Assembly: GCA_965228895.1 (NCBI GenBank)
Contig: OZ245842.1
Location: forward strand, 288,001 to 352,000
Origin: Alphaproteobacteria bacterium
GTDB taxonomy: Bacteria > Pseudomonadota > Alphaproteobacteria > SP197
Reading direction: 5' to 3'
DNA: 64,000 nucleotides
Part shown: piece after piece, positions 1-64,000 of the stretch
How positions within the stretch are numbered: position 1 is the stretch's first letter
Layout of the letters: each line of letters begins with the position of its first letter
Made by a program: the position numbers and the translations under genes
Notes under the pieces: generated by a model
Told to the model about the DNA's origin: nothing
Database searches by the model: none
Seen by the model: the letters and a program-made list of their open reading frames with translations, nothing else

Positions 1-319
1 CCAGGCTGCCTTCGAAGGTCAGGTTCAATCGGCTCAGGATGCCGACGCCCAGCGAGTGGCGAGCCAGCGGGTTCTTGATCACGATCGAACCATAGCCTTC
101 CGCCATCAGCGTCCGGATCTTCAGGTTGATCTCGGAGATTTCCATCTCGGCTGCGTCGACTTCGGCGCGTTTGTTGAAGTCGACATCCGGCGCCTCGGGA
201 TAGAGCAGGTTGTCGGACTCTTCGAGATCGAAGAACCGCTGCTGCGTGCGTCCGGTCAGCTGCTCGGTATGCAGCCCCATTTCATGGCTGACATGATCGT
301 CTGTTTCTAGCTTCGCCAT
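1..319 (-). CDS. GXGXG-motif glutamate synthase alpha C-terminal-like subunit (GlxC/MgsB-like), runs off the window start
   Basis: Not in the ORF track. Manual translation from ATG at 319 gives MAKLETDDHV...EINLKIRTLMAEGYGSIVIKNPLARHSLGVGILSRLNLTFEGSL. It overlaps the stop of the upstream amidotransferase. Confidence 0.75.
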   Translation of the reverse strand, partial: MAKLETDDHVSHEMGLHTEQLTGRTQQRFFDLEESDNLLYPEAPDVDFNKRAEVDAAEMEISEINLKIRTLMAEGYGSIVIKNPLARHSLGVGILSRLNLTFEGSL

Positions 320-1242
320 ACCCGAACCTCCCGGTCATAGGGGTCAATGGTGTCGATTTCCTGGGGCAGCACCTGGCGGATGGCGACCTCTTCCGACGCC
401 ATGGCGACGAGGTCGTCGCTTTCGTAGAGCACCATCGGCTTGGCGGCCATGACGTCCTTGGCCATGCCCAGGCTGTCGTTGGTCGCGACCAGATAGGTGA
501 ACACGCCGTCCAACTCGTCGACCGACTGGTTCATCGCGGTTTCCAGGTCGATGCCGGATTCCAGCTTGTCGGCCAGATAGACCGCGATCAGCTCGCTGTC
601 GCAGTTCGACTGGAAGCGGAACGATTTACGCTCCATCTCGCGGCGCATGATCCAGTAGTTGGTCAGCTGGCCGTTATGAACGACGGAGATGTCGTTATAG
701 GGATAGGCCCAATAGGGATGGGCGGAACGGATATCGACGTCCGATTCCGTCGCCATGCGGGTGTGGCCGATCGCATGCGTGCCCTTGAAGCCCTGCAGCT
801 TGTACTGATCGGCGACCGTCGTCGCGTCACCCAGATCCTTGATCAGCTCCAGCGCGTTGCCGAGCGACAGGATTTCGGTGCCTTCGACGTCCTCGACGAA
901 GTCAGCCATCTTGCGCATGTCGCCATCGAAGGTGAAGCGATAGCGGAAGGCGTACTCGGTGGCATCGACCATCTCGGTCACGTTGACACCCAGGTCCTTC
1001 AGGCGCTTGTCGACTTCGGCGCGCCGCTGCTTGACCTCGTCGTGGATCTGGAAGCCTTTTGCGAGGTCTTCCTGTTCGGCGACCATGAACCGCATGACAT
1101 ACTCGTTGCTGCCGGCCGAGCCATAGACCGCGAAACCCGTCGAATCCGGGCCGCGGTGCTTCAGCGACTGCAGCATGGCGGTCATCTCGGTGCCGATATC
1201 ACCCGCGCCGTTGCGGTGAATAATTCCGGCGATACCACACAT
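307..1242 (-). CDS. Class II (Ntn) glutamine amidotransferase, GlxB/MgsA-like
   Basis: N-terminal MCGIAG, HRGPDSTG, GHTRMATES and HNGQLTN motifs. Confidence 0.88.
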   Translation of the reverse strand: MCGIAGIIHRNGAGDIGTEMTAMLQSLKHRGPDSTGFAVYGSAGSNEYVMRFMVAEQEDLAKGFQIHDEVKQRRAEVDKRLKDLGVNVTEMVDATEYAFRYRFTFDGDMRKMADFVEDVEGTEILSLGNALELIKDLGDATTVADQYKLQGFKGTHAIGHTRMATESDVDIRSAHPYWAYPYNDISVVHNGQLTNYWIMRREMERKSFRFQSNCDSELIAVYLADKLESGIDLETAMNQSVDELDGVFTYLVATNDSLGMAKDVMAAKPMVLYESDDLVAMASEEVAIRQVLPQEIDTIDPYDREVRVWRS

Positions 1243-1320
1243 GGGTGTCGTCCTCCTTCTACGTTAAAGACGGCAACGGCGGCGGCGCCCATGGCCGCCG
1301 CCGTTGGTTCATCAGCCTTG

Positions 1321-2796
1321 TTAGGGCAGGCAATCCCAATAGGTCTCCAGGTCCCACTCGGTGACGGTGGCCATGAAGTTTTCCCATTCGTTGGTCTTGT
1401 AGTGCTTGTAGACCTTGTACATGTCGCCGGGCATGGCCGACTTGATGACGTCGTCGTTGTCGAGGGCTTTGAGTGCGTCGCCCAAAGACATCGGCAGCTT
1501 CTTAACGATCTTGCCTTCGTCCATGGCCTCGTAAATGTTCCGCTCTTCCGGTTCACCCGGATCGAGCTTCTTGGTGATGCCGTGGTCGAACGCCTGGATG
1601 ATGGCCGAGGCCATCAGGTAGGGGTTCACCATCGAGTCGACGGCACGGTACTCGAACCGGCCGGGTGCCGAGACGCGCATGCCGGTCGTGCGGTTCTGAT
1701 AACCCCAGTCGGCGAAGACCGGTGCCCAGAAACCGGTATCCCACAGACGGCGATAGCTGTTGACGGTCGGGCAGCCGATGGCGGTCAGGGCGTCGAGATG
1801 AGCCATGACGCCGCCGATCGCTTTGAGGCCGACCGGACCTGGCTTCTGCTTGTCCTTGCCCGACGGCAGGAACAGGTTGGTGCCGCCCTTGCGATAGCTG
1901 AAGTTCTCCTTCAGGCCCGGCAGGCTGTTGCCGTTGCCCAGTGAATTGACCTCGTCCTTACCGCCGGTCCACAGCGAGACGTTGTGATGGCAGCCATTGG
2001 CCGAGACACCCATGAACGGCTTCGACATGAAGCAGGCGATCAGGTTGTTTTCGCGCGCGACCTGGGCGCAGATCTGGCGATAGGTGCTCAACCGGTCGGC
2101 GGTCCTGAGCGCGTCGTCAAACTGGAAGTTCAGCTCAAGCTGGCCGGGCGCGTCCTCATGGTCGCCCTGGATCATGTCCAGGCCCATGGCGCGGCTGTAC
2201 TCGATCACCTTCATGAAGACCGGGCGCAGGCTCTCGAACTGATCGATGTGGTAGCAGTTCGGCTTGGAGAAACCGCCGTTCGGCAGGCCGTCCTCACCCT
2301 TCTTCAGCCACATCATTTCCGGCTCGGTGCCGTGGCGCAGATGCATGCCCTTGTGCTTCTTCTGGAAGTCGTCGTGGATGCGGCGCAGGTTGCCGCGGCA
2401 ATCGCCGGTAAAGAAGCCGCCGGGATCCTTCTTCTCTTCCCGGTTACGGAAACAGGTGACGTAGACGCGGGCAACGCGCTTGTCCCAGGGCAGCTGCACG
2501 AAAGTCTCGGGGTCGGGAATGCCGACCAGCTCCGAAGACTCCGGCCCGTAACCGATGTAGTGGCCGTAGCGATCGACATAGAGGTTGGCGACCGAGCCGT
2601 AGACCAACTGGAAACCCTTCTCGGCGATGGTCTCCCAGTGGTCCGCCGGCACGCCCTTGCCGACGATGCGGCCGGTGACCGAGATGAACTGGTAATAGAT
2701 ATAGTCGATGCCGAGCTGGTTGATCTTCTCGCGCACCTGTTTGACCTGAGTCGCGCGACCTCTTTTCCTTACATATTCCTCGATGGCCATGGCCAT
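1321..2796 (-). CDS. Glutamine synthetase-family ligase, probably gamma-glutamylmethylamide synthetase-like
   Basis: GS motifs GTEPEM, DHEDAPGQLE, FMSKPF..NGCHHNVS and FEYRAVD; located in a glx/mgs-type cluster. Confidence 0.8.
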   Translation of the reverse strand: MAMAIEEYVRKRGRATQVKQVREKINQLGIDYIYYQFISVTGRIVGKGVPADHWETIAEKGFQLVYGSVANLYVDRYGHYIGYGPESSELVGIPDPETFVQLPWDKRVARVYVTCFRNREEKKDPGGFFTGDCRGNLRRIHDDFQKKHKGMHLRHGTEPEMMWLKKGEDGLPNGGFSKPNCYHIDQFESLRPVFMKVIEYSRAMGLDMIQGDHEDAPGQLELNFQFDDALRTADRLSTYRQICAQVARENNLIACFMSKPFMGVSANGCHHNVSLWTGGKDEVNSLGNGNSLPGLKENFSYRKGGTNLFLPSGKDKQKPGPVGLKAIGGVMAHLDALTAIGCPTVNSYRRLWDTGFWAPVFADWGYQNRTTGMRVSAPGRFEYRAVDSMVNPYLMASAIIQAFDHGITKKLDPGEPEERNIYEAMDEGKIVKKLPMSLGDALKALDNDDVIKSAMPGDMYKVYKHYKTNEWENFMATVTEWDLETYWDCLP

Positions 2797-2909
2797 GGGT
2801 ACGTCTCCCCCTATGTTGCCTCAGTCAGTGTTGCCGGCCGCCGACATGGCGACGGATCGTTGGGAGCTTGGCGTGCCGCGCGACAACGAGTCAACGCGGC
2901 GCCGCGCGA

Positions 2910-4247
2910 TCAGCTCCAAGGAAACGGGCTGTGTGAAACCGGATGCAGTTTGCCCTCTGCATAACGTGAAAAACGGAACGGCTCGAGCAGCGCGCTCTTG
3001 TCGCCGACGACCTCACCGGCGACCAATTTTCCGATGCCGATCATCTTATAGCCGTGGTTCGAATCGGCGATGATGTGAACGTTGTCGCAGAACGTGTCGA
3101 TGACCGGAAAGCTGTCCGGCGTGAAGCAGCCCAGACCGCCGGACGGTTCTGTCTTCCATTTACCGATCTGGCCGGAAAAACGCTCCTGACAGGCAGCCAG
3201 CGCCGAACACCACATGTGGGCGAAGTCGTCGCCGACAATGAAGTCCGGGGAGTCCGGGCCATACGGGTCGACAGCGACCTCGTCGACCGGCGTCTCGACC
3301 TTGTAGGGCATGGCGCCGCCCTGAATGCCGTCGAAGTGGAAATCGGGCTTGTAGTAAATGCCCCACATCTCCTCGGTGATGACCGAGCCGTCGACATCGG
3401 AGTGCAGCGGCACATCGGTATCGACGTGGATCACCGGCGGCATGCCGCCATCGTTGGTCTTCTGAAAGTCCGGATCGACGCCCAGCACGCCTTCTTCCAG
3501 GCACCAGTATTTCCACATGCCGATGCCGTCATGCATCGTGCCGTCGGCGCCCTTGATCGAGACTTCCTTGGGCAGCTCCAGCATGTCCCAGATGTGTTTG
3601 ACCCAGGGACCGACACCGACGATGACCGCGTCGGTCTCGATGTCGCCCTTGTCGGTCTTAACCTTCGAGACGGCGGCGCCGCTGCGCTCGAACCCGGTGA
3701 CCTCGCAGCCGGTGATGATGCGGACATCTTCCGACTCCGCTTTGGTCGCCAGGCCATAAATCGACGACGTGTTGTTGGCGTAGCCGCCCTTCTTTTCGTG
3801 CAGCACCGAGGTGATGCCCGGCGCGCGCCAGTCACTCAGGATGTTTTTCATATAGGCCAGGCATTCATCCTGACCTTCAATGAAACTCGACTCGTAGCCG
3901 ATGGCCTGCTGCTGTGAATAGATCTGCGCGACATCCTCGTGCATCGACTCGCAGGAGATCTGCATGTAGCCGACCGGGTGGTAGTGGTAGGCCTCCGGGT
4001 CGCTCTCCCAGACCTCGACGCACTGCGCCATCAACTCGCGCATGGCCGGCTGGAAGTAGTTGTTGCGCACGACTCCGCACGCGATGCCGCTGGCGCCCGC
4101 CGCGATACCGGTTTTGTCCAGGACGACGATGTCCTTGCCGCTGCCTTTGCCGCGCGCCTTCAGCTCCAGCGCAAGGTGGTAGGCTGTGCTCAGACCGTGG
4201 ATACCGGCGCCAATGATTACGTATTTGGAACTGGTGGGAAACGCCAT
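2910..4247 (-). CDS. FAD-dependent oxidoreductase, sarcosine oxidase beta / N-methylglutamate dehydrogenase A-like
   Basis: VIIGAGIHG Rossmann motif, GASGIACGVVRNNY, C-terminal TPDSFP..HGYK. Start reassigned to ATG 4247 (MAFPTSS). Confidence 0.82.
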   Translation of the reverse strand: MAFPTSSKYVIIGAGIHGLSTAYHLALELKARGKGSGKDIVVLDKTGIAAGASGIACGVVRNNYFQPAMRELMAQCVEVWESDPEAYHYHPVGYMQISCESMHEDVAQIYSQQQAIGYESSFIEGQDECLAYMKNILSDWRAPGITSVLHEKKGGYANNTSSIYGLATKAESEDVRIITGCEVTGFERSGAAVSKVKTDKGDIETDAVIVGVGPWVKHIWDMLELPKEVSIKGADGTMHDGIGMWKYWCLEEGVLGVDPDFQKTNDGGMPPVIHVDTDVPLHSDVDGSVITEEMWGIYYKPDFHFDGIQGGAMPYKVETPVDEVAVDPYGPDSPDFIVGDDFAHMWCSALAACQERFSGQIGKWKTEPSGGLGCFTPDSFPVIDTFCDNVHIIADSNHGYKMIGIGKLVAGEVVGDKSALLEPFRFSRYAEGKLHPVSHSPFPWS

Positions 4248-4291
4248 GCTCGTCGACCCTTCGTTAGAGGACTCTGGTGCGTTTGACGACC

Positions 4292-4396
4292 ATTGGTCCA
4301 AATTGGCTAGATTGGCGGTTCGCCGCGGTGGAGCTTGACGTGGCCGCCATTTGCCCCGACCATGTGGTAATCCAATTCTAGTCCAATTGAACCAAT
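4292..4396. promoter_or_regulatory. Candidate GntR/FadR operator array in the divergent promoter region
   Basis: ATTGG at 4292, 4302 and 4311 is mirrored by CCAAT at 4372, 4383 and 4392; includes the palindrome TTGGTCCAA (4293-4301). Confidence 0.5.
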
Positions 4397-4425
4397 TTGC
4401 GCTAGCTAAGTCCGGTGGGAAAACG

Positions 4426-5166
4426 ATGTCAAGTGAAAGCGCGCCGTTCCGCCATGAGCTGACCGCCAACCGCGTTGAAGGCGCCCGCGAATTGCCCCTG
4501 CCGAGCTCGAAAAGCGCGGCGGCAATCGCCTCTCAATTGCGCCAGGCGATTTTGGACGGTGTCTACGTCAACGGCGAGCGCTTGCCGGCCGAGCGTCAGT
4601 TGGCGACGGCCCTGGCCAGCTCGCGCACCACGGTGCGCGAGGCGCTGCGCATCCTCGAGCACAGCAAGTTCGTCACCCGCCGGGTCGGCAGCGGCACGTT
4701 CGTGACCTTCCGGCCGGAGGCTGCGGAAGAAGACGTGGCCGAGGTCACCAGCCCGCTTGAACTGGTCGATGTGCGCCTCGCGGTCGAGCCCCACATGGTC
4801 AGGCTCGCCACCCTGCATGCGACGTTGCGCGACCTCGACCGCATCCGCGAGACGCTCGAGGCGCTCGATGATGCCGGCGAAAGCTCCGAAGCGTTCACCA
4901 AATGGGACCGCACGTTCCACCAGCTGGTCGCCGAGGCCACCCACAACCCGTTGATGATCTCGATCTACCGCCAGATCAACCATGTGCGCGGCCACCGCCA
5001 GTGGAACGCGATGAAGGACAAGGTGCTGACCGCCGAAAGTATCGACGCCTACAACCGCCAGCATCGGGCCCTCTTCGAGGCCCTGAAGGCGCGCGATGCA
5101 GACGCAGCGGTCGCGGTCGTCAACGAACATCTTGTTTCGGCGCGCCAGCAGCTCAGCGTCACCTGA
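4426..5166 (+). CDS. GntR family (FadR subfamily) transcriptional regulator
   Basis: wHTH RLPAERQLATALASSRTTVREAL..GSGTFV plus an FCD-like C-terminus (FHQLVAEATHN); start at ATG 4426. Confidence 0.9.
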   Translation: MSSESAPFRHELTANRVEGARELPLPSSKSAAAIASQLRQAILDGVYVNGERLPAERQLATALASSRTTVREALRILEHSKFVTRRVGSGTFVTFRPEAAEEDVAEVTSPLELVDVRLAVEPHMVRLATLHATLRDLDRIRETLEALDDAGESSEAFTKWDRTFHQLVAEATHNPLMISIYRQINHVRGHRQWNAMKDKVLTAESIDAYNRQHRALFEALKARDADAAVAVVNEHLVSARQQLSVT

Positions 5167-5345
5167 CCACCGTTCAGTCCACCGCGAATGGGGCTTGGCC
5201 ATAGGGCCGGCCAATGTACGATCTGAACGATTTCAGGCGCTTAGGACGACGGACACGGGCTATCAACACAATCTGTGGGTAACTCTGTAGACAGATGACC
5301 TGACATCATGGCGCGAGCGCAGGAATCCCGCTTGCGTGACGAGCT

Positions 5346-5362
5346 TGCCTAAAATTTAGGCA
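5346..5362. promoter_or_regulatory. Perfect palindrome TGCCTAAA-A-TTTAGGCA, resembling an NtrC-type binding site
   Basis: 17-bp dyad TGC-N11-GCA in an AT-rich patch between convergent genes. Confidence 0.35.
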
Positions 5363-5582
5363 TAATTGTCAACTCGTTGATTTAAAAGAATTAATCCGTA
5401 AATCATTGTGACGGTGGCTTGACCGACCAGCGACGGACCGCTTGACAGGCCGCACCAGTCGGCGGGTTGGAGCGCCTGTGCACAAGAGGCCGTTCAATGG
5501 CTCGATTGTGGCCTGAAACCCTTCGCTCTTGGCGATTTCGAACCACTTTTGGGCGGTTCGTGGCCGGGCCCGTCCCAAACGG

Positions 5583-5948
5583 CTAGGCGCCCGATTCGCG
5601 GTGGCGTGTCAGCTCGACCCCTGCCGCCGCCGCGTCGGCGATGGCAGCGGGCTTTTCGACACGGATCTGGACGGCGGTGACGCCCGGCTCGGCCAGGCAG
5701 GCTTCCGCCAAGCGATCGGCGAAGGTCTCGACCAGATCGATATGGCCGGCGTCCAGGATCGCCCGCGCATGGTCGACCGGGCGCCGGTAATCGACGACCT
5801 CACCGATATCGTCCTGCTCCGGGGGCTGGTCCTCGACGTCCAGGGTAATCGTGACAATCAGGTCTTGTGCCGTTTCACGCTCGTGATCCAGCACGCCGAT
5901 CGATGCGGTCAGTCTGAGGTCGCGCACGAAGATGCGGCGGGTGCCCAT
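5583..5948 (-). CDS. folB: Dihydroneopterin aldolase
   Basis: IFVRDLRLTASIGVLDHE..Q, VVDY, LVETFA, VEKP motifs. Confidence 0.9.
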   Translation of the reverse strand: MGTRRIFVRDLRLTASIGVLDHERETAQDLIVTITLDVEDQPPEQDDIGEVVDYRRPVDHARAILDAGHIDLVETFADRLAEACLAEPGVTAVQIRVEKPAAIADAAAAGVELTRHRESGA

Positions 5949-5951
5949 GGT

Positions 5952-6731
5952 TCAGCCCTCCAGGGGCCAGCCGCCCTTAAGGTGCGCCCAAGCCAGGTGC
6001 TGGCCGCCGTCGAGCGCGATGATCTGGCCGGTCATCGCGGGCGCATCGACGATGAAGCGCACGGCGTCAGCGATCTCCTGGGGCGTGGTGCCGCGCTGCA
6101 GGGGCTGGAGGCGTTCGGACTCCGCGAACTGTTCGTCGGTCTGGTTTGGGCTGGGCAGCGTGAAACCGGGACCGATGGCGTTGACCCGGATGTCGGGCGC
6201 CAGCGACAGCGCCCAAGCCTTCGTCATGCCATGCAGGGCCATCTTGCTGGTCGTGTAAGACGTGAAGAACGGCGTCGGGCTCAAGACCCGCTGGTCCAGG
6301 ATGTTGATGATGTTGGCCTTGGCCTCCGGTGGTCTCTGGTTGGCAAAGGCCTGGGCCAGAAACACCGGGGCACGCAGGTTGATGTCCATGTTGCGCTGCC
6401 AGGTCTCGCGCGTGATGGTGCCGATCTCGTCGCGGTCGAAGATTGCAGCGTTGTTGACCAGAAGGGTGAGCGGCCCGATGGCCTCGGCGGCGCGCGGCAC
6501 CAGGCTGTCGACCGCGTCGGGGTCGGTGAAATCGGCCTGAAGCGCGACGGCGGTGCCGCCGCTGGCGGTAATCTCGGCGGCCAGTTCCTCCGCACCACCG
6601 ACCGATGTGCTGTAGTGCAGCGCGACGGCCCAGCCGTGGGCCGCGAGATCGCGGGCGACGGCATGACCGATGCGTTTGCCGGCGCCGGTTACCAGGGCAG
6701 CGCCCGGCGTGCTTGTTGGTGTTTCTGTCAT
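5952..6731 (-). CDS. SDR oxidoreductase (pteridine reductase/FolM-like)
   Basis: TGAGKRIG, LVNNAA, YTTSK catalytic motif; directly upstream of folB. Confidence 0.85.
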   Translation of the reverse strand: MTETPTSTPGAALVTGAGKRIGHAVARDLAAHGWAVALHYSTSVGGAEELAAEITASGGTAVALQADFTDPDAVDSLVPRAAEAIGPLTLLVNNAAIFDRDEIGTITRETWQRNMDINLRAPVFLAQAFANQRPPEAKANIINILDQRVLSPTPFFTSYTTSKMALHGMTKAWALSLAPDIRVNAIGPGFTLPSPNQTDEQFAESERLQPLQRGTTPQEIADAVRFIVDAPAMTGQIIALDGGQHLAWAHLKGGWPLEG

Positions 6732-6780
6732 GGCGGGTACGGATAACGGCCAAGCCGCGCCGCGTCCAAGGGTTTCGCGG

Positions 6781-8433
6781 CTACCCTTCCTTAGGTGCCA
6801 GTTCGGCGCACAGGCGTTTAAGCTGCTCGGAGGCGTCGTTCTGGTCGAGCATGACCTCGATCAGGGCCGGCCGGTCGTCCAGGCCGAAGGCGGTTTGCAG
6901 GGCGGCTTCCAGCTCACCTTCGGTGCGCACCCTGACCCCCCAGCCGCCGCCGAACACCTCCGGCAGGCGATGGTTCTCCCAGCCCTGGATGTCGTTATAG
7001 GGGCCTTCGTGGATCAGTCTTTCGGCGGTATAGCCGTTGTTGTTCATCACGAAGATGATGGGGTTCAGGTTGTGGCGGATGATCGTGCTGAGCTCCTGCA
7101 CCGTCATCTGAAACGCGCCGTCGCCGATGAAACTCATGATCCGCCGGTTGGGCGCGGCAAGCTGGGCACCGAGCGTCGCGGGCAACGTGAAGCCGATCGA
7201 GAGATAGAAGGCCTGGCCCAGGAAACCGACATCGCGGTGCATGACCAGATCGGCCGCGCTGAACAGGGCATCGCCCGCGTCAGCAATGACGATGACATCG
7301 TCGCTGATCAGGTCGTTCATGCGCGAATAGAAACGCCTCACCGTGATGTCGGCGTCCGGTTTGACTGTGATCGCATGGTCGAGCGCATCGGACGCGGGGA
7401 TGAAGGGTCCGGATCTCAGCCCATTGTCGGGCATGCGTGCAGCAAGACCGCTGACGAGATCACCAAGCGCGACGGGCTCATAGAAGTGGTGGCGGATGCG
7501 CACGCGCCCGGAGTTGGCGTTCACCAGGCGGTCATCGTCGAGACGCGCGGTGTAGACGCCCAAATCCATCTCGCTCATCCAGGCGCCCAGGCACAGCAGG
7601 AGATCCGCGTCCTCGACGACGCTGCGCACCTCGGGCCGGCTCGCGACGCCCTCGTAGACTCCGACCGCCTGGGGATCGAGCTCGGAGATGACGGTCTTGC
7701 CGAGCAAGGTGGTGGCGACCGGCATGCCCGACTTGGCGACCAGTTCGTCGAACGCGTCGAGCAACTCATAGCGATGCAATTCGACGCCGGCCAGGATCAC
7801 AGGACGTTCGGCGGCGCTCAGCAGTTCCATGGCTTCGTCGGTCGCCTCGGCAAGGCTGGCCGGATCGCTTTCCGGCGCCGGCGGCGGCGTGAACGGGCCG
7901 GGCGCCCGGCACGGCAGATCGACCACATCGACCGGGATCTCGATCGAAACCGGCCGTTTCTGTGACAAGCACGCATGCAACACCGCGTCGATCTCGTCCG
8001 GCGCGGTTTCCGCGTCGCTCAGGTTGGCCGTCGCCACGGTGATGTGGCCGAACACGGCGTCCATGGTGGCGATGTCGCCGACGCTGTGATGCAGCAACAT
8101 GGCGGGATTGCGTAGATCGAGCCGCGGTCCGCCGGTAACGACGACCAGCGGTACCTGTTCCGCATAAGCGCCGGCAACCGCGTTGACCGCGCTGAAGCTG
8201 CCAACGCCATAGGTCACGCAAAGGGCGCCGATGCCATTCATACGGGCATAGGCGTCAGCCGCGTAGCCGGCGTTCAGCTCGTTGCACGTGCCGATCAGCT
8301 CAACGCCACCTTCCAGGATGCGGTCCATAAAGGTCAGCACATAATCGCCGGGCACACCGAAAACGTGGTCGATGCCCGCCTGCTTCAGGCGCTCGACGAG
8401 GTAGCGGCCGACTGTCATGGACGTGTCGTTCAT
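6781..8433 (-). CDS. ThDP-dependent alpha-keto acid decarboxylase (indolepyruvate/pyruvate decarboxylase family)
   Basis: FGVPGDY, CNELNAGYAADAYAR, LHH and the ThDP motif GDGAFQMT...NNNGY. Confidence 0.9.
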   Translation of the reverse strand: MNDTSMTVGRYLVERLKQAGIDHVFGVPGDYVLTFMDRILEGGVELIGTCNELNAGYAADAYARMNGIGALCVTYGVGSFSAVNAVAGAYAEQVPLVVVTGGPRLDLRNPAMLLHHSVGDIATMDAVFGHITVATANLSDAETAPDEIDAVLHACLSQKRPVSIEIPVDVVDLPCRAPGPFTPPPAPESDPASLAEATDEAMELLSAAERPVILAGVELHRYELLDAFDELVAKSGMPVATTLLGKTVISELDPQAVGVYEGVASRPEVRSVVEDADLLLCLGAWMSEMDLGVYTARLDDDRLVNANSGRVRIRHHFYEPVALGDLVSGLAARMPDNGLRSGPFIPASDALDHAITVKPDADITVRRFYSRMNDLISDDVIVIADAGDALFSAADLVMHRDVGFLGQAFYLSIGFTLPATLGAQLAAPNRRIMSFIGDGAFQMTVQELSTIIRHNLNPIIFVMNNNGYTAERLIHEGPYNDIQGWENHRLPEVFGGGWGVRVRTEGELEAALQTAFGLDDRPALIEVMLDQNDASEQLKRLCAELAPKEG

Positions 8434-8473
8434 CGTGACTCAACCCGTGTTGTGCCCACGCGTGGTTCGACCC

Positions 8474-10579
8474 TTAGGGCCCCTTCCGGCTCTTGCGCTT
8501 GCGACGGGGCTTGCGGTCATAGGCCGCCTGCGGGTTGTCCTTCAACCCGAGGTCGCTGGCTTCCAGGCGGCGGATCTCGTCGCGTAGCCTTGCGGCTTCC
8601 TCGAACTCCAGATCGGCGGCGGCGGTGCGCATCTGGGTCTCCAGTTCGGCCAGCACGGTCTTCAGGTCCTTGCCTTCCAGCTCCGCGGCACCGGCGACAC
8701 CGGTATCGACCGTGACGTAGTCGGCCTCGTAGACGCCCTGCATGATGTCGCCGATTTCCTTGCGGATCGATTCCGGCGTGATGCCGTGTTCGGTGTTCCA
8801 CGCTTCCTGTTTCTCGCGCCTGCGGTTGGTCTCGCCGATTGCCTTTTCCAAGGACTCCGTCATGTGGTCGGCATAGAGGATGACGCGGCCTTCGACGTTG
8901 CGCGCGGCGCGGCCGATGGTCTGGACCAGCGAGGTCTCCGACCGCAGGAAACCCTCCTTGTCCGCGTCCAGGATGGCGACCAGCGCGCATTCGGGAATGT
9001 CGAGGCCCTCGCGTAACAGGTTGATGCCGATCAGGACATCGAAGACGCCCAGGCGCAGGTCGCGGATAATCTCGATGCGCTCCAGCGTGTCGATATCCGA
9101 ATGCAGATAACGCACGCGAATGCCGGCTTCGTGCAGGTATTCGGTCAGGGCTTCGGCCATGCGTTTGGTGAGCGTCGTCACCAGCACCCGCTGGCCCTTG
9201 GCGGCGACCGCCTTGGCCTCGCCGATCAGATCGTCGACCTGGGTCGACGCGGGGCGGATGATGCACGGCGGGTCGATCAGGCCGGTCGGGCGAATAACCT
9301 GTTCGACGAAAACGCCACCGGTGCGCTGCATCTCCCACTTGCCGGGCGTCGCCGAGACATAGACGGTCTGCGGCCGCATGGCGTTCCATTCCTCGAACTT
9401 CAGCGGCCGGTTGTCGACGCAGCTCGGCAGACGGAAACCAAATTCGGACAGAGTCGATTTGCGGTTGAAGTCGCCGCGGAACATGCCGCCGACCTGGGGC
9501 ACGGCGACGTGGCTTTCGTCGACGAACAGCAGCGCGTTGTCGGGCAGGTATTCCATCAGGGTTGGCGGCGGTTCGCCCGGTGCGCGTCCGGTCAGATAGC
9601 GCGAGTAGTTCTCGATGCCCGCACACGATCCCGTCGCTTCCAGCATCTCCATGTCGAAGGTCGTGCGCTGCTCCAGGCGCTCGGCTTCCAGGAACTTGCC
9701 CTCGTCGCGGAACAGGGCGACCCGCTCCTTCATCTCCGCCTTGATCGACTTGATCGCCTGGTGGAGCGTCGGTTTGGGCGTCACGTAATGGCTGTTGGGA
9801 TAGATCGCGATGCGCGGCAGGCTCGCCATCTTCTCGCCGGTCAGGGGATCGAACTCGACGATTTCCTCGATCTCGTCGCCGAAGAAACCGATACGCCAGG
9901 CCCGGTCTTCCAGATGGGAGGCGAAGATTTCGACGCTGTCGCCGCGCACCCGGAAGGCGCCGCGCGCGAAGTTGCCGTCGTTGCGCCGGTACTGCAGTTC
10001 GACGAACTGCTTCAGCAGCGCATTGCGCTCGATGGCGAGGCCCGGCTCCAGGCTGATCGACATCTGGGCATAGGTCTCGACATCGCCGATGCCGTAGATG
10101 CAGGAGACGCTGGCGACGATCACGGTGTCGTCACGCTCCAGGATCGCCCGGGTCGCGGCGTGGCGCATCCGGTCGATCTGTTCGTTGATCGACGATTCCT
10201 TCTCGATATAGGTGTCGGAGCGCGGGACGTAGGCTTCCGGCTGGTAGTAGTCGTAGTAGGAGACGAAGTACTCTGCCGCGTTGTCGGCAAACAGGCTCTT
10301 CATCTCGCCGTAGAGCTGGGCAGCCAGCGTCTTGTTGGGCGCCAGGATCAGCGCCGGGCGCCCGGTCTTCTGGATCACCTGGGCCATGGTGAAGGTCTTG
10401 CCCGAGCCCGTCACGCCCAGCAGCACCTGGTCGCGCTCGCCGCGCGCCAGGCCCTCGACCAGTTCCTCGATGGCATTCGGCTGATCGCCGGCCGGCACGA
10501 AGTCGGTCGTCAGCGAAAATGGTGACGGCTCAACGGGTGCCGTGGGGTCGTTGCGGCGGTCGAGATGGGCAATGGTCAT
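8474..10579 (-). CDS. uvrB: Excinuclease ABC subunit B
   Basis: [18 protein letters not shown] beta-hairpin, DESH, C-terminal UVR motif FEEAARLRD. Confidence 0.98.
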
Positions 10580-10746
10580 GGGGCTTAAGATAGGCGCGCC
10601 GAGGGGTCGGGACCAGGGGTGTTACGAAGCAGTGATTGGTCCTGACATTTTGTGCCCGGAACAGCCTTCTCTTTCATAGACAACGGGGCCAATGCCGGGG
10701 CAGGTTCCGCATCCTGATTCGGGTCCGGCTGGAGGCTGGGAACGCC

Positions 10747-11907
10747 ATGGATTTTGCCCTGACTGACGAGCAGCGGATGATCGTCGACACCGTCCGACGG
10801 TTCGTCGACGAGGAACTCGTGCCCCATGAGGACGAGGTCGAGCGCGACAACGCGGTTCGGCCCGAACTGATCGACCAGATCAAGGCCAAGGCGATCGAGA
10901 CCGGGCTTTATGCCGCCAACATGCCGGAGGAGTTCGGCGGCGGCGGGCTTGACGCGCTGACCGTGGCGCTGATGGAAAAGGAACTGGGGCGCACAAGTTT
11001 CGCCCTGCAGTACATCGTCGCCAGGCCCAGCAACATCCTGCGCGCCTGCACCGGCGATCAGGTCGAGCGTTATCTCAAGGCGACCATCCGCGGCGAGCGC
11101 ACGGAATGCCTGGCGCTGACCGAACCGAACGCCGGGTCGGACCTGCGCTCCATGCAGACGCGGGCCGAGCGCGACGGCGAGCACTTCGTCGTCAACGGCA
11201 GCAAACACTTCATCAGCTACGCGGACGTTGCGGATTACGCGATCCTGTTCGCGGTCACCGGCACCGAGGAGACGGCCAAGGGCACGAGGAAGAAGATCAC
11301 CAGCTTCATGGTCGACAAGGGCACGCCCGGCTATGAGGTCACGACCGGCTCCAACAGCGTATCACACCGGGGCTTCCACCACTGCGTGCTCTCGTTCGAC
11401 GACTGCCGGCTCCACGAAAGCCAGATGCTGGGCGAGGAGCACAAGGGTTTCGATGTCGCCAACAAATGGCTCGGCGCGACACGCCTGACCGTCGCCGCCC
11501 AATGCCTGGGCCGGGCCGAGCGGGTGCTGGATATGGCGGCAGAGTGGGCGGCCAGCCGCAAACAGTTCGGCCAGGCGATCGGCAAGTTCCAGGGCACGTC
11601 GTTCAAGCTGGCGGACATGGCGACCGAACTGGAAGCCGCCGAGCTTCTGGTCATGAAGGCCGCCTGGAAGGAAGCCAACGGCGAGGTGCGCGACCAGGAT
11701 TTCGCCATGGCGAAAGTCGCGGCGACCGAGATGCTCGGCCGCGTCACCGACCACGCCGTCCAGATCTTCGGCGGCATGGGCCTGATGGAGGAACTGCCGA
11801 TCGAGCGTTTCTGGCGCGATGCCCGGGTCGAACGCATTTGGGACGGGACCAGCGAGATCCAGCGCCATATCATCTCGCGCGCACTGCTCAGGCCCTACGA
11901 AAACTGA
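10747..11907 (+). CDS. Acyl-CoA dehydrogenase
   Basis: MDFALTDEQ start, [33 protein letters not shown]. Confidence 0.92.
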
Positions 11908-11924
11908 ACATTGAGGAGAAGACC

Positions 11925-12710
11925 ATGAGCGACTTCGTCAAGATCCACAAAACCGGACCGATTTGGGAGTTGACGTTCGACCGTCCCAAGGCCAACGCGA
12001 TCAGCGCCGAAGCAAGCCGGGAGCTCTCGGCGGCCTTTGTTGCCTTCCGCGACGATAACGAGGCGCGGGTCGCGATCCTGACCGGCGGCGGCCAGAAGTT
12101 CTTCTCGGCCGGCTGGGATCTGAAGGCCGCGGCATCAGGCGAAGGTCTTGACGACGATCAGGGCGAGGGCGGTTTTGCCGGCCTGACGGAACTGTGGTCG
12201 CTCGACAAACCGGTGATCGCAGCGGTCAACGGTTATGCAGCCGGCGGCGGATTCGAGCTGGCGCTGGCCGCCGACATGATCGTCGCCGCCGACCACGCGC
12301 TCTTCATGCTGCCGGAGGCGACGCTCGGAATCATCGCCGATGGTGGCGGTTTCATCCGCCTGCCGCGCCGCATCCCGCGCGCCATCGCCAACGAGATGCT
12401 GATGACCGGCCGGCGCATGGATGCCGAGGAGGCTCTGCGCTGGGGTCTGGTCAACCGTGTCGTGCCGCAGGCTGAGCTGATGGCCGCGGCCCGCGAACTG
12501 GCGCAGCAGGTTTGCCAGTGCGCGCCGTTGTCACTGCGCGGTACCAAGGCCTCGATCAACGCGATCGAAGCCATGACCGTCGAGGACGCCTATGCCCACA
12601 TCCGCGCCGGCAAGGTCGAAGCCTACAACGCGATCTTCACCTCCGAGGACTCGAAGGAGGGACCGCTGGCCTTCTCCGAGGGCCGCGACCCCGTCTGGAA
12701 GGGGCGTTAG
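11925..12710 (+). CDS. Crotonase/enoyl-CoA hydratase (carnitinyl-CoA dehydratase CaiD-like)
   Basis: RBS GAGGAG then ATG 11925; [31 protein letters not shown]. Confidence 0.88.
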
Positions 12711-12721
12711 CAACACGAACT

Positions 12722-12845
12722 CCCCTCACCCAGCTTCGGCTAAGGCGCTGACGCGCCCAAGCCTACGCATCCCTCTCCCTCAAGGGGCGAGGGAAACAGC
12801 GCTGGGCTCCCTCTCCCCGTCGAGGGAGAGGGCCGGGGTGAGGGG
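12722..12845. repeat. Palindromic intergenic repeat of the alphaproteobacterial CIR/REP-like type, copy 1
   Basis: CCCCTCACCC..CCCTCTCCCTCAAGGGGCGAGGG..CCCTCTCCCCGTCGAGGGAGAGGG..GGGTGAGGGG; a second copy lies at 22668. Confidence 0.8.
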
Positions 12846-12917
12846 GCTTTGCGCTTGCGCTGTACCGTTGCCGGTGCGAGAACCGGCGACGGCTCTTTTC
12901 CTGCTTTGAGGACCTGA

Positions 12918-14123
<1,206 letters not shown>

Positions 14124-14201
14124 TCGTCATAGGGTGTGATTTGAGCCCTAGCAAAAGTACGCCATCTAGGCGGGACACCCTAGATAACGTAAGGTATTGG
14201 G

Positions 14202-15197
14202 ATGCTGATTAAGCTGAAACGCGGCTGGGAACTGCCAGAATCCGCTGCAACGCCTGAATCCGTCTATATGGACCGGCGCACGCTGGCCAAGGCGATTGCC
14301 GCCGGACCAATCATTGCCGGCGCCGCGTCGTTGCCTTTGTCAGGCGCAGAGGCGGCGGTTCTGGACGATGTTCAGGCGCAGATCGCCGACGATCCGACGG
14401 CCGATCTCTACCCCGCGCCGCGCAACGAGATGTACGACGCCGGTCGGCCGATCACCGACGAGGAGATCAACTCGACCTACAACAACTTCTACGAGTTCGG
14501 CAGCCACAAGCAGATCTGGCAGCGCGTCGACGACTTTCAGCGCCGGCCCTGGGCGATCACCTTTGACGGGCTGGTCGAGGAAGAAAGGACCGTCGATATC
14601 GATACCCTGATCCGCGCCATGTCTCTGGAAGAGCGCGTTTACCGCCATCGCTGCGTCGAGGCCTGGTCCATGGTGGTGCCGTGGACCGGCTTTCCCATGA
14701 AGGATCTGGTGGCCTATGCGCGTCCGCTGGGCTCGGCCAAGTACGTGGTCATGCAGACCTTCCACGACCCCGACGTCGCGCCGGGCCAGAAGCAGTCCTG
14801 GTATCCCTGGCCCTATACCGAGGGCGTGACCATCGAGGAGGCGGAGAACGAGTTGTCCTTCATGGTGACCGGCGCTTACGGCAAGCCGATGGCCAACCAG
14901 TTCGGCGCGCCGATCCGCCTGCATCTGCCCTGGAAGTACGGCTTCAAGTCGGTCAAGTCGATCGTGCGGGTGAGTTTCACCGAGGAACGTCCGGTGACGT
15001 TCTGGCAGGAGCTCATCGAGGACGAGTATGGCTTCTGGGCCAATGTGAACCCGGAGGTCGACCATCCGCGCTGGAGCCAGGCAAGCGAGCGTGTGCTGGG
15101 CACGGATGAGCGCATCGATACGCAACTGCACAACGGTTACGCGATGCATGTCGCCCACCTGTACGAAGGCTTGGAAGACGAACCGCTCTATATGTAG
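14202..15197 (+). CDS. msrP: Protein-methionine-sulfoxide reductase catalytic subunit
   Basis: Tat-like DRRTL, YNNFYEFG, RHRCVEAWSMVVPW, PWKYGFKS, VNPEVDHPRWSQ. Confidence 0.93.
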   Translation: MLIKLKRGWELPESAATPESVYMDRRTLAKAIAAGPIIAGAASLPLSGAEAAVLDDVQAQIADDPTADLYPAPRNEMYDAGRPITDEEINSTYNNFYEFGSHKQIWQRVDDFQRRPWAITFDGLVEEERTVDIDTLIRAMSLEERVYRHRCVEAWSMVVPWTGFPMKDLVAYARPLGSAKYVVMQTFHDPDVAPGQKQSWYPWPYTEGVTIEEAENELSFMVTGAYGKPMANQFGAPIRLHLPWKYGFKSVKSIVRVSFTEERPVTFWQELIEDEYGFWANVNPEVDHPRWSQASERVLGTDERIDTQLHNGYAMHVAHLYEGLEDEPLYM

Positions 15198-15312
15198 GTG
15201 GTGTCCTGTTCGTTAGTGCGAACCGTTGCCAGCCCGCGCCCCCTCCCGGCCACCCATGGCAGCATCCTCGGGGTGGCCGGGAGGGGGTGCGGGCTGGCGG
15301 TGGCAGCTAAAC

Positions 15313-15343
15313 AAAAAAAGGCCCGGATCCGAGGATCCGGGCC
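15313..15343 (-). terminator. Rho-independent terminator of sRNA copy A
   Basis: 10-bp perfect stem followed by a 7-U run on the minus strand. Confidence 0.8.
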
Positions 15344-15477
15344 AGTTTATTAAGGGAGGCTTCACGTCTGGGAGACGTCGGGACCTCAAGAGATCCCGTC
15401 CAGGCAAAACCTGGAATGACACGCTTTCGATCGGGGGGCATCCGTCTCGAAGGGCAGAGAACACTCCGCCTGTGTCA
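15313..15477 (-). ncRNA. Putative AbcR/alpha-r15-like small RNA, copy A (ends approximate)
   Basis: Minus strand: own promoter (TTGTGC-17-TACATT), several hairpins, anti-SD motifs CUCCCA and CCUCCCU, terminator GGCCCGGATC-CTCG-GATCCGGGCC-T7. Near-identical core to copy B; downstream of lsrB. Confidence 0.7.
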
Positions 15478-15575
15478 GGGGTAAATGTAGGAAGCGATGA
15501 TGCACCGCACAATGAACAGATGGGCAACCCAGCCATGCGCAAAGAGTGCGGCTGACGTCATCATGCGGTCATAAG

Positions 15576-15750
15576 AAAAACGGGCCGGATTTTGCAATCC
15601 GGCCCGAGGGTCGTTAGGGAGGCTTCACGTCTGGGAGACGCCGGGATCTCTATGGATCCCGTCCAGGTAAAACCTGGAATGACACGCTTTATCGATCGGG
15701 GGGCATCCGTCGATCCAACTGCCGCCTTGGGCGCCAGTCTGACCGTGTCA
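15576..15750 (-). ncRNA. Putative AbcR/alpha-r15-like small RNA, copy B (ends approximate)
   Basis: Promoter TTGGCA-18-TAAATT, same ~100-nt core as copy A, terminator CGGGCCGGATT-GCAA-AATCCGGCCCG-T5. Confidence 0.7.
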
Positions 15751-15807
15751 CCAATTAATTTAGTAATCGGTTATGCAATGTGCCAATTACGGTTAAGCAA
15801 CCCAGAT

Positions 15808-15822
15808 ATGCAAAAATTGCAT
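15808..15822. promoter_or_regulatory. LysR-type T-N11-A box ATGCAA-AAA-TTGCAT upstream of the sRNA B promoter
   Basis: Palindrome about 60-70 bp upstream of the predicted TSS. The flanking GCAACCCAG-NN-ATGC recurs upstream of copy A (about 15524-15538). Confidence 0.6.
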
Positions 15823-15850
15823 GACAAGTTAACATATTGATTTGTAAGCA

Positions 15851-16741
15851 CTAAAACTGACTTGTCGCAACCTTTTCGAGCAGAAAGTCGCGAAATGCCG
15901 TGATGCGCTTCGAATTGCGCTGTTCTTCGGGATAGACGAAGTAAGCCTCGGCGGTCGGCAGCGGGGCGTCCACCTCGATCCGCACCTTGCGGTCCGATCC
16001 TTCCAGAACATAGTCGGGCAGGATGGCGATGCCCAGACCGCTTTCGACCGCACGTCGCATGCCCAGCATGCTGTTGACGGTCAAAGCCGGCCGGCGCTGC
16101 GGGCGACCGTTGCCGTACGAATGCGGCAGCCAGTCCGGGTTGACGACACCGGCCAGCGGCCCGTGGTCATAGACGATCAGCCGGTGTTTCTCGAGATCCT
16201 GGAGCGTGCGCGGCCGGCCCCATTCCTTCAGGTAGCTGGGCGCCGCATAGAAGTGGAAGTGGATGGTTTTCAGGTGGCGCAGGATCAGGTCGGGTTGCTG
16301 AGGCCGGGACATGCGGATGGCCACGTCGGCCTCGCGCATCGAAAGATCCAGCTCGCCGTCCTCGACCCGGATGCTGATCGAGATCTCCGGATAGCGGTCC
16401 ATGAACTCGACAATGCGCGGCAACAGCCAGATGGTCGAAAAGCCGGTCGTCGCGGTCACCGTCAAATGCCCGTCCGGCCGGTCCTTGCTGTCTGACAGGC
16501 GCGCCTCGGCCATGGCGATGCGCGCGAACACCTCACGCGCGGTGCGATAGAGCAGTTCGCCTTGCTCGGTGACGATCAGACCCCGCGCATGACGATGGAA
16601 CAGCGTCACCTGGAGGTTCTCCTCCAATGCGCTGATCTGCCGGCTGACCGCCGACTGGCTGAGGTTCAACTGCTCGCCGGCTTTCGTAAAGCTGCCGGCT
16701 TCGGCCACGTGATAGAACACACGCAGCTTGTCCCAATCCAT
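15851..16741 (-). CDS. lsrB: LysR family regulator, LsrB/VtlR ortholog
   Basis: MDWDKLRVF..AGSFT..LFHRHARGLIVTEQGELLYRTA signature; directly downstream of trxB, as in rhizobia. Confidence 0.82.
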   Translation of the reverse strand: MDWDKLRVFYHVAEAGSFTKAGEQLNLSQSAVSRQISALEENLQVTLFHRHARGLIVTEQGELLYRTAREVFARIAMAEARLSDSKDRPDGHLTVTATTGFSTIWLLPRIVEFMDRYPEISISIRVEDGELDLSMREADVAIRMSRPQQPDLILRHLKTIHFHFYAAPSYLKEWGRPRTLQDLEKHRLIVYDHGPLAGVVNPDWLPHSYGNGRPQRRPALTVNSMLGMRRAVESGLGIAILPDYVLEGSDRKVRIEVDAPLPTAEAYFVYPEEQRNSKRITAFRDFLLEKVATSQF

Positions 16742-16796
16742 ATCCGCTACCGCCTCATGCCCCTGGCGGGGCCGTCAGACGTCCGTTGGTGGACGT

Positions 16797-17765
16797 CTAT
16801 TCGGCCGCCACCTGCTCGGCGCTTTCCAGCGCCGCTATGAACTTTTCGGCCTCCAGGGCCGCCATGCAACCGGTTCCCGCCGCCGTCACTGCCTGGCGAT
16901 AGATCTTATCCTGAACGTCGCCAGCGGCATAAACACCGGGAATGTTGGTCGCCGTGCTGTCGGCCGCGGTAATCAGATAGCCCTCCGCGTCCATATCCAG
17001 CACGCCCTTGAACATCTCCGTATTCGGGCTGTGACCGATCGCGATGAAGACACCGTCGAGCGCGATGTCACGCGTGTCGCCCGACTTCACATTGCGTACG
17101 CGAATGCCGGTCACCCCGAACGGATCTTCTTCGCCCAGCACCTCGTCGAGCACCGTATCCCACAGGATTTCGACCTTGGGATGGCGGAACAAACGGTCCT
17201 GAAGGATCTTTTCGGCGCGCAGTTCGTCGCGGCGGTGGAGCAACGTCACCTTGGACGCGTGATTGGTAAGATAGAGAGCTTCTTCCACAGCCGTGTTACC
17301 GCCGCCGACCACCGCGACTTCCTTGTCACGGAAGAAGAAGCCGTCACATGTCGCGCAAGCCGAGACGCCGAAACCCTGGAACCGGGTTTCGCTGTCCAGA
17401 CCGAGCCATTTCGCCTGGGCGCCGGTCGAGACGATGACGGCGTCGCCGGTATAGGTATCTCCGGAGTCACCGGTCGCCTTGAACGGCCGGGTCGTGAAGT
17501 CGACGGCGGTCACGATGTCATGGATCAGTTTCGTGCCGACATGAGCGGCCTGTTCGGTCATCTGCTCCATCAGCCAGGGACCCTGGATGACGTCGGCGAA
17601 ACCGGGATAGTTTTCCACATCTGTCGTGATCGTCATCTGGCCGCCGGGCTGGATGCCGTGGACCAACAAGGGCTCAAGTCCCGCGCGCGCGGCATAGATC
17701 GCAGCGGTCAAGCCGGCCGGGCCCGAGCCCAGGATCAAGACCTTGGCGTGATGGGTTTCAGCCAT
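16797..17765 (-). CDS. trxB: Thioredoxin reductase
   Basis: GSGPAG, CATCDG active site, GGGNTAVEE, HRRD. Confidence 0.97.
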   Translation of the reverse strand: MAETHHAKVLILGSGPAGLTAAIYAARAGLEPLLVHGIQPGGQMTITTDVENYPGFADVIQGPWLMEQMTEQAAHVGTKLIHDIVTAVDFTTRPFKATGDSGDTYTGDAVIVSTGAQAKWLGLDSETRFQGFGVSACATCDGFFFRDKEVAVVGGGNTAVEEALYLTNHASKVTLLHRRDELRAEKILQDRLFRHPKVEILWDTVLDEVLGEEDPFGVTGIRVRNVKSGDTRDIALDGVFIAIGHSPNTEMFKGVLDMDAEGYLITAADSTATNIPGVYAAGDVQDKIYRQAVTAAGTGCMAALEAEKFIAALESAEQVAAE

Positions 17766-18098
17766 CTGCGATATCCTCCGATCGGCGCCTTCAATGTCGG
17801 ACCTTATGTAGACGTTTGTCCCCTTCGGTAAAAGGGGACAGCCTCAAAAAGGGTGGCAGTGCCTCCATAGATGGGATCGAGCCGCAAACGATCCACAGCG
17901 TGGTTCAATCGGCGTACGTAAAACCGATCTGAATCAACCAGGTAGAACCAATTCACCCGTATTGATGTCACCACATTGCGATTCGACCAGTTTGCGGTCT
18001 TTTCTGGCACCACAAGGTGCTCCCACCTTTGCGACCTTGCCCTTGGCGACCCGAATGATGATGCTAGACTCATGAAAGTAGAAACCTTTGAGCGCCCG

Positions 18099-18428
18099 AT
18101 GTCCGAGAGAACCGCAAAGTTCCACATTGGCGACATCGTTCACCACCGCGTGTTCCCGTTTCGCGGCGTGATCTTCGATGTCGACCCGGTGTTCGCCAAC
18201 ACCGAGGAATGGTGGTTGTCGATTCCCGAAGACGTCAGGCCGTCCAAGGACCAGCCCTACTATCATCTGTTGGCCGAAAACGAGCAGACCAGCTACGTCG
18301 CCTACGTGTCGGAGCAGAACCTGGTGCTCGACGACAGCCAGGCGCCGGTTTCCCACCCCCAGGTCAACGACATCTTCGCGGGCATCGTGAACGGCCGTTA
18401 CGTGCCGCGCCATAACGCGGCGAACTGA
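18099..18428 (+). CDS. hspQ: Heat shock protein HspQ (YccV-like)
   Basis: AKFHIGDIVHHRVFPFRGVIFDVDP..DQPYYHLLAEN..YVSEQNL; an alternative start at 18072 is possible. Confidence 0.88.
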   Translation: MSERTAKFHIGDIVHHRVFPFRGVIFDVDPVFANTEEWWLSIPEDVRPSKDQPYYHLLAENEQTSYVAYVSEQNLVLDDSQAPVSHPQVNDIFAGIVNGRYVPRHNAAN

Positions 18429-18434
18429 CCCCCT

Positions 18435-19400
18435 CTAAAAACGAACGCCCCGTTCGACCAGCTTGGCGCGGATCGTCTCGGCGACCGCCGCCGTATCGTC
18501 GAGCGGGGCGGGCGCCCAGTCCTCGAGCACACCGTTGAATGGACGCACGTATCCGCCGGCCACCATCATCTCGTGGAAGGCGCGAAATTTCGCCGAACCG
18601 CCTGGCAGATCGACGACATAGACCGGTTTGCCGCTGGCGGTAGCCTCGGTGACCATGTTGACGGAATCGCCGGTGACGACGATGGCATCCGCCAGCCCCA
18701 GCCAGCCGGGATAGGGATTGTCGCCGGTGCCGTCCCACACGGTGGTGCGGTCCATCGGTAAGCCGGCGGCGAGCGCGCGCGCCTGGGTGTCGCCGGTGCG
18801 CCTGGACGTGGTGACCAGCAGGCTGCCCGGAAGCTTGGCGAGGTTGCCGGCGAGCGCCTCGGCCTCGGCGGTGCCAAACGCATAGACGCGGTTCGCGCCG
18901 CCAACCAGGACGACGGTCACCGGGCGGGAAAGGGATGCAGCGAGGTCGGCGAAGCGGGCGGATTCGCGCGCCAGCACCTCGGCCGTCAGACCGTGAAGCG
19001 AGCCGGTTGTGCTGATCACGTTCGACCCCTCCAGCCGGTCATGGCGCGGCGCGACCACCAGGTCGAAATGGTGCGGCGCCATCACGGGGTTCTGCACCTG
19101 AACCGTGAACGTCTTGCCGCCGGATGCGCGTCGGATCGCTTTTGCCGGTGCCGCCGACTTGCGGCCCGACGCGATCAACAGGTCCGGCCAGGGCGGCGCC
19201 AACGGGTCGCCGTCCGGCCCAGGTGCGGAGAGCGGTGCGAACCAAAACTGGGGCGGCAGCCAGCGCCAGGGTGCGCGGACCTTGATGCGTTTTGTCTCGA
19301 AGGGCAGGCCGACACGTTCGGCCAGGCCGATGCATTGTTTTTCCGTGCCGATGATGCCGTCGGTAACGACCCAGGCGTGGGCTGTGTGCGGCTCGGACAA
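18435..19400 (-). CDS. ELM1/GtrOC1-family protein (nucleoside-diphosphate sugar epimerase-like)
   Basis: PWPDLLIASGR, FDLVVAPRHD, TTSRRT, NPYPGWL, VTGDSVNMVTEA. Confidence 0.85.
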   Translation of the reverse strand: MSEPHTAHAWVVTDGIIGTEKQCIGLAERVGLPFETKRIKVRAPWRWLPPQFWFAPLSAPGPDGDPLAPPWPDLLIASGRKSAAPAKAIRRASGGKTFTVQVQNPVMAPHHFDLVVAPRHDRLEGSNVISTTGSLHGLTAEVLARESARFADLAASLSRPVTVVLVGGANRVYAFGTAEAEALAGNLAKLPGSLLVTTSRRTGDTQARALAAGLPMDRTTVWDGTGDNPYPGWLGLADAIVVTGDSVNMVTEATASGKPVYVVDLPGGSAKFRAFHEMMVAGGYVRPFNGVLEDWAPAPLDDTAAVAETIRAKLVERGVRF

Positions 19401-19402
19401 AC

Positions 19403-22400
19403 TCAGTACGGCATCGCCGAATAGGACTGCAGCGGCGCCACGTCCAAGGCGTCGTCGCGCAGCGCGGCGATGGCCTGAACCATGGCCCGCGCGCCGGCGA
19501 TGGTGGTGGCGTAGGGCAGGCGTTTGATCAACGCGGTCCGCCGCAAGCTGAAGCTGTCGGCGATCGACTTGGCGCCTTCGGTCGTGTTGATCAAGAGATC
19601 GATCCGGTCGTCGGTCAGCCAGTCGACGATATGGGGCGGTCCTTCCAGCACCTTGTTGATCGTCTGGACCTCAAGGCCGGCTTCAGTAAGGGTCCGGGCC
19701 GTGCCGCGTGTCGCCACCAGGGTGAACCCGAGGTCAACCAATTGCCGCGACAGCGCGATGGCGGCCGCCTTGTCGTGGTCTCTGACCGAAATGAAGACCT
19801 GGCCGGACTGGGGTAGCGTGCTGCCCGCCGCCAACTGGGCCTTGGCAAAGGCGTGGGCGAAGTCGCGGTCGAGGCCCATGACCTCGCCGGTCGACTTCAT
19901 CTCCGGACCCAGGATGATATCGACATCGGGGAAGCGAGCGAACGGGAAGACCGCTTCCTTCACCGCCACGTGGTCGGGCGTGTGTTCTCTGAGCTTGAAG
20001 TCCTTCAGCTTCTCGCCCGCCATGATGCGCGCGGCGATCTTGGCGATCGGCACGCCGATGGTCTTGGCGACAAAGGGCACGGTGCGGCTCGCGCGCGGGT
20101 TGACCTCCAGCAGATAGATCTCGCCGTCCTTGGTCGCGAACTGCACGTTCATCAGGCCGACGACGCCGAGTGCCTTGGCCAATGCCACGGTCTGACGGCG
20201 CATCTCCTCGACCAGGTCGCCGTTCAGCGAATGGGGCGGCAGCGAGCATGCGGAATCGCCGGAATGAACACCGGCTTCCTCGATGTGCTGTAGGATGCCG
20301 GCGACGAACACATCCTCGCCGTCGGCCAGCGCATCAACATCGACCTCGATGGCGTCATCCAGGAACCGGTCGATCAGGATTGGATTGCCGCCAGACGATG
20401 CCACCGCCTGATCCAGGTAGCGCTCCAGGCCGTCGTCGCCATAGACGATTTCCATGGCGCGGCCGCCGAGCACGTAGGACGGGCGCACGACAACCGGATA
20501 GCCGATGCGATCGGTCACCGCCCGCGCTTCGTCCAGCGTCATGCAGGTGCCGTTCTCCGGCTGTTTCAGGTCGAGATCGTTGAGCAGAACCTGGAAACGT
20601 TTGCGGTCCTCGGCCCGATCGATCGCGTCGGGCGACGTGCCGATGATCGGGATGCCGCTCTCTTCAAGCGCCTTGGCCAGCTTCAGCGGCGTCTGGCCGC
20701 CGAACTGGACGATGACGCCCTTCAGGGTGCCGCGACTCATCTCGACCCGCGCGATCTCGATCACGTCCTCGGCGGTCAGCGGCTCGAAATAGAGCCGGTC
20801 CGATGTGTCGTAGTCGGTCGATACGGTCTCGGGATTGCAGTTGACCATGATGGTCTCGATGCCCGCTTCCTCAAGGCCGTAGCAGGCGTGGACGCAGCAG
20901 TAGTCGAACTCGATGCCCTGACCGATCCGGTTGGGGCCACCGCCCAGGATCATCACCTTGTCGCGGTCGCTGGGTGCGGCCTCGCATTCCGGCTCGTTGA
21001 TCCCGTCGCCCTCGTAACAGCCGTACATATAGGAAGTCTGGCTGGAGAACTCGGCGGCACACGTGTCGATGCGCTTATAGACCGGCCACACCTTGGCCTC
21101 GTGCCGACGCCGGCGCACCTCGGTCTCGTCGAGGCCGGCAAGTTCTGCCAGCCGGGCGTCGGAGAACCCGAGCTTCTTCAGACGCAGCAGGCCAATGCGG
21201 TCCGTCGGCAAACCGTTTTCGCGGATGTCCGCTTCGGCATCGACGATGTCGCGCATCTGCTCGAGATACCAGGGATCGAAATGGGTGATGGCGTTGATCT
21301 CGTCGTCGCTCAGCCCGTGGCGCATGGCCTGGGCAATCGCCAGCAAACGGTCCGGTGTCGGCTTGGCGAGCGTGCCGATGATGCCGTCCTTCGACGTGTC
21401 GTCGAAGGTGATTTCGTTGAGGCCGGTCAAGCCGGTCTCCATGGACCGCAGCGCCTTCTGCAAGGACTCGGCAAAACAGCGGCCGATCGACATGGCTTCG
21501 CCGACCGACTTCATGGATGTCGTCAACAATGGTTCGGTGCCGGCGAACTTCTCGAACGTGAAGCGCGGCATCTTGGTGACGATGTAGTCGATGCTGGGTT
21601 CGAAGGACGCCGGCGTCACGCCGGTGATGTCGTTCTGGATCTCATCCAGCGTGTACCCGATGGCGAGCTTGGCGGCGACCTTGGCGATCGGGAAGCCGGT
21701 CGCCTTCGACGCCAGGGCCGACGAACGCGACACCCGGGGGTTCATCTCGATCACGATCAGACGCCCGTCCGCCGGGTTGACGGCGAACTGCACGTTCGAC
21801 CCGCCGGTGTCGACGCCGATCTCGCGCAGCACCGCGAGCGAGGCGTTGCGCATGATCTGGTATTCCTTGTCGGTCAGGGTCAGCGCCGGCGCGACGGTGA
21901 TGGAGTCGCCGGTGTGGACGCCCATGGGATCGACGTTCTCGATCGAGCAGACGATGATGCAGTTGTCGGCGCGGTCGCGCACGACCTCCATCTCGTATTC
22001 TTTCCAGCCGACGATCGATTCCTCGACCAGCACCTCGTTGGTCGGGCTCGCCTCGATGCCGCGGCGCACGATGTCGTAAAACTGATCGCGGTTGTAGGCG
22101 ATGCCGCCACCGGTGCCGCCCAGGGTAAAGCTGGGCCGGATGATGGCGGGCAAGCCGATCGCTTCGAGCGCCTCGGTCGCTTCTTCAATGTTATGGGCCA
22201 GCCGGCTCTCGGCGCATTCCAGGCCGATGCGGCCCATGGCGTCGCGGAAGAGCTCGCGGTCCTCGGCCATGTCGATGGCCTCGCGCGTCGCGCCGATCAT
22301 CTCGACGCCGTGCTCCTTCAAGACGCCGTCGCGCGCGAGCGTCAGCGCCGTGTTCAGCCCGGTCTGGCCGCCCATGGTCGGCAGCAGCGCGTCCGGCTTT

Positions 22401-22642
22401 TCCTTGGCGATAACGCGCGCCACCAACTCCGGCGTGATCGGCTCTATATACGTCGCATCCGCCAGGCCGGGGTCGGTCATGATGGTGGCGGGGTTGGAGT
22501 TTACCAGGATGACCCGGTAGCCCTCCTCCTTCAGCGCCTTGCACGCCTGGGCGCCCGAATAGTCGAACTCGCACGCCTGGCCGATGATGATGGGCCCGGC
22601 GCCGATGATCAGGATCGACTCGATGTCCGTGCGCTTAGGCAT
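19403..22642 (-). CDS. carB: Carbamoyl-phosphate synthase large subunit
   Basis: [25 protein letters not shown], duplicated ATP-grasp domains, 1079 aa. Confidence 0.98.
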
Positions 22643-22667
22643 CAGGTGAGAACCTTGTTTCTATAGA

Positions 22668-22784
22668 CCCCTCACCCTGCCCCTCTCCCTCAAGGGGAGA
22701 GGGGACGCGGTGGCCGCTTTGCCGCCCTCTCCCCTCGAGGGAGAGGGAGGGACCCGTCGCTTCAGCGGCGGGAGGGTGAGGGGG
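22668..22784. repeat. CIR/REP-like palindromic repeat, copy 2, adjacent to the DUF559 gene
   Basis: CCCCTCACCC TG CCCCTCTCCCTCAAGGGGAGAGGGG..CCCTCTCCCCTCGAGGGAGAGGG..GGGTGAGGGG. Confidence 0.8.
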
Positions 22785-22794
22785 CTTGGCGCGA

Positions 22795-23144
22795 CTACTG
22801 ATCACGAGCCCGCTCTTCGACGGTTTGTTCGATGACGGTCAGCGCGCCTTCGATGTTCTTCAAGATGTCCATGTTCCAAAGGCGCAAGACCCGGTAACCC
22901 CGCTCACGAAAGTAAGCATCTCTCTCCTGGTCGCGCGCGCTACCGGCGTGCTGACCGCCATCCGCCTCGACGATCAGTTTGGCGTCAAAGCAGACGAAAT
23001 CCACGACATAGGGACCAAGCGGAACCTGTCGGCGAAACTTGTGCCCACTCAGGTCACGATTGTGCAGATGGCGCCACAAGCGCGTCTCCGCGTCCGTCTG
23101 ACGCTTGCGCAGAGGTTGGGCCGCTTGCGTTCGCTTGGGTCGGT

Positions 23145-23148
<4 letters not shown>
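22795..23148 (-). CDS. DUF559 / Vsr-like endonuclease domain protein (117 aa)
   Basis: LRKRQTDAETRLW..KFRRQVPLGPYVVDF..LIVEADGGQH..DQERDAY..GYRVLRLWN; the GTG start overlaps the carA stop (GTGA). Confidence 0.88.
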
Positions 23149-24299
<1,151 letters not shown>

Positions 24300-24498
24300 T
24301 CGTTCCTGTAACCACGCGGGAGGACCGCCGTGCCCAACGGCGGATCGCGCAGGGTATAAGCAAATCCCGTGCCGAGGTCAAGCCTTCCAGATTTTGTTTT
24401 TTTGTTCTATTTCATGTATTTAGAGAAATGACGTGATTCGACACACAGGCGCGTGCTGTTTATGATAGCCGCCTTCTTCTGGGAGCCCCGTCAAGGGC

Positions 24499-24957
24499 AT
24501 GACACTACGACAAGAGATTACCGACGCTTTGAAACACGCGGTCAAAGCGAAGGACAAATGCACGACATCGACACTCCGGCTGGTGCAGGCGGCTCTTAAG
24601 GACCGTGACATCGCCGCGCGTGGCGCCGGTTCGTCGAACGGTGTGCCCGATGATCAGGTCCTCGACCTGCTCGCCAAGATGGTGCGCCAGCGCCAGGAAG
24701 CCGCCGAGCAGTTCCGCAAGGGACAGCGGCCCGAGCTTGCCGAACAGGAGGAGGCCGAGATCGAAGTCATCCGCCGGTTCATGCCGAAGCAGCTGGACGA
24801 GGCCGAGACCACCGCGGTCATCGACAAGGTCATCGCCGCGACCGAGGCCAAGGGCCTGAAGGACATGGGTCGAGTCATGGCGATGTTGAAAGAGAACTAT
24901 CCCGGTCAGATCGACGCCGGCAAAGCGAGCGCGCTGGTCAAACAGCGCTTGAGCTGA
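24499..24957 (+). CDS. GatB/YqeY domain protein
   Basis: TLRLVQAALKD..KMVRQRQE..LAEQEEAE..MPKQL..KDMGRVM; conserved position before dnaG. Confidence 0.88.
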   Translation: MTLRQEITDALKHAVKAKDKCTTSTLRLVQAALKDRDIAARGAGSSNGVPDDQVLDLLAKMVRQRQEAAEQFRKGQRPELAEQEEAEIEVIRRFMPKQLDEAETTAVIDKVIAATEAKGLKDMGRVMAMLKENYPGQIDAGKASALVKQRLS

Positions 24958-24972
24958 GGCGGCGCGGCTCCC

Positions 24973-26862
24973 GTGACGATCCCGCCGCAATTCCTTGATG
25001 AGATCCGCGCCCGCGTGCCGCTGGCCGATGTTGTCGCCCGGTCGGTCAAGCTGACCCGGCGTGGCCGCGAGCACGTCGGCCTGTGTCCCTTCCATAAAGA
25101 GAAGACGCCATCGTTCACGGTCGTCGAGGACAAGGGTTTCTTCCACTGCTTCGGCTGTGGTGCCCATGGTGATGTGATCGGCTGGCTGATGCGCACCGAG
25201 AACCTGGCGTTTCCGGAGGCCGTCGAGCGGCTTTCCGGATTGGCCGGGCTCGAAATGCCGCGCCAAAGCCCGGAAGATCAGGAACGCGCCAAGCGCGCGG
25301 CGACACTGCACGATGTCCTGGAAACCGCGTGCCGCTGGTTCGAGGCCGAACTTGCCGGTACGGGCGGCGCGGATGCGCGCGCTTACTTAAGAGACCGTGG
25401 TCTCAAGCGCGCGACGGTCGAACGCTTCCGCCTGGGCTTGGCGCCCGATGGCCGCGACCGGCTTATCCGTCATTTAAAGGATAAGGACATCAAACCCGAG
25501 CTGATCGATCAGGCCGGGCTTCTGACCGGCGGCGACGATGGGCGCGCCGCCATCGACAAGTTCCGCCATCGCCTGATGTTCCCGATAACCGATCGTGGTG
25601 GCCGGGTTGTCGCCTTTGGCGGCCGGGCGCTGGGCGACCATCCGGCGAAATACATGAACTCGCCGGAGACCGCGTTGTTTCATAAAGGCCGCATGCTCTA
25701 TGGTTTCGCCCAGGCGCGCAAAGCGGCCCACGAAGCGGGAACCGTGTTCGTGGCCGAGGGCTACATGGACGTCATCGCGCTGGCCCAGGCCGGTTTCGAA
25801 AACGCGGTGGCGCCGCTGGGCACCGCGCTCACGGAATCCCAGCTGATGCTGCTTTGGAAGCTCGCCGACGAGCCGGTCCTGTGTTTCGACGGCGACACGG
25901 CGGGCCTGCGCGCCGCCATGCGCGCGGTCGATCGCGCTCTACCGATGTTGGAGCCGGGGCGCTCGTTGCGCTTTGCCCTGTTGCCGCCGGGCGAGGATCC
26001 CGACAGCCTGATTCAGGCACGCGGTCGCGCCGCCATGGCGCAGGTCGAGCAGGCGGCGGTGCCCCTGATTGAGATGTTATGGCGCGCCCAATGCGAGGGC
26101 CGGCGCTTCGAAACGCCTGAGAAACGGGCGGGGCTGGAGCGCGATTTGAATCGAGCGGTGGCCCAGATCGGCAACCAAAGCGTGCAGTTCCACTACAAGA
26201 ATGCCATCAGAGAGCGTCTGCGCATGGCGTTTCGGCCGCCTCGCGGTGGTGCGCGGCGCCAGGAAACCGGCCGATCGTCCCGTCGCTATGACACGCGACC
26301 GGGCCTGCCGCAGCGCCCCGGCATGCCCGAACTGCAGCCGTCCGATCCCCTGGGGGCGGGCGCTAAGGGTGTGAATCTAAGGGCAGAACGGCTTTTGGTC
26401 GGGTTGCCGCTGGTGCATCCGCCGCTGATCGAACGGGTCGCCGATCGGCTGATGGAGATTCATCTGGAGACGCCGGGTTTTGACGACGTCCGCCGCGCCC
26501 TGCTTGATGTCGCGGCGACTCACGAGACGCTTGACAGCGAGGTCCTGCGTCGCCACCTGTCTGACCACGGATTGGTGGACATCGTGGACCGTATCGCAGG
26601 CGAGCGTGGGGCGCGGGTGACCAGTCCTTTGGCGTGCTTTGAGACGGTGGACGAGGCCGAGAGATTGTGGCAACACACCTTCGACCTTCACCAACAACAG
26701 CATTGGGATGCGGAACTTGCGGCCGACGTGGCCGCTTTTGCTGACAACCCAAGCGACGAAACGTGGCAGCGCCTCAAGGCGCGGCAGGAGCATAAACAGG
26801 CAACCGAGGCGCGGGTGACAGAGATAGATCCCGCACTCGCGTCGGCCGGAGAACGATCCTGA
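24973..26862 (+). CDS. dnaG: DNA primase
   Basis: CPFHKEKTPSF..FHCFGC zinc finger, KYMNSPET, EGYMDV, FDGD TOPRIM motif. Confidence 0.97.
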   Translation: MTIPPQFLDEIRARVPLADVVARSVKLTRRGREHVGLCPFHKEKTPSFTVVEDKGFFHCFGCGAHGDVIGWLMRTENLAFPEAVERLSGLAGLEMPRQSPEDQERAKRAATLHDVLETACRWFEAELAGTGGADARAYLRDRGLKRATVERFRLGLAPDGRDRLIRHLKDKDIKPELIDQAGLLTGGDDGRAAIDKFRHRLMFPITDRGGRVVAFGGRALGDHPAKYMNSPETALFHKGRMLYGFAQARKAAHEAGTVFVAEGYMDVIALAQAGFENAVAPLGTALTESQLMLLWKLADEPVLCFDGDTAGLRAAMRAVDRALPMLEPGRSLRFALLPPGEDPDSLIQARGRAAMAQVEQAAVPLIEMLWRAQCEGRRFETPEKRAGLERDLNRAVAQIGNQSVQFHYKNAIRERLRMAFRPPRGGARRQETGRSSRRYDTRPGLPQRPGMPELQPSDPLGAGAKGVNLRAERLLVGLPLVHPPLIERVADRLMEIHLETPGFDDVRRALLDVAATHETLDSEVLRRHLSDHGLVDIVDRIAGERGARVTSPLACFETVDEAERLWQHTFDLHQQQHWDAELAADVAAFADNPSDETWQRLKARQEHKQATEARVTEIDPALASAGERS

Positions 26863-26949
26863 GCGGCGGCAGGGCAGGCGGCCGACGAGACAAAGGGGCG
26901 GTCCGCGGGTGCGATGAACCGGCCGCGGACTCTAAGGAGAAAAACAAGC

Positions 26950-29046
<2,097 letters not shown>

Positions 29047-29162
29047 CAACCGACCACGGTTCGCTGTCGAGACGGTCGCTACGTTCGCGGCAGCGCGACG
29101 CCGCGTCACATCACATCGATAGATGTCGCTGGGTCTGATAGCGACGCCCCTGCGGTGATTGC

Positions 29163-29858
29163 CTAGAGGCTAACGAGACTGCAATCCGCGTCGCCTTGTG
29201 GTTCGCCGGGCCGGTCGAAGTGTTGGGGAAAGACTTGCGCCAGGTAGCGCAGGCAATCGTCGCGCGCCATCTCGCGTGTCACTTCCTTGGGATAGAGCAG
29301 CATGTTCAGCCAAAGGCCGTCGACGATCGATTCAAGGCTGCGCGTCAGTGACTCCGCATCAAGGTGTTCATACTCGCCGTCGGCGATGAGGTCGCTGCAG
29401 ATCCGCCATAGCTCCTCGGCACGTTCGTCGTCGTAGCGGTAGCGCATCTTCAGATAGTTGGGCCGATACTTGGCTTGGCCCCAGAAGGCGAACCACACGG
29501 CGAGTTTCTTTGCCGTGCAGATCTTGGGATCGAAATCGGCCCCGACAAGGGCCGCCAACTGGCGCGCCGGTTCGGGGCCGGCATCGTCCACGGCTTTGCG
29601 CCAGCACGTGTAGTGTTCGGTCGCCAGAAAACCGAGGGTCTCGATATAGAGGTCTTCTTTGCTCTTGAAGTGAAAGTTGACGATGCCGTGCGACAGCTTG
29701 GCGGTCTTTGTCACCGTCTCCAGCGTCGTTCCCGAGAAGCCCCGCTTGGAGATCGAATCAAGGGTGGCGTTGATCAGTTGTTGGCGCCGCGCTTCCCGTG
29801 TCGCGGTCCGACCGGGCCCTGATTTCTTGGCTGCACGAACTTCCGGCATCACACCCAC
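29163..29858 (-). CDS. TetR family regulator, BetI-like
   Basis: RRQQLINATL..GFSGTTL..LSHGIVNFHFKSKEDL HTH; VWFAFWG and DGLWL in a BetI-type C-terminus. Confidence 0.85.
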   Translation of the reverse strand: MGVMPEVRAAKKSGPGRTATREARRQQLINATLDSISKRGFSGTTLETVTKTAKLSHGIVNFHFKSKEDLYIETLGFLATEHYTCWRKAVDDAGPEPARQLAALVGADFDPKICTAKKLAVWFAFWGQAKYRPNYLKMRYRYDDERAEELWRICSDLIADGEYEHLDAESLTRSLESIVDGLWLNMLLYPKEVTREMARDDCLRYLAQVFPQHFDRPGEPQGDADCSLVSL

Positions 29859-30019
29859 CTGATAACGCGAGACGGTTTGCCCATCTGGCTGCGCCCGCCC
29901 ATGGCCGCGTTTCTGCAGACTGAGGGCCGACTGGACGGTGTAAGACCGTCGTTTATTGGGACCGCAGGCGATTGTCCAAGCAAATGATTGTCCCTTGGGA
30001 TGACGGTTCGACGACCCGG

Positions 30020-31009
30020 TTAGCCCTCGTTGAGTTGCGCCTGGGTCGTGCTGTCGTCGTGACGATGGGCCTCGCCATAGCCTTCAGGTGGCCAAGCTAG
30101 GCAGCGGTCTTCCGCATCGCCGGTCAGGAAACCGCCGGCGCCGCCATCCGGCCCGCCCCAGCGATCGGACTGGCCGTTGTCGCGGTAGTTATAGAACAGA
30201 TACTCGGTCTCCAGATCATAGCCGTGGGCGATTGCGTCCTCCGTCAGATTGCCGTTTTCGTCGACCCACGCGACACCGTTCGCGTCGACGAAGTAGTCGT
30301 CGGCATCCACGCCGACGAGAAAGTCGTTGCAGGTATCACCGTGGCCGAAGTCACGGTTGTCGAGTGTGCGGCCGATACGGGCGTTGCACTCTGGCGTGAT
30401 GTCGTTCATGCCGTAGAACGACGACTCCATGAAGGGCGAGCCGTCCCATTCGATAAGATGGCCGTCCTCGTCGGTCGCGAAGTGGCCGCCGGCGGTGTGC
30501 AGCATCAGCCACCAGCCTTCGGCCTCTTCCTCAGCGACCGTCCTGATGTAGTCGCGATACCATTCGACGTAGTAGCCGTAAGATTCCCAGGGCCAGTCGA
30601 CGACGCCGGTCAAGGCCTGGCAGTCATAGTCATCTTCGGCGCACGTGCCGCCGCGCTCGCCTTCGGTGTTGTAGTAGGCCCAGCAGATCGTCGACTGGCC
30701 GAGGTCGGTGTTGTCGTACCGTTTCTGCAGATCATAGAGATGGGCGTGGATGACGGGATAACGAATGCTGTCGAGAAGCTGCTGCGACGGCTCAAGTGTC
30801 AGAAGCCCGTTTTCCGAATCGATGATCAGCGTGATCTCACCGTTGACGTTCGGATCGCCGTTCGGCACCCAGCCGGGTTCGTAGCTGTTGGGCGCGCCGC
30901 AGACCTGGAAGGTGTAGGTCAACAATTCGGCTTTGGCGGTTGCCGGCAGCGACATCGCGACGGCAGTGAGGGTGGCCAAGCCGAGCGTTCTGAAAGTCGT
31001 CGCGATCAT
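30020..31009 (-). CDS. Secreted acidic hypothetical protein, possibly a CHRD-like domain with an insertion
   Basis: RBS CAGGAG, signal peptide MIATTFRTLGLATLTAVAMSLPATAKA; motifs HAHLY, WWLMLHT and PDGGAGGFL. Confidence 0.6.
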   Translation of the reverse strand: MIATTFRTLGLATLTAVAMSLPATAKAELLTYTFQVCGAPNSYEPGWVPNGDPNVNGEITLIIDSENGLLTLEPSQQLLDSIRYPVIHAHLYDLQKRYDNTDLGQSTICWAYYNTEGERGGTCAEDDYDCQALTGVVDWPWESYGYYVEWYRDYIRTVAEEEAEGWWLMLHTAGGHFATDEDGHLIEWDGSPFMESSFYGMNDITPECNARIGRTLDNRDFGHGDTCNDFLVGVDADDYFVDANGVAWVDENGNLTEDAIAHGYDLETEYLFYNYRDNGQSDRWGGPDGGAGGFLTGDAEDRCLAWPPEGYGEAHRHDDSTTQAQLNEG

Positions 31010-31119
31010 TGTTGTCTCCTGCGTGCTGAGCTGTGTCGGCACCCATCGAAACCACGCGTCGGGACAAGCTGGATGGCATCGAAGTGGGGTGCTGCGAGAC
31101 GTTTCCAGTAAGCAATATT

Positions 31120-31133
31120 TGACTGTCCAGTCA
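31120..31133. promoter_or_regulatory. Palindrome TGACTG-TC-CAGTCA, candidate TetR/BetI operator
   Basis: Perfect 6-2-6 dyad in the divergent promoter region between the two secreted-protein genes. Confidence 0.55.
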
Positions 31134-31272
31134 GTCAGATCAAGTCTAAAGTCAAATCACTACCGACTGACCGGTGCCGGAGCACGCTTGGTCGAGGGAC
31201 GCCGATGGTGTGCTGCTGTGTCGGCGTGAGCCAGCAGTTCGTTGTGGTCTCCGGCAATCATGATGGGGAAAG

Positions 31273-32043
31273 ATGATGAGACCGTTCGTTTCACCCAAGA
31301 CTCTTATCGTGGCGTTCCTACTGCTCGTGCCGGCCGCGTATGCGCCGGGCCAGGCAATTGCCCAGGACGGTTCCACGCTGCTCGACACGGCGACGCGCTT
31401 CACGGCGGATGAGCTGAGTGCATATATCGCCGGCAAAACCCAGGTCTGGGATCAAGGCGGCGCCTACTATGCCGAAGACGGCTCGCTGGAGACGCTGTGG
31501 GCCGGCGATCGCGACAGCGGTACCTGGTCGGTCACCGACGACGGCGCGCTGTGCTGGCACATCGCGAGCTGGGGCACGCTTGAGTGCGAGGCGTACTTCC
31601 ACAACGGCGACGTCATCAGCGCTACCTACGAGGGCGAGACCTTTCTGGCGCCGGAAATCCAGGACGGCAACACCTTGGACGCGCTGCAGGCCGGCGAAGC
31701 AGCGGCGGAGGCGGCGGCAAACGTCGACCCCTACGAGGGCAAGACGCTTCTGACCCCCGATGAGACGACGGCCTTGGTGTCGGGCAAGACCGTGCTATGG
31801 GAACCTGATGGCGCTGCCTACTACGCGCCCGACCAGACGCTGCACACGATCTGGAACGGTGTGCGCCAGACCGGCACCTGGAGCGTCAACGACGAGGGCG
31901 CGGTCTGCTGGCATATCGCCGGCTGGGGGCCAACGCCGTGCGAGTCTTATTACTATGAGGACGGCAACCTAATGGCGATCTTCAATAACAAGGCCTCGGC
32001 TGCCGCCGAGCATGTCGAGGGCGATCAGACCGGCATGATGTAG
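31273..32043 (+). CDS. Secreted protein with two tandem ~95-aa internal repeats (DUF995-like beta fold)
   Basis: Signal peptide; repeats GKT..W...G.AYYA.D..L.T.W.G.R..GTWSV.D.GA.CWHIA.WG...CE.Y. Confidence 0.75.
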   Translation: MMRPFVSPKTLIVAFLLLVPAAYAPGQAIAQDGSTLLDTATRFTADELSAYIAGKTQVWDQGGAYYAEDGSLETLWAGDRDSGTWSVTDDGALCWHIASWGTLECEAYFHNGDVISATYEGETFLAPEIQDGNTLDALQAGEAAAEAAANVDPYEGKTLLTPDETTALVSGKTVLWEPDGAAYYAPDQTLHTIWNGVRQTGTWSVNDEGAVCWHIAGWGPTPCESYYYEDGNLMAIFNNKASAAAEHVEGDQTGMM

Positions 32044-32125
32044 CAGCCCCCGGTCGGATTTGTGACCTGACGGTTCCGCGTGAACGAGTGCTCGGTCATG
32101 TCGATCGCCGACCAGGCGCGCCGCG

Positions 32126-33610
32126 TTACGGCGCGTGATACCGTCTTGCCATCTCCTTGACCTTCGTGCGGTCGAGCTTGCCGACGGGGGTCGTCGGCAG
32201 TGTCGCGACGACAATGACGTGTTCCGGTGCCCGCCAGGTGATCTGCTCCTGCGAAAACGCGATGAGCTCGCTCTCCGTCGGTGGTGGTGCGTCGGGGTCG
32301 AGGCTGACATAGGCCCAGACGTTCTCGCCGTGTAGATGATCGAGAACGCCGACGGCGGCAGCACCCGTGACGGCCGGGTGTGCCAGCAACGACTCCTCGA
32401 CCTCTTGCGGACTGATGTTGACGGCATCGTGCAGGATGATCTGCTTGCTGCGGCCCCGGAAATAGACGAAACCCTCGTCGTCGAACGCCATCAGATCACC
32501 GCTATAGAGCCAGCCGTCCTGCATGACCTCGGCGGTCGCATCCGGCCGTCCCCAGTAGCCGGTCGTCAGGGCCTTGGAACGGACCGTCAGCTCGCCTGTC
32601 TGGCCGGCCGGCAGGATCTCGCCGGCTTTGTCTCTCAGGGCCAGTTCGTAGCCCGGTGCGACTCTGCCGAGGGCATCCTCGGCGGTCGCGCCCTTCGGCA
32701 TCATGATGGCGGAGCCGATTTCGGTCATGCCGTAGGCTTCGCGAATGGCCGAGCCGGTCAGGCCGTGAAACTCGTCCTTCACCATCTTCGATGCTTTGTC
32801 GCCGGCAACACTGAAGAGGCGAACGGACTCAAAGTCGCTGTGCGTCGCTTTGACGTGATGAAAGAAGGAGACGCAGACCGGCGACACCATAAAGACGATG
32901 GTCGGACGGCGTTGACGCAGGAGAGCGAGGACACCGTCCAAATCGGACGCGCGGCCAACGATCGCCGAGGCTCCGGCCGCCAAGACCGCGAGATTGTACA
33001 TGACGCCAACCGCGAAGGATAACGTGCTTGTGCCCAGATAGATGTCGTCGTCACGGAGGTCGTGGCTCTTTTGAAGACTGGCAATAACCCAGCCCAGGGA
33101 ATCGCGCGTGTGCGTCACACCTTTCGGCGTTCCCGTGCTGCCGGACGTGAAGATAACCAGCGCGTTCGCCTGTTGGGGGAGGTCTTGCGGCACACGGTCC
33201 CCGCTCCCGGCAGCGAGCATGTCTTCGAGGTTGGATCCCGTACGCTCGGGGTCGCCGTAGCGGATCAGGTGTTGTTCGATACGGCCGAGTTCGTTGAGAT
33301 GGTCCAGCTCACCTTCGCGTTCCGCAAGGTAGAGCAGCGCCGAGGCTCCGGTTTCGCCGATGACGTAGTCGATGAACTGGCCGGACGAACGGTAATGGAT
33401 GGTGGTGATCGTGAGCCCGGCTTTCACGCAGGCGAGGTAATGCAGAACCGTCACCGGGTCGTCGGGCATCAAGGAGGCGATCCTGTCACCCGGCTCCATG
33501 CCAAGCGCCAGATAGCCGTTGGCGAGCGCTGACGTATCGTCATCGAGCTGCCGCCATGTCCACGAACGCGCCGTCCCGATGAGCGCATCGCTATCGGGCT
33601 TGTGCGTCAA
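32126..33610 (-). CDS. AMP-dependent acyl-CoA synthetase/ligase
   Basis: FTSGSTGTPKG, YGMTE, GWLYSGDL, GRSK, PVGKLDR. Confidence 0.88.
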   Translation of the reverse strand: MTHKPDSDALIGTARSWTWRQLDDDTSALANGYLALGMEPGDRIASLMPDDPVTVLHYLACVKAGLTITTIHYRSSGQFIDYVIGETGASALLYLAEREGELDHLNELGRIEQHLIRYGDPERTGSNLEDMLAAGSGDRVPQDLPQQANALVIFTSGSTGTPKGVTHTRDSLGWVIASLQKSHDLRDDDIYLGTSTLSFAVGVMYNLAVLAAGASAIVGRASDLDGVLALLRQRRPTIVFMVSPVCVSFFHHVKATHSDFESVRLFSVAGDKASKMVKDEFHGLTGSAIREAYGMTEIGSAIMMPKGATAEDALGRVAPGYELALRDKAGEILPAGQTGELTVRSKALTTGYWGRPDATAEVMQDGWLYSGDLMAFDDEGFVYFRGRSKQIILHDAVNISPQEVEESLLAHPAVTGAAAVGVLDHLHGENVWAYVSLDPDAPPPTESELIAFSQEQITWRAPEHVIVVATLPTTPVGKLDRTKVKEMARRYHAP

Positions 33611-33891
33611 GCCGTGCTGAAGAACATCGCCGAGCGGAAAGGGATCCGCCAGAGGTTCGCCCTTGAGAATTACGACAGGATCTCCTCAAAAAACATCGTG
33701 TCGACCCACTTCAGCCGCACCGCATGCCCGCTCGATCGGATCCAGGATACGATGTCGGAAGGACCGGTCAACCGAGCCGATCCGGTTTCGACGAACACGT
33801 GGGCGGATCCTGAGGGCGGTGACGCCATCATGATCGCCGGCGCCAGGGGTATCTTGCCGCGGCCCCATCAGCCAAGGTAAACAAGGCGCGG

Positions 33892-33968
33892 GGGCCTGTA
33901 GTTCAATTGGTTAGAACCCACCGCTCATAACGGTGTTGTTGCAGGTTCGAGTCCTGCCGGGCCCACCA
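33892..33968 (+). tRNA. tRNA with CAT anticodon, most likely tRNA-Ile2 (lysidine)
   Basis: GGGCCTG/CGGGCCC acceptor stem, CACCG-CTCATAA-CGGTG anticodon arm, GGTTCGAGTCC T-arm, encoded CCA; lacks initiator features; lies downstream of dnaG-rpoD. Confidence 0.9.
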
Positions 33969-34270
33969 ACTAGTCTGCCGGTTTCGGGTATCGTCCCCGA
34001 TCACACCGCAGAACCGCACAGTTCTGGGGGTTTCCGGGGCAGATGAGGCTCAGGATGTTGTCCGGAGACGCCTATCGGTCGCGAAACAGCCGCGAAGTGG
34101 GCAATAGTCTCTGTTCGCCATTTTAGACGATCACACTTCCAAATCGGTGTCTGGTCCAACGCGATCCATCGATCGGCAGTTGCCTCGATTCTGCCGAGGG
34201 CATGCTTGCAGGTGTAACCTGAATCGTAGTTGGGCTGTGGGGGATACTATCGGAGCCGAAGCTATCGTTA

Positions 34271-35980
34271 CTACTTCGGTTCTTCGAACCCGAGGAGGCG
34301 GCGCTGTTGGCGCCAGCAGGAGGGAAGGGGTGTTGCGCGCTTCAGCTTTTCCCAGGTCAGGTCAGTCGGCTGCCTTCCTGCAACGATCGCCTCGACGATA
34401 TCGGGCGCAAGGAAAGCCAACGGCAGCGTGCGGCTTACGTTGCATCTCGGTAGTCCCTCAGATGCCGCCAGTTCCTGAATGCTCGCGGCGTCGCCGGACG
34501 TGAGCTTCCTAAACCAGTTATGGGCGTTGGCGACTGCACCGATGAGTTTGCTGTCGGGATTGACCTGATCAGTCATACTCTTGTTGAGGACGATCTTGGT
34601 TTCGACACCGCGGCGTCGCAGGGTGAACGGAACGTCCAGGGTCTTGGCTTCTGAGTTGTTCCTGTCTGTGTCGCCTTCGTCTGTGGCACTACTAAGCCCA
34701 GTTAAGCCAGGCTGCTCAAGAAGCCTGATGCGCATGTGTCCTCGACAAATGTCGATCCGCTCTACAATCCGACGAAGGGCGGCTCTCTGTTCGGTAGGGT
34801 GATTGCTGGAGAGCTGTTGACGCAGGTCTTCGGAATTTTGTCGGGCGCGATGCAGTGTGTGGAGCTCGCAGTCGTTGTTCGCCCGTTGGCCGACATTGAG
34901 CTCAGTGTTGGTCAGATGCTCAGTAACGGCCTGAAGGACACTGCGTTCGAGCTCATGCGCCGGCAACCGCCAGCCGTCTTGGCCATCCGAATGTGTCTGC
35001 ATGAGCCTGTGCGAGATGTAGTAGCGATACCGTCTTCCCTTCTTCGTCGCATGGGAAAGTGACAATCGGTCGCCGGTATCGTCAAAAACGAGGCCACTCA
35101 GGAGACTTCTCTCGGTCGCGTTCTTCGCCTGATGGCGGCCCACCGTGTTCGAGGTCAGACGCTTGCTTACCGCGTTCCAATGAGCTTGATGGATGATGGC
35201 ATCGTGCTGACCGGGGAACCTCTCACCCCGGTGACGGATCTCTCCAACATAGACCGGATTGGACAAGAGAGCGTAGAGATGGCCGCGAGAGAATGGCTTC
35301 CCGCCGACAGTTCGCCCATCTTTGTACGTGTACAGTTTGGTGCGGAGGCTGAGGTTGTCCGCCGTGATTTTCAAACCGCGCACGCTGCCGACTTCCAGAT
35401 AGAGATCGAAGAGTTGCTTCACCACGCGTGCTTCGGCGACGTTGACGACAAGCTGCTTGTCCTCCACGTCATAGCCGAGCGGCGGAACTCCGCCCATCCA
35501 CATGCCCTTCCTCTTCGATGCCGCAATCTTATCCCGGATCCGTTCGGCGGTGACCTCACGCTCGAACTGGGCAAAGGACAGGAGCACGTTCAACGTCAGG
35601 CGACCCATGGATGTCGTCGTGTTGAACTGCTGGGTCACCGCCACGAACGACACGTCGTGCCGATCGAACACCGAGACCATCTTTGCGAAGTCCATGAGGG
35701 AACGTGTCAAGCGATCGATCTTGTAGACGACAACCACGTCGACCTTGCCGGCCTCAATGTCGCCGAGAAGTCGTTGCAGTCCCGGGCGTTCCATATGCCC
35801 GCCCGAGACGCCACCGTCGTCATAGCGTTTGGACGTTGACCTCCATCCCAGGCCGGCCTGAGATGTAACGAAGGCCTCGCATGCTTCGCGCTGGGCGTCG
35901 AGCGAATTGAAGTCCTGATCGAGACCTTCCTCCGTCGACTTTCTGGTGTAGATGGCACACCTGCTCCTCGACTTTGTCAT
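34271..35980 (-). CDS. Large serine recombinase (resolvase plus recombinase domains)
   Basis: CAIYTRKS catalytic Ser, DGGVSG..RPGL, KIDRLTRS, FAQFEREVTAERIRDK, PPLGY; start at ATG 35980. Confidence 0.93.
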   Translation of the reverse strand: MTKSRSRCAIYTRKSTEEGLDQDFNSLDAQREACEAFVTSQAGLGWRSTSKRYDDGGVSGGHMERPGLQRLLGDIEAGKVDVVVVYKIDRLTRSLMDFAKMVSVFDRHDVSFVAVTQQFNTTTSMGRLTLNVLLSFAQFEREVTAERIRDKIAASKRKGMWMGGVPPLGYDVEDKQLVVNVAEARVVKQLFDLYLEVGSVRGLKITADNLSLRTKLYTYKDGRTVGGKPFSRGHLYALLSNPVYVGEIRHRGERFPGQHDAIIHQAHWNAVSKRLTSNTVGRHQAKNATERSLLSGLVFDDTGDRLSLSHATKKGRRYRYYISHRLMQTHSDGQDGWRLPAHELERSVLQAVTEHLTNTELNVGQRANNDCELHTLHRARQNSEDLRQQLSSNHPTEQRAALRRIVERIDICRGHMRIRLLEQPGLTGLSSATDEGDTDRNNSEAKTLDVPFTLRRRGVETKIVLNKSMTDQVNPDSKLIGAVANAHNWFRKLTSGDAASIQELAASEGLPRCNVSRTLPLAFLAPDIVEAIVAGRQPTDLTWEKLKRATPLPSCWRQQRRLLGFEEPK

Positions 35981-36423
35981 AGTCCGAAGAACCTCGGGCC
36001 GGACCAACGGGTTCCGGTGATCTCTCTCGCAATCGCTGATAACGAGCGATAGCGTCGACCGTCCCAAACAAACCCATCGTCGACGACATCGACGCTAAAG
36101 ACTTGGCCGTTCCATTCTCTGACCAGGCGCATCCCCGGCTTGGTCACAGGTGGTTGGGCACTCACTTGATTCGAGCGACGTGAACTCTTGCGAGACGGTC
36201 GGAATGACCGGAGGTCTTTCCTTGTCTTGATGCTTAGGCCGCCGAAGGTGTCGACCTGGGCCTGATAGGCGGCCGCCCGCTCGAGAAGCAAGGTGCTAAT
36301 GCCCTTGGGCGGGCGGCGTTTGTGGATCGCTGTCCACCTCTCAACAAGCGATTTCCTGGTTTCATCTGGTGACGGTGCAGCGTCGACACCCTCATGGTCA
36401 GGACTGGAGAGTGTCGATGTCAT
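35977..36423 (-). CDS. DUF2924 family protein
   Basis: AYQAQVDTFGGLS, PGMRLVREWNG, YRSLSAIAREITGTRWSGPRFFGL. Confidence 0.88.
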   Translation of the reverse strand: MTSTLSSPDHEGVDAAPSPDETRKSLVERWTAIHKRRPPKGISTLLLERAAAYQAQVDTFGGLSIKTRKDLRSFRPSRKSSRRSNQVSAQPPVTKPGMRLVREWNGQVFSVDVVDDGFVWDGRRYRSLSAIAREITGTRWSGPRFFGL

Positions 36424-36698
36424 TTGGCGCCACCCCGCTTCGCAAGCCTGTATCTCGTGGCGCCATGGTCATCTTTGAACCTCTCGATTGCGTGTCCCTT
36501 CTTGCGCAAACCCGTTAGCGCAGCTCGCAGGCTGTGCGGTTGCCAGCCGATACTCTCTTGCAGCTCGGAGATGCTGGTTCCTTTCGGTCGGGCCAATTGG
36601 CGCAGGACTGTGGATTCCTTAGTTTCTGGTCTTGTCTTTTCCTTCCTTTTGGCCCGTTTGCCATGTTGCAGTGCGGTTCTCTTGCGTGTTGCCGGCAT
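36420..36698 (-). CDS. DUF3489 family wHTH protein
   Basis: TKESTVLRQLARPKGTSI..GWQPHSLRAALTGLRKKG; RBS GGAG before ATG 36698. Confidence 0.85.
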   Translation of the reverse strand: MPATRKRTALQHGKRAKRKEKTRPETKESTVLRQLARPKGTSISELQESIGWQPHSLRAALTGLRKKGHAIERFKDDHGATRYRLAKRGGAK

Positions 36699-36883
36699 TT
36701 TGATCTCCATCCGCTTGCGCCTGCGGAAGACAAGCGCTTCCACTGCTCTAAGCCCGGCATTTTGAGCGAAGATGGCCGGGCTGGCGGCTTATGCAGGCGT
36801 TTTCGGATGACTGGTTGCCGCCGCGCAAGCAGCATCCATGCTTGCAATTGCAAAGAAGTCCAGCCGACTGTGAGAAGTATGTT

Positions 36884-38335
36884 CTAGCGTGGCATGGCGA
36901 GGCCTGGGGTCCAATATGGCCCTCCCTCATCATCACCCCAATCGGCTTCAAACCCACTCAATTGGTTGTCACTGACCCATTTCAGGAACTGCGAGAGACT
37001 GTCGACCTGATCGTCGTGACGACTTCCGGGGAACGCCAGGATCTCTTCGAGGAACGTCGCAAGCCACGCCGCTTCGCGGGGCAGATAGACTTGGCCCGCC
37101 TCGATTCTGGCGCATTGAGCGTGCATTCGCATGACCTTGTCGCCTTCCGGCTTGAAGGCGATAGGGTGGACAGTGCCTTCCCTCCGGAGGTCCTGAATGA
37201 GCGACGTGCCGGAAGCTCTGTCTTCGATGATGACAACTTCTGCTCGATGAGTTTGGGCGAGATCCGAGACCAAGGCTTTGAGCGATGGATAGTCGACGCG
37301 TTTGCGCGTGACGTCCTTCAGATAGTACTTGCCGTTTGATTCGAGCCACGTGGTACAAACGGATGGGTCATTGCGCTCTTCGGGTTTGTTTGCCGTATCC
37401 CAGCTCTGGATTGTCCGAACGGTCCAACCAGGCTCAGGCAACACGTGATAGTACTGAAACCACTCCCGCTTGACCATGTTGCCGCCTTCAGGCACCGGAC
37501 GCTGAAGATACTGAGCAGAGAATTGCTCCGTCCCCAGGGCTCTCATCATCATTTCGAGTGTCTCGCGCGACTCACGGCCTGGATGGAGAACATCGCCGGG
37601 CTCGCGATGAAAGCTATCTCCGTGACCAAGGGGGACGTCTTGTGTCTCCTGAGCGATCGCCGGAAGATCGAGATGAGTCCAATCGTCTCGTTCTCTCAGT
37701 AAGATGTTGCCGACCAAATCGTCGACATGCAGCCGTTGCATCACAATGATGATGCGATCTTCGTTCTTGTTGTTAAGGCGAGAAAGAAGCGCCCCGCGGT
37801 ACCAGTCGTTTGCGTGGTCACGCGCGACCTTTGACATGGCCTCGTCTGCCTTGAGTGGATCGTCAACAATGATCAGGTTGCCGCCTCGACCGGTCAACGT
37901 TCCGCCTACCGAGGTCGCGAGCCGAAAACCGCCCTTGGTCGTTACGTACTCCGTCGTCGTATGCTTTAACGCCCTGGTGTTCGGAAACAGATCTCTGTAC
38001 CAATCGGAATCGACAACTCGACTGAAGTCTCGACTGAACTTATCAGCCAACTCCTGCGAGTAGCTGGCACAGATGATCTGGCGAGTGGGCTGGTGGCCCA
38101 AGATCCACGCGGGAAGGGCTATCGACGAACATGTCGATTTCAGATTCCGCGGAGGCATGGTGATCATCAAACGTTTGATGTCACCGTTCGCACATCGTTC
38201 AACAAAGTGGGAAATTGCATCGATGTGCCAATTGTGAAGGAAAGGGGTGCCAGGTGACAGTGTTTGACACACGCGCTGGATGAATGCCGGAAGGCTATGG
38301 CGCAAGCCAGCTCTTAGGATTTCGCGATCAGTCAT
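36884..38335 (-). CDS. Phage terminase large subunit-like protein (ATPase plus RNase H-like nuclease)
   Basis: NWHIDAI, ITMPPRNLKS, LIIVDDP, VMQRLHVDD, SAQYLQRP, SWDTA, IEDRASG, HDDQVDS. Confidence 0.88.
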   Translation of the reverse strand: MTDREILRAGLRHSLPAFIQRVCQTLSPGTPFLHNWHIDAISHFVERCANGDIKRLMITMPPRNLKSTCSSIALPAWILGHQPTRQIICASYSQELADKFSRDFSRVVDSDWYRDLFPNTRALKHTTTEYVTTKGGFRLATSVGGTLTGRGGNLIIVDDPLKADEAMSKVARDHANDWYRGALLSRLNNKNEDRIIIVMQRLHVDDLVGNILLRERDDWTHLDLPAIAQETQDVPLGHGDSFHREPGDVLHPGRESRETLEMMMRALGTEQFSAQYLQRPVPEGGNMVKREWFQYYHVLPEPGWTVRTIQSWDTANKPEERNDPSVCTTWLESNGKYYLKDVTRKRVDYPSLKALVSDLAQTHRAEVVIIEDRASGTSLIQDLRREGTVHPIAFKPEGDKVMRMHAQCARIEAGQVYLPREAAWLATFLEEILAFPGSRHDDQVDSLSQFLKWVSDNQLSGFEADWGDDEGGPYWTPGLAMPR

Positions 38336-38771
38336 CCCCATCGCTCTTGCCCCCCTCGCAATCGGCATCGCCGGTGTTCGAACTAGCTTTTTGGTGCTGT
38401 TTTACCCTCCGCATGATGTCGGCTTCCAGTGTCTCGAGAACCGCTTGCTCGTCGTCCGTCAATGGCTGGTCCGCATTCCCGCTATCGTCGAGATCGAGCA
38501 AGCGCTGCATCATGTTGTAGATCAACAGCATTGCCCGAGTGTCACCCTTGATGCTGCGGGCCATCAGGCTCTTCACCATGGCGCGTTGTTTGGTGATCTT
38601 TCTTTGCGATGAGCCCTCCTTTATGAGCACGCGTTCTTCGAGCTCTTCAACTAGATCGGTCTTGAGGTTCTTGGTGCCCTTGGGCCGCCCTTTCGAGTTG
38701 CCAGATTGGCCCTTCTTGAATTGCGCATGCTTAGGTGGGCGCTTGAATCCAACTTCGTAGTCATCGACCAT
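38328..38771 (-). CDS. DUF5681 protein (possible small terminase-like subunit)
   Basis: YEVGFKRPPKHAQFKKGQSGNSKGRPKG. Confidence 0.85.
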   Translation of the reverse strand: MVDDYEVGFKRPPKHAQFKKGQSGNSKGRPKGTKNLKTDLVEELEERVLIKEGSSQRKITKQRAMVKSLMARSIKGDTRAMLLIYNMMQRLLDLDDSGNADQPLTDDEQAVLETLEADIMRRVKQHQKASSNTGDADCEGGKSDGDD

Positions 38772-40161
38772 GGGTCGCCCTCCCTTTTGGCTCAGGGATT
38801 ACTGACGGGTCCGACTTGTTAGATCCGGCTCGGCTAGTCAGGACATTCTCGAAGGACTGGCCGCTGTGCTTATGCACGGCGACGGCACCAAATGCGTCTT
38901 GATAGCGGAGGATGCTGCTGTCCACGTAGTACGGATCTAGCTCCATCGTATAGGCACGACGGCCAGTCGCTTCGGCTGCGATGAGCGTTGTGCCGCTTCC
39001 GGCGAAACAGTCGAGAATGATCCCATTCCTATCGGAGCAGTCGAGCATGGCGTCGACCACCATTTGGACCGGTTTAACGGTCGGGTGGATCGGCAATGTC
39101 TTGGAACGGTCATCGCCAAACGTGTTGGCACCAGGGTAGTCCCACACATTCGTTCGGTTTCGGCCAAAACGCCCAAGCTGAACGTTGTTTACGTGAGGTG
39201 CCGTGCCACTCTTGAAGACAAATACAAGCTCATGCTTGGAACGATAGAGGGATCCCATGCCGCCGTTCGTTTTGTTCCAGATGCAAAGGTTCTGGAAGCT
39301 GTCATAGATGCCCCGCGCTGCGGCCGTGATCTCATAGGTATGGCGCCAGTCCATGCAGACGAAGTGAATCGCACCGTCCTTGGCAAACTTAACGACGTTG
39401 TTGAACGCCGATGACAGAAAGGAGACGAACTCACCTTCCGACATCTCGCCCGAGGCCATGACGAATTCCCCGTGTTTAATGTCTCCGAGACCGCTGACGT
39501 TGCCGGCAATCGGAACGTTGTAGGGCGGGTCGATGAAGACCATCTGTGCCTCCTCGCCATTCATCAGTTCGGCAAATGAGTTTGGCTTCGTGGCATCACC
39601 ACACATGAGCCGATGACGTCCAAGAAGCCAGACATCGCCCGGTTGACTTATCGGCGCGGCCGAACGATCGACGTCAGGGATGTTGTCGAGGGCTGGGTCA
39701 GTGTTGTCGTCCACACTGCCGATGTAGAGATCGAGCTCCGGCGTCTCAAACCCCGTAACGGTCAGATCGAGTTCGGTTTCAAACTGGACCAAGTCCCGCA
39801 GTTCCAGGGCAAGGATTTCAACATTCCAGCCGGCATTGTCAGCGATTTTGTTGTCGGCAAGACGAAGCGCTCGTTTCTGAGCGTCTGTTAAACCGCTGAT
39901 TCTAATAATCGGTACAGTCGGCATGCCGAGCGACTTGGCGGCTTCGATCCGACCATGACCGGCGATAATCGCAAGCTTCTCGTCCGTTAGGACGGGATTT
40001 GTGAAACCAAACTCTCGGATGCTCTTTTCGATCTGCTCAAGCTGCTTCTGAGAGTGTGCCCTGGCATTGTTCAAATAGGGCGTCAGCGATGCAGTTGATA
40101 CAAACTCCACATGTAAATCTCGAAGGCGGTCTACCGTGCATTTAGCGAAGGTGCTTTTCAT
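38761..40161 (-). CDS. ParB-like domain fused to an N6/N4 DNA methyltransferase (beta class)
   Basis: PYLNNARAH..FGFTNPV..IAGHGR; DPPY (motif IV) precedes HPTVKP..LDCFAGSGTT (motif I). Confidence 0.9.
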   Translation of the reverse strand: MKSTFAKCTVDRLRDLHVEFVSTASLTPYLNNARAHSQKQLEQIEKSIREFGFTNPVLTDEKLAIIAGHGRIEAAKSLGMPTVPIIRISGLTDAQKRALRLADNKIADNAGWNVEILALELRDLVQFETELDLTVTGFETPELDLYIGSVDDNTDPALDNIPDVDRSAAPISQPGDVWLLGRHRLMCGDATKPNSFAELMNGEEAQMVFIDPPYNVPIAGNVSGLGDIKHGEFVMASGEMSEGEFVSFLSSAFNNVVKFAKDGAIHFVCMDWRHTYEITAAARGIYDSFQNLCIWNKTNGGMGSLYRSKHELVFVFKSGTAPHVNNVQLGRFGRNRTNVWDYPGANTFGDDRSKTLPIHPTVKPVQMVVDAMLDCSDRNGIILDCFAGSGTTLIAAEATGRRAYTMELDPYYVDSSILRYQDAFGAVAVHKHSGQSFENVLTSRAGSNKSDPSVIPEPKGRATHGR

Positions 40162-40565
40162 GGCTCACCTACCTCCGCGGCAACCGTGTTGCTCGAACAA
40201 CTCTGGAAGAAATCGTAGAATCTGAGAATCTTGTCCTCCCAGGGGCCACGACGGAACGAAACGAGGTCGACGTATCCCTCATTGTTCCACTCGAGGTTAA
40301 GAACCTTTCCCCCGTACTGTTCGTCCCAGATGTCGAGACCATATCCGAGATAGACGAACTGCTGACCATCTCGCGCGACCATCGCCATCATCTCGCGAAC
40401 AGATTTCGGTAGCTCGATCGGTGGCGTGCGATAGGAAATCGTGATGCCGTCAAACTTTAGTGTGAGCTGATGACCAGGCACATCTGCAACAGGCAGCCCT
40501 TCGAACTTGAGGACTAGCAACGCCGAATCTCGTATCGCCACGGCATCGTTCAAACGCTTACTCAT
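40158..40565 (-). CDS. Hypothetical protein, first gene of the methylase-terminase operon
   Basis: RBS AAGGAG, ATG 40565, stop overlaps the methylase start (ATGA); motif YGLDIW..KVLNLEW..VSFRRGPWE. Confidence 0.7.
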   Translation of the reverse strand: MSKRLNDAVAIRDSALLVLKFEGLPVADVPGHQLTLKFDGITISYRTPPIELPKSVREMMAMVARDGQQFVYLGYGLDIWDEQYGGKVLNLEWNNEGYVDLVSFRRGPWEDKILRFYDFFQSCSSNTVAAEVGEP

Positions 40566-41008
40566 TGTAGTATCTCCTTTGAGTCTTGATGCGGGGCTTT
40601 CGCGTGGCGCAGGCATCGCAGAATACCGTGTTGCACGACCGATCCGCTGTGCCGTTGGGCCACGTTTGGTCCCCTCGTTAAGGGGCGGCTGCGCGAAGCA
40701 ATGCCCCTATAACTAACCAAAATATTTAACGAATCTGAGAAACCCGGTCGGATGTGAAGGGGTTCTGGCCGTCCAATCCCCATGGGGCGGGGATTAGAGC
40801 GTCAAGCCGTTTCTGGGCGAATCTGTCACAGGGCAGGAGGTCGTGAGCCTCATTAGGTGTGTTTTGATGGACGCGATCGTATCGAGACAAAGCACCACGA
40901 TAATCCGACGGTCGGCGAGATTGCTCTCGTCCAAACACCCCTCTTTCCCGCTTCACCTTTGGTGCCAACGAAGCTAGCTTTGCCAGTGGAGCCGCCACGC
41001 ACGGCTCT

Positions 41009-41161
41009 GGGGCTTAGAAAACCCCGCATAGAGCGGTTGTCGCTGACCGTAACAGCGACGCTCCTGACTTATGGTCGGGGTGCCTGTGGTTATACAACAG
41101 GCCCTCCGGCTAAAGGCCACAGGGGCCGTCTCTATGCGGTTTTTCTAACGCCCCGATCACC
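41009..41161 (+). ncRNA. C4-like antisense RNA (about 41071-41161) with an upstream complementary target site (41009-41036)
   Basis: Closing stem TGGTCGGGGTG/CGCCCCGATCA; internal CTCTATGCGG and TTTTCTAA are complementary to upstream TTAGAAAA-CC-CCGCATAGAG. Confidence 0.6.
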
Positions 41162-41235
41162 AGTCGGTCTGAAGCCATCTTGCGATAGGCGTATCGCAAG
41201 CTCTGGTTTCCTTCGATTGGAGGTACGGGGCCACC

Positions 41236-42084
41236 ATGCCGCCGACCAGCATTTTCGAGGGAACGGACGAAATCGTCTCAAATGCCTTCGAGTTCCAACC
41301 TGGAGATTCCCTCAAGCACAAGTCGGTCTCGCGCCGCTTCAACGATCTTCCCGCGAACCATCCAGCCTTCGAGCGCTTGATCCCTAGGCTCTACGCCAGG
41401 ATTGAGGAGAATTGGTCGGGGCGAACACCATCCCCAGAGAATTGGCGCCTGGAGCTGCAGACCTACGTTGGAGAACGCAACACCAGCCCTGAGGTGCTGC
41501 TGGAGCGAGCCATAGCTGTACTGGCAGGCCGCGGGATCTTGAACGGTTGGTTCAACCAGATCCCTGTTGCATCCGGTCTTATTGACGAGCACGCGGACAA
41601 GCGGGCTGCCGTCGATCTTGTTCACGTACAGGGGCGTGAAGCCAATCTTGTCGAGTTGAAGTGGGAAAGCGACACACCTGTCTACGCAGCCTTTGAGATC
41701 TTGCGGTACGGGCTGGCCTTTCTCTTCTGTTATGAGAACCGAAAGAGATTTGGATACAGCGAGAATGGGCTCTTAGGTTGCAGCGCGGTCAAACTTAGCG
41801 TTCTGGCGCCTCAACCTTACTTCGAAACCTATGATCTTGCGAGCTTCGGACGCCAACTCAGCGCCGCCGCCCATAGATTTGTCGCTGATAGAACACGCGG
41901 CCGGTTGTCGATGACATTTCGCTTCGACCACCTCGCTGCGGGGTTCTCAATTCCCGTTCGGAGCGGTGCGGATGTGGCAATGCTGGGAAGTTCCATGTCG
42001 CACGCGGGTTGTGGCCAATCACTGAAGCAAGCACTCGACGGCATCGGCCCAGTCTGGGCGTGCTCGCCGGGAGAACGCCGTTGA
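41236..42084 (+). CDS. Hypothetical PD-(D/E)XK-like nuclease
   Basis: PEVLLE..NQIPVASG..AVDLV..LVELKW..FEILRYG pattern; RBS GGAGG. Confidence 0.6.
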   Translation: MPPTSIFEGTDEIVSNAFEFQPGDSLKHKSVSRRFNDLPANHPAFERLIPRLYARIEENWSGRTPSPENWRLELQTYVGERNTSPEVLLERAIAVLAGRGILNGWFNQIPVASGLIDEHADKRAAVDLVHVQGREANLVELKWESDTPVYAAFEILRYGLAFLFCYENRKRFGYSENGLLGCSAVKLSVLAPQPYFETYDLASFGRQLSAAAHRFVADRTRGRLSMTFRFDHLAAGFSIPVRSGADVAMLGSSMSHAGCGQSLKQALDGIGPVWACSPGERR

Positions 42085-43322
42085 GACTATGCATTCACCG
42101 AGGTGCGGAAGAGATCGGCGGTAACTGCATTCAACTCGAGGCCGACGGCAAGTCACTGTTGCTCGACCTTGGTGCGCCACTGACAGGTGATTGGGAAATC
42201 GCAGAGGCGCTGCCGCAGGTAGACGGCCTTACTGATGGGGACAACCCGAACCTGCTGGGCATTGTCATCTCGCATCCGCATGCCGATCACTACGGTCTCG
42301 CTTGCCATGCGCATCTATCCATTCCGATTTACATTGGCGCCGAAGCCGACAAGTTACTGAGAGCGGCGAGCGCCTTCGGGCCATTCGGTGCGGCGTTCCC
42401 CAGTGTCATCCACTATGAAGACCGTAAGGCTTTCGACGTGGGACCGTTTCGCATTACGCCATATCTGAACGACCACTCAGCATTCGATGCGTACTCATTT
42501 CTGATTGAGGCTGGTGGCAAACGTCTCTTCTATTCCGGCGACATTCGTGGCCACGGGTGGAAGAAATGGGCCTTTGAGCGACTGCTTATGGACGGCCCTA
42601 GGTCCGTCGACGTCATGTTGCTCGAAGGGACGACGCTGGGTCGAGATGGAGAGGGACCTGTCGTGTCAGAAGCCGATCTTGTCTCGTCACTGGCGGCCAG
42701 CATGGCCGATACGAAGGGCATGGTTCTCGCGGCATTCTCCGGCCAGAACATCGATCGCCTGGTCACATTCTACAAGGCCTCACTAATGGCTCGCCGCAGT
42801 TTTGTAGCGGACCTCTACATTGCCCACTTACTTCGAGCAATTGGCCGCAAAACTCTGCCGGACCCGACAAGCAATGCGGCAAGGGTCTACTTGCCTCGAC
42901 GCATGAAGCTGAAGATTGTGCGAGACAAGTCGTTCGATCTCGTCGCCCCGTATAGACGGCGTCGTATCTATCCGAATGAACTCCGCCGCCGCCGCAACAA
43001 CCTTGTCATGACGTTCCGAGCATCGATGATCAAAGACCTGGAGGACGCCGGCTGTCTAAAGGGAGCTCGACTGATCTATTCGTTGTGGCCCGGCTATCTA
43101 GAACGCCAAACGCCCGACCTGCGTGAATGGTGCGATCAGCACGACATCTCGTTTGAGGTCATTCACACTTCTGGTCATGCGCACCCCACAGACCTCCGAC
43201 GGCTTATCGATGCATTGAACCCTGATACCGTCATTCCGATCCACACGATCGTGCCTGAGCGATACGCTCCAATGTTCAACGGCTCGATGATCCTAAGAAA
43301 TGGACAGTGGGTCGATGTATAG
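42081..43322 (+). CDS. Metallo-beta-lactamase/beta-CASP nuclease, RNase J-like (short form)
   Basis: TTG start overlapping the upstream stop; EIGGNC, SHPHADH, DHS, YSGDIRGHG, HTSGHA, IPIHT. Confidence 0.85.
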   Translation: MRLCIHRGAEEIGGNCIQLEADGKSLLLDLGAPLTGDWEIAEALPQVDGLTDGDNPNLLGIVISHPHADHYGLACHAHLSIPIYIGAEADKLLRAASAFGPFGAAFPSVIHYEDRKAFDVGPFRITPYLNDHSAFDAYSFLIEAGGKRLFYSGDIRGHGWKKWAFERLLMDGPRSVDVMLLEGTTLGRDGEGPVVSEADLVSSLAASMADTKGMVLAAFSGQNIDRLVTFYKASLMARRSFVADLYIAHLLRAIGRKTLPDPTSNAARVYLPRRMKLKIVRDKSFDLVAPYRRRRIYPNELRRRRNNLVMTFRASMIKDLEDAGCLKGARLIYSLWPGYLERQTPDLREWCDQHDISFEVIHTSGHAHPTDLRRLIDALNPDTVIPIHTIVPERYAPMFNGSMILRNGQWVDV

Positions 43323-43361
43323 GCATGACCGGAATAAGGGTAGAGTTCAAGGCCAGGATCG

Positions 43362-44163
43362 TCAGTTGATCTTTCTTTTCGTATTCTTACTTTTTGTCTC
43401 CGGATAGTGCTTGCTGACGAAGTAAGGATTATCCTGCCCGGAGAACTTCATATCAATGCTGTCGACGCGGTACAGGCCGCAATTGATCAGGTCGGCGGCA
43501 TCGATATCGAAGAGGGCGACGTTATAGCCAACTTCGCCGAAGTTGCTCTTGTAGGCGATGCCGTCATAGCCAGCGTCTTTGAACAACTCGGCAATGGTTT
43601 GTGTTGCTACATAGTCAGCCAAATTGTCGCTCCGCGTCATTGGCTCAGCAAACGCCTTGGCAATTTGCCCCCACACTGACCTTTCGATTTCTTCCGGATC
43701 CGGTTCGTCGAAATAGAAGTGCATTCGATCATAGTCACGCGAGCAGTCGATAACGTCGAGTGTCTGGAGAAGCTTGAATTGACCTACGGAGATTTCTGAT
43801 CCGATCCAGGGCCGGACCTCAGACATGGCCGCTTCTTTCGTGGTTGCAAGGTAGAGGCACGGGATACCTTTCGGATTGGCCCGCCCTTCGGAAGCCCTGT
43901 CGCGCAGCGGTTTCATGCGATCCGGGAGATGCGCACAGGGCACCTCGGATTCATCGTTGCCCTGTTCTTCCGTACGCCAGTTATGGCCGAGCTGTGCGCG
44001 CCAAAAAATCGAACCTTCTTTCAACTGGACCTTACGCGAAGCGGCACCCTTTTTTTACACTATCCAGGAAAGCTTCGGAATCGACTGACCGGACATACCG
44101 GCGGTCGCGCCTAACCGCGCGCTCAAAGTTCCGGTAGCTCTGCCACGATCGAAATCCGCCCAC
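43362..44163 (-). pseudogene. RES-domain (NAD+ phosphorylase-like) gene with a +1 frameshift in an A7 run at 44050-44056
   Basis: GTG 44163 gives MGGFRSWQSYRNFER..FLDSVKK, then continues in the +1 frame GAASRKVQLKEGSIFWRAQ..GRANPKGIPCLYLA..AMSEVRP..GYDGIAYKS. Confidence 0.75.
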
Positions 44164-44254
44164 GCCTCCAACGCTCCCCGAAAATCCGGCGACCTCACCA
44201 CTAGATCGGAGTTTAGGCTACACATACGTGTATTCAATTACTATACTTTCAACC

Positions 44255-44443
44255 ATAGAAGACGCCGGTCTTCGAATCTGGGTTCTGCGCAGATTGCGCG
44301 AAGAATTTCTTGAAGCGTGCCGTGCTGAATAAAAACCGGCAGCTCAGGTCATCCGCGAGTTCATGTGTGCCTATGTAGACCGCTACAAGCAAGCGGACGC
44401 AAGCAGCTCACGTCGTCGGGACCGACCGGCAGAAAATGAATGA
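44255..44443 (+). pseudogene. Decayed ribbon-helix-helix (CopG-like) regulator
   Basis: (I)EDAGLRIWVLRRLREEFLEACRAE*KPAAQVIREFMCAYV; ATA in place of a start codon and an in-frame TAA at 44330. Confidence 0.6.
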
Positions 44444-44530
44444 GCAGCGTTCAGAGCGGGAAACAACGCGAGGTGGGAACTGAAGGCTGATAGGGGCAAC
44501 AACTATGCGATAGGCAGTTCCAGGTGAACC

Positions 44531-46360
44531 ATGCATCTACGTCAACTTGACCTCAGAAATTTCCGCTCGTTCTCGAAAGAAAATGTCTCTTTCGAGCGGG
44601 GACTGACGGTTCTTGTCGGCGAAAACAACGGCGGCAAGAGCAACATTATCGATGCGATCCGACTTGTCTCAACGCCACTCGGCGGCCGGCGGGAACTCTA
44701 CTGCGAACAGACCGACATTCGTTTCGGCGCAACGCCGCGCACTTTTGAACTCTGCGCCACATTCGAAGGGCTCTCACCGCCGCAGCAGGGACGGCTGCTT
44801 TCGGCAACCACAAACGACACCTTGCAAGAAGCTTGCTTTGGCCTGACCTACGATGCGACGGGCCGGCAATCGCATGTCCGGCCCACGCTATGGGCAGGCC
44901 GCTTCAAGGCGATGCCCGAGTCCGGCGCCCATGAGATGATCCGGCATGTTTATCTGCCACCGTTGCGCGACGCCAAGCGCGCGCTCGCCTCCGGCAATCC
45001 CACGCGCATCCATGCATTGCTCAATCATTTTCTCGGTGAGCGCGACCCCGAGGACGTTGCGAAGAGTCTTGCTCGCACAAGCGAGCATCCGATTTTGACC
45101 GACGTTGATACTGCCGTTGCGACAGGTCTGGATATATTGACTGCCGGTGTCCGGCGGCAGGGCGCGGCGCTCGGGTTCAGCGCGGATGAAAAGCTTATAG
45201 ACATCGCTCGCGACCTGCGGTTCAAGCTCGCCGATCATGGGATTACCCCGGAAGACCTTCAGTATTCCGGACACGGATTTGCGAACCTCCTGTATATCGC
45301 GACCATCGCCGTCGAGCTTGAAAGAACCGACAACGCCGAACTGACATTGTTCCTCGTTGAAGAACCGGAGGCCCATCTTCATCCCCAGCTTCAGGCCGCC
45401 GTCCTGAACTTCCTGGAAGAGCGGGCGGAACAGTCGCTCATAGCCAAGGCCGACAAAGACGCGCCGGCCGGCCATCTACAGGTAATCGTGGCTACGCATT
45501 CGCCCAATCTGTCGGCATGGGTGCCCAGCAAGAGCCTTGTATTTGTCCGATCCGTCGCGCCAGCGGCAAAGGACGGCGAAGCGGCGAACGAGCCTGAACC
45601 GGGCGAGGCGTTAGAAGCCGCTGATCCGCAAGCGGAAGGGAAGCTACCCCCGCGTCCCGAGTCACGGTGTATTCCTCTTGCTAAACTTGACCTGACCGAC
45701 CCCGACCGCAGAAAGATCGATCGCTATCTCGACGTCACCAAATCAGCCCTGCTGTTTAGCGGCCGGGTGCTGCTGGTCGAGGGCATTGCCGAAGCGCTAT
45801 TGTTGCCGGTCATCGCCAAGCATTATGTCCTCAAGGACCGCCCCGCGGAATTACGCATATTCCGTTCGGCTGTTTTTGTGCCCATCGACGGTGTTGATTT
45901 TGCGCCGTACGCCAAAGCCCTGCTGTCCCCGTTTGACGGTGTGCGGATCGCGGACCGTCTTGTCATCGTCACGGACGGCGACAAACACACCAAAGATGAC
46001 GGAGAAACCGCCACCGGCGACAACCGGAAGACCGATCTTGATGAGCTGGCGGCTGAGAAGGGCGCGGCCGATGTTCTCGACGTATTCGTGAATACCTACT
46101 CGCTGGAAACCGAGCTGGTTGCCGCGGGGAATGCAGCGGATATGAAAGAGGTGTATTTGCACCTACATCCGCGGTCCGGGGCGAAGTGGGACGAGGCTAT
46201 CGCCAAGGAAGGCGATGACCGCGCCAAAGCCATACAAGAGCTTTTCAAGAACACGCCAAAGGGAGACTTTGCACAGCTTCTGGCGGAAAAGGTCGCCGCC
46301 AGCGACTCGTTCAACGTTCCCGTCTACATCCGGGATGCCATCGAAGCGCTGGTCAAATGA
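44531..46360 (+). CDS. gajA: OLD-family ABC ATPase-TOPRIM nuclease (Gabija GajA-like)
   Basis: GENNGGKSN Walker A, LVEEPEAHLHPQ, ATHSP, LLVEGIAE and TDGD TOPRIM motifs. Confidence 0.85.
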   Translation: MHLRQLDLRNFRSFSKENVSFERGLTVLVGENNGGKSNIIDAIRLVSTPLGGRRELYCEQTDIRFGATPRTFELCATFEGLSPPQQGRLLSATTNDTLQEACFGLTYDATGRQSHVRPTLWAGRFKAMPESGAHEMIRHVYLPPLRDAKRALASGNPTRIHALLNHFLGERDPEDVAKSLARTSEHPILTDVDTAVATGLDILTAGVRRQGAALGFSADEKLIDIARDLRFKLADHGITPEDLQYSGHGFANLLYIATIAVELERTDNAELTLFLVEEPEAHLHPQLQAAVLNFLEERAEQSLIAKADKDAPAGHLQVIVATHSPNLSAWVPSKSLVFVRSVAPAAKDGEAANEPEPGEALEAADPQAEGKLPPRPESRCIPLAKLDLTDPDRRKIDRYLDVTKSALLFSGRVLLVEGIAEALLLPVIAKHYVLKDRPAELRIFRSAVFVPIDGVDFAPYAKALLSPFDGVRIADRLVIVTDGDKHTKDDGETATGDNRKTDLDELAAEKGAADVLDVFVNTYSLETELVAAGNAADMKEVYLHLHPRSGAKWDEAIAKEGDDRAKAIQELFKNTPKGDFAQLLAEKVAASDSFNVPVYIRDAIEALVK

Positions 46361-48105
46361 CCCAGCAACCCTTCAAGCCCACTGATCAGCAACGCGTGGT
46401 CATAGGTCATGACGGCTCGGCCTTCGTAGCGGCCTGTCCGGGAGCCGGGAAAACACGCGTTATGACCGAACGCGCCCGCCGACTGTTCCAGGGAATACCG
46501 GCGGGACGCGGCGTGGCTTTCCTGTCTTTCACGCAGGCCGCCGTTTTTGAACTCGACACCCGCCTTAGGCAAGAAGGGCTGCTGTCCACGCCGGTCTTTC
46601 CATACTTCATAGGCACCTTTGACAGCTTCGTCTGGCAGTTTCTTATTGCGCCGTTTGGAGTCAAGGATTGCGAGGCGCGCCCCCGCCTGATCGCCGACAC
46701 GGCGCATCTTCTGGTCGAGCCGTTTGATGGCGCTCATGCTTTGCCCCTTTCTTGTTTTTGTCCGCAGACAGGCGCGATTTTCGAGCGCGCAGCCAAGCGC
46801 AAGCGTTTTGACGTATCTCAAAAAACGGAGGCTCAAATTCAGAGATACGTAACCGCTGCCAACCGGCTCCGGGCGGGACTACGACAACGAGGTCATTTGG
46901 GTTTTGACGAAGCGCGCGCGGTTGCGCTCGAACGCCTCAATGACAAGGCGCTTGCTGACCGGATCGTTGCCGCGCTCGCGGGGCGCTTTCGCGAGGTAAT
47001 CGTGGATGAGGCGCAGGACTGTAATCCGGATGATCTGACAATTATTTCGTGGCTGCGCAATTTCGGCCTGCCCGTGAAGGTGGTCTGCGATCCCCATCAA
47101 TCCATCTATGAATTCCGCGGAGGCGTCACCGATCACCTTATTGAGTTTGCGGAAACATTTCCCTCCGACCAGCGTAAGGATTTGACAGGCAATTTCCGGT
47201 CTACACCCAATGTCTGCAAAGCCCTCGCCCAGCTGCGGCCGCCGACTGCTCGCGGCGCCCCTGATGATGCTCTGGGACCGCTAAAAGATGAAACTGCGCC
47301 GGTTCAGATTCTGTCATACGCGGGCAATGGTGTTCCCGCTTCGATCGGCACGACATTTTGCGCCCTGCTGCAGGAGGCGGGTATTGACATTTCATCCGCG
47401 CCCATCGTTGCGGCAACCAAGGCCAGCGGCGCTGTCGCCGCCGGGCAGCCCCGACCGACAGGCGGTAACCACCGGACTATCCGTCTCGCAGAAGCAGTGA
47501 CCGACTTTCATTTCGCCGCCGGCTTCAGCGACATGAAGACGGCCATCGAAAGCGTTCACCGGATTCTCCTGGAATTGGAAGGACGCCTTGGCGACCGTTC
47601 TTACCATCAATATCTCACGGACAATGAAATCGAACTGGCTAGCTGGCGTCCAAAAGTTATCTCCTTTCTCAGAGCTCTTAGGTTTGATGCGGCCAAATAT
47701 ACAGATGCAAGAGCGTGGCATGAGGCCGCCAAGGATTTCTTATCAAGCGAACTAACGATTGAAGACGGTAGGTCTATCTCGCAAAAGCTGACTTGGAATG
47801 CCGGCCTGGACGCGGCGCTTGCAGCTGTACCGGCCAAAACAGCAATGCCCCGGACAATCCATTCGGTTAAGGGCATGGAGTACCCGGCTGTCTGTGTGGT
47901 CACGACAGCATCCACGCTCAAGCGCATTCTGGATTTTTTGGAAACGGGCGAGCCGGTCGACAAAGCCGAGGATGCGCGCAAGCTTTATGTGGCCGCTTCA
48001 AGGGCCGAAAGGCTGCTGGTCATCGCGGCACCCAAGAGCCAGGCCGAACGGCTGAAGGCTCATCTTTCCAGCCAAGGTGCGGCCGTTACGATAAATGAGA
48101 TTTGA
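46357..48105 (+). CDS. gajB: UvrD-like helicase (Gabija GajB-like)
   Basis: ACPGAGKT, VDEAQD, DPHQSIYEFRG, NFRS, TIHSVKGMEY, YVAASRA; ATGA overlap with gajA. Confidence 0.85.
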   Translation: MTQQPFKPTDQQRVVIGHDGSAFVAACPGAGKTRVMTERARRLFQGIPAGRGVAFLSFTQAAVFELDTRLRQEGLLSTPVFPYFIGTFDSFVWQFLIAPFGVKDCEARPRLIADTAHLLVEPFDGAHALPLSCFCPQTGAIFERAAKRKRFDVSQKTEAQIQRYVTAANRLRAGLRQRGHLGFDEARAVALERLNDKALADRIVAALAGRFREVIVDEAQDCNPDDLTIISWLRNFGLPVKVVCDPHQSIYEFRGGVTDHLIEFAETFPSDQRKDLTGNFRSTPNVCKALAQLRPPTARGAPDDALGPLKDETAPVQILSYAGNGVPASIGTTFCALLQEAGIDISSAPIVAATKASGAVAAGQPRPTGGNHRTIRLAEAVTDFHFAAGFSDMKTAIESVHRILLELEGRLGDRSYHQYLTDNEIELASWRPKVISFLRALRFDAAKYTDARAWHEAAKDFLSSELTIEDGRSISQKLTWNAGLDAALAAVPAKTAMPRTIHSVKGMEYPAVCVVTTASTLKRILDFLETGEPVDKAEDARKLYVAASRAERLLVIAAPKSQAERLKAHLSSQGAAVTINEI

Positions 48106-48183
48106 GAGGCCCGCCTTGAAGAGACAGCAAATCAGCGTTCGTTTGCCACGCTTCTTTGAGCGCGTTGTTTCGGATACCGCCAT

Positions 48184-49539
48184 ATGGTTCTGACGATTCA
48201 GCCCATTGGAGAACGCGAATTCGAACTATACGCTCTGTCACTGCCGCAAGGGCCGAATTTTGGGCACCACATGTTTCATTCCGCCTGGAAAACGCCGCAC
48301 AGCGAGGCGGTCGGCGCGGTCCTAATCGATCCCCAACGGCAGACGTTTCGCGCGCTGGTCATGCGGCGCCGTGGGGATCACCGTTTCGCTGTCACCCATC
48401 AGACAGACAGTCCCAGTTCGCCAGAAGCCGCGGCTGCTGTTGTGGCAGAGGCTATGCGGCCGGAAGACCCGCCCGAAGCTCTTCAACCCGGCGAAAAGCG
48501 GAGGCCAAAACTGTTCGCCGCCGGCAAAAAGCGGGTTTCTGAACAGCTCAGGATACTGACCGGCACGGTCTCGCATGTTCCGGCGCTCATGACCATCGGC
48601 GAGGTATACCTGGCCATGCCGCGTCCGGACGATAATTTCGTCCCCGATTTCCAGACGGAGAATTTCGATTCCCGCCTCTGGGAACTTTACCTGCTGGCCT
48701 GCTTCCGTGAACAGGGCGCGATGGTATCGCAGGATTATCCGTCGCCCGATTTTCACATCGAACGAGAGGGGCATTCCTGCTGGATTGAAGCCGTGACTGC
48801 TAATCCGCAGGAGCGGAGCGCACACGACATTGCCGCGCCGGTTCACGCACCCGAGGACCTTGGCGAGCGCTTACTGGGTGCGCCCGCCGCGCGTTTTGCT
48901 AAAACCCTGCGGAGCAAACTTCAGCGGGATTATGAAAAGCAACCCCATGTTCGGGGACAGCCGTTTGCGTTGGCGTTCGCGGATTTTCATGCGCCGAGTT
49001 CAATGGTGTGGAGCCGCGAGGCGCTGCCCTGCTATTTGTATGGCGTGCATCCACGCGTGAACGAGGGCCAGGATGGGCGGTACGCCGCCATGGTGTCCGT
49101 GCAAACGCTTCGAGGGAAACAGCAAATTCCCGCCGGTTTGTTTCGCGATCCGGTAATGGCGCACGTGTCTGCCGTCATCTTCAGCAACGCGGGGACGTTC
49201 TCCAAGTTCAACCGCATGGGCTTCCTGGCAGGATGGCGGCCCCAGGGACTGACGATGGTGCGCGACGGAATCCTGTTCGACCGCGATCCCGGTGCTTTGG
49301 AGCCGAAGCCCTTCAGGTTCGATGTTCTCAGCGATGAATATGCATCACTATGGCCCGGCGGCGAAGCGTGGTGCCAGGAGCTTGATGTGTTTCACAATCC
49401 ACTGGCGACGTATCCCATGAACTTCGATCTTCTGCCCGGCGCGACGCACTGGTTCGAGCAAGACGGCGACATTGAATGTTCGACGATCTGGGAATGGTCG
49501 GTGCTTTCGTCGGTGACTCATTTGAAAGTTGAGAAATAG
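48184..49539 (+). CDS. Hypothetical protein with a restriction-endonuclease-like core
   Basis: FQTENFDSRLWELY..SPDFHIE..WIEAVT, SAVIFSN..KFNRMG. Confidence 0.65.
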   Translation: MVLTIQPIGEREFELYALSLPQGPNFGHHMFHSAWKTPHSEAVGAVLIDPQRQTFRALVMRRRGDHRFAVTHQTDSPSSPEAAAAVVAEAMRPEDPPEALQPGEKRRPKLFAAGKKRVSEQLRILTGTVSHVPALMTIGEVYLAMPRPDDNFVPDFQTENFDSRLWELYLLACFREQGAMVSQDYPSPDFHIEREGHSCWIEAVTANPQERSAHDIAAPVHAPEDLGERLLGAPAARFAKTLRSKLQRDYEKQPHVRGQPFALAFADFHAPSSMVWSREALPCYLYGVHPRVNEGQDGRYAAMVSVQTLRGKQQIPAGLFRDPVMAHVSAVIFSNAGTFSKFNRMGFLAGWRPQGLTMVRDGILFDRDPGALEPKPFRFDVLSDEYASLWPGGEAWCQELDVFHNPLATYPMNFDLLPGATHWFEQDGDIECSTIWEWSVLSSVTHLKVEK

Positions 49540-49692
49540 GCGATGACCCGTGGACTATCAGTACCAGAAACAGATCAAAATAGAGATGTCTGATTTTATT
49601 GCGTAATATTGAGTAATATTTCTAATTTGTTGATAGACCTGATAGAGAAATTCGAAATATTTGAATGTTAAATAATATTTAGAGACAAGAAA

Positions 49693-50034
49693 ATGGCTTC
49701 TGGTGGAGACTTGACGTATTGGGCCAATCTTGCGGCGATAGCCGGTTTTATCGTGACGTTTGTTGGCGCCTGTGTCGGAATTTTTGGGTACTGCAGCTAC
49801 CGGCGAAGCTGGAAAAAGAAGACGGACGCCCTTGTTGGGTACTTAAAGACAAAGAAAGCGCAGGCTGGTCCCGGCAAGAAAGGGCAGCAGACCACTACGC
49901 ATCTGATCCGCTATGTCGGCCTTACCGAGGACGAGATTCTTAAGATCAGTTTTGAGAACAAGCACGTCGAGCGGACGGTCGGCAAGGATGAAGAGGGAAA
50001 GGCGGATACCCTCTTTTTCGAATACAAAGAATAG
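49693..50034 (+). CDS. Small membrane-anchored hypothetical protein
   Basis: One hydrophobic helix (ANLAAIAGFIVTFVGACVGIFGY) followed by a basic domain; preceded by an AT-rich promoter-like region. Confidence 0.6.
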   Translation: MASGGDLTYWANLAAIAGFIVTFVGACVGIFGYCSYRRSWKKKTDALVGYLKTKKAQAGPGKKGQQTTTHLIRYVGLTEDEILKISFENKHVERTVGKDEEGKADTLFFEYKE

Positions 50035-50068
50035 GAAACAAGATGCCCAGCTGAAATCCGAGGATGCG

Positions 50069-51103
50069 ATGGTATTAAGAATAATAGTCGATACGTGCGT
50101 CTGGCTCGACCTGGCCAAAGACTATCGGCAGCAACCGGTCATCGGCGTTCTTGAAGATCTGGTCAAAGCGCGAGAGATCGAATTGCTTGTGCCTGAAACT
50201 GTTCTCGATGAATTCGGGCGTAACAAGGCCCGCGTGATCGAAGAAACGCGCCGCAGTCTTCAATCTCATTTCCGACTGGTACGCGAGGCCGTAAACAGAT
50301 TTGGCGACAATGCTTCCAGGATGGATACGCTCAACGGCCTGAACGAAGTCGATCACAAAATTGCAACCAAGGCGGAAGCGGTCAACGACTCGGTCGACCG
50401 GATTGAAGCACTCCTGAAATCAGTGCCGGCACTGCCGACGAGCGATACTGTCAAACAGCGCGTAACCGAACGGGCTATCGCAAAAAGAGCCCCATATCAT
50501 CGCGACCGCAACAGCGTTGGCGATGCCATCCTCGTTGAAATCTATGCCGAGCAGATATCAGCCGCTTCCGGCGCGCACGCAGAGTTCGCATTTGTGACGC
50601 ACAACACAAAAGACTTCAGTACGGTGAACGGTGATCGACGCAGGCCTCATGACGATCTGGAAAGCCTCTTCGATGCACCCGGATCGACCTATTGGGTTTC
50701 GATCGTTGACCTTATCAAGGCGCGTGATCCTGACCTACTGGCGGATCACGACTCCGAGTTCAACTTCTCTCAACAGTCCCGCACACTCTCCGAAATTCTG
50801 GAGGCGGAGCACCTTCTATTCCGGCAGGTCTGGTACAACCGCCACTGGAATCTTCGGGCCAAGATCGAGGACGGCAAGCACCATGTCGTTCCAGAGAAGG
50901 ATTATTCCCGCAATCCCTACCGTCGGGACCAGACCCTGGACAGCGTATGGGAGCAAGCTCTTGCAGCAGCTAAACGCACCGAAGAAGAGGTCGGCCTTGA
51001 GAATCTCGGGCCATGGGATGAATTCGAGTGGGGAATGATTAACGGCAAGCTGTCCGCTCTGCGCTGGGTACTGGGGGACGATTGGGACATGCTGGATACG
51101 TAA
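50069..51103 (+). CDS. PIN-domain ribonuclease (DUF4935-like) with a C-terminal extension
   Basis: IIVDTCVWLD, VPETVLDEF, KRAPYH..SVGDAIL, FVTHNTKDFS. Confidence 0.8.
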   Translation: MVLRIIVDTCVWLDLAKDYRQQPVIGVLEDLVKAREIELLVPETVLDEFGRNKARVIEETRRSLQSHFRLVREAVNRFGDNASRMDTLNGLNEVDHKIATKAEAVNDSVDRIEALLKSVPALPTSDTVKQRVTERAIAKRAPYHRDRNSVGDAILVEIYAEQISAASGAHAEFAFVTHNTKDFSTVNGDRRRPHDDLESLFDAPGSTYWVSIVDLIKARDPDLLADHDSEFNFSQQSRTLSEILEAEHLLFRQVWYNRHWNLRAKIEDGKHHVVPEKDYSRNPYRRDQTLDSVWEQALAAAKRTEEEVGLENLGPWDEFEWGMINGKLSALRWVLGDDWDMLDT

Positions 51104-51168
51104 CCCATGGCTTCGGGGAATTTCCTTCGCGACGAGGAGGGCAGGAAGGTGCACGATAGCAAAGAGAT

Positions 51169-54100
51169 ATGATGCGCACTGAGGACGAACCCGAACACAG
51201 TACGATTAGAGCCTGGAAGTCTTCACGATCCGGGGCTTGGGCCGGGCGCGGATTTCATTACCAGCACCTGATTTCAACTTTGATTCTATCACGACAGTGG
51301 GCCGGCCTTGCGCCATCCGGTTTTCTCGTGCCCGAGGGACTAGACGACTGCGTTGTCGAGCTTGCAGACCGTGATATCTGGCTTCAGATCAAATCGCGAA
51401 AGGACAGTGCATTCAACAACAGCGAAGTGCAGGCGTTCCTGACCGCTACCCGTGCCAAGGCCGCAGCGGTTGAAGGCGCGAAGGAGAACCATGCTACCGT
51501 TGTTCTTGAGCATCCGCGGACCGGCCGCACTGAGGCGGGCATCGACCAGATGTTCGCGGATGAGAACCTATCGGTATTTGCATGTACGGAGCCGGGAGAG
51601 GAAGCTGTCAAACTGCTTTTGGGGCAGCTCGACATAGCGGAAGTCATCGCTGAAGGTATTGTCAGCGATCTGTACAGACTGGTTGCCGATGCGTCGCAGG
51701 CGAACGCATCTTTACCCTTCGAACAAAGACAGCGGATTTCCACAACAGAGGTAGAACGACGTATCCTTGAACGTTTGGAGGCCGAAGACCCTTCCGCAAT
51801 AGACCGCGCCATGGCGTCCGGCGCTCTGGAACCCGTCGATTTCAAGAGCTCTATCAGCGAGCCAGCCTTCTACCAAGGTGTAAAGGTCAGGCCAGGCCAC
51901 GTCGCTGCCGGGCTTGTGCTGGACCGCCCGGACGATACGGATACGGTTGTCCGTACACTCAGACGGCTACGGCATGTGCTCATATCGGGTCCGTCGGGCG
52001 CCGGAAAATCCGCGCTCATGTGGCTGTGCGCCCGTCTGTTGGCTGGTGAGATCAGGTGGTACCAGATCACCGCACGGGCTGTTCCTGCGGATGCCGATGC
52101 CGTCATTCGCTTTGTACGCGCCCGCCGTCCCACCGAAGATTCCCCGATCGGTTTGGCGTTCGATGATGTTGGTTCTACAAACAGCGACCTTTGGGACGTG
52201 CTCGTCCGTGAACTGAGAGGGATGCCGTCCGTCTATTTTCTTGGCTCGGTGCGCCAGGAAGATGTCACTCTCATCGCCAACCAGTCAGATACCGAGTTCA
52301 TAGCCGTCAGCCTTGATGAAGAGCTGGCCGAAACTGTCTGGCAGAATCTCCACGCCGAGAATCAGACAAACTGGGAACACTGGCGCGAACCCTTCGAGCA
52401 GTCCGAAGGTCTCATGCTCGAATATGTACACCTGCTGAACAAGGGACGACGGCTTGCAGCCGTTATTGACGAACAGGTTCGGCAGCGGCGACAGGAGGAG
52501 CGGCTCGACGAACTTGCGATCATAAGAAGCACCGCCGTGCTATGCGCCCGTGGTGCAGAAGTTCATGCGGGCAAGCTGTTCAAACTACTCAACATTAACC
52601 CCGAGGACGCCAGCCGTGCAATGTCCCGTCTCCTTGACGAGCATCTGGTGAGAGAAAGCCGACCCGGTGTACTGGGCGGCCTGCACATGTTGCGCTCGCA
52701 GGCACTCAGCGAGGCATCACACGATGAGGTTGCCCTCTTAAGTGCGGACTCCCTCTGGCAGGGCCTGCCTGCGACGACAAACGAAACCCTGCCAAGGACA
52801 GTTCAATCGATCCTCGCAGACGCGCGGGACGAAGGCGAGGCAACAGCCTTAGGCAAATTCGCGGAAATGCTTGGAGCCAGCGCCGATGTTGATACATGGG
52901 TGGCCCTCCTGACTGGACTTGGGCTCGCAACCCTGGAACGCCGGGTTGCCTCGTTTATGGAAGTGCTTGAACAGCACGGGGTGCAGCGCGCCCAATGGTC
53001 GCTTGCATCCATGTTCAGCGATCCGGGCATCGACATTCCTGAGCTGTCAGAGTTTGAACAATGGCAAGACCTTCGAGACGCTGTGCTCGCTTTCCGTGCT
53101 TTACCGAAAGACGACCTTCGGCCCGCCTGCCTGGAGCACCTTCCCAAGGAAAGTACCGCCCCGTCCTGCCAGAATTTGCAGCAGGCCAACAAGTTTCTCT
53201 CATGCCTCGCACCGATCGGCGGGGGTGAGCCCGTGCCGCTTACAATCGCGCCAGATTTCGTTGGCGATGCACAGCAGGATATACGGCAAGTCGCAGCCTT
53301 GCTTTCCACGGCTTACCTAATCGGACCGGACCTGGCCCGAGATCTCGTGCAGGCGTTCGGCGGCGAACAGGTCCTGTTTGAGTTGTTCCGGTCTCAAACG
53401 CCGTGGGTATCCACCCCCGTTATTGACCCCAACGGGGCGCATGGACGTACTGTCCGTTCCGACTGGTACTACGTGGCTGAACAGGAACAGTCCGATCCCC
53501 ATGAGTCGGTTTGCAGCATTGGCGAGACCTTGATCGCAATATCACCGGACTCGGATGCTGCGGCATCGGATGCGGTGAATCCGCAGGGCGAGCCTATTAC
53601 AATCGGGGACCTCACGCCCTGGTCCAAGAATATGCCGAGGAAAAACATTCCCAGCAAAACCCGCGTTGCGTGGAACGTGGCCTTCCGGCAAGTCATGCTT
53701 GCCCGATCAGCTTCCGACAGTCTCACCGACTATACCCGGCAAATGGCTGAACTGCTAAGGCGCACCGAAAAGGTCTTTCGGTCGTTCACCGAGAAATGGA
53801 TCAAGGGCAAAAGCATCGGGAATGCCGACGCGCTGGCCGAGGAAGTCAATGAGATTATTCAGGCCGTCAATGCACTCGCCTACGCCACGCCCGAAGAACC
53901 AACATCTGAAATGACAGCGCCTGCGGCTGGTGCAGGGGAGGACGATACACTCGGCGCGCTGCTTACGGGCATACTCGGCAATCTCATGAGAAGAATGAGC
54001 AAGCTTCCCGGAGAAGGAGCCAAGGGCACAGCCACCTTTGCGGGGAGCCTGGCAGCACAGGCGTGCGAACATGAGAAATCGGCCATATGGCGGACAAGTT

Positions 54101-55059
54101 CAGAACCGCCCCTTCGTGAACTCGGCGCTTTGAGAGAACGTCTCGGCGATGTCGCCTGCATATTGCACGAAATGGCGCATGACGATGGGACATCGTCAAT
54201 TCAGGGAATCGTCAAGGCCGCGCGAAAAGGCCACTTAGGTAAGGCAGTCCGTGCGGCTGCTCGGCGTTGCGGTTCGTTGGCCGATCAGCGGTTCGGCCAA
54301 CGGCTGAAGGCTATGGAAACAGCGCTTAGGGATAACGGCTGGAATGCCCGGTGCTGGTCCCGGCCGATTGACGAGGCCGACAGCGTGTACTGGCCCGCGC
54401 GGGAGGTCGCGGTTCTTGTTGAAATCACGGATTTTGAGACGGACGCGGGATACATCGAAGATTCTCTTATGATGGGGCAGGACTATCTTGGAACCGACTG
54501 GCGCTTCAGAGTTTTGCCGGTCCTCAATGGCTATGTTGTGCCGGCTTTGGCCTTGCTTCCTTCATCACATGTACCGTTGCCTGATCAGGACTTCGCGAAG
54601 GACTGGCGGGACCATATTGACCGTCCGTTCTTGTCCCCGGAAATCGTAGACAGATTTGATGAAGCGTTAGCCGCCTGCAACCAGCTATCAGGAATCCTGG
54701 CTTGCCGCAATCCGGACAATCTTCATCCGGATGAAAATGAGGTACTTTCGAAGTCCGCTGAGTCCTTCGAGCGCAATCATGACTTGGTTGCTGAAGCGGC
54801 TGAACGGACCGGATCCGAGTACCTGGCATGGGCATACAACTATCTGAGCGAAACCTGGGATCAGGTTGTTCGTGAGTTTGAGTCTGTAAAAGCCGGCCAT
54901 AACGTTGCCCAGCCGCTTTGTATGAATGCCCATTTGGCACTTGCAGGCGAGACGAACGACCAGCTAGCGGATCTTGCCGCCGCGCGCATCCTTTTGCTGC
55001 AGGCTGAGTGCATGAGCACAGTCGAACACACTGACACTCTGCCGTCAGGAGCATCGTGA
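51169..55059 (+). CDS. Large nuclease-STAND NTPase protein (Cap4/DUF4297-like N-terminal nuclease; Avs-like architecture)
   Basis: GAWAGRGFHYQ..EGLDD..LQIKS nuclease motif; GPSGAGKS Walker A, LAFDDVG Walker B; long, probably helical C-terminus; 1296 aa. Confidence 0.72.
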   Translation: MMRTEDEPEHSTIRAWKSSRSGAWAGRGFHYQHLISTLILSRQWAGLAPSGFLVPEGLDDCVVELADRDIWLQIKSRKDSAFNNSEVQAFLTATRAKAAAVEGAKENHATVVLEHPRTGRTEAGIDQMFADENLSVFACTEPGEEAVKLLLGQLDIAEVIAEGIVSDLYRLVADASQANASLPFEQRQRISTTEVERRILERLEAEDPSAIDRAMASGALEPVDFKSSISEPAFYQGVKVRPGHVAAGLVLDRPDDTDTVVRTLRRLRHVLISGPSGAGKSALMWLCARLLAGEIRWYQITARAVPADADAVIRFVRARRPTEDSPIGLAFDDVGSTNSDLWDVLVRELRGMPSVYFLGSVRQEDVTLIANQSDTEFIAVSLDEELAETVWQNLHAENQTNWEHWREPFEQSEGLMLEYVHLLNKGRRLAAVIDEQVRQRRQEERLDELAIIRSTAVLCARGAEVHAGKLFKLLNINPEDASRAMSRLLDEHLVRESRPGVLGGLHMLRSQALSEASHDEVALLSADSLWQGLPATTNETLPRTVQSILADARDEGEATALGKFAEMLGASADVDTWVALLTGLGLATLERRVASFMEVLEQHGVQRAQWSLASMFSDPGIDIPELSEFEQWQDLRDAVLAFRALPKDDLRPACLEHLPKESTAPSCQNLQQANKFLSCLAPIGGGEPVPLTIAPDFVGDAQQDIRQVAALLSTAYLIGPDLARDLVQAFGGEQVLFELFRSQTPWVSTPVIDPNGAHGRTVRSDWYYVAEQEQSDPHESVCSIGETLIAISPDSDAAASDAVNPQGEPITIGDLTPWSKNMPRKNIPSKTRVAWNVAFRQVMLARSASDSLTDYTRQMAELLRRTEKVFRSFTEKWIKGKSIGNADALAEEVNEIIQAVNALAYATPEEPTSEMTAPAAGAGEDDTLGALLTGILGNLMRRMSKLPGEGAKGTATFAGSLAAQACEHEKSAIWRTSSEPPLRELGALRERLGDVACILHEMAHDDGTSSIQGIVKAARKGHLGKAVRAAARRCGSLADQRFGQRLKAMETALRDNGWNARCWSRPIDEADSVYWPAREVAVLVEITDFETDAGYIEDSLMMGQDYLGTDWRFRVLPVLNGYVVPALALLPSSHVPLPDQDFAKDWRDHIDRPFLSPEIVDRFDEALAACNQLSGILACRNPDNLHPDENEVLSKSAESFERNHDLVAEAAERTGSEYLAWAYNYLSETWDQVVREFESVKAGHNVAQPLCMNAHLALAGETNDQLADLAAARILLLQAECMSTVEHTDTLPSGAS

Positions 55060-55306
55060 CCAATGACGTGTTCACCGTCTCCAGAAGAAACTGTTGTCGC
55101 CCATATGACGGGTCCTGTACCGGAACGCCGTGACGACATGCGGGCTTTATGGGAATGGTATGACCTGGAAGTGATCGTCGTTCAGGATGCGAAACACATC
55201 ACGTGGAATGCAACCAAAGGGGACACCAATCACGGCGCAGCCTATGCACGCCCGTCCACTCAGGAAGTATCCGGTGGCCGAACTCTGGTACACTCTCTTG
55301 GCGGCC

Positions 55307-56131
55307 TTAGGTCGGACTTCCTGTGATCATATCTGAGGCCGGTATGCGCAGCGACCAATCGTGCCTGCGCTCTGCACGAAAGCGGCGCCTTTTGGCACAT
55401 GCGCCATCGGGCCGGATTTCACAGTCCAGATCGTCTAGGGATGGCTTGGACATGTTGAAATTTACATTGAGCGAGTCGTAACCCAGATCATCTATGTAAG
55501 TCTTGTATCTAAAGCCGGCATAGACAGCGGCGGCGATCAACGCGCCGTTGGATACATAGCGTGGGCCCAGCCTGCCGCCCTCCGGGTAGTTGCAGCTGTA
55601 GTTTTCCGCGATATGCTTTAGCCGGTCGCTGCCGGTGCCAGGTCTTATTGTCTTCGTCGGCTCAACGCGCCCGACAAAAGCGAGTGAGAGCAGGAACTGC
55701 TCAATTCCGTCATTGCCGAGAAATTCCTTGCGGCTTTGAAGCACGCGGCCATAGTGCTCCTGTGCGGTCTCCCAGTTGCCGTCATCTTTGCGTTTGCGCC
55801 GGCCGACACCGATACCGTGTAGGGTCAACCTCCTATCAGTAGCAAGTAGGGCTCGTACTAGAAATCGGGCGACCGCCAGATAGAAGGGCTTCGGTTCGAC
55901 CTGAAAATCGTGTGCCGCGAGATATGCGCCGAAAGCAGCACCGTCTGCCGTCGCCATAACGGGCGAGGGCGCGCGGGCGGCTGCTAGGAGTGAGGCGTAA
56001 GTCTGAAAACCGAGGCCGCGGCCAAGGGCTTCACAGCGATGCGAAGACTTCACGCCGCACAGTGCTTTGCCCAGATCGGTCTTGAGTTCAGCAATGTTCG
56101 ATGACGTTACAGGAAATGTAAGAGTAAACAC
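55307..56131 (-). CDS. Hypothetical protein with an N-terminal 'glyoxalase-superfamily (Glyoxalase_8)-like' helical motif
   Basis: RBS GGAGG, GTG 56131; LKTDLGKALCGVKSSHRCEALGRGLGFQTYASL; later GSDRLKHIAE..YVSNGALIAAA. Confidence 0.65.
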   Translation of the reverse strand: MFTLTFPVTSSNIAELKTDLGKALCGVKSSHRCEALGRGLGFQTYASLLAAARAPSPVMATADGAAFGAYLAAHDFQVEPKPFYLAVARFLVRALLATDRRLTLHGIGVGRRKRKDDGNWETAQEHYGRVLQSRKEFLGNDGIEQFLLSLAFVGRVEPTKTIRPGTGSDRLKHIAENYSCNYPEGGRLGPRYVSNGALIAAAVYAGFRYKTYIDDLGYDSLNVNFNMSKPSLDDLDCEIRPDGACAKRRRFRAERRHDWSLRIPASDMITGSPT

Positions 56132-56275
56132 AGATGCATCCTCCAGTCTTGGGGGCAGTGCCGTTCGCCGATTACGCAGCAGCCCGCTGGTGTGATGCGG
56201 TCTGTTACACGAGATACAATTTGACTGCAGGACGTTTGACTCGGCGACAAGTCGATGGTGTCCAAACCGAGCCCA

Positions 56276-56304
56276 AAAATAGTCGCCACAGCCTTTTTGG
56301 TCAA
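56276..56304 (-). promoter_or_regulatory. Sigma70-like promoter TTGACC-17-TATTTT
   Basis: Canonical spacing; mirrors the promoter at 57350-57378. Confidence 0.55.
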
Positions 56305-56508
56305 GGTCGAACGTTCTAAGCATTTGACCACAATCCGTTTTTGACCTTTCTGCTGAGTGCGTCCGCCCGCCTGCGCTTCGGGCTCCGGCGAGACGAACCG
56401 GGCTCTCGTGAACCGAGCCCGCAAGGTGCGGTCTCGGCCATGCCATCGCTCAAAGTGACGCGACAGGCCAGAGCGGCGCTAAGCCTGTCGCGCCTGCGAG
56501 CTACGATG

Positions 56509-57204
56509 TTAGGCAGCTTTCCAGAACGGCTCAGCGAAAATGTCGATCGGCGTCGCGCTGCATTTTGGGCAGTGCCACATGTTCGTGGCCATCTGCGCAC
56601 CTGTGGAGACAGCATCACAGTGTAAACAGTGCCACTCACTCGACAGCCCTCGCTCACCAAATAGCGGATGAAGTGTCCGCCCTTTTCCATCTGGTTTTGT
56701 CGAGCGCCGCGGCCAGTCAGTCGCGATGCGGGCCCGCAGTTCTTCTGCGCCGATGTTTGCGATCGTCAGAGCTTTCGATACGAACGCCGGGTCCAGGATA
56801 GGGTTGTCCATGGAATCGTCGTACATCTCGATCACCGGCTCTTCGGACGGTGCCTGTTCCACGCAAATGGCCCATCCTTGCCCGTACATAAGCACCTCGA
56901 AATCGATCTCTATTGTGTAATCGTGAGCATCGATACTGCCGTGTTCCTTGGTCGTGAAGCCCAGTCCAATAGGGGGGCGAGAGTGCGTGTCGACATTCCC
57001 TGCATTTGAGGCATTAGCGAGAGCATCCACCTTCGCAGGGTCAGGCCGCCAGCCGGTTTCCCATGCGATGGTCAATGCCTTCCAATGCTGAAATTCGAAG
57101 GCGTTCGCAACCGCATCAAGAGCCTTGTGGTGGGCAATGCGTTGCCGGCGTGCGAGCCGCTTGGCGATGATCTTTAGAGAGTTCAGGTTGTTGTAGTTGG
57201 TCAT
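56509..57204 (-). CDS. Hypothetical protein with the same N-terminal helical motif and a C-terminal zinc ribbon
   Basis: LKIIAKRLARRQRIAHHKALDAVANAFEFQHWKAL; CLHC..CPKC. Confidence 0.75.
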   Translation of the reverse strand: MTNYNNLNSLKIIAKRLARRQRIAHHKALDAVANAFEFQHWKALTIAWETGWRPDPAKVDALANASNAGNVDTHSRPPIGLGFTTKEHGSIDAHDYTIEIDFEVLMYGQGWAICVEQAPSEEPVIEMYDDSMDNPILDPAFVSKALTIANIGAEELRARIATDWPRRSTKPDGKGRTLHPLFGERGLSSEWHCLHCDAVSTGAQMATNMWHCPKCSATPIDIFAEPFWKAA

Positions 57205-57349
57205 GGTCCATTCCTACGATCTCGGACCTGACTAGGTGCCCACTGCCAATCAAGTCCGCCCAAAGGGAACGGTCATGAAAGAGCTTTAGAGAAAGCACTG
57301 CATAGCTTCGCGCAGGTGGGCAAACCGGCCTGTGCTTAAGGCCATGGAA

Positions 57350-57378
57350 AAAATAGGAAAGATCCGTCGCTTAGTCAA
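57350..57378 (-). promoter_or_regulatory. Sigma70-like promoter TTGACT-17-TATTTT
   Basis: Canonical spacing; about 140-nt leader before ATG 57204. Confidence 0.55.
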
Positions 57379-57569
57379 GATACGGGACATTAGCCAACCG
57401 TGTTTACGCACTCAAATGGGCCGCATTTTCCATAATGCAGATTATGGCGCTCGAGAATGTAGGTGCAGAGTTAACAGGTCAGTCCCGAGTAAAATACAGA
57501 TGTCAGTTTTCAACCCTTTTGATGGGGTCTCAGGGATGATGCTAGCGACGGAATTGATGCTGATGAGTG

Positions 57570-58215
57570 GACGAGAAATAGGCCTTCATCGCAAGGCTGT
57601 CGTTCGATGGCGCTGGAAGGTTTCAGTCCCTACTGATGTTGGAGGTTTCGTCGGCGCGGTGCGCTGCCAAGACATCTGGTGAGATTGGATCTCTCATTCG
57701 ATGGATGAGAGAGCGGGGTCGCCTGTGGGATATGTCGCGTATTCACGGAGAGAAGCCGAGGCTCGCTTTTGGCGTCAGCCAAGCAATAGTCTTGTGCAAC
57801 GTGCAGAAGCGACCCTCCGATACCGATCAGATGTCGAGGACTCTCTACCGAATCTAGACGGTTTGGACGATCGCCATCGACTTGCCGGTCATGCTGGCGT
57901 CGACGTTTCGCATTGTCAGAGTCCGCCGACCCTGTGTTTCGAACAGCAAAATCTGGTGCACCTTGACGTGACAGCCAACCCAATGGCCGAGTGGGCGGTA
58001 CATCAAGTGACCAAAGTGTCTCCATGCGATGCTGTACCCGGTCTCCTCGTCTGTGACCGAGATCAGAAATCCAACGGCATCCAGATTGTGCCGATAGAAT
58101 CTCAATCACCGTGAAAAACGAGACCGTGGAACGCGTGATGGTTTCGCTCCGTCAAGAGCGTCTGGTTCACGTCACGTCATCGTCTAAAATGAACCGCACC
58201 TACAGCACGTTTTCA
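57570..58215 (+). pseudogene. Heavily degraded rve-type integrase/transposase remnant
   Basis: Fragments across frames: IGSLIRWMRE..LWDMSRIHGE, LVHLDVTANPMAEWAVHQV..DRDQK, SP*KNETVERVMVSLRQE. Confidence 0.65.
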
Positions 58216-58421
58216 AGGTCACCCCAACCCACCTCTACAGGTCCCGACCACTTCTGTCGCTGTACAGAAACTCTCCAGCCTCCTTAGGGACGTCGACGAG
58301 CTCGCAGGGCTGCATCGCTGCCCTTCCTGGTGTTGGGGCACAGCATCATCAATAAAAGAGGATGGCGGCGTGGTAGTCAGCACCTTCCGAGGGAATTGGC
58401 GTGTTGGAAAGAGGCTATGGT

Positions 58422-59549
58422 CTAGCATTTAGAGGGCTGCTCAGAATCCTCCAAAAAGTCGAGCGCGAGGCATGACTCGGCGCTCCAGCCAACGGAACAT
58501 GTCATGCCTGGATTAAGCGTCAGGCCGCTTGTCGCAGGCACCATGGTCACGAAGTCATCCCTGCCGCAGAGTGACAATACAACGCGAGTGTGCAGGCCAA
58601 CATAGACCAGCTCCAGAACACGCGCGTGGAACACATTTGCCAAGGAATCTGCGGCGGGATTCCACACAACTTGCTCAGGTCGAACCGATAGCGTAGTCCG
58701 GTCTCCTACTGCATCAACCGCCACCGGCGTGGCTCGAATAATGGAGCCGTCGCTTACTTCGACGCCGCAAACACCTCCACCCATGGAGGCCACGTGGCCA
58801 TCAATGGAGTTGTTGTCACCCACAAATCGAGCGACGAACGTGGTGTCCGGTCGATCATAAATGGTCTTGGGCGCGGCAACTTGCTGCACAGCTCCTCCAT
58901 TGAACACGGCGATCCGGTCGGACATGGTCAGTGCTTCGGCCTGATCGTGGGTTACGTAGACCAAGGTTAGGTTGAGGTCATGATGCAGTTGGCGAATTTC
59001 CAACTGCATCTGTTCACGCAACTGCTTGTCGAGTGCGCCGAGCGGTTCGTCCATTAACACCAAGTCCGGTTCAAACACCAAAGCCCGCGCCAGCGCAACC
59101 CGTTGCTGCTGGCCACCTGACAGGGCACTAGGCTTTCGATGTTCATACCCGCTCAATCTAACCATAGCGGTCGCTCGGGCGACCCTGTCGTCGATCTCGG
59201 CTCGCCCCACGCCACGCACGCGCAACGGGAATCCAACATTACCAGCGACTGTCATGTTCGGAAACAACGCGTAGTTCTGGAACACTACACCAATGTTTCG
59301 GTCCTGCGGCAGTAGATGTGTAATAGGCCGTCCGCGCAACAGGATCTCGCCGACGGTCGGTTCCTCAAATCCGGCAAGCATCATCAGCGTTGTCGTTTTC
59401 CCTGAACCGGATGGGCCCAACAACGTCAGGAACTCCCCTTTCCGGACCTCAAGATCGAGGTCCCGAACGGCCATGACTCCACCTCCATAACTTTTGGAGA
59501 TGTTGCGATAACAGACCAGGTTTTCTGATGCGTTTGCCTCAGCGAACAT
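58422..59549 (-). CDS. Polyamine-type ABC transporter ATP-binding protein (PotA-like)
   Basis: GPSGSGKTT, FQNYALFP, LSGGQQQR, LMDEPL, TOBE-like C-terminus. Confidence 0.92.
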   Translation of the reverse strand: MFAEANASENLVCYRNISKSYGGGVMAVRDLDLEVRKGEFLTLLGPSGSGKTTTLMMLAGFEEPTVGEILLRGRPITHLLPQDRNIGVVFQNYALFPNMTVAGNVGFPLRVRGVGRAEIDDRVARATAMVRLSGYEHRKPSALSGGQQQRVALARALVFEPDLVLMDEPLGALDKQLREQMQLEIRQLHHDLNLTLVYVTHDQAEALTMSDRIAVFNGGAVQQVAAPKTIYDRPDTTFVARFVGDNNSIDGHVASMGGGVCGVEVSDGSIIRATPVAVDAVGDRTTLSVRPEQVVWNPAADSLANVFHARVLELVYVGLHTRVVLSLCGRDDFVTMVPATSGLTLNPGMTCSVGWSAESCLALDFLEDSEQPSKC

Positions 59550-59631
59550 TATGCTGATGCTCCAGTTAACAGTCGTGGCAGATGTGGCTTTACTGCGATC
59601 GACGGGCCGGACGCCCAGTGGATCGCCTTGA

Positions 59632-60294
59632 TCACGAGACCGTGCCTCTAGATTTCTTAGTCCGACGCATGCGCCGATCCGTGTCTTGCCAGCCCTTGAG
59701 CATCAAATCGACACGTCTTGCAACTAGCTGCTTGACCCGATTCGTCGTGTTTTGGCGGGTCGCGATGTGCGACATCCATTCGTAGTTGGCCATGCCGAAC
59801 AACGCAATCGCCATGTCGTCCGCCGGTAGTTTACGGCTCAACCGATCACGTTCGATCAAAGTCCGTAGCAATTTCGCAATCTGGTCGCAGTCCGCTTCGT
59901 CCCATTGCCGGAAGACGGTGCTGACTTCTGAGCCGGACGTAAGCCATGCCGAATAGGCGTGACACCAGAACGTCCTGTCCCCGATAGCGCTGGAAGAATC
60001 GATCATAGCGTGAAGCAGGTTGACCACGGCTACGACCGGATCATCGTCCGGATCGTCCAGCAATGGCTGGCGCTCGACTTTGACTCGCTCGGTCTGGTCA
60101 AGGATCAGCTCCAACAGCACGCCGTCCTTGGAGCCGAAGTAGTTGTAAATCGTGCCCGTCGCGATTTCGGCATGCTCGGCAATGGTTGTAATCCTGGTTT
60201 GCTCGTAACCACGCTCGTGAAATAGTTTTGCGGCCGCTTCCAGAATCTGCTGCCGCCGGGATGCCTTTTGCCGCGTTCTCAAACCATTCATCAC
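59632..60294 (-). CDS. TetR family regulator
   Basis: RRQQILEAA..GYEQT..IAEHAEIATGTIYNYFGSK. Confidence 0.9.
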   Translation of the reverse strand: MMNGLRTRQKASRRQQILEAAAKLFHERGYEQTRITTIAEHAEIATGTIYNYFGSKDGVLLELILDQTERVKVERQPLLDDPDDDPVVAVVNLLHAMIDSSSAIGDRTFWCHAYSAWLTSGSEVSTVFRQWDEADCDQIAKLLRTLIERDRLSRKLPADDMAIALFGMANYEWMSHIATRQNTTNRVKQLVARRVDLMLKGWQDTDRRMRRTKKSRGTVS

Positions 60295-60350
60295 AGCAAC
60301 CTCGTCTATGATTGCACAGGTGCTACTATTCCGTTGTCAAGTTAGTTCGC

Positions 60351-61148
60351 TCAACGCCTTAGGGTGCCGTCTCGCCGTCTTAGGAGCCAGGGAGTCAGGA
60401 GCGCTGCTGTTAGCAGGACAAGCAGCGTCGAAACGGCGGCGACCACCGGGTCGGTGTCATCGCGGATCGCCTCCCACATTCTTTTGGGTAACGTCTGAAC
60501 GTTTCGTCCCGTCAGGAAAATGGTCAGGATCAATTCATCCCAAGAGATCAGAAATGCGAGCGCAACACCTGACAACACGCCGGGCCGTATAGTCGGTATC
60601 AGTACGTAACGCAGGAATTGTGAAACAGACGCACCCAGGCTGTGTGCCGCACGTGATAGGTTGGCATCAACCCGGGACAACGACACAAGCACTGCAATAA
60701 CGACAAAAGGCAGTGTGAATGTGGTGTGCGCAATGATTGTGCCGGCGAACGTATCATAAAGGCCAAGTCGGCTCCAGATGCGATACTCACCCAACGCGAG
60801 TACGACGGAGGGAATGACAATCGGAATCAGCGCAAACGTGAGCACAGCTTCCGAGAGCCTCGGATCGAGGCGCCATATACCGATCGCTCCCAGAGTTCCG
60901 AGAACAGTAGCCAGACAAGCTGTTCCCAAGGCCACTAGGATGCTTTGAAAAATTCCTCGCAACCAGCGTTCGCTCGGTGTCATTAGGGTTTCGTAGTGAT
61001 GAAGCGACAAATCGCCGACCGATGGCAGCGAGAGGTAGTCGGTGTTGGTTAGAGACACTGGGAAGGCGACGAACAGGGGCAACACCAGGTAGAGCGCCAA
61101 ACACCACGCGAGACCGCGCACAATACGATATCCGGTCGAAACGCGCAT
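60351..61148 (-). CDS. ABC permease (PotC-like)
   Basis: Transmembrane helices, AAHSLGAS, FLISWDE, TLPKRMW; start at ATG 61148. Confidence 0.88.
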   Translation of the reverse strand: MRVSTGYRIVRGLAWCLALYLVLPLFVAFPVSLTNTDYLSLPSVGDLSLHHYETLMTPSERWLRGIFQSILVALGTACLATVLGTLGAIGIWRLDPRLSEAVLTFALIPIVIPSVVLALGEYRIWSRLGLYDTFAGTIIAHTTFTLPFVVIAVLVSLSRVDANLSRAAHSLGASVSQFLRYVLIPTIRPGVLSGVALAFLISWDELILTIFLTGRNVQTLPKRMWEAIRDDTDPVVAAVSTLLVLLTAALLTPWLLRRRDGTLRR

Positions 61149-61150
61149 TC

Positions 61151-61999
61151 CTACGAATGTCCGATCAGCAAGCGATGTAAGCGGATGAGCCTTGACATGA
61201 CATAGAGCGCCAGCGCGACAGCGGCCAACATCACAGTCGCCAGTGCCGCGGGCATGCCCCACCTTGCAGCTTGCAGGACTTGCAAACTGATGTACTCGGC
61301 AACCATGACGGTCTTCCCGCCGCCCAAGAGCGCCGGTGTGATGAAGAAGCCGAGCGAAACAATAAAGACTATGACCGAGGCGCCCACGACGCCGGGAATT
61401 GACTGTGGCAAATAGACGAACAGAAAGGCTTGCCACGGACGTGCACCAAGGCTCTTTGCGGCCTGCACAAGATGTCGATCGATAGCGCTGAAGTTTCCGA
61501 TCATCAACAGGATTGCAGCCGGCATAAGCAGGTGAACCATGCCGATAAAGACGCCAAACTCGTTGCGCATCATGCGAATGGGGCTGTCGATCAGGCCGAA
61601 TTCCAATAGCCAGAGGTTCACAACACCATTACTTCTCAGCAACATGATCCACGCGAATGCTCGAATCACGGCTGATAGCCAGAAAGACAGCAGAACGCTC
61701 AGCAGGAGCCACTGTAGTACACGTCCGCGCTCGTGAACCATGACGTAGGCCACGACGTATGATGCGATGATGGTCAATGCCGTCGTCACTACGCTGATTC
61801 GGGCCGTAGTTAGGAGCAACTGATGGACTCCGCTGTCGGTCAACAGTCTCGCATAGTTGCCCAGACTGAGATCGGGCTCGGTCACACTGGTGACGGCGAC
61901 GCTAACCAACGGCCAGCCGACAAACACCGCAAGAAACACGACCATGGGCGCGGTGAGCAGCAGATAAGCCCGGCCCTGATCGCTCGGTCTAAACCACAT
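61151..61999 (-). CDS. ABC permease (PotB-like)
   Basis: IRAFAWI..NGVVN, QAAKSLGA, LGFFITPALLGG. Confidence 0.9.
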   Translation of the reverse strand: MWFRPSDQGRAYLLLTAPMVVFLAVFVGWPLVSVAVTSVTEPDLSLGNYARLLTDSGVHQLLLTTARISVVTTALTIIASYVVAYVMVHERGRVLQWLLLSVLLSFWLSAVIRAFAWIMLLRSNGVVNLWLLEFGLIDSPIRMMRNEFGVFIGMVHLLMPAAILLMIGNFSAIDRHLVQAAKSLGARPWQAFLFVYLPQSIPGVVGASVIVFIVSLGFFITPALLGGGKTVMVAEYISLQVLQAARWGMPAALATVMLAAVALALYVMSRLIRLHRLLIGHS

Positions 62000-62032
62000 C
62001 GTTTCGGACTATGTCTTTCTGCAGCGGTTTGA

Positions 62033-63145
62033 CTATGCCACAACTCTTTCAAGAAACAGCCCGACGAGCATTTCTTCGTGCTCGGCGTAGTACGTGTCGT
62101 CCCAAAGAACTTGCCTAGAGAACCACTCGGGATTATGCGGATCGTAACTTTGACCTGCTGGGCTCAGACGATCGAATACCTGAGGGTTGCCTGGGCCGAT
62201 CTTGGCGTCCTCACAAACGGCGATTTGAACGTCGGCTTCCATGGTCCAGTCAATAAATCGCATCGCCATCTCTGTGCCCCACGGAGCGCCCTTTGGCACT
62301 ATCCAGGATGCGGCACCCATCAAACCTTGATTCCAGCTCCAGCTTGTCCGGCCGTCGGTCTCTTCTGCAGCATTGGCCGCGCGTGATGCAAATGTCGCTG
62401 CCATCGCGACTTCGCCATCACGCAACATGGCGTGACCTTCGGCGATACTGTTGAAATAGATTGATTGATCCTTGATCGTCAGGAACTTCGCAATTGCACG
62501 CTCCGTATCCAGCGGATAAAGCTCCTCCGGTGGGACCCCATCGGCGAGCAACGCCGCTTCCCAGGCGTACCCATACTTCCAGATCGCTCGCATACCGGGA
62601 AACTTCTCCACATTGAAGAAGTCGGCCCAAGAATTCGGTGTGGTCTCAACGTAGCGCGAAGCGTCATACGCCATTACAACACTGTACCAGCCCCAACATG
62701 CGCCGTAGTCCAGTGCGCCATCAGGATAGATATTGCTCTTGTCGACGACACTGTAGTCGATCGGCTCCAGCAAGTCGGCGGATGACAACGAGATTGAAGT
62801 GTAGCTGTTCGAGTCAACGACATCCCAGATCACTTGATCTTCCTCGACCATGGCGCGCAATCGGCCTGGCAATGGGCCGGAGTTATCGACCGCCGTGCTA
62901 ACGCCGTTATCGATCCCGAATGGCTCGACCTGGAACTTTTGCTGTGCTTCGGCTGTCGTGCCTCCCCATAACGCAACGACAAAGTCATCGTCGGCGCGGG
63001 TCGGCACGATCGTTGGCCCAACGAGCAGCGGCGCGATACCGGCTGCGCCGGCCAGCCTGAAAAAGTGGCGCCGGTCGATACGACCAGCACGCAGCTCCCT
63101 GCTCAAGAATGCTCTCCACTGGCGCTCGAATGACATAGCCTTCAT
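62033..63145 (-). CDS. Tat-exported ABC substrate-binding protein (PotD/PotF-like)
   Basis: DRRHFF twin-arginine motif, WGG, WDVVD, PNSWADFFNVEKFPGMR, ALLADGV. Confidence 0.88.
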   Translation of the reverse strand: MKAMSFERQWRAFLSRELRAGRIDRRHFFRLAGAAGIAPLLVGPTIVPTRADDDFVVALWGGTTAEAQQKFQVEPFGIDNGVSTAVDNSGPLPGRLRAMVEEDQVIWDVVDSNSYTSISLSSADLLEPIDYSVVDKSNIYPDGALDYGACWGWYSVVMAYDASRYVETTPNSWADFFNVEKFPGMRAIWKYGYAWEAALLADGVPPEELYPLDTERAIAKFLTIKDQSIYFNSIAEGHAMLRDGEVAMAATFASRAANAAEETDGRTSWSWNQGLMGAASWIVPKGAPWGTEMAMRFIDWTMEADVQIAVCEDAKIGPGNPQVFDRLSPAGQSYDPHNPEWFSRQVLWDDTYYAEHEEMLVGLFLERVVA

Positions 63146-63416
63146 GTGAGTTTCCTCCCAATTGCCCCGCGGTCCATTTGGCGACGTTCTCTTGCTTCGC
63201 CCAAACGACCGATGTGATCCGTTTTGTTGTGGCACAACCTCCGACATGCACCATCACAGGCTTTCCATGTCGACAAAATGAACTAGTTACAATAATGAAA
63301 TTGATTTTATTTTCAAGTCAAGAAGTAGCCTTGCAGCTTGACAATCGGAAGTGTGGTGGCCGTGATGATGTGTCATCAAGGCGCAGTTACCTTCGGTGCG
63401 GCGTTCATGAGGTCTC

Positions 63417-64000
63417 ATGCAGAAGTCGAGACGGACTCCAATCCAGCAGCGCGGGCGTCGCACGGTTGATCAGATTCTCGATGCAACCGAATCGCTCATG
63501 GCGACAACTCGGCTTGACGCGATCTCGACAAACTTGATTGCCGAGCACGTTGGTCTTCCGATCGGCACGATCTATCACTACTTTTCGAACAAACATGAAG
63601 TGTTCTACGCCCTCGCTGAGCGTGCCTTTGAGGAGTATGTGCAGCTGCTCGAGGATGCATCCCGCCCAGTCGATCTCAAGCGACCGCTGCCGTCGTACTA
63701 CGGACGCCTAATTGACGAGTTGGCAATCTGGTGGGTGCACAAAAAGGACTTCATGGTGTTGTGGCGGTTGATTGACCAACCTTCGGAGATGCGCGATGCG
63801 TCGCGTGCTCACGCCCGGCAGATTGCTGAGCGTATGGGCCGCTGGATCTCGTTTCACCACCCATCCGTACCTCGTGGCACAGTTTTGACGATGGGGCGTA
63901 TCATACATTTGGCGATTGCATCGGCGCTCGACACATTGTTTTTTGAGCCACCTGCTGCACGCAAAGCAATTCTTCGCGAGCTTAAAGCAATGATCGTCGG
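63417..64000 (+). CDS. TetR family regulator, truncated by the window end
   Basis: Manual translation MQKSRRTPIQQRGRRTVDQILDAT..ISTNLIAEHVGLPIGTIYHYFSNKHE. Confidence 0.85.
   Translation, partial: MQKSRRTPIQQRGRRTVDQILDATESLMATTRLDAISTNLIAEHVGLPIGTIYHYFSNKHEVFYALAERAFEEYVQLLEDASRPVDLKRPLPSYYGRLIDELAIWWVHKKDFMVLWRLIDQPSEMRDASRAHARQIAERMGRWISFHHPSVPRGTVLTMGRIIHLAIASALDTLFFEPPAARKAILRELKAMIV

Follow-up and report, generated by a model that had tools for sequence, protein, structure and literature searches.

Conserved structured leader RNAs upstream of two genes in an alphaproteobacterial defence island and their association with a small N-terminal protein domain

Introduction

Two neighbouring minus-strand genes of an alphaproteobacterial contig (GenBank assembly GCA_965228895.1, contig OZ245842.1) each have their own promoter and, ahead of the coding sequence, a leader of some 140 nt, which raises the question of whether these leaders are functional RNAs and, if so, what they have to do with the proteins encoded immediately downstream. 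Here the locus is analysed within a window of 64,000 nt, with positions counted from its first letter, and compared with homologous loci from other genomes.

Results

Two self-contained transcription units

The elements of the two units, all on the minus strand, are as follows.

57350-57378, minus strand: promoter of unit 2, TTGACT-17-TATTTT (sequence scan and relatives)
57205-57343, minus strand: leader 2 RNA, about 139 nt (covariance model R1 match 57196-57364, 132.9 bits, E 9e-38)
56509-57204, minus strand: gene 2, 231 aa, with an N-terminal PF20066-type helical domain (about residues 5-50), a middle domain and a C-terminal CxxC...CxxC zinc ribbon
56455-56490, minus strand: strong GC hairpin 3′ of gene 2, between the two units (read from the sequence; a weak Rfam match to ar7, E 0.32, lies over it)
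56276-56304, minus strand: promoter of unit 1, TTGACC-17-TATTTT (sequence scan and relatives)
56132-56269, minus strand: leader 1 RNA, about 138 nt (covariance model R2 match 56126-56279, 122.8 bits, E 2.3e-32)
55307-56131, minus strand: gene 1, 274 aa, GTG start, with an N-terminal three-helix segment followed by an alpha/beta domain without an assigned family

Each gene stands as a self-contained unit in which a sigma-70-type promoter close to consensus is followed by a leader RNA of roughly 140 nt and then the coding sequence, and the promoters with 17-nt spacers and the leaders that had been read from the sequence alone are indeed present on both genes. The two promoters are the only promoter-like sites on either strand of 54800-58200 (shuffled sequences have a mean of 1.7, sd 1.6), and their placement recurs in the relatives. 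In family 2, the homologues of gene 2, the pattern TTGACN-16..18-NANNNT occurs in 60 of 77 upstream regions (1.25% of shuffles) and the end of the -10 element lies a median of 140 nt from the start codon, while in family 1 TTG(A/C)NN-16..18-NANNNT occurs in 46 of 65 (5% of shuffles) and ends a median of 137 nt ahead of the start codon. The start codons themselves, ATG at 57204 for gene 2 and GTG at 56131 for gene 1, are backed by the family alignments. The GC hairpin at 56455-56490 is likely the terminator of gene 2 and separates the units.

The surroundings are a defence island, as the sequence-only reading had proposed, with a Gabija-like pair, a PIN protein and a STAND NTPase nearby. The further proposal that the two tandem units form one system did not hold, as none of 160 external loci carries both genes, and neither gene has a conserved neighbour, the commonest one occurring in 7 of 80 and 4 of 57 loci. 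The units are instead found singly, in widely differing genomes and contexts, and both genes are absent from 33 genomes of the same order. Family 2 is common on plasmids (40 records, 25 of them conjugative), where it is found in the vicinity of toxin-antitoxin and abortive-infection genes.

Leader 2 contains two pseudoknots and two mutually exclusive hairpins

The leader 2 class, for which the covariance model R1 was defined in this analysis, is characterized by a 5′ hairpin P1, two pseudoknots and a hairpin P5 directly upstream of a family-2 gene, all of which are found in the window.

57327-57343, minus strand: P1, 5′ hairpin GGCCU/AGGCC, 95.1% paired
57332-57337 with 57293-57298, minus strand: PK1, the P1 loop AAGCAC with GUGCUU (pair counts in relatives)
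57316-57323, minus strand: 5′ strand of PK2, UUGCCCAC, pairing with the hairpin loop 57236-57243, GUGGGCAC
57225-57256, minus strand: P5, 57246-57256 with 57225-57235, the 10-nt loop of which forms PK2, 93.5% paired
57200-57232, minus strand: P6, alternative hairpin, 57224-57232 with 57200-57209, 90.1% paired

Over 62 sequences, 89.7% of the cells in the leader 2 alignment are paired as compared with 31-42% when the partners are slid, and the covariation score is 0.310 versus 0.056-0.080 for the slid controls. The four core pairs of PK1 are changed on both sides in 15, 12, 23 and 9 sequences, with at most two unpaired. PK2, which contains the 7-nt complementarity of 57316-22 with 57237-43 noticed in the sequence-only reading, is paired in 99.8% of cells, with one pair switching from G-C to A-U in 16 sequences and another from C-G to U-A in 3. 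In P5, both-side changes are found in 5 of 10 pairs and many of the pairs are G-U; because G-U pairs are frequent, the fold of leader 2 is specific to the transcript strand. P6 holds the SD within its loop and pairs the AUG, and it excludes the 3′ strand of P5. It is likewise a covarying helix, with one pair found as G-C in 43 sequences, U-A in 10 and A-U in 2, and its median free energy is -7.3 kcal/mol versus -3.3 kcal/mol for P5 alone.

R1 matches 77 of the 80 family-2 loci, and since the remaining three lack upstream DNA, this corresponds to 77 of 77; it also detects leader 2 in two plasmid loci outside the set from which the model was built. For a further hairpin, P4, an anti-SD role was weighed on inspection by eye and dropped because the register varies between clades. 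An upstream AUG in the leader 2 of the window is not kept in the relatives.

Leader 1 forms a kissing loop and pairs its SD

The leader 1 class, represented by the covariance model R2, also defined here, is recognized by a UCGCCG loop kissing a CGGCGA loop and by an SD within the basal helix, and the window contains both.

56230-56263, minus strand: 5′ domain, P1a (GGAC/GUCC) around hairpin P1b (GACU/AGUC), 95.6% and 99.2% paired, respectively, both covarying; the P1b loop contains UCGCCG (56242-56247)
56153-56185, minus strand: P3b, 3′ hairpin, the loop CGGCGA (56165-56170) of which kisses 56242-56247; kissing helix paired in 100% of cells
56136-56198, minus strand: P3a, basal helix under P3b (GCAUC/GAUGC and CCAG/CUGG), parts 87.4% and 73.9% paired

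Among 64 distinct sequences, 92.1% of cells are paired versus 27-43% when slid, with a covariation score of 0.345 against 0.045-0.094 for the slid controls, and on a plain MAFFT alignment the pairing is 88.5%. The kissing helix, corresponding to the 7-nt complementarity of 56241-47 with 56165-71 read from the sequence alone, was left out of the model that built the alignment; it shows C-G to U-A changes at two positions, in 3 and 2 sequences. In the basal helix P3a, both partners have changed in 8 of 9 pairs, and the 3′ strand of the helix is the SD GGAGGA. R2 matches 73 of 80 family-1 loci, only 76 of which have upstream DNA, and does so even where protein identity is as low as 32%.

Controls and relation of the two leaders

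The support for the predicted leader structures comes from the relatives, not from the sequence of the window alone. Within the window, none of the promoters, hairpins and complementarities stands above chance: at least one perfect 7-mer complement is found in 33% and 32% of 2000 mononucleotide shuffles for the two leaders, and the folding z-scores of -0.71 and -1.55 are uninformative. Across the leader tests on relatives, 88-92% of cells are paired versus 27-45% with slid partners, and the observed covariation score was reached by none of 500 shuffles. Because the folds are pseudoknotted, RNAalifold on the MAFFT alignment recovered them incompletely; the structures were therefore completed by hand and then tested with pair counts.

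With the homologues collected, the main structural claims of the sequence-only reading fare differently. The 3′ hairpins and the 7-nt pairings are upheld, and the pairing is kept while its sequence changes, with compensatory changes in both leaders. The 5′ helices of leader 1 also covary. The 5′ CGGTTTG/GACCG helix that had been proposed is not supported by the relatives: in leader 2 it is paired in 47.9%, equal to the shuffles and slid controls, and in leader 1 in 62.0% versus 62.1% in shuffles. The spacing of exactly 10 nt claimed between this helix and the 3′ hairpin falls with it, as it was defined from the unsupported helix. The two leaders share an architecture, as had been proposed. Their sequences do differ: the two covariance models have no cross-matches and there is no detectable sequence similarity between the leaders, a pairwise alignment having 56 identical columns of 156.

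A search of Rfam 15 with positions 54000-59000 at E up to 10 returned only ar7, on the inter-unit hairpin, and GlsR13 (E 8), and for 14 loci of a third leader class described below no match was found on the leaders at E up to 1; no family matches at or near its gathering score, in agreement with the earlier reading, which had recognised no named riboswitch or type III antitoxin. In the literature outside supplementary files, no description of the leaders or of the PF20066 N-terminal domain was found. Taken together, the leaders are, with high confidence, real, conserved and structured cis-leaders: their conservation, structure, covariation and placement relative to promoter, SD and AUG are shown by the comparisons, as is the coupling to a protein domain described below.

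The proteins share at most a small N-terminal helical domain

The sequence-only reading had described a common N-terminal motif in the two proteins. For gene 2 it is part of a real domain. The N-terminal part of PF20066 (Glyoxalase_8) is matched by 31 of 35 family-2 members (best E 9.2e-6), and in hhalign family 2 aligns with it at a probability of 97.8% (E 1.1e-12). Against the whole PF20066 profile, the gene 2 protein (P0001) scores 14.4 bits, under the gathering cut-off of 23.7, with only profile positions 6-54 aligned; an assignment of gene 2 as a full Glyoxalase_8 protein was ruled out, the VOC/glyoxalase part being missing. For gene 1 the motif is borderline only. None of 29 family members matches PF20066, and hhalign gives its N-terminus 46.5% (E 2e-4) against the PF20066-N profile, in the expected register, and 3% against family 2. 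The predicted helices of gene 1 (residues 10-23, 29-39 and 45-52) follow the same pattern as those of the N-module (7-21, 25-35 and 41-49). The N-terminus of gene 1 is at most a borderline relative of the PF20066 N-domain, and over their whole length the two protein families have no similarity by hhalign (probability 0.25%).

Structure comparisons give no firm lead to function. The AF2 model of gene 1 has a pLDDT of 93.1, and Foldseek of both AF2 models against the PDB returned nothing at E up to 0.001, the top rows having TM-scores of 0.12-0.20. With VIA-align, the best hits of gene 1 (NAB2-N, PWI) reach a Z of 5.7 at most, which is a lead only; the likeness of the N-domain to nucleic-acid-binding folds (PWI, NAB2-N, HRDC) does not exceed this Z and is within the noise for helical bundles. 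A sequence search of the PDB shows no solved relative for the N-domain, the ESM Atlas has an unnamed cluster only, PADLOC has no match for either gene, and the match in NCBIfam is limited to the N-domain part of PRK05973. The antitoxin-like role that had been suggested for the RNA finds no backing here: family-database searches of the proteins revealed no nuclease or endoribonuclease domain, and there are no tandem repeats in 55000-57600.

A third leader class accompanies the PF20066 N-terminal domain

As a module in its own right, the N-terminal part of PF20066 occurs in at least 3705 protein clusters (E up to 0.001), joined to a wide variety of C-termini; its fusions include VOC domains, the substrate-recognition domains of ClpX, ClpA/B/C and Lon, and KaiC/DnaB-like ATPases. 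Genes for such proteins are preceded by a third leader class with an architecture like that of leaders 1 and 2, which is 92.1% paired overall and has a pseudoknot paired in 100% of cells, with changes on both sides in 4 of 6 pairs. In 151 genomes, all 14 R3 matches of this leader lie directly upstream of the gene, and among the 29 best N-domain loci of a phylum sample leader 3 is upstream of 27, with leader 2 at one further locus. The C-termini behind the N-domain in the leader 3 loci are Glyoxalase_8, Glyoxalase_7, Lon-N, Lon-N with Clp_N, a ClpX zinc finger, or none, so that leader 3 accompanies the N-terminal domain over at least five C-terminal architectures, and the two PF20066 matches without the N-part have no leader. 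The exceptions are L185 and L225, where the domain is present without an adjacent leader, and L193 and L194, which have no leader recognized by R3. No transporter or biosynthetic gene is found among the genes behind the leaders.

The idea that the RNA is coupled to the N-domain while the C-termini vary thus gains strong and unexpected support from leader 3, and at least three leader sequence classes precede genes that start with the same small three-helix domain, the membership of gene 1 being borderline. The leader directly adjoins the part of the gene that encodes the N-domain, the two spanning about 330 nt together, and their co-inheritance could consequently stem from linkage, not interaction. 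The three classes differ in how they treat the SD: in leader 3 it follows the basal helix at a distance of a few nt on the 3′ side, and a column-pair scan for an SD partner found none.

Discussion

A proposed model for translational control by the leaders

The leaders are best read as cis-acting translational-control elements, and probably as operators for autogenous control by the N-terminal domain; we put the probability of this whole chain at roughly 45%, with both the control of translation and the role of the N-domain inferred, the latter from the co-occurrence of leader and N-domain. First, the leader folds compactly, the loop of the hairpin just upstream of the RBS pairing with the 5′ domain, as a kissing loop in leader 1 and in leader 2 as an H-type pseudoknot accompanied by a second pseudoknot from the 5′ hairpin loop. 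Next, the fold would set the access of the ribosome, and the likely routes differ: in leader 1 the SD is one strand of the covarying basal helix, and in leader 2 the 3′ strand of the hairpin that forms the pseudoknot can base-pair with the start codon, in a helix incompatible with that hairpin. The compact fold seems to free the AUG in leader 2 but to hide the SD in leader 1. Finally, the N-terminal domain may bind the folded leader of its own mRNA and so set its translation rate, as ribosomal proteins do. No conserved neighbouring gene was seen that could supply a partner.

A bolder form of the model, which we hold a shade more tentatively, is that leader and domain make up a widespread modular RNA-protein unit. 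In it, the three-helix domain, some 55 residues long, would bind RNA in a way not recognised before and read the leader pseudoknot of its own mRNA, the RNA and the domain having co-diversified into at least three classes. Leader and N-domain together would then act as a portable translational autoregulator onto which different effector domains are grafted.

Other explanations of the leaders

An appreciable although minor chance is given to the leaders being riboswitches or physical sensors, in which a ligand, an ion or the temperature shifts the pseudoknot and opens or closes the SD or AUG, the N-domain being linked only as the functional core of the regulated proteins. The pseudoknotted folds with invariant unpaired nucleotides beside the RBS would suit such a function, as would the two mutually exclusive, covarying helices of leader 2, and P5 is G-U-rich and marginally stable, as thermosensors are. 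However, three unrelated sequence classes are each tied to one clade of one protein domain and not to a pathway, and the lack of regulated transporter or biosynthetic genes and of any Rfam riboswitch match also argues against a sensor.

Less probable still is that a factor from another locus acts on the conserved loops, such as an antisense or small RNA or an RNA-binding protein of the host or the element, in the manner of Inc RNA acting on the pseudoknot in the repZ leader of IncI plasmids. Pseudoknots close to the RBS are known targets of antisense control in IncI and IncB plasmids, the loop sequences here are nearly invariant, and family 2 is frequent on plasmids, but no conserved neighbouring gene or RNA is found, each unit turns up on its own in widely differing genomes and contexts, and an unsystematic look showed no conserved promoter on the opposite strand.

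It is improbable that, instead of being a translational operator, the RNA acts in stoichiometric partnership with the protein, like a type III antitoxin or as a scaffold. A pseudoknotted RNA encoded just ahead of its accompanying protein, the defence island of the window and the toxin-antitoxin and abortive-infection genes near family 2 on plasmids would all fit; against this, tandem repeats, a terminator between RNA and gene and an endoribonuclease domain are all missing, and the RNA overlaps the SD and AUG, in keeping with cis control. That the element acts as DNA (a single-strand origin or recombination site), as its many relatives on conjugative plasmids might suggest, or encodes a leader peptide is scarcely credible, given the G-U-rich and hence sense-strand-specific fold, the conserved double-strand promoter at its 5′ edge, its end in an SD and start codon and the non-conserved upstream AUG of leader 2.

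Significance

Structured cis-regulatory leaders are a known kind of element, and Rfam has no entry for the three motif classes described here. Their unusual feature is the tie to a protein domain instead of a pathway, the products behind one leader having only their first ~55 residues in common. Should the domain bind its leader, as the autogenous model proposes, it would define a new small RNA-binding fold, provide a portable autoregulatory cassette of possible use as a synthetic-biology part, and open a way into thousands of "hypothetical" proteins, among them decoy-like copies of AAA+ protease substrate-recognition domains. Should it not bind, there are still two or three new pseudoknotted RNA families, backed by strong covariation, to be taken into experiments and deposited.

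Comparison with known systems

The type III toxin-antitoxin systems (ToxIN) likewise have a pseudoknotted RNA upstream of, and associated with, a protein in a defence context; in contrast to them, the present loci have no tandem repeats, intervening terminator or endoribonuclease, and the RNA is the mRNA leader itself. In the repZ/repA leader of IncI-alpha and IncB plasmids, a hairpin loop and a distant segment similarly pair near the RBS of a mobile-element gene and set its translation. There, the pseudoknot activates translation and is blocked by the antisense Inc RNA from the same locus, whereas the present loci show no sign of an antisense gene or leader peptide. The SAM-II, preQ1-II and fluoride riboswitches share with the leaders a pseudoknot involving SD-adjacent sequence, action in cis, a size of about 50-150 nt and covariation, but the leaders are without an Rfam match and are associated with a protein domain and not a pathway. 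On the protein side, the first ~50 residues of gene 2 resemble PF20066 (Glyoxalase_8) over profile positions 6-54, and the VOC/glyoxalase part of that family is lacking.

The leaders of ribosomal-protein genes would be a close functional counterpart of the proposed autogenous operators. The rpsO leader forms a pseudoknot next to the RBS that is bound by the protein encoded downstream, S15. Like these leaders, the present ones are structured, often pseudoknotted 5′ elements at the RBS, and in both cases unrelated RNAs serve homologous proteins across lineages, distinct S15-binding RNAs being described for different phyla (PMC4137082). Unlike in the ribosomal systems, the putative partner here is not an rRNA binder but the 55-residue N-terminal domain of accessory proteins with swappable C-termini.

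Two units with conserved leader RNAs

The finding is real and out of the ordinary: the window carries two new classes of pseudoknotted leader RNA and a third class occurs elsewhere, all strongly covarying and all coupled to an N-terminal protein domain that is widespread. The upstream unit comprises leader 2 and gene 2, the downstream unit leader 1 and gene 1, with both gene starts backed by family alignment.

Features of the two units
57378-57350 (-), promoter-like site of gene 2, TTGACT-17-TATTTT
56509-57204 (-), gene 2, 231 aa
about 56455-56490 (-), strong GC hairpin between the units, read from the sequence
56304-56276 (-), promoter-like site of gene 1, TTGACC-17-TATTTT
55307-56131 (-), gene 1, 274 aa, GTG start

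The promoter that the sequence-only reading had placed at each gene, TTGAC(T/C)-17-TATTTT, is present at both, and these are the only two promoter-like sites on either strand of 54800-58200 (shuffle mean 1.7), which gives promoter-to-start leader lengths of about 139 nt (leader 2) and 138 nt (leader 1). The coordinates of a 7-nt complementarity reported within each leader were likewise correct. Judged from the window alone the leaders do not exceed chance: 33% and 32% of 2000 mononucleotide shuffles also contain a perfect 7-mer complement, and the sequences fold no better than shuffled ones (z -0.71 and -1.55). The case rests wholly on relatives. The alphaproteobacterial sRNA ar7 gives a weak match (56422-56548, minus strand; 21.8 bits, gathering score 60, E 0.32) whose centre is the GC hairpin 3′ of gene 2; it probably reflects nothing more than a terminator.

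Genomic setting

An island that begins at a tRNA-Met gene, where the GC content falls from 0.62 to about 0.56, carries the two units at its far end.

Features of the island
33892-36067, tRNA-Met (33892-33968), then a 598-aa serine recombinase
36884-40161 (-), terminase large-subunit-like ORF (494 aa) and ParB_N/N6/N4 DNA methylase fusion (466 aa)
44531-48105 (+), OLD-family ATPase with TOPRIM (609 aa), overlapping the start of a UvrD-type helicase (582 aa)
49913-55059 (+), PIN_12 protein (396 aa), then a 1296-aa STAND NTPase (weak nSTAND5 match)
57630-58109 (-), 159-aa ORF without a Pfam match, between the units and ABC-transporter genes

The island probably integrated at the tRNA-Met and recombinase region, which would be its left end; the 159-aa ORF may mark its right end, and the terminase-like ORF and ParB-methylase are phage- or satellite-like remnants within it. 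The OLD/TOPRIM and UvrD genes form a Gabija-like pair, the combination typical of that defence system, and together with the PIN_12 protein and the STAND NTPase this pair bears out the proposed defence-island setting; the PADLOC models match neither gene 1 nor gene 2. The STAND NTPase, which is convergent with gene 1, has an N-terminus weakly resembling LmuA/Cap4-type nucleases (PADLOC E 0.0046).

Each protein is a member of a large family of hypothetical proteins (158 and 255 database entries at E ≤ 0.001), and neither gene occurs in any of the remaining 32 genomes of the order. Among 160 external loci (80 of family 2 from species genomes and 80 of family 1 from metagenome contigs) none carries both genes, so the tandem arrangement is local, and the units, read earlier as one tandem system, are independent neighbours. 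No conserved neighbour accompanies family 2, the commonest flanking ORF family occurring at 7 of 80 loci. Plasmid records number 40 for family 2 (25 conjugative, 6 mobilizable, 9 non-mobilizable) and 7 for family 1, and in two annotated plasmid examples the neighbours are toxin-antitoxin, abortive-infection and partition genes. Family 2 occurs in a short form of 210-269 aa (28 of 76 loci), to which gene 2 of the window belongs, and a long form of 370-389 aa (47 of 76), with one more locus truncated; the extra C-terminal part of the long form (L017-L079 and others), about 150 aa, is without a Pfam match.

Conservation of leaders 1 and 2

The upstream regions of relatives can be aligned end to end even where protein identity is just 32-60%, and by this comparison the leaders are better conserved than the proteins. 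The covariance model of leader 2 (R1) finds it directly upstream in 77 of the 80 family-2 loci, the three missed (L016, L038, L049) being without upstream DNA, and also at two plasmid loci outside the training set. The model of leader 1 (R2) matches 73 of 80 family-1 loci; four of the remainder are without upstream DNA, while L138, L147 and L153 have upstream DNA yet no leader. Neither model matches in the 80 loci of the other family, and in the window's own genome each leader is single-copy. A promoter of the form TTGACN-16..18-NANNNT is found in 60 of 77 family-2 upstream regions, ending a median 140 nt ahead of the start codon (shuffles 1.25%), and one with a relaxed -35 in 46 of 65 family-1 regions at a median 137 nt (5% in shuffles). 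The Rfam search proposed in the sequence-only reading returned no match over either leader. At L074 (2910-3073), leader 2 stands about 930 nt upstream of a family-2 match that begins at query residue 32, where an insertion may separate leader and gene.

Structure of the leaders

The structure of leader 2 is based on a MAFFT alignment of 62 sequences (A3).

Elements of leader 2
57339-57343 with 57327-57331 (-), 5′-end hairpin P1
57332-57337 with 57293-57298 (-), pseudoknot PK1, formed by the P1 loop
57316-57323 with 57236-57243 (-), pseudoknot PK2, between the strand 3′ of P1 and the P5 loop
57246-57256 with 57225-57235 (-), hairpin P5
57224-57232 with 57200-57209 (-), helix P6, with the AUG paired and the SD in the loop

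Overall, 89.7% of cells are paired, a figure that drops to 31-42% on shifting the 3′ partners by 1-3 columns, and the covariation score of 0.310 (controls 0.056-0.080) is reached by none of 500 shuffles. The four core pairs of PK1 show both-side changes in 15, 12, 23 and 9 sequences. PK2, which is the UGCCCAC/GUGGGCA pairing noticed originally, is 99.8% paired in relatives, with one pair switching from G-C to A-U in 16 sequences. Between these elements sits a variable hairpin, P4. P5 is rich in G-U pairs, which assigns the fold to the transcript strand. P6 (90.1% paired; one pair is G-C in 43, U-A in 10 and A-U in 2 sequences) uses nucleotides of the P5 3′ strand, and the two helices are therefore mutually exclusive; taken singly, P6 is the more stable of the two in 38 of 62 sequences (median -7.3 kcal/mol for P6, -3.3 for P5).

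Leader 1 was aligned both without bias (A5, 50 sequences, MAFFT) and to the model (A7, 73 sequences, 64 distinct). Its 5′ domain is a hairpin, P1b, enclosed by helix P1a.

Elements of leader 1
56242-56247 with 56165-56170 (-), kissing helix of the P1b loop UCGCCG with CGGCGA in the P3b loop
56194-56198 with 56136-56140, and 56187-56190 with 56143-56146 (-), basal helix P3a
56153-56185 (-), 3′ hairpin P3b, borne on P3a

The SD of gene 1 forms the 3′ strand of P3a. Pairing amounts to 92.1% of cells in A7 (27-43% slid) and 88.5% in A5 (29-45% slid). The kissing helix, which corresponds to the 7-nt loop pairing first proposed for this leader, is paired in 100% of cells though left out of the model, with compensatory C-G to U-A changes at two positions (3 and 2 sequences) and G-U variants. 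The 3′ hairpins and loop pairings hold in both leaders when homologues are examined for covariation.

A 5′ helix between CGGTTTG and GACCG, also put forward in the sequence-only reading, finds no support: pairing is 47.9% in leader 2, equal to shuffles and slid controls, and 62.0% in leader 1 compared with 62.1% in shuffles. In relatives the first motif reads CGGUGUG or GGGYUGG, and GACCG falls within variable sequence. The claimed spacing of exactly 10 nt falls together with this helix, from which it was defined.

The N-terminal domain and a third leader

The first 50 or so residues of gene 2 match positions 6-54 of PF20066 (Glyoxalase_8) at E 0.041 for the window protein, and the match recurs in 31 of 35 family-2 members (best E 9.2e-6). 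Against a profile of PF20066-type N-termini, family 2 reaches 97.8% probability (E 1.1e-12) and family 1 46.5% (E 2e-4), the latter in the register proposed from the sequence; none of 29 family-1 members matches PF20066 directly, and the two family profiles match each other with just 3% probability. AF2 models (pLDDT 77.4 and 93.1) have three helices at both N-termini, with matching spacing in the two proteins. Hence the motif thought to be shared by the two proteins is a real domain in gene 2, where its presence is established, whereas in gene 1 it is plausible. No solved structure related to this N-domain was found, and fold likenesses to PWI, NAB2-N and HRDC were within noise.

In 301 genomes of the class, 27 have PF20066 matches (18 full length, 8 of the N-part only, 2 of the VOC part only), and a third conserved leader, leader 3, lies upstream of almost all that bear the N-part. 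It has no Rfam match and shares the architecture of the others: a 5′ domain strand GCUCGC, a variable hairpin, then a 3′ hairpin whose loop GCGAGC pairs with GCUCGC. In 22 sequences, 92.1% of cells are paired (32-42% slid), and the pseudoknot is 100% paired with both-side changes in 4 of 6 pairs. Its covariance model, R3, matches 23 of 24 loci with an N-part at E ≤ 1e-9, 22 of them training rows and L168 the other, and misses L185; it matches neither the VOC-only loci L186 and L187 nor L193 and L194. Across 151 genomes, R3 has 14 hits, spread over 13 genomes and each at most 120 nt ahead of a PF20066 N-part match.

When the N-domain alone is used as the profile (A8), 61 of the 401 genomes in a phylum sample match, at 83 places in ORFs of 106-542 aa. 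Among the best 29 external loci, 27 have leader 3 directly upstream, one, a long family-2 gene, has leader 2, and L225 is without an adjacent leader. The C-termini behind leader 3 are Glyoxalase_8, Glyoxalase_7, a Lon substrate-binding domain, Lon-N with Clp_N, a ClpX zinc finger or nothing recognisable, and no neighbour is conserved (best 4 of 57). Among 1.84 billion representative proteins the N-domain has 3705 matches at E ≤ 0.001 and 948 at E ≤ 1e-10, Clp_N is again among its fusion partners, and in the 150 best proteins the match is nearly always N-terminal. One representative protein of 462 aa (P0241), with four N-domain stretches and two zinc fingers of the ClpX type, appears to be a tandem duplication or fusion of units. 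The N-domain genes at L185, L225, L193 and L194 have no adjacent leader recognised by R1-R3 and may have further leader classes or none; at L185 the domain lies within a 598-aa open frame, and L194 encodes a DnaB_C/KaiC-like protein of the PRK05973 type.

Possible role of the leaders

The leader travels with the N-domain and not with the remainder of the protein, and three RNA classes accompany three clades of the domain. All have a strong promoter at the 5′ edge and the SD and AUG at the 3′ end, partly inside covarying helices, and the SD is handled differently among the three. The simplest reading would be that the leader is a cis-acting translational operator recognised by the N-domain of the protein it precedes. 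The leader directly adjoins the N-domain coding sequence, and their co-inheritance could have other causes; less likely readings are a sensor of ligand or temperature, a regulator acting in trans and an RNA partner of the protein. An operator recognised by the N-domain would resemble the ribosomal-protein leaders, where unrelated RNAs likewise serve homologous proteins in different lineages.
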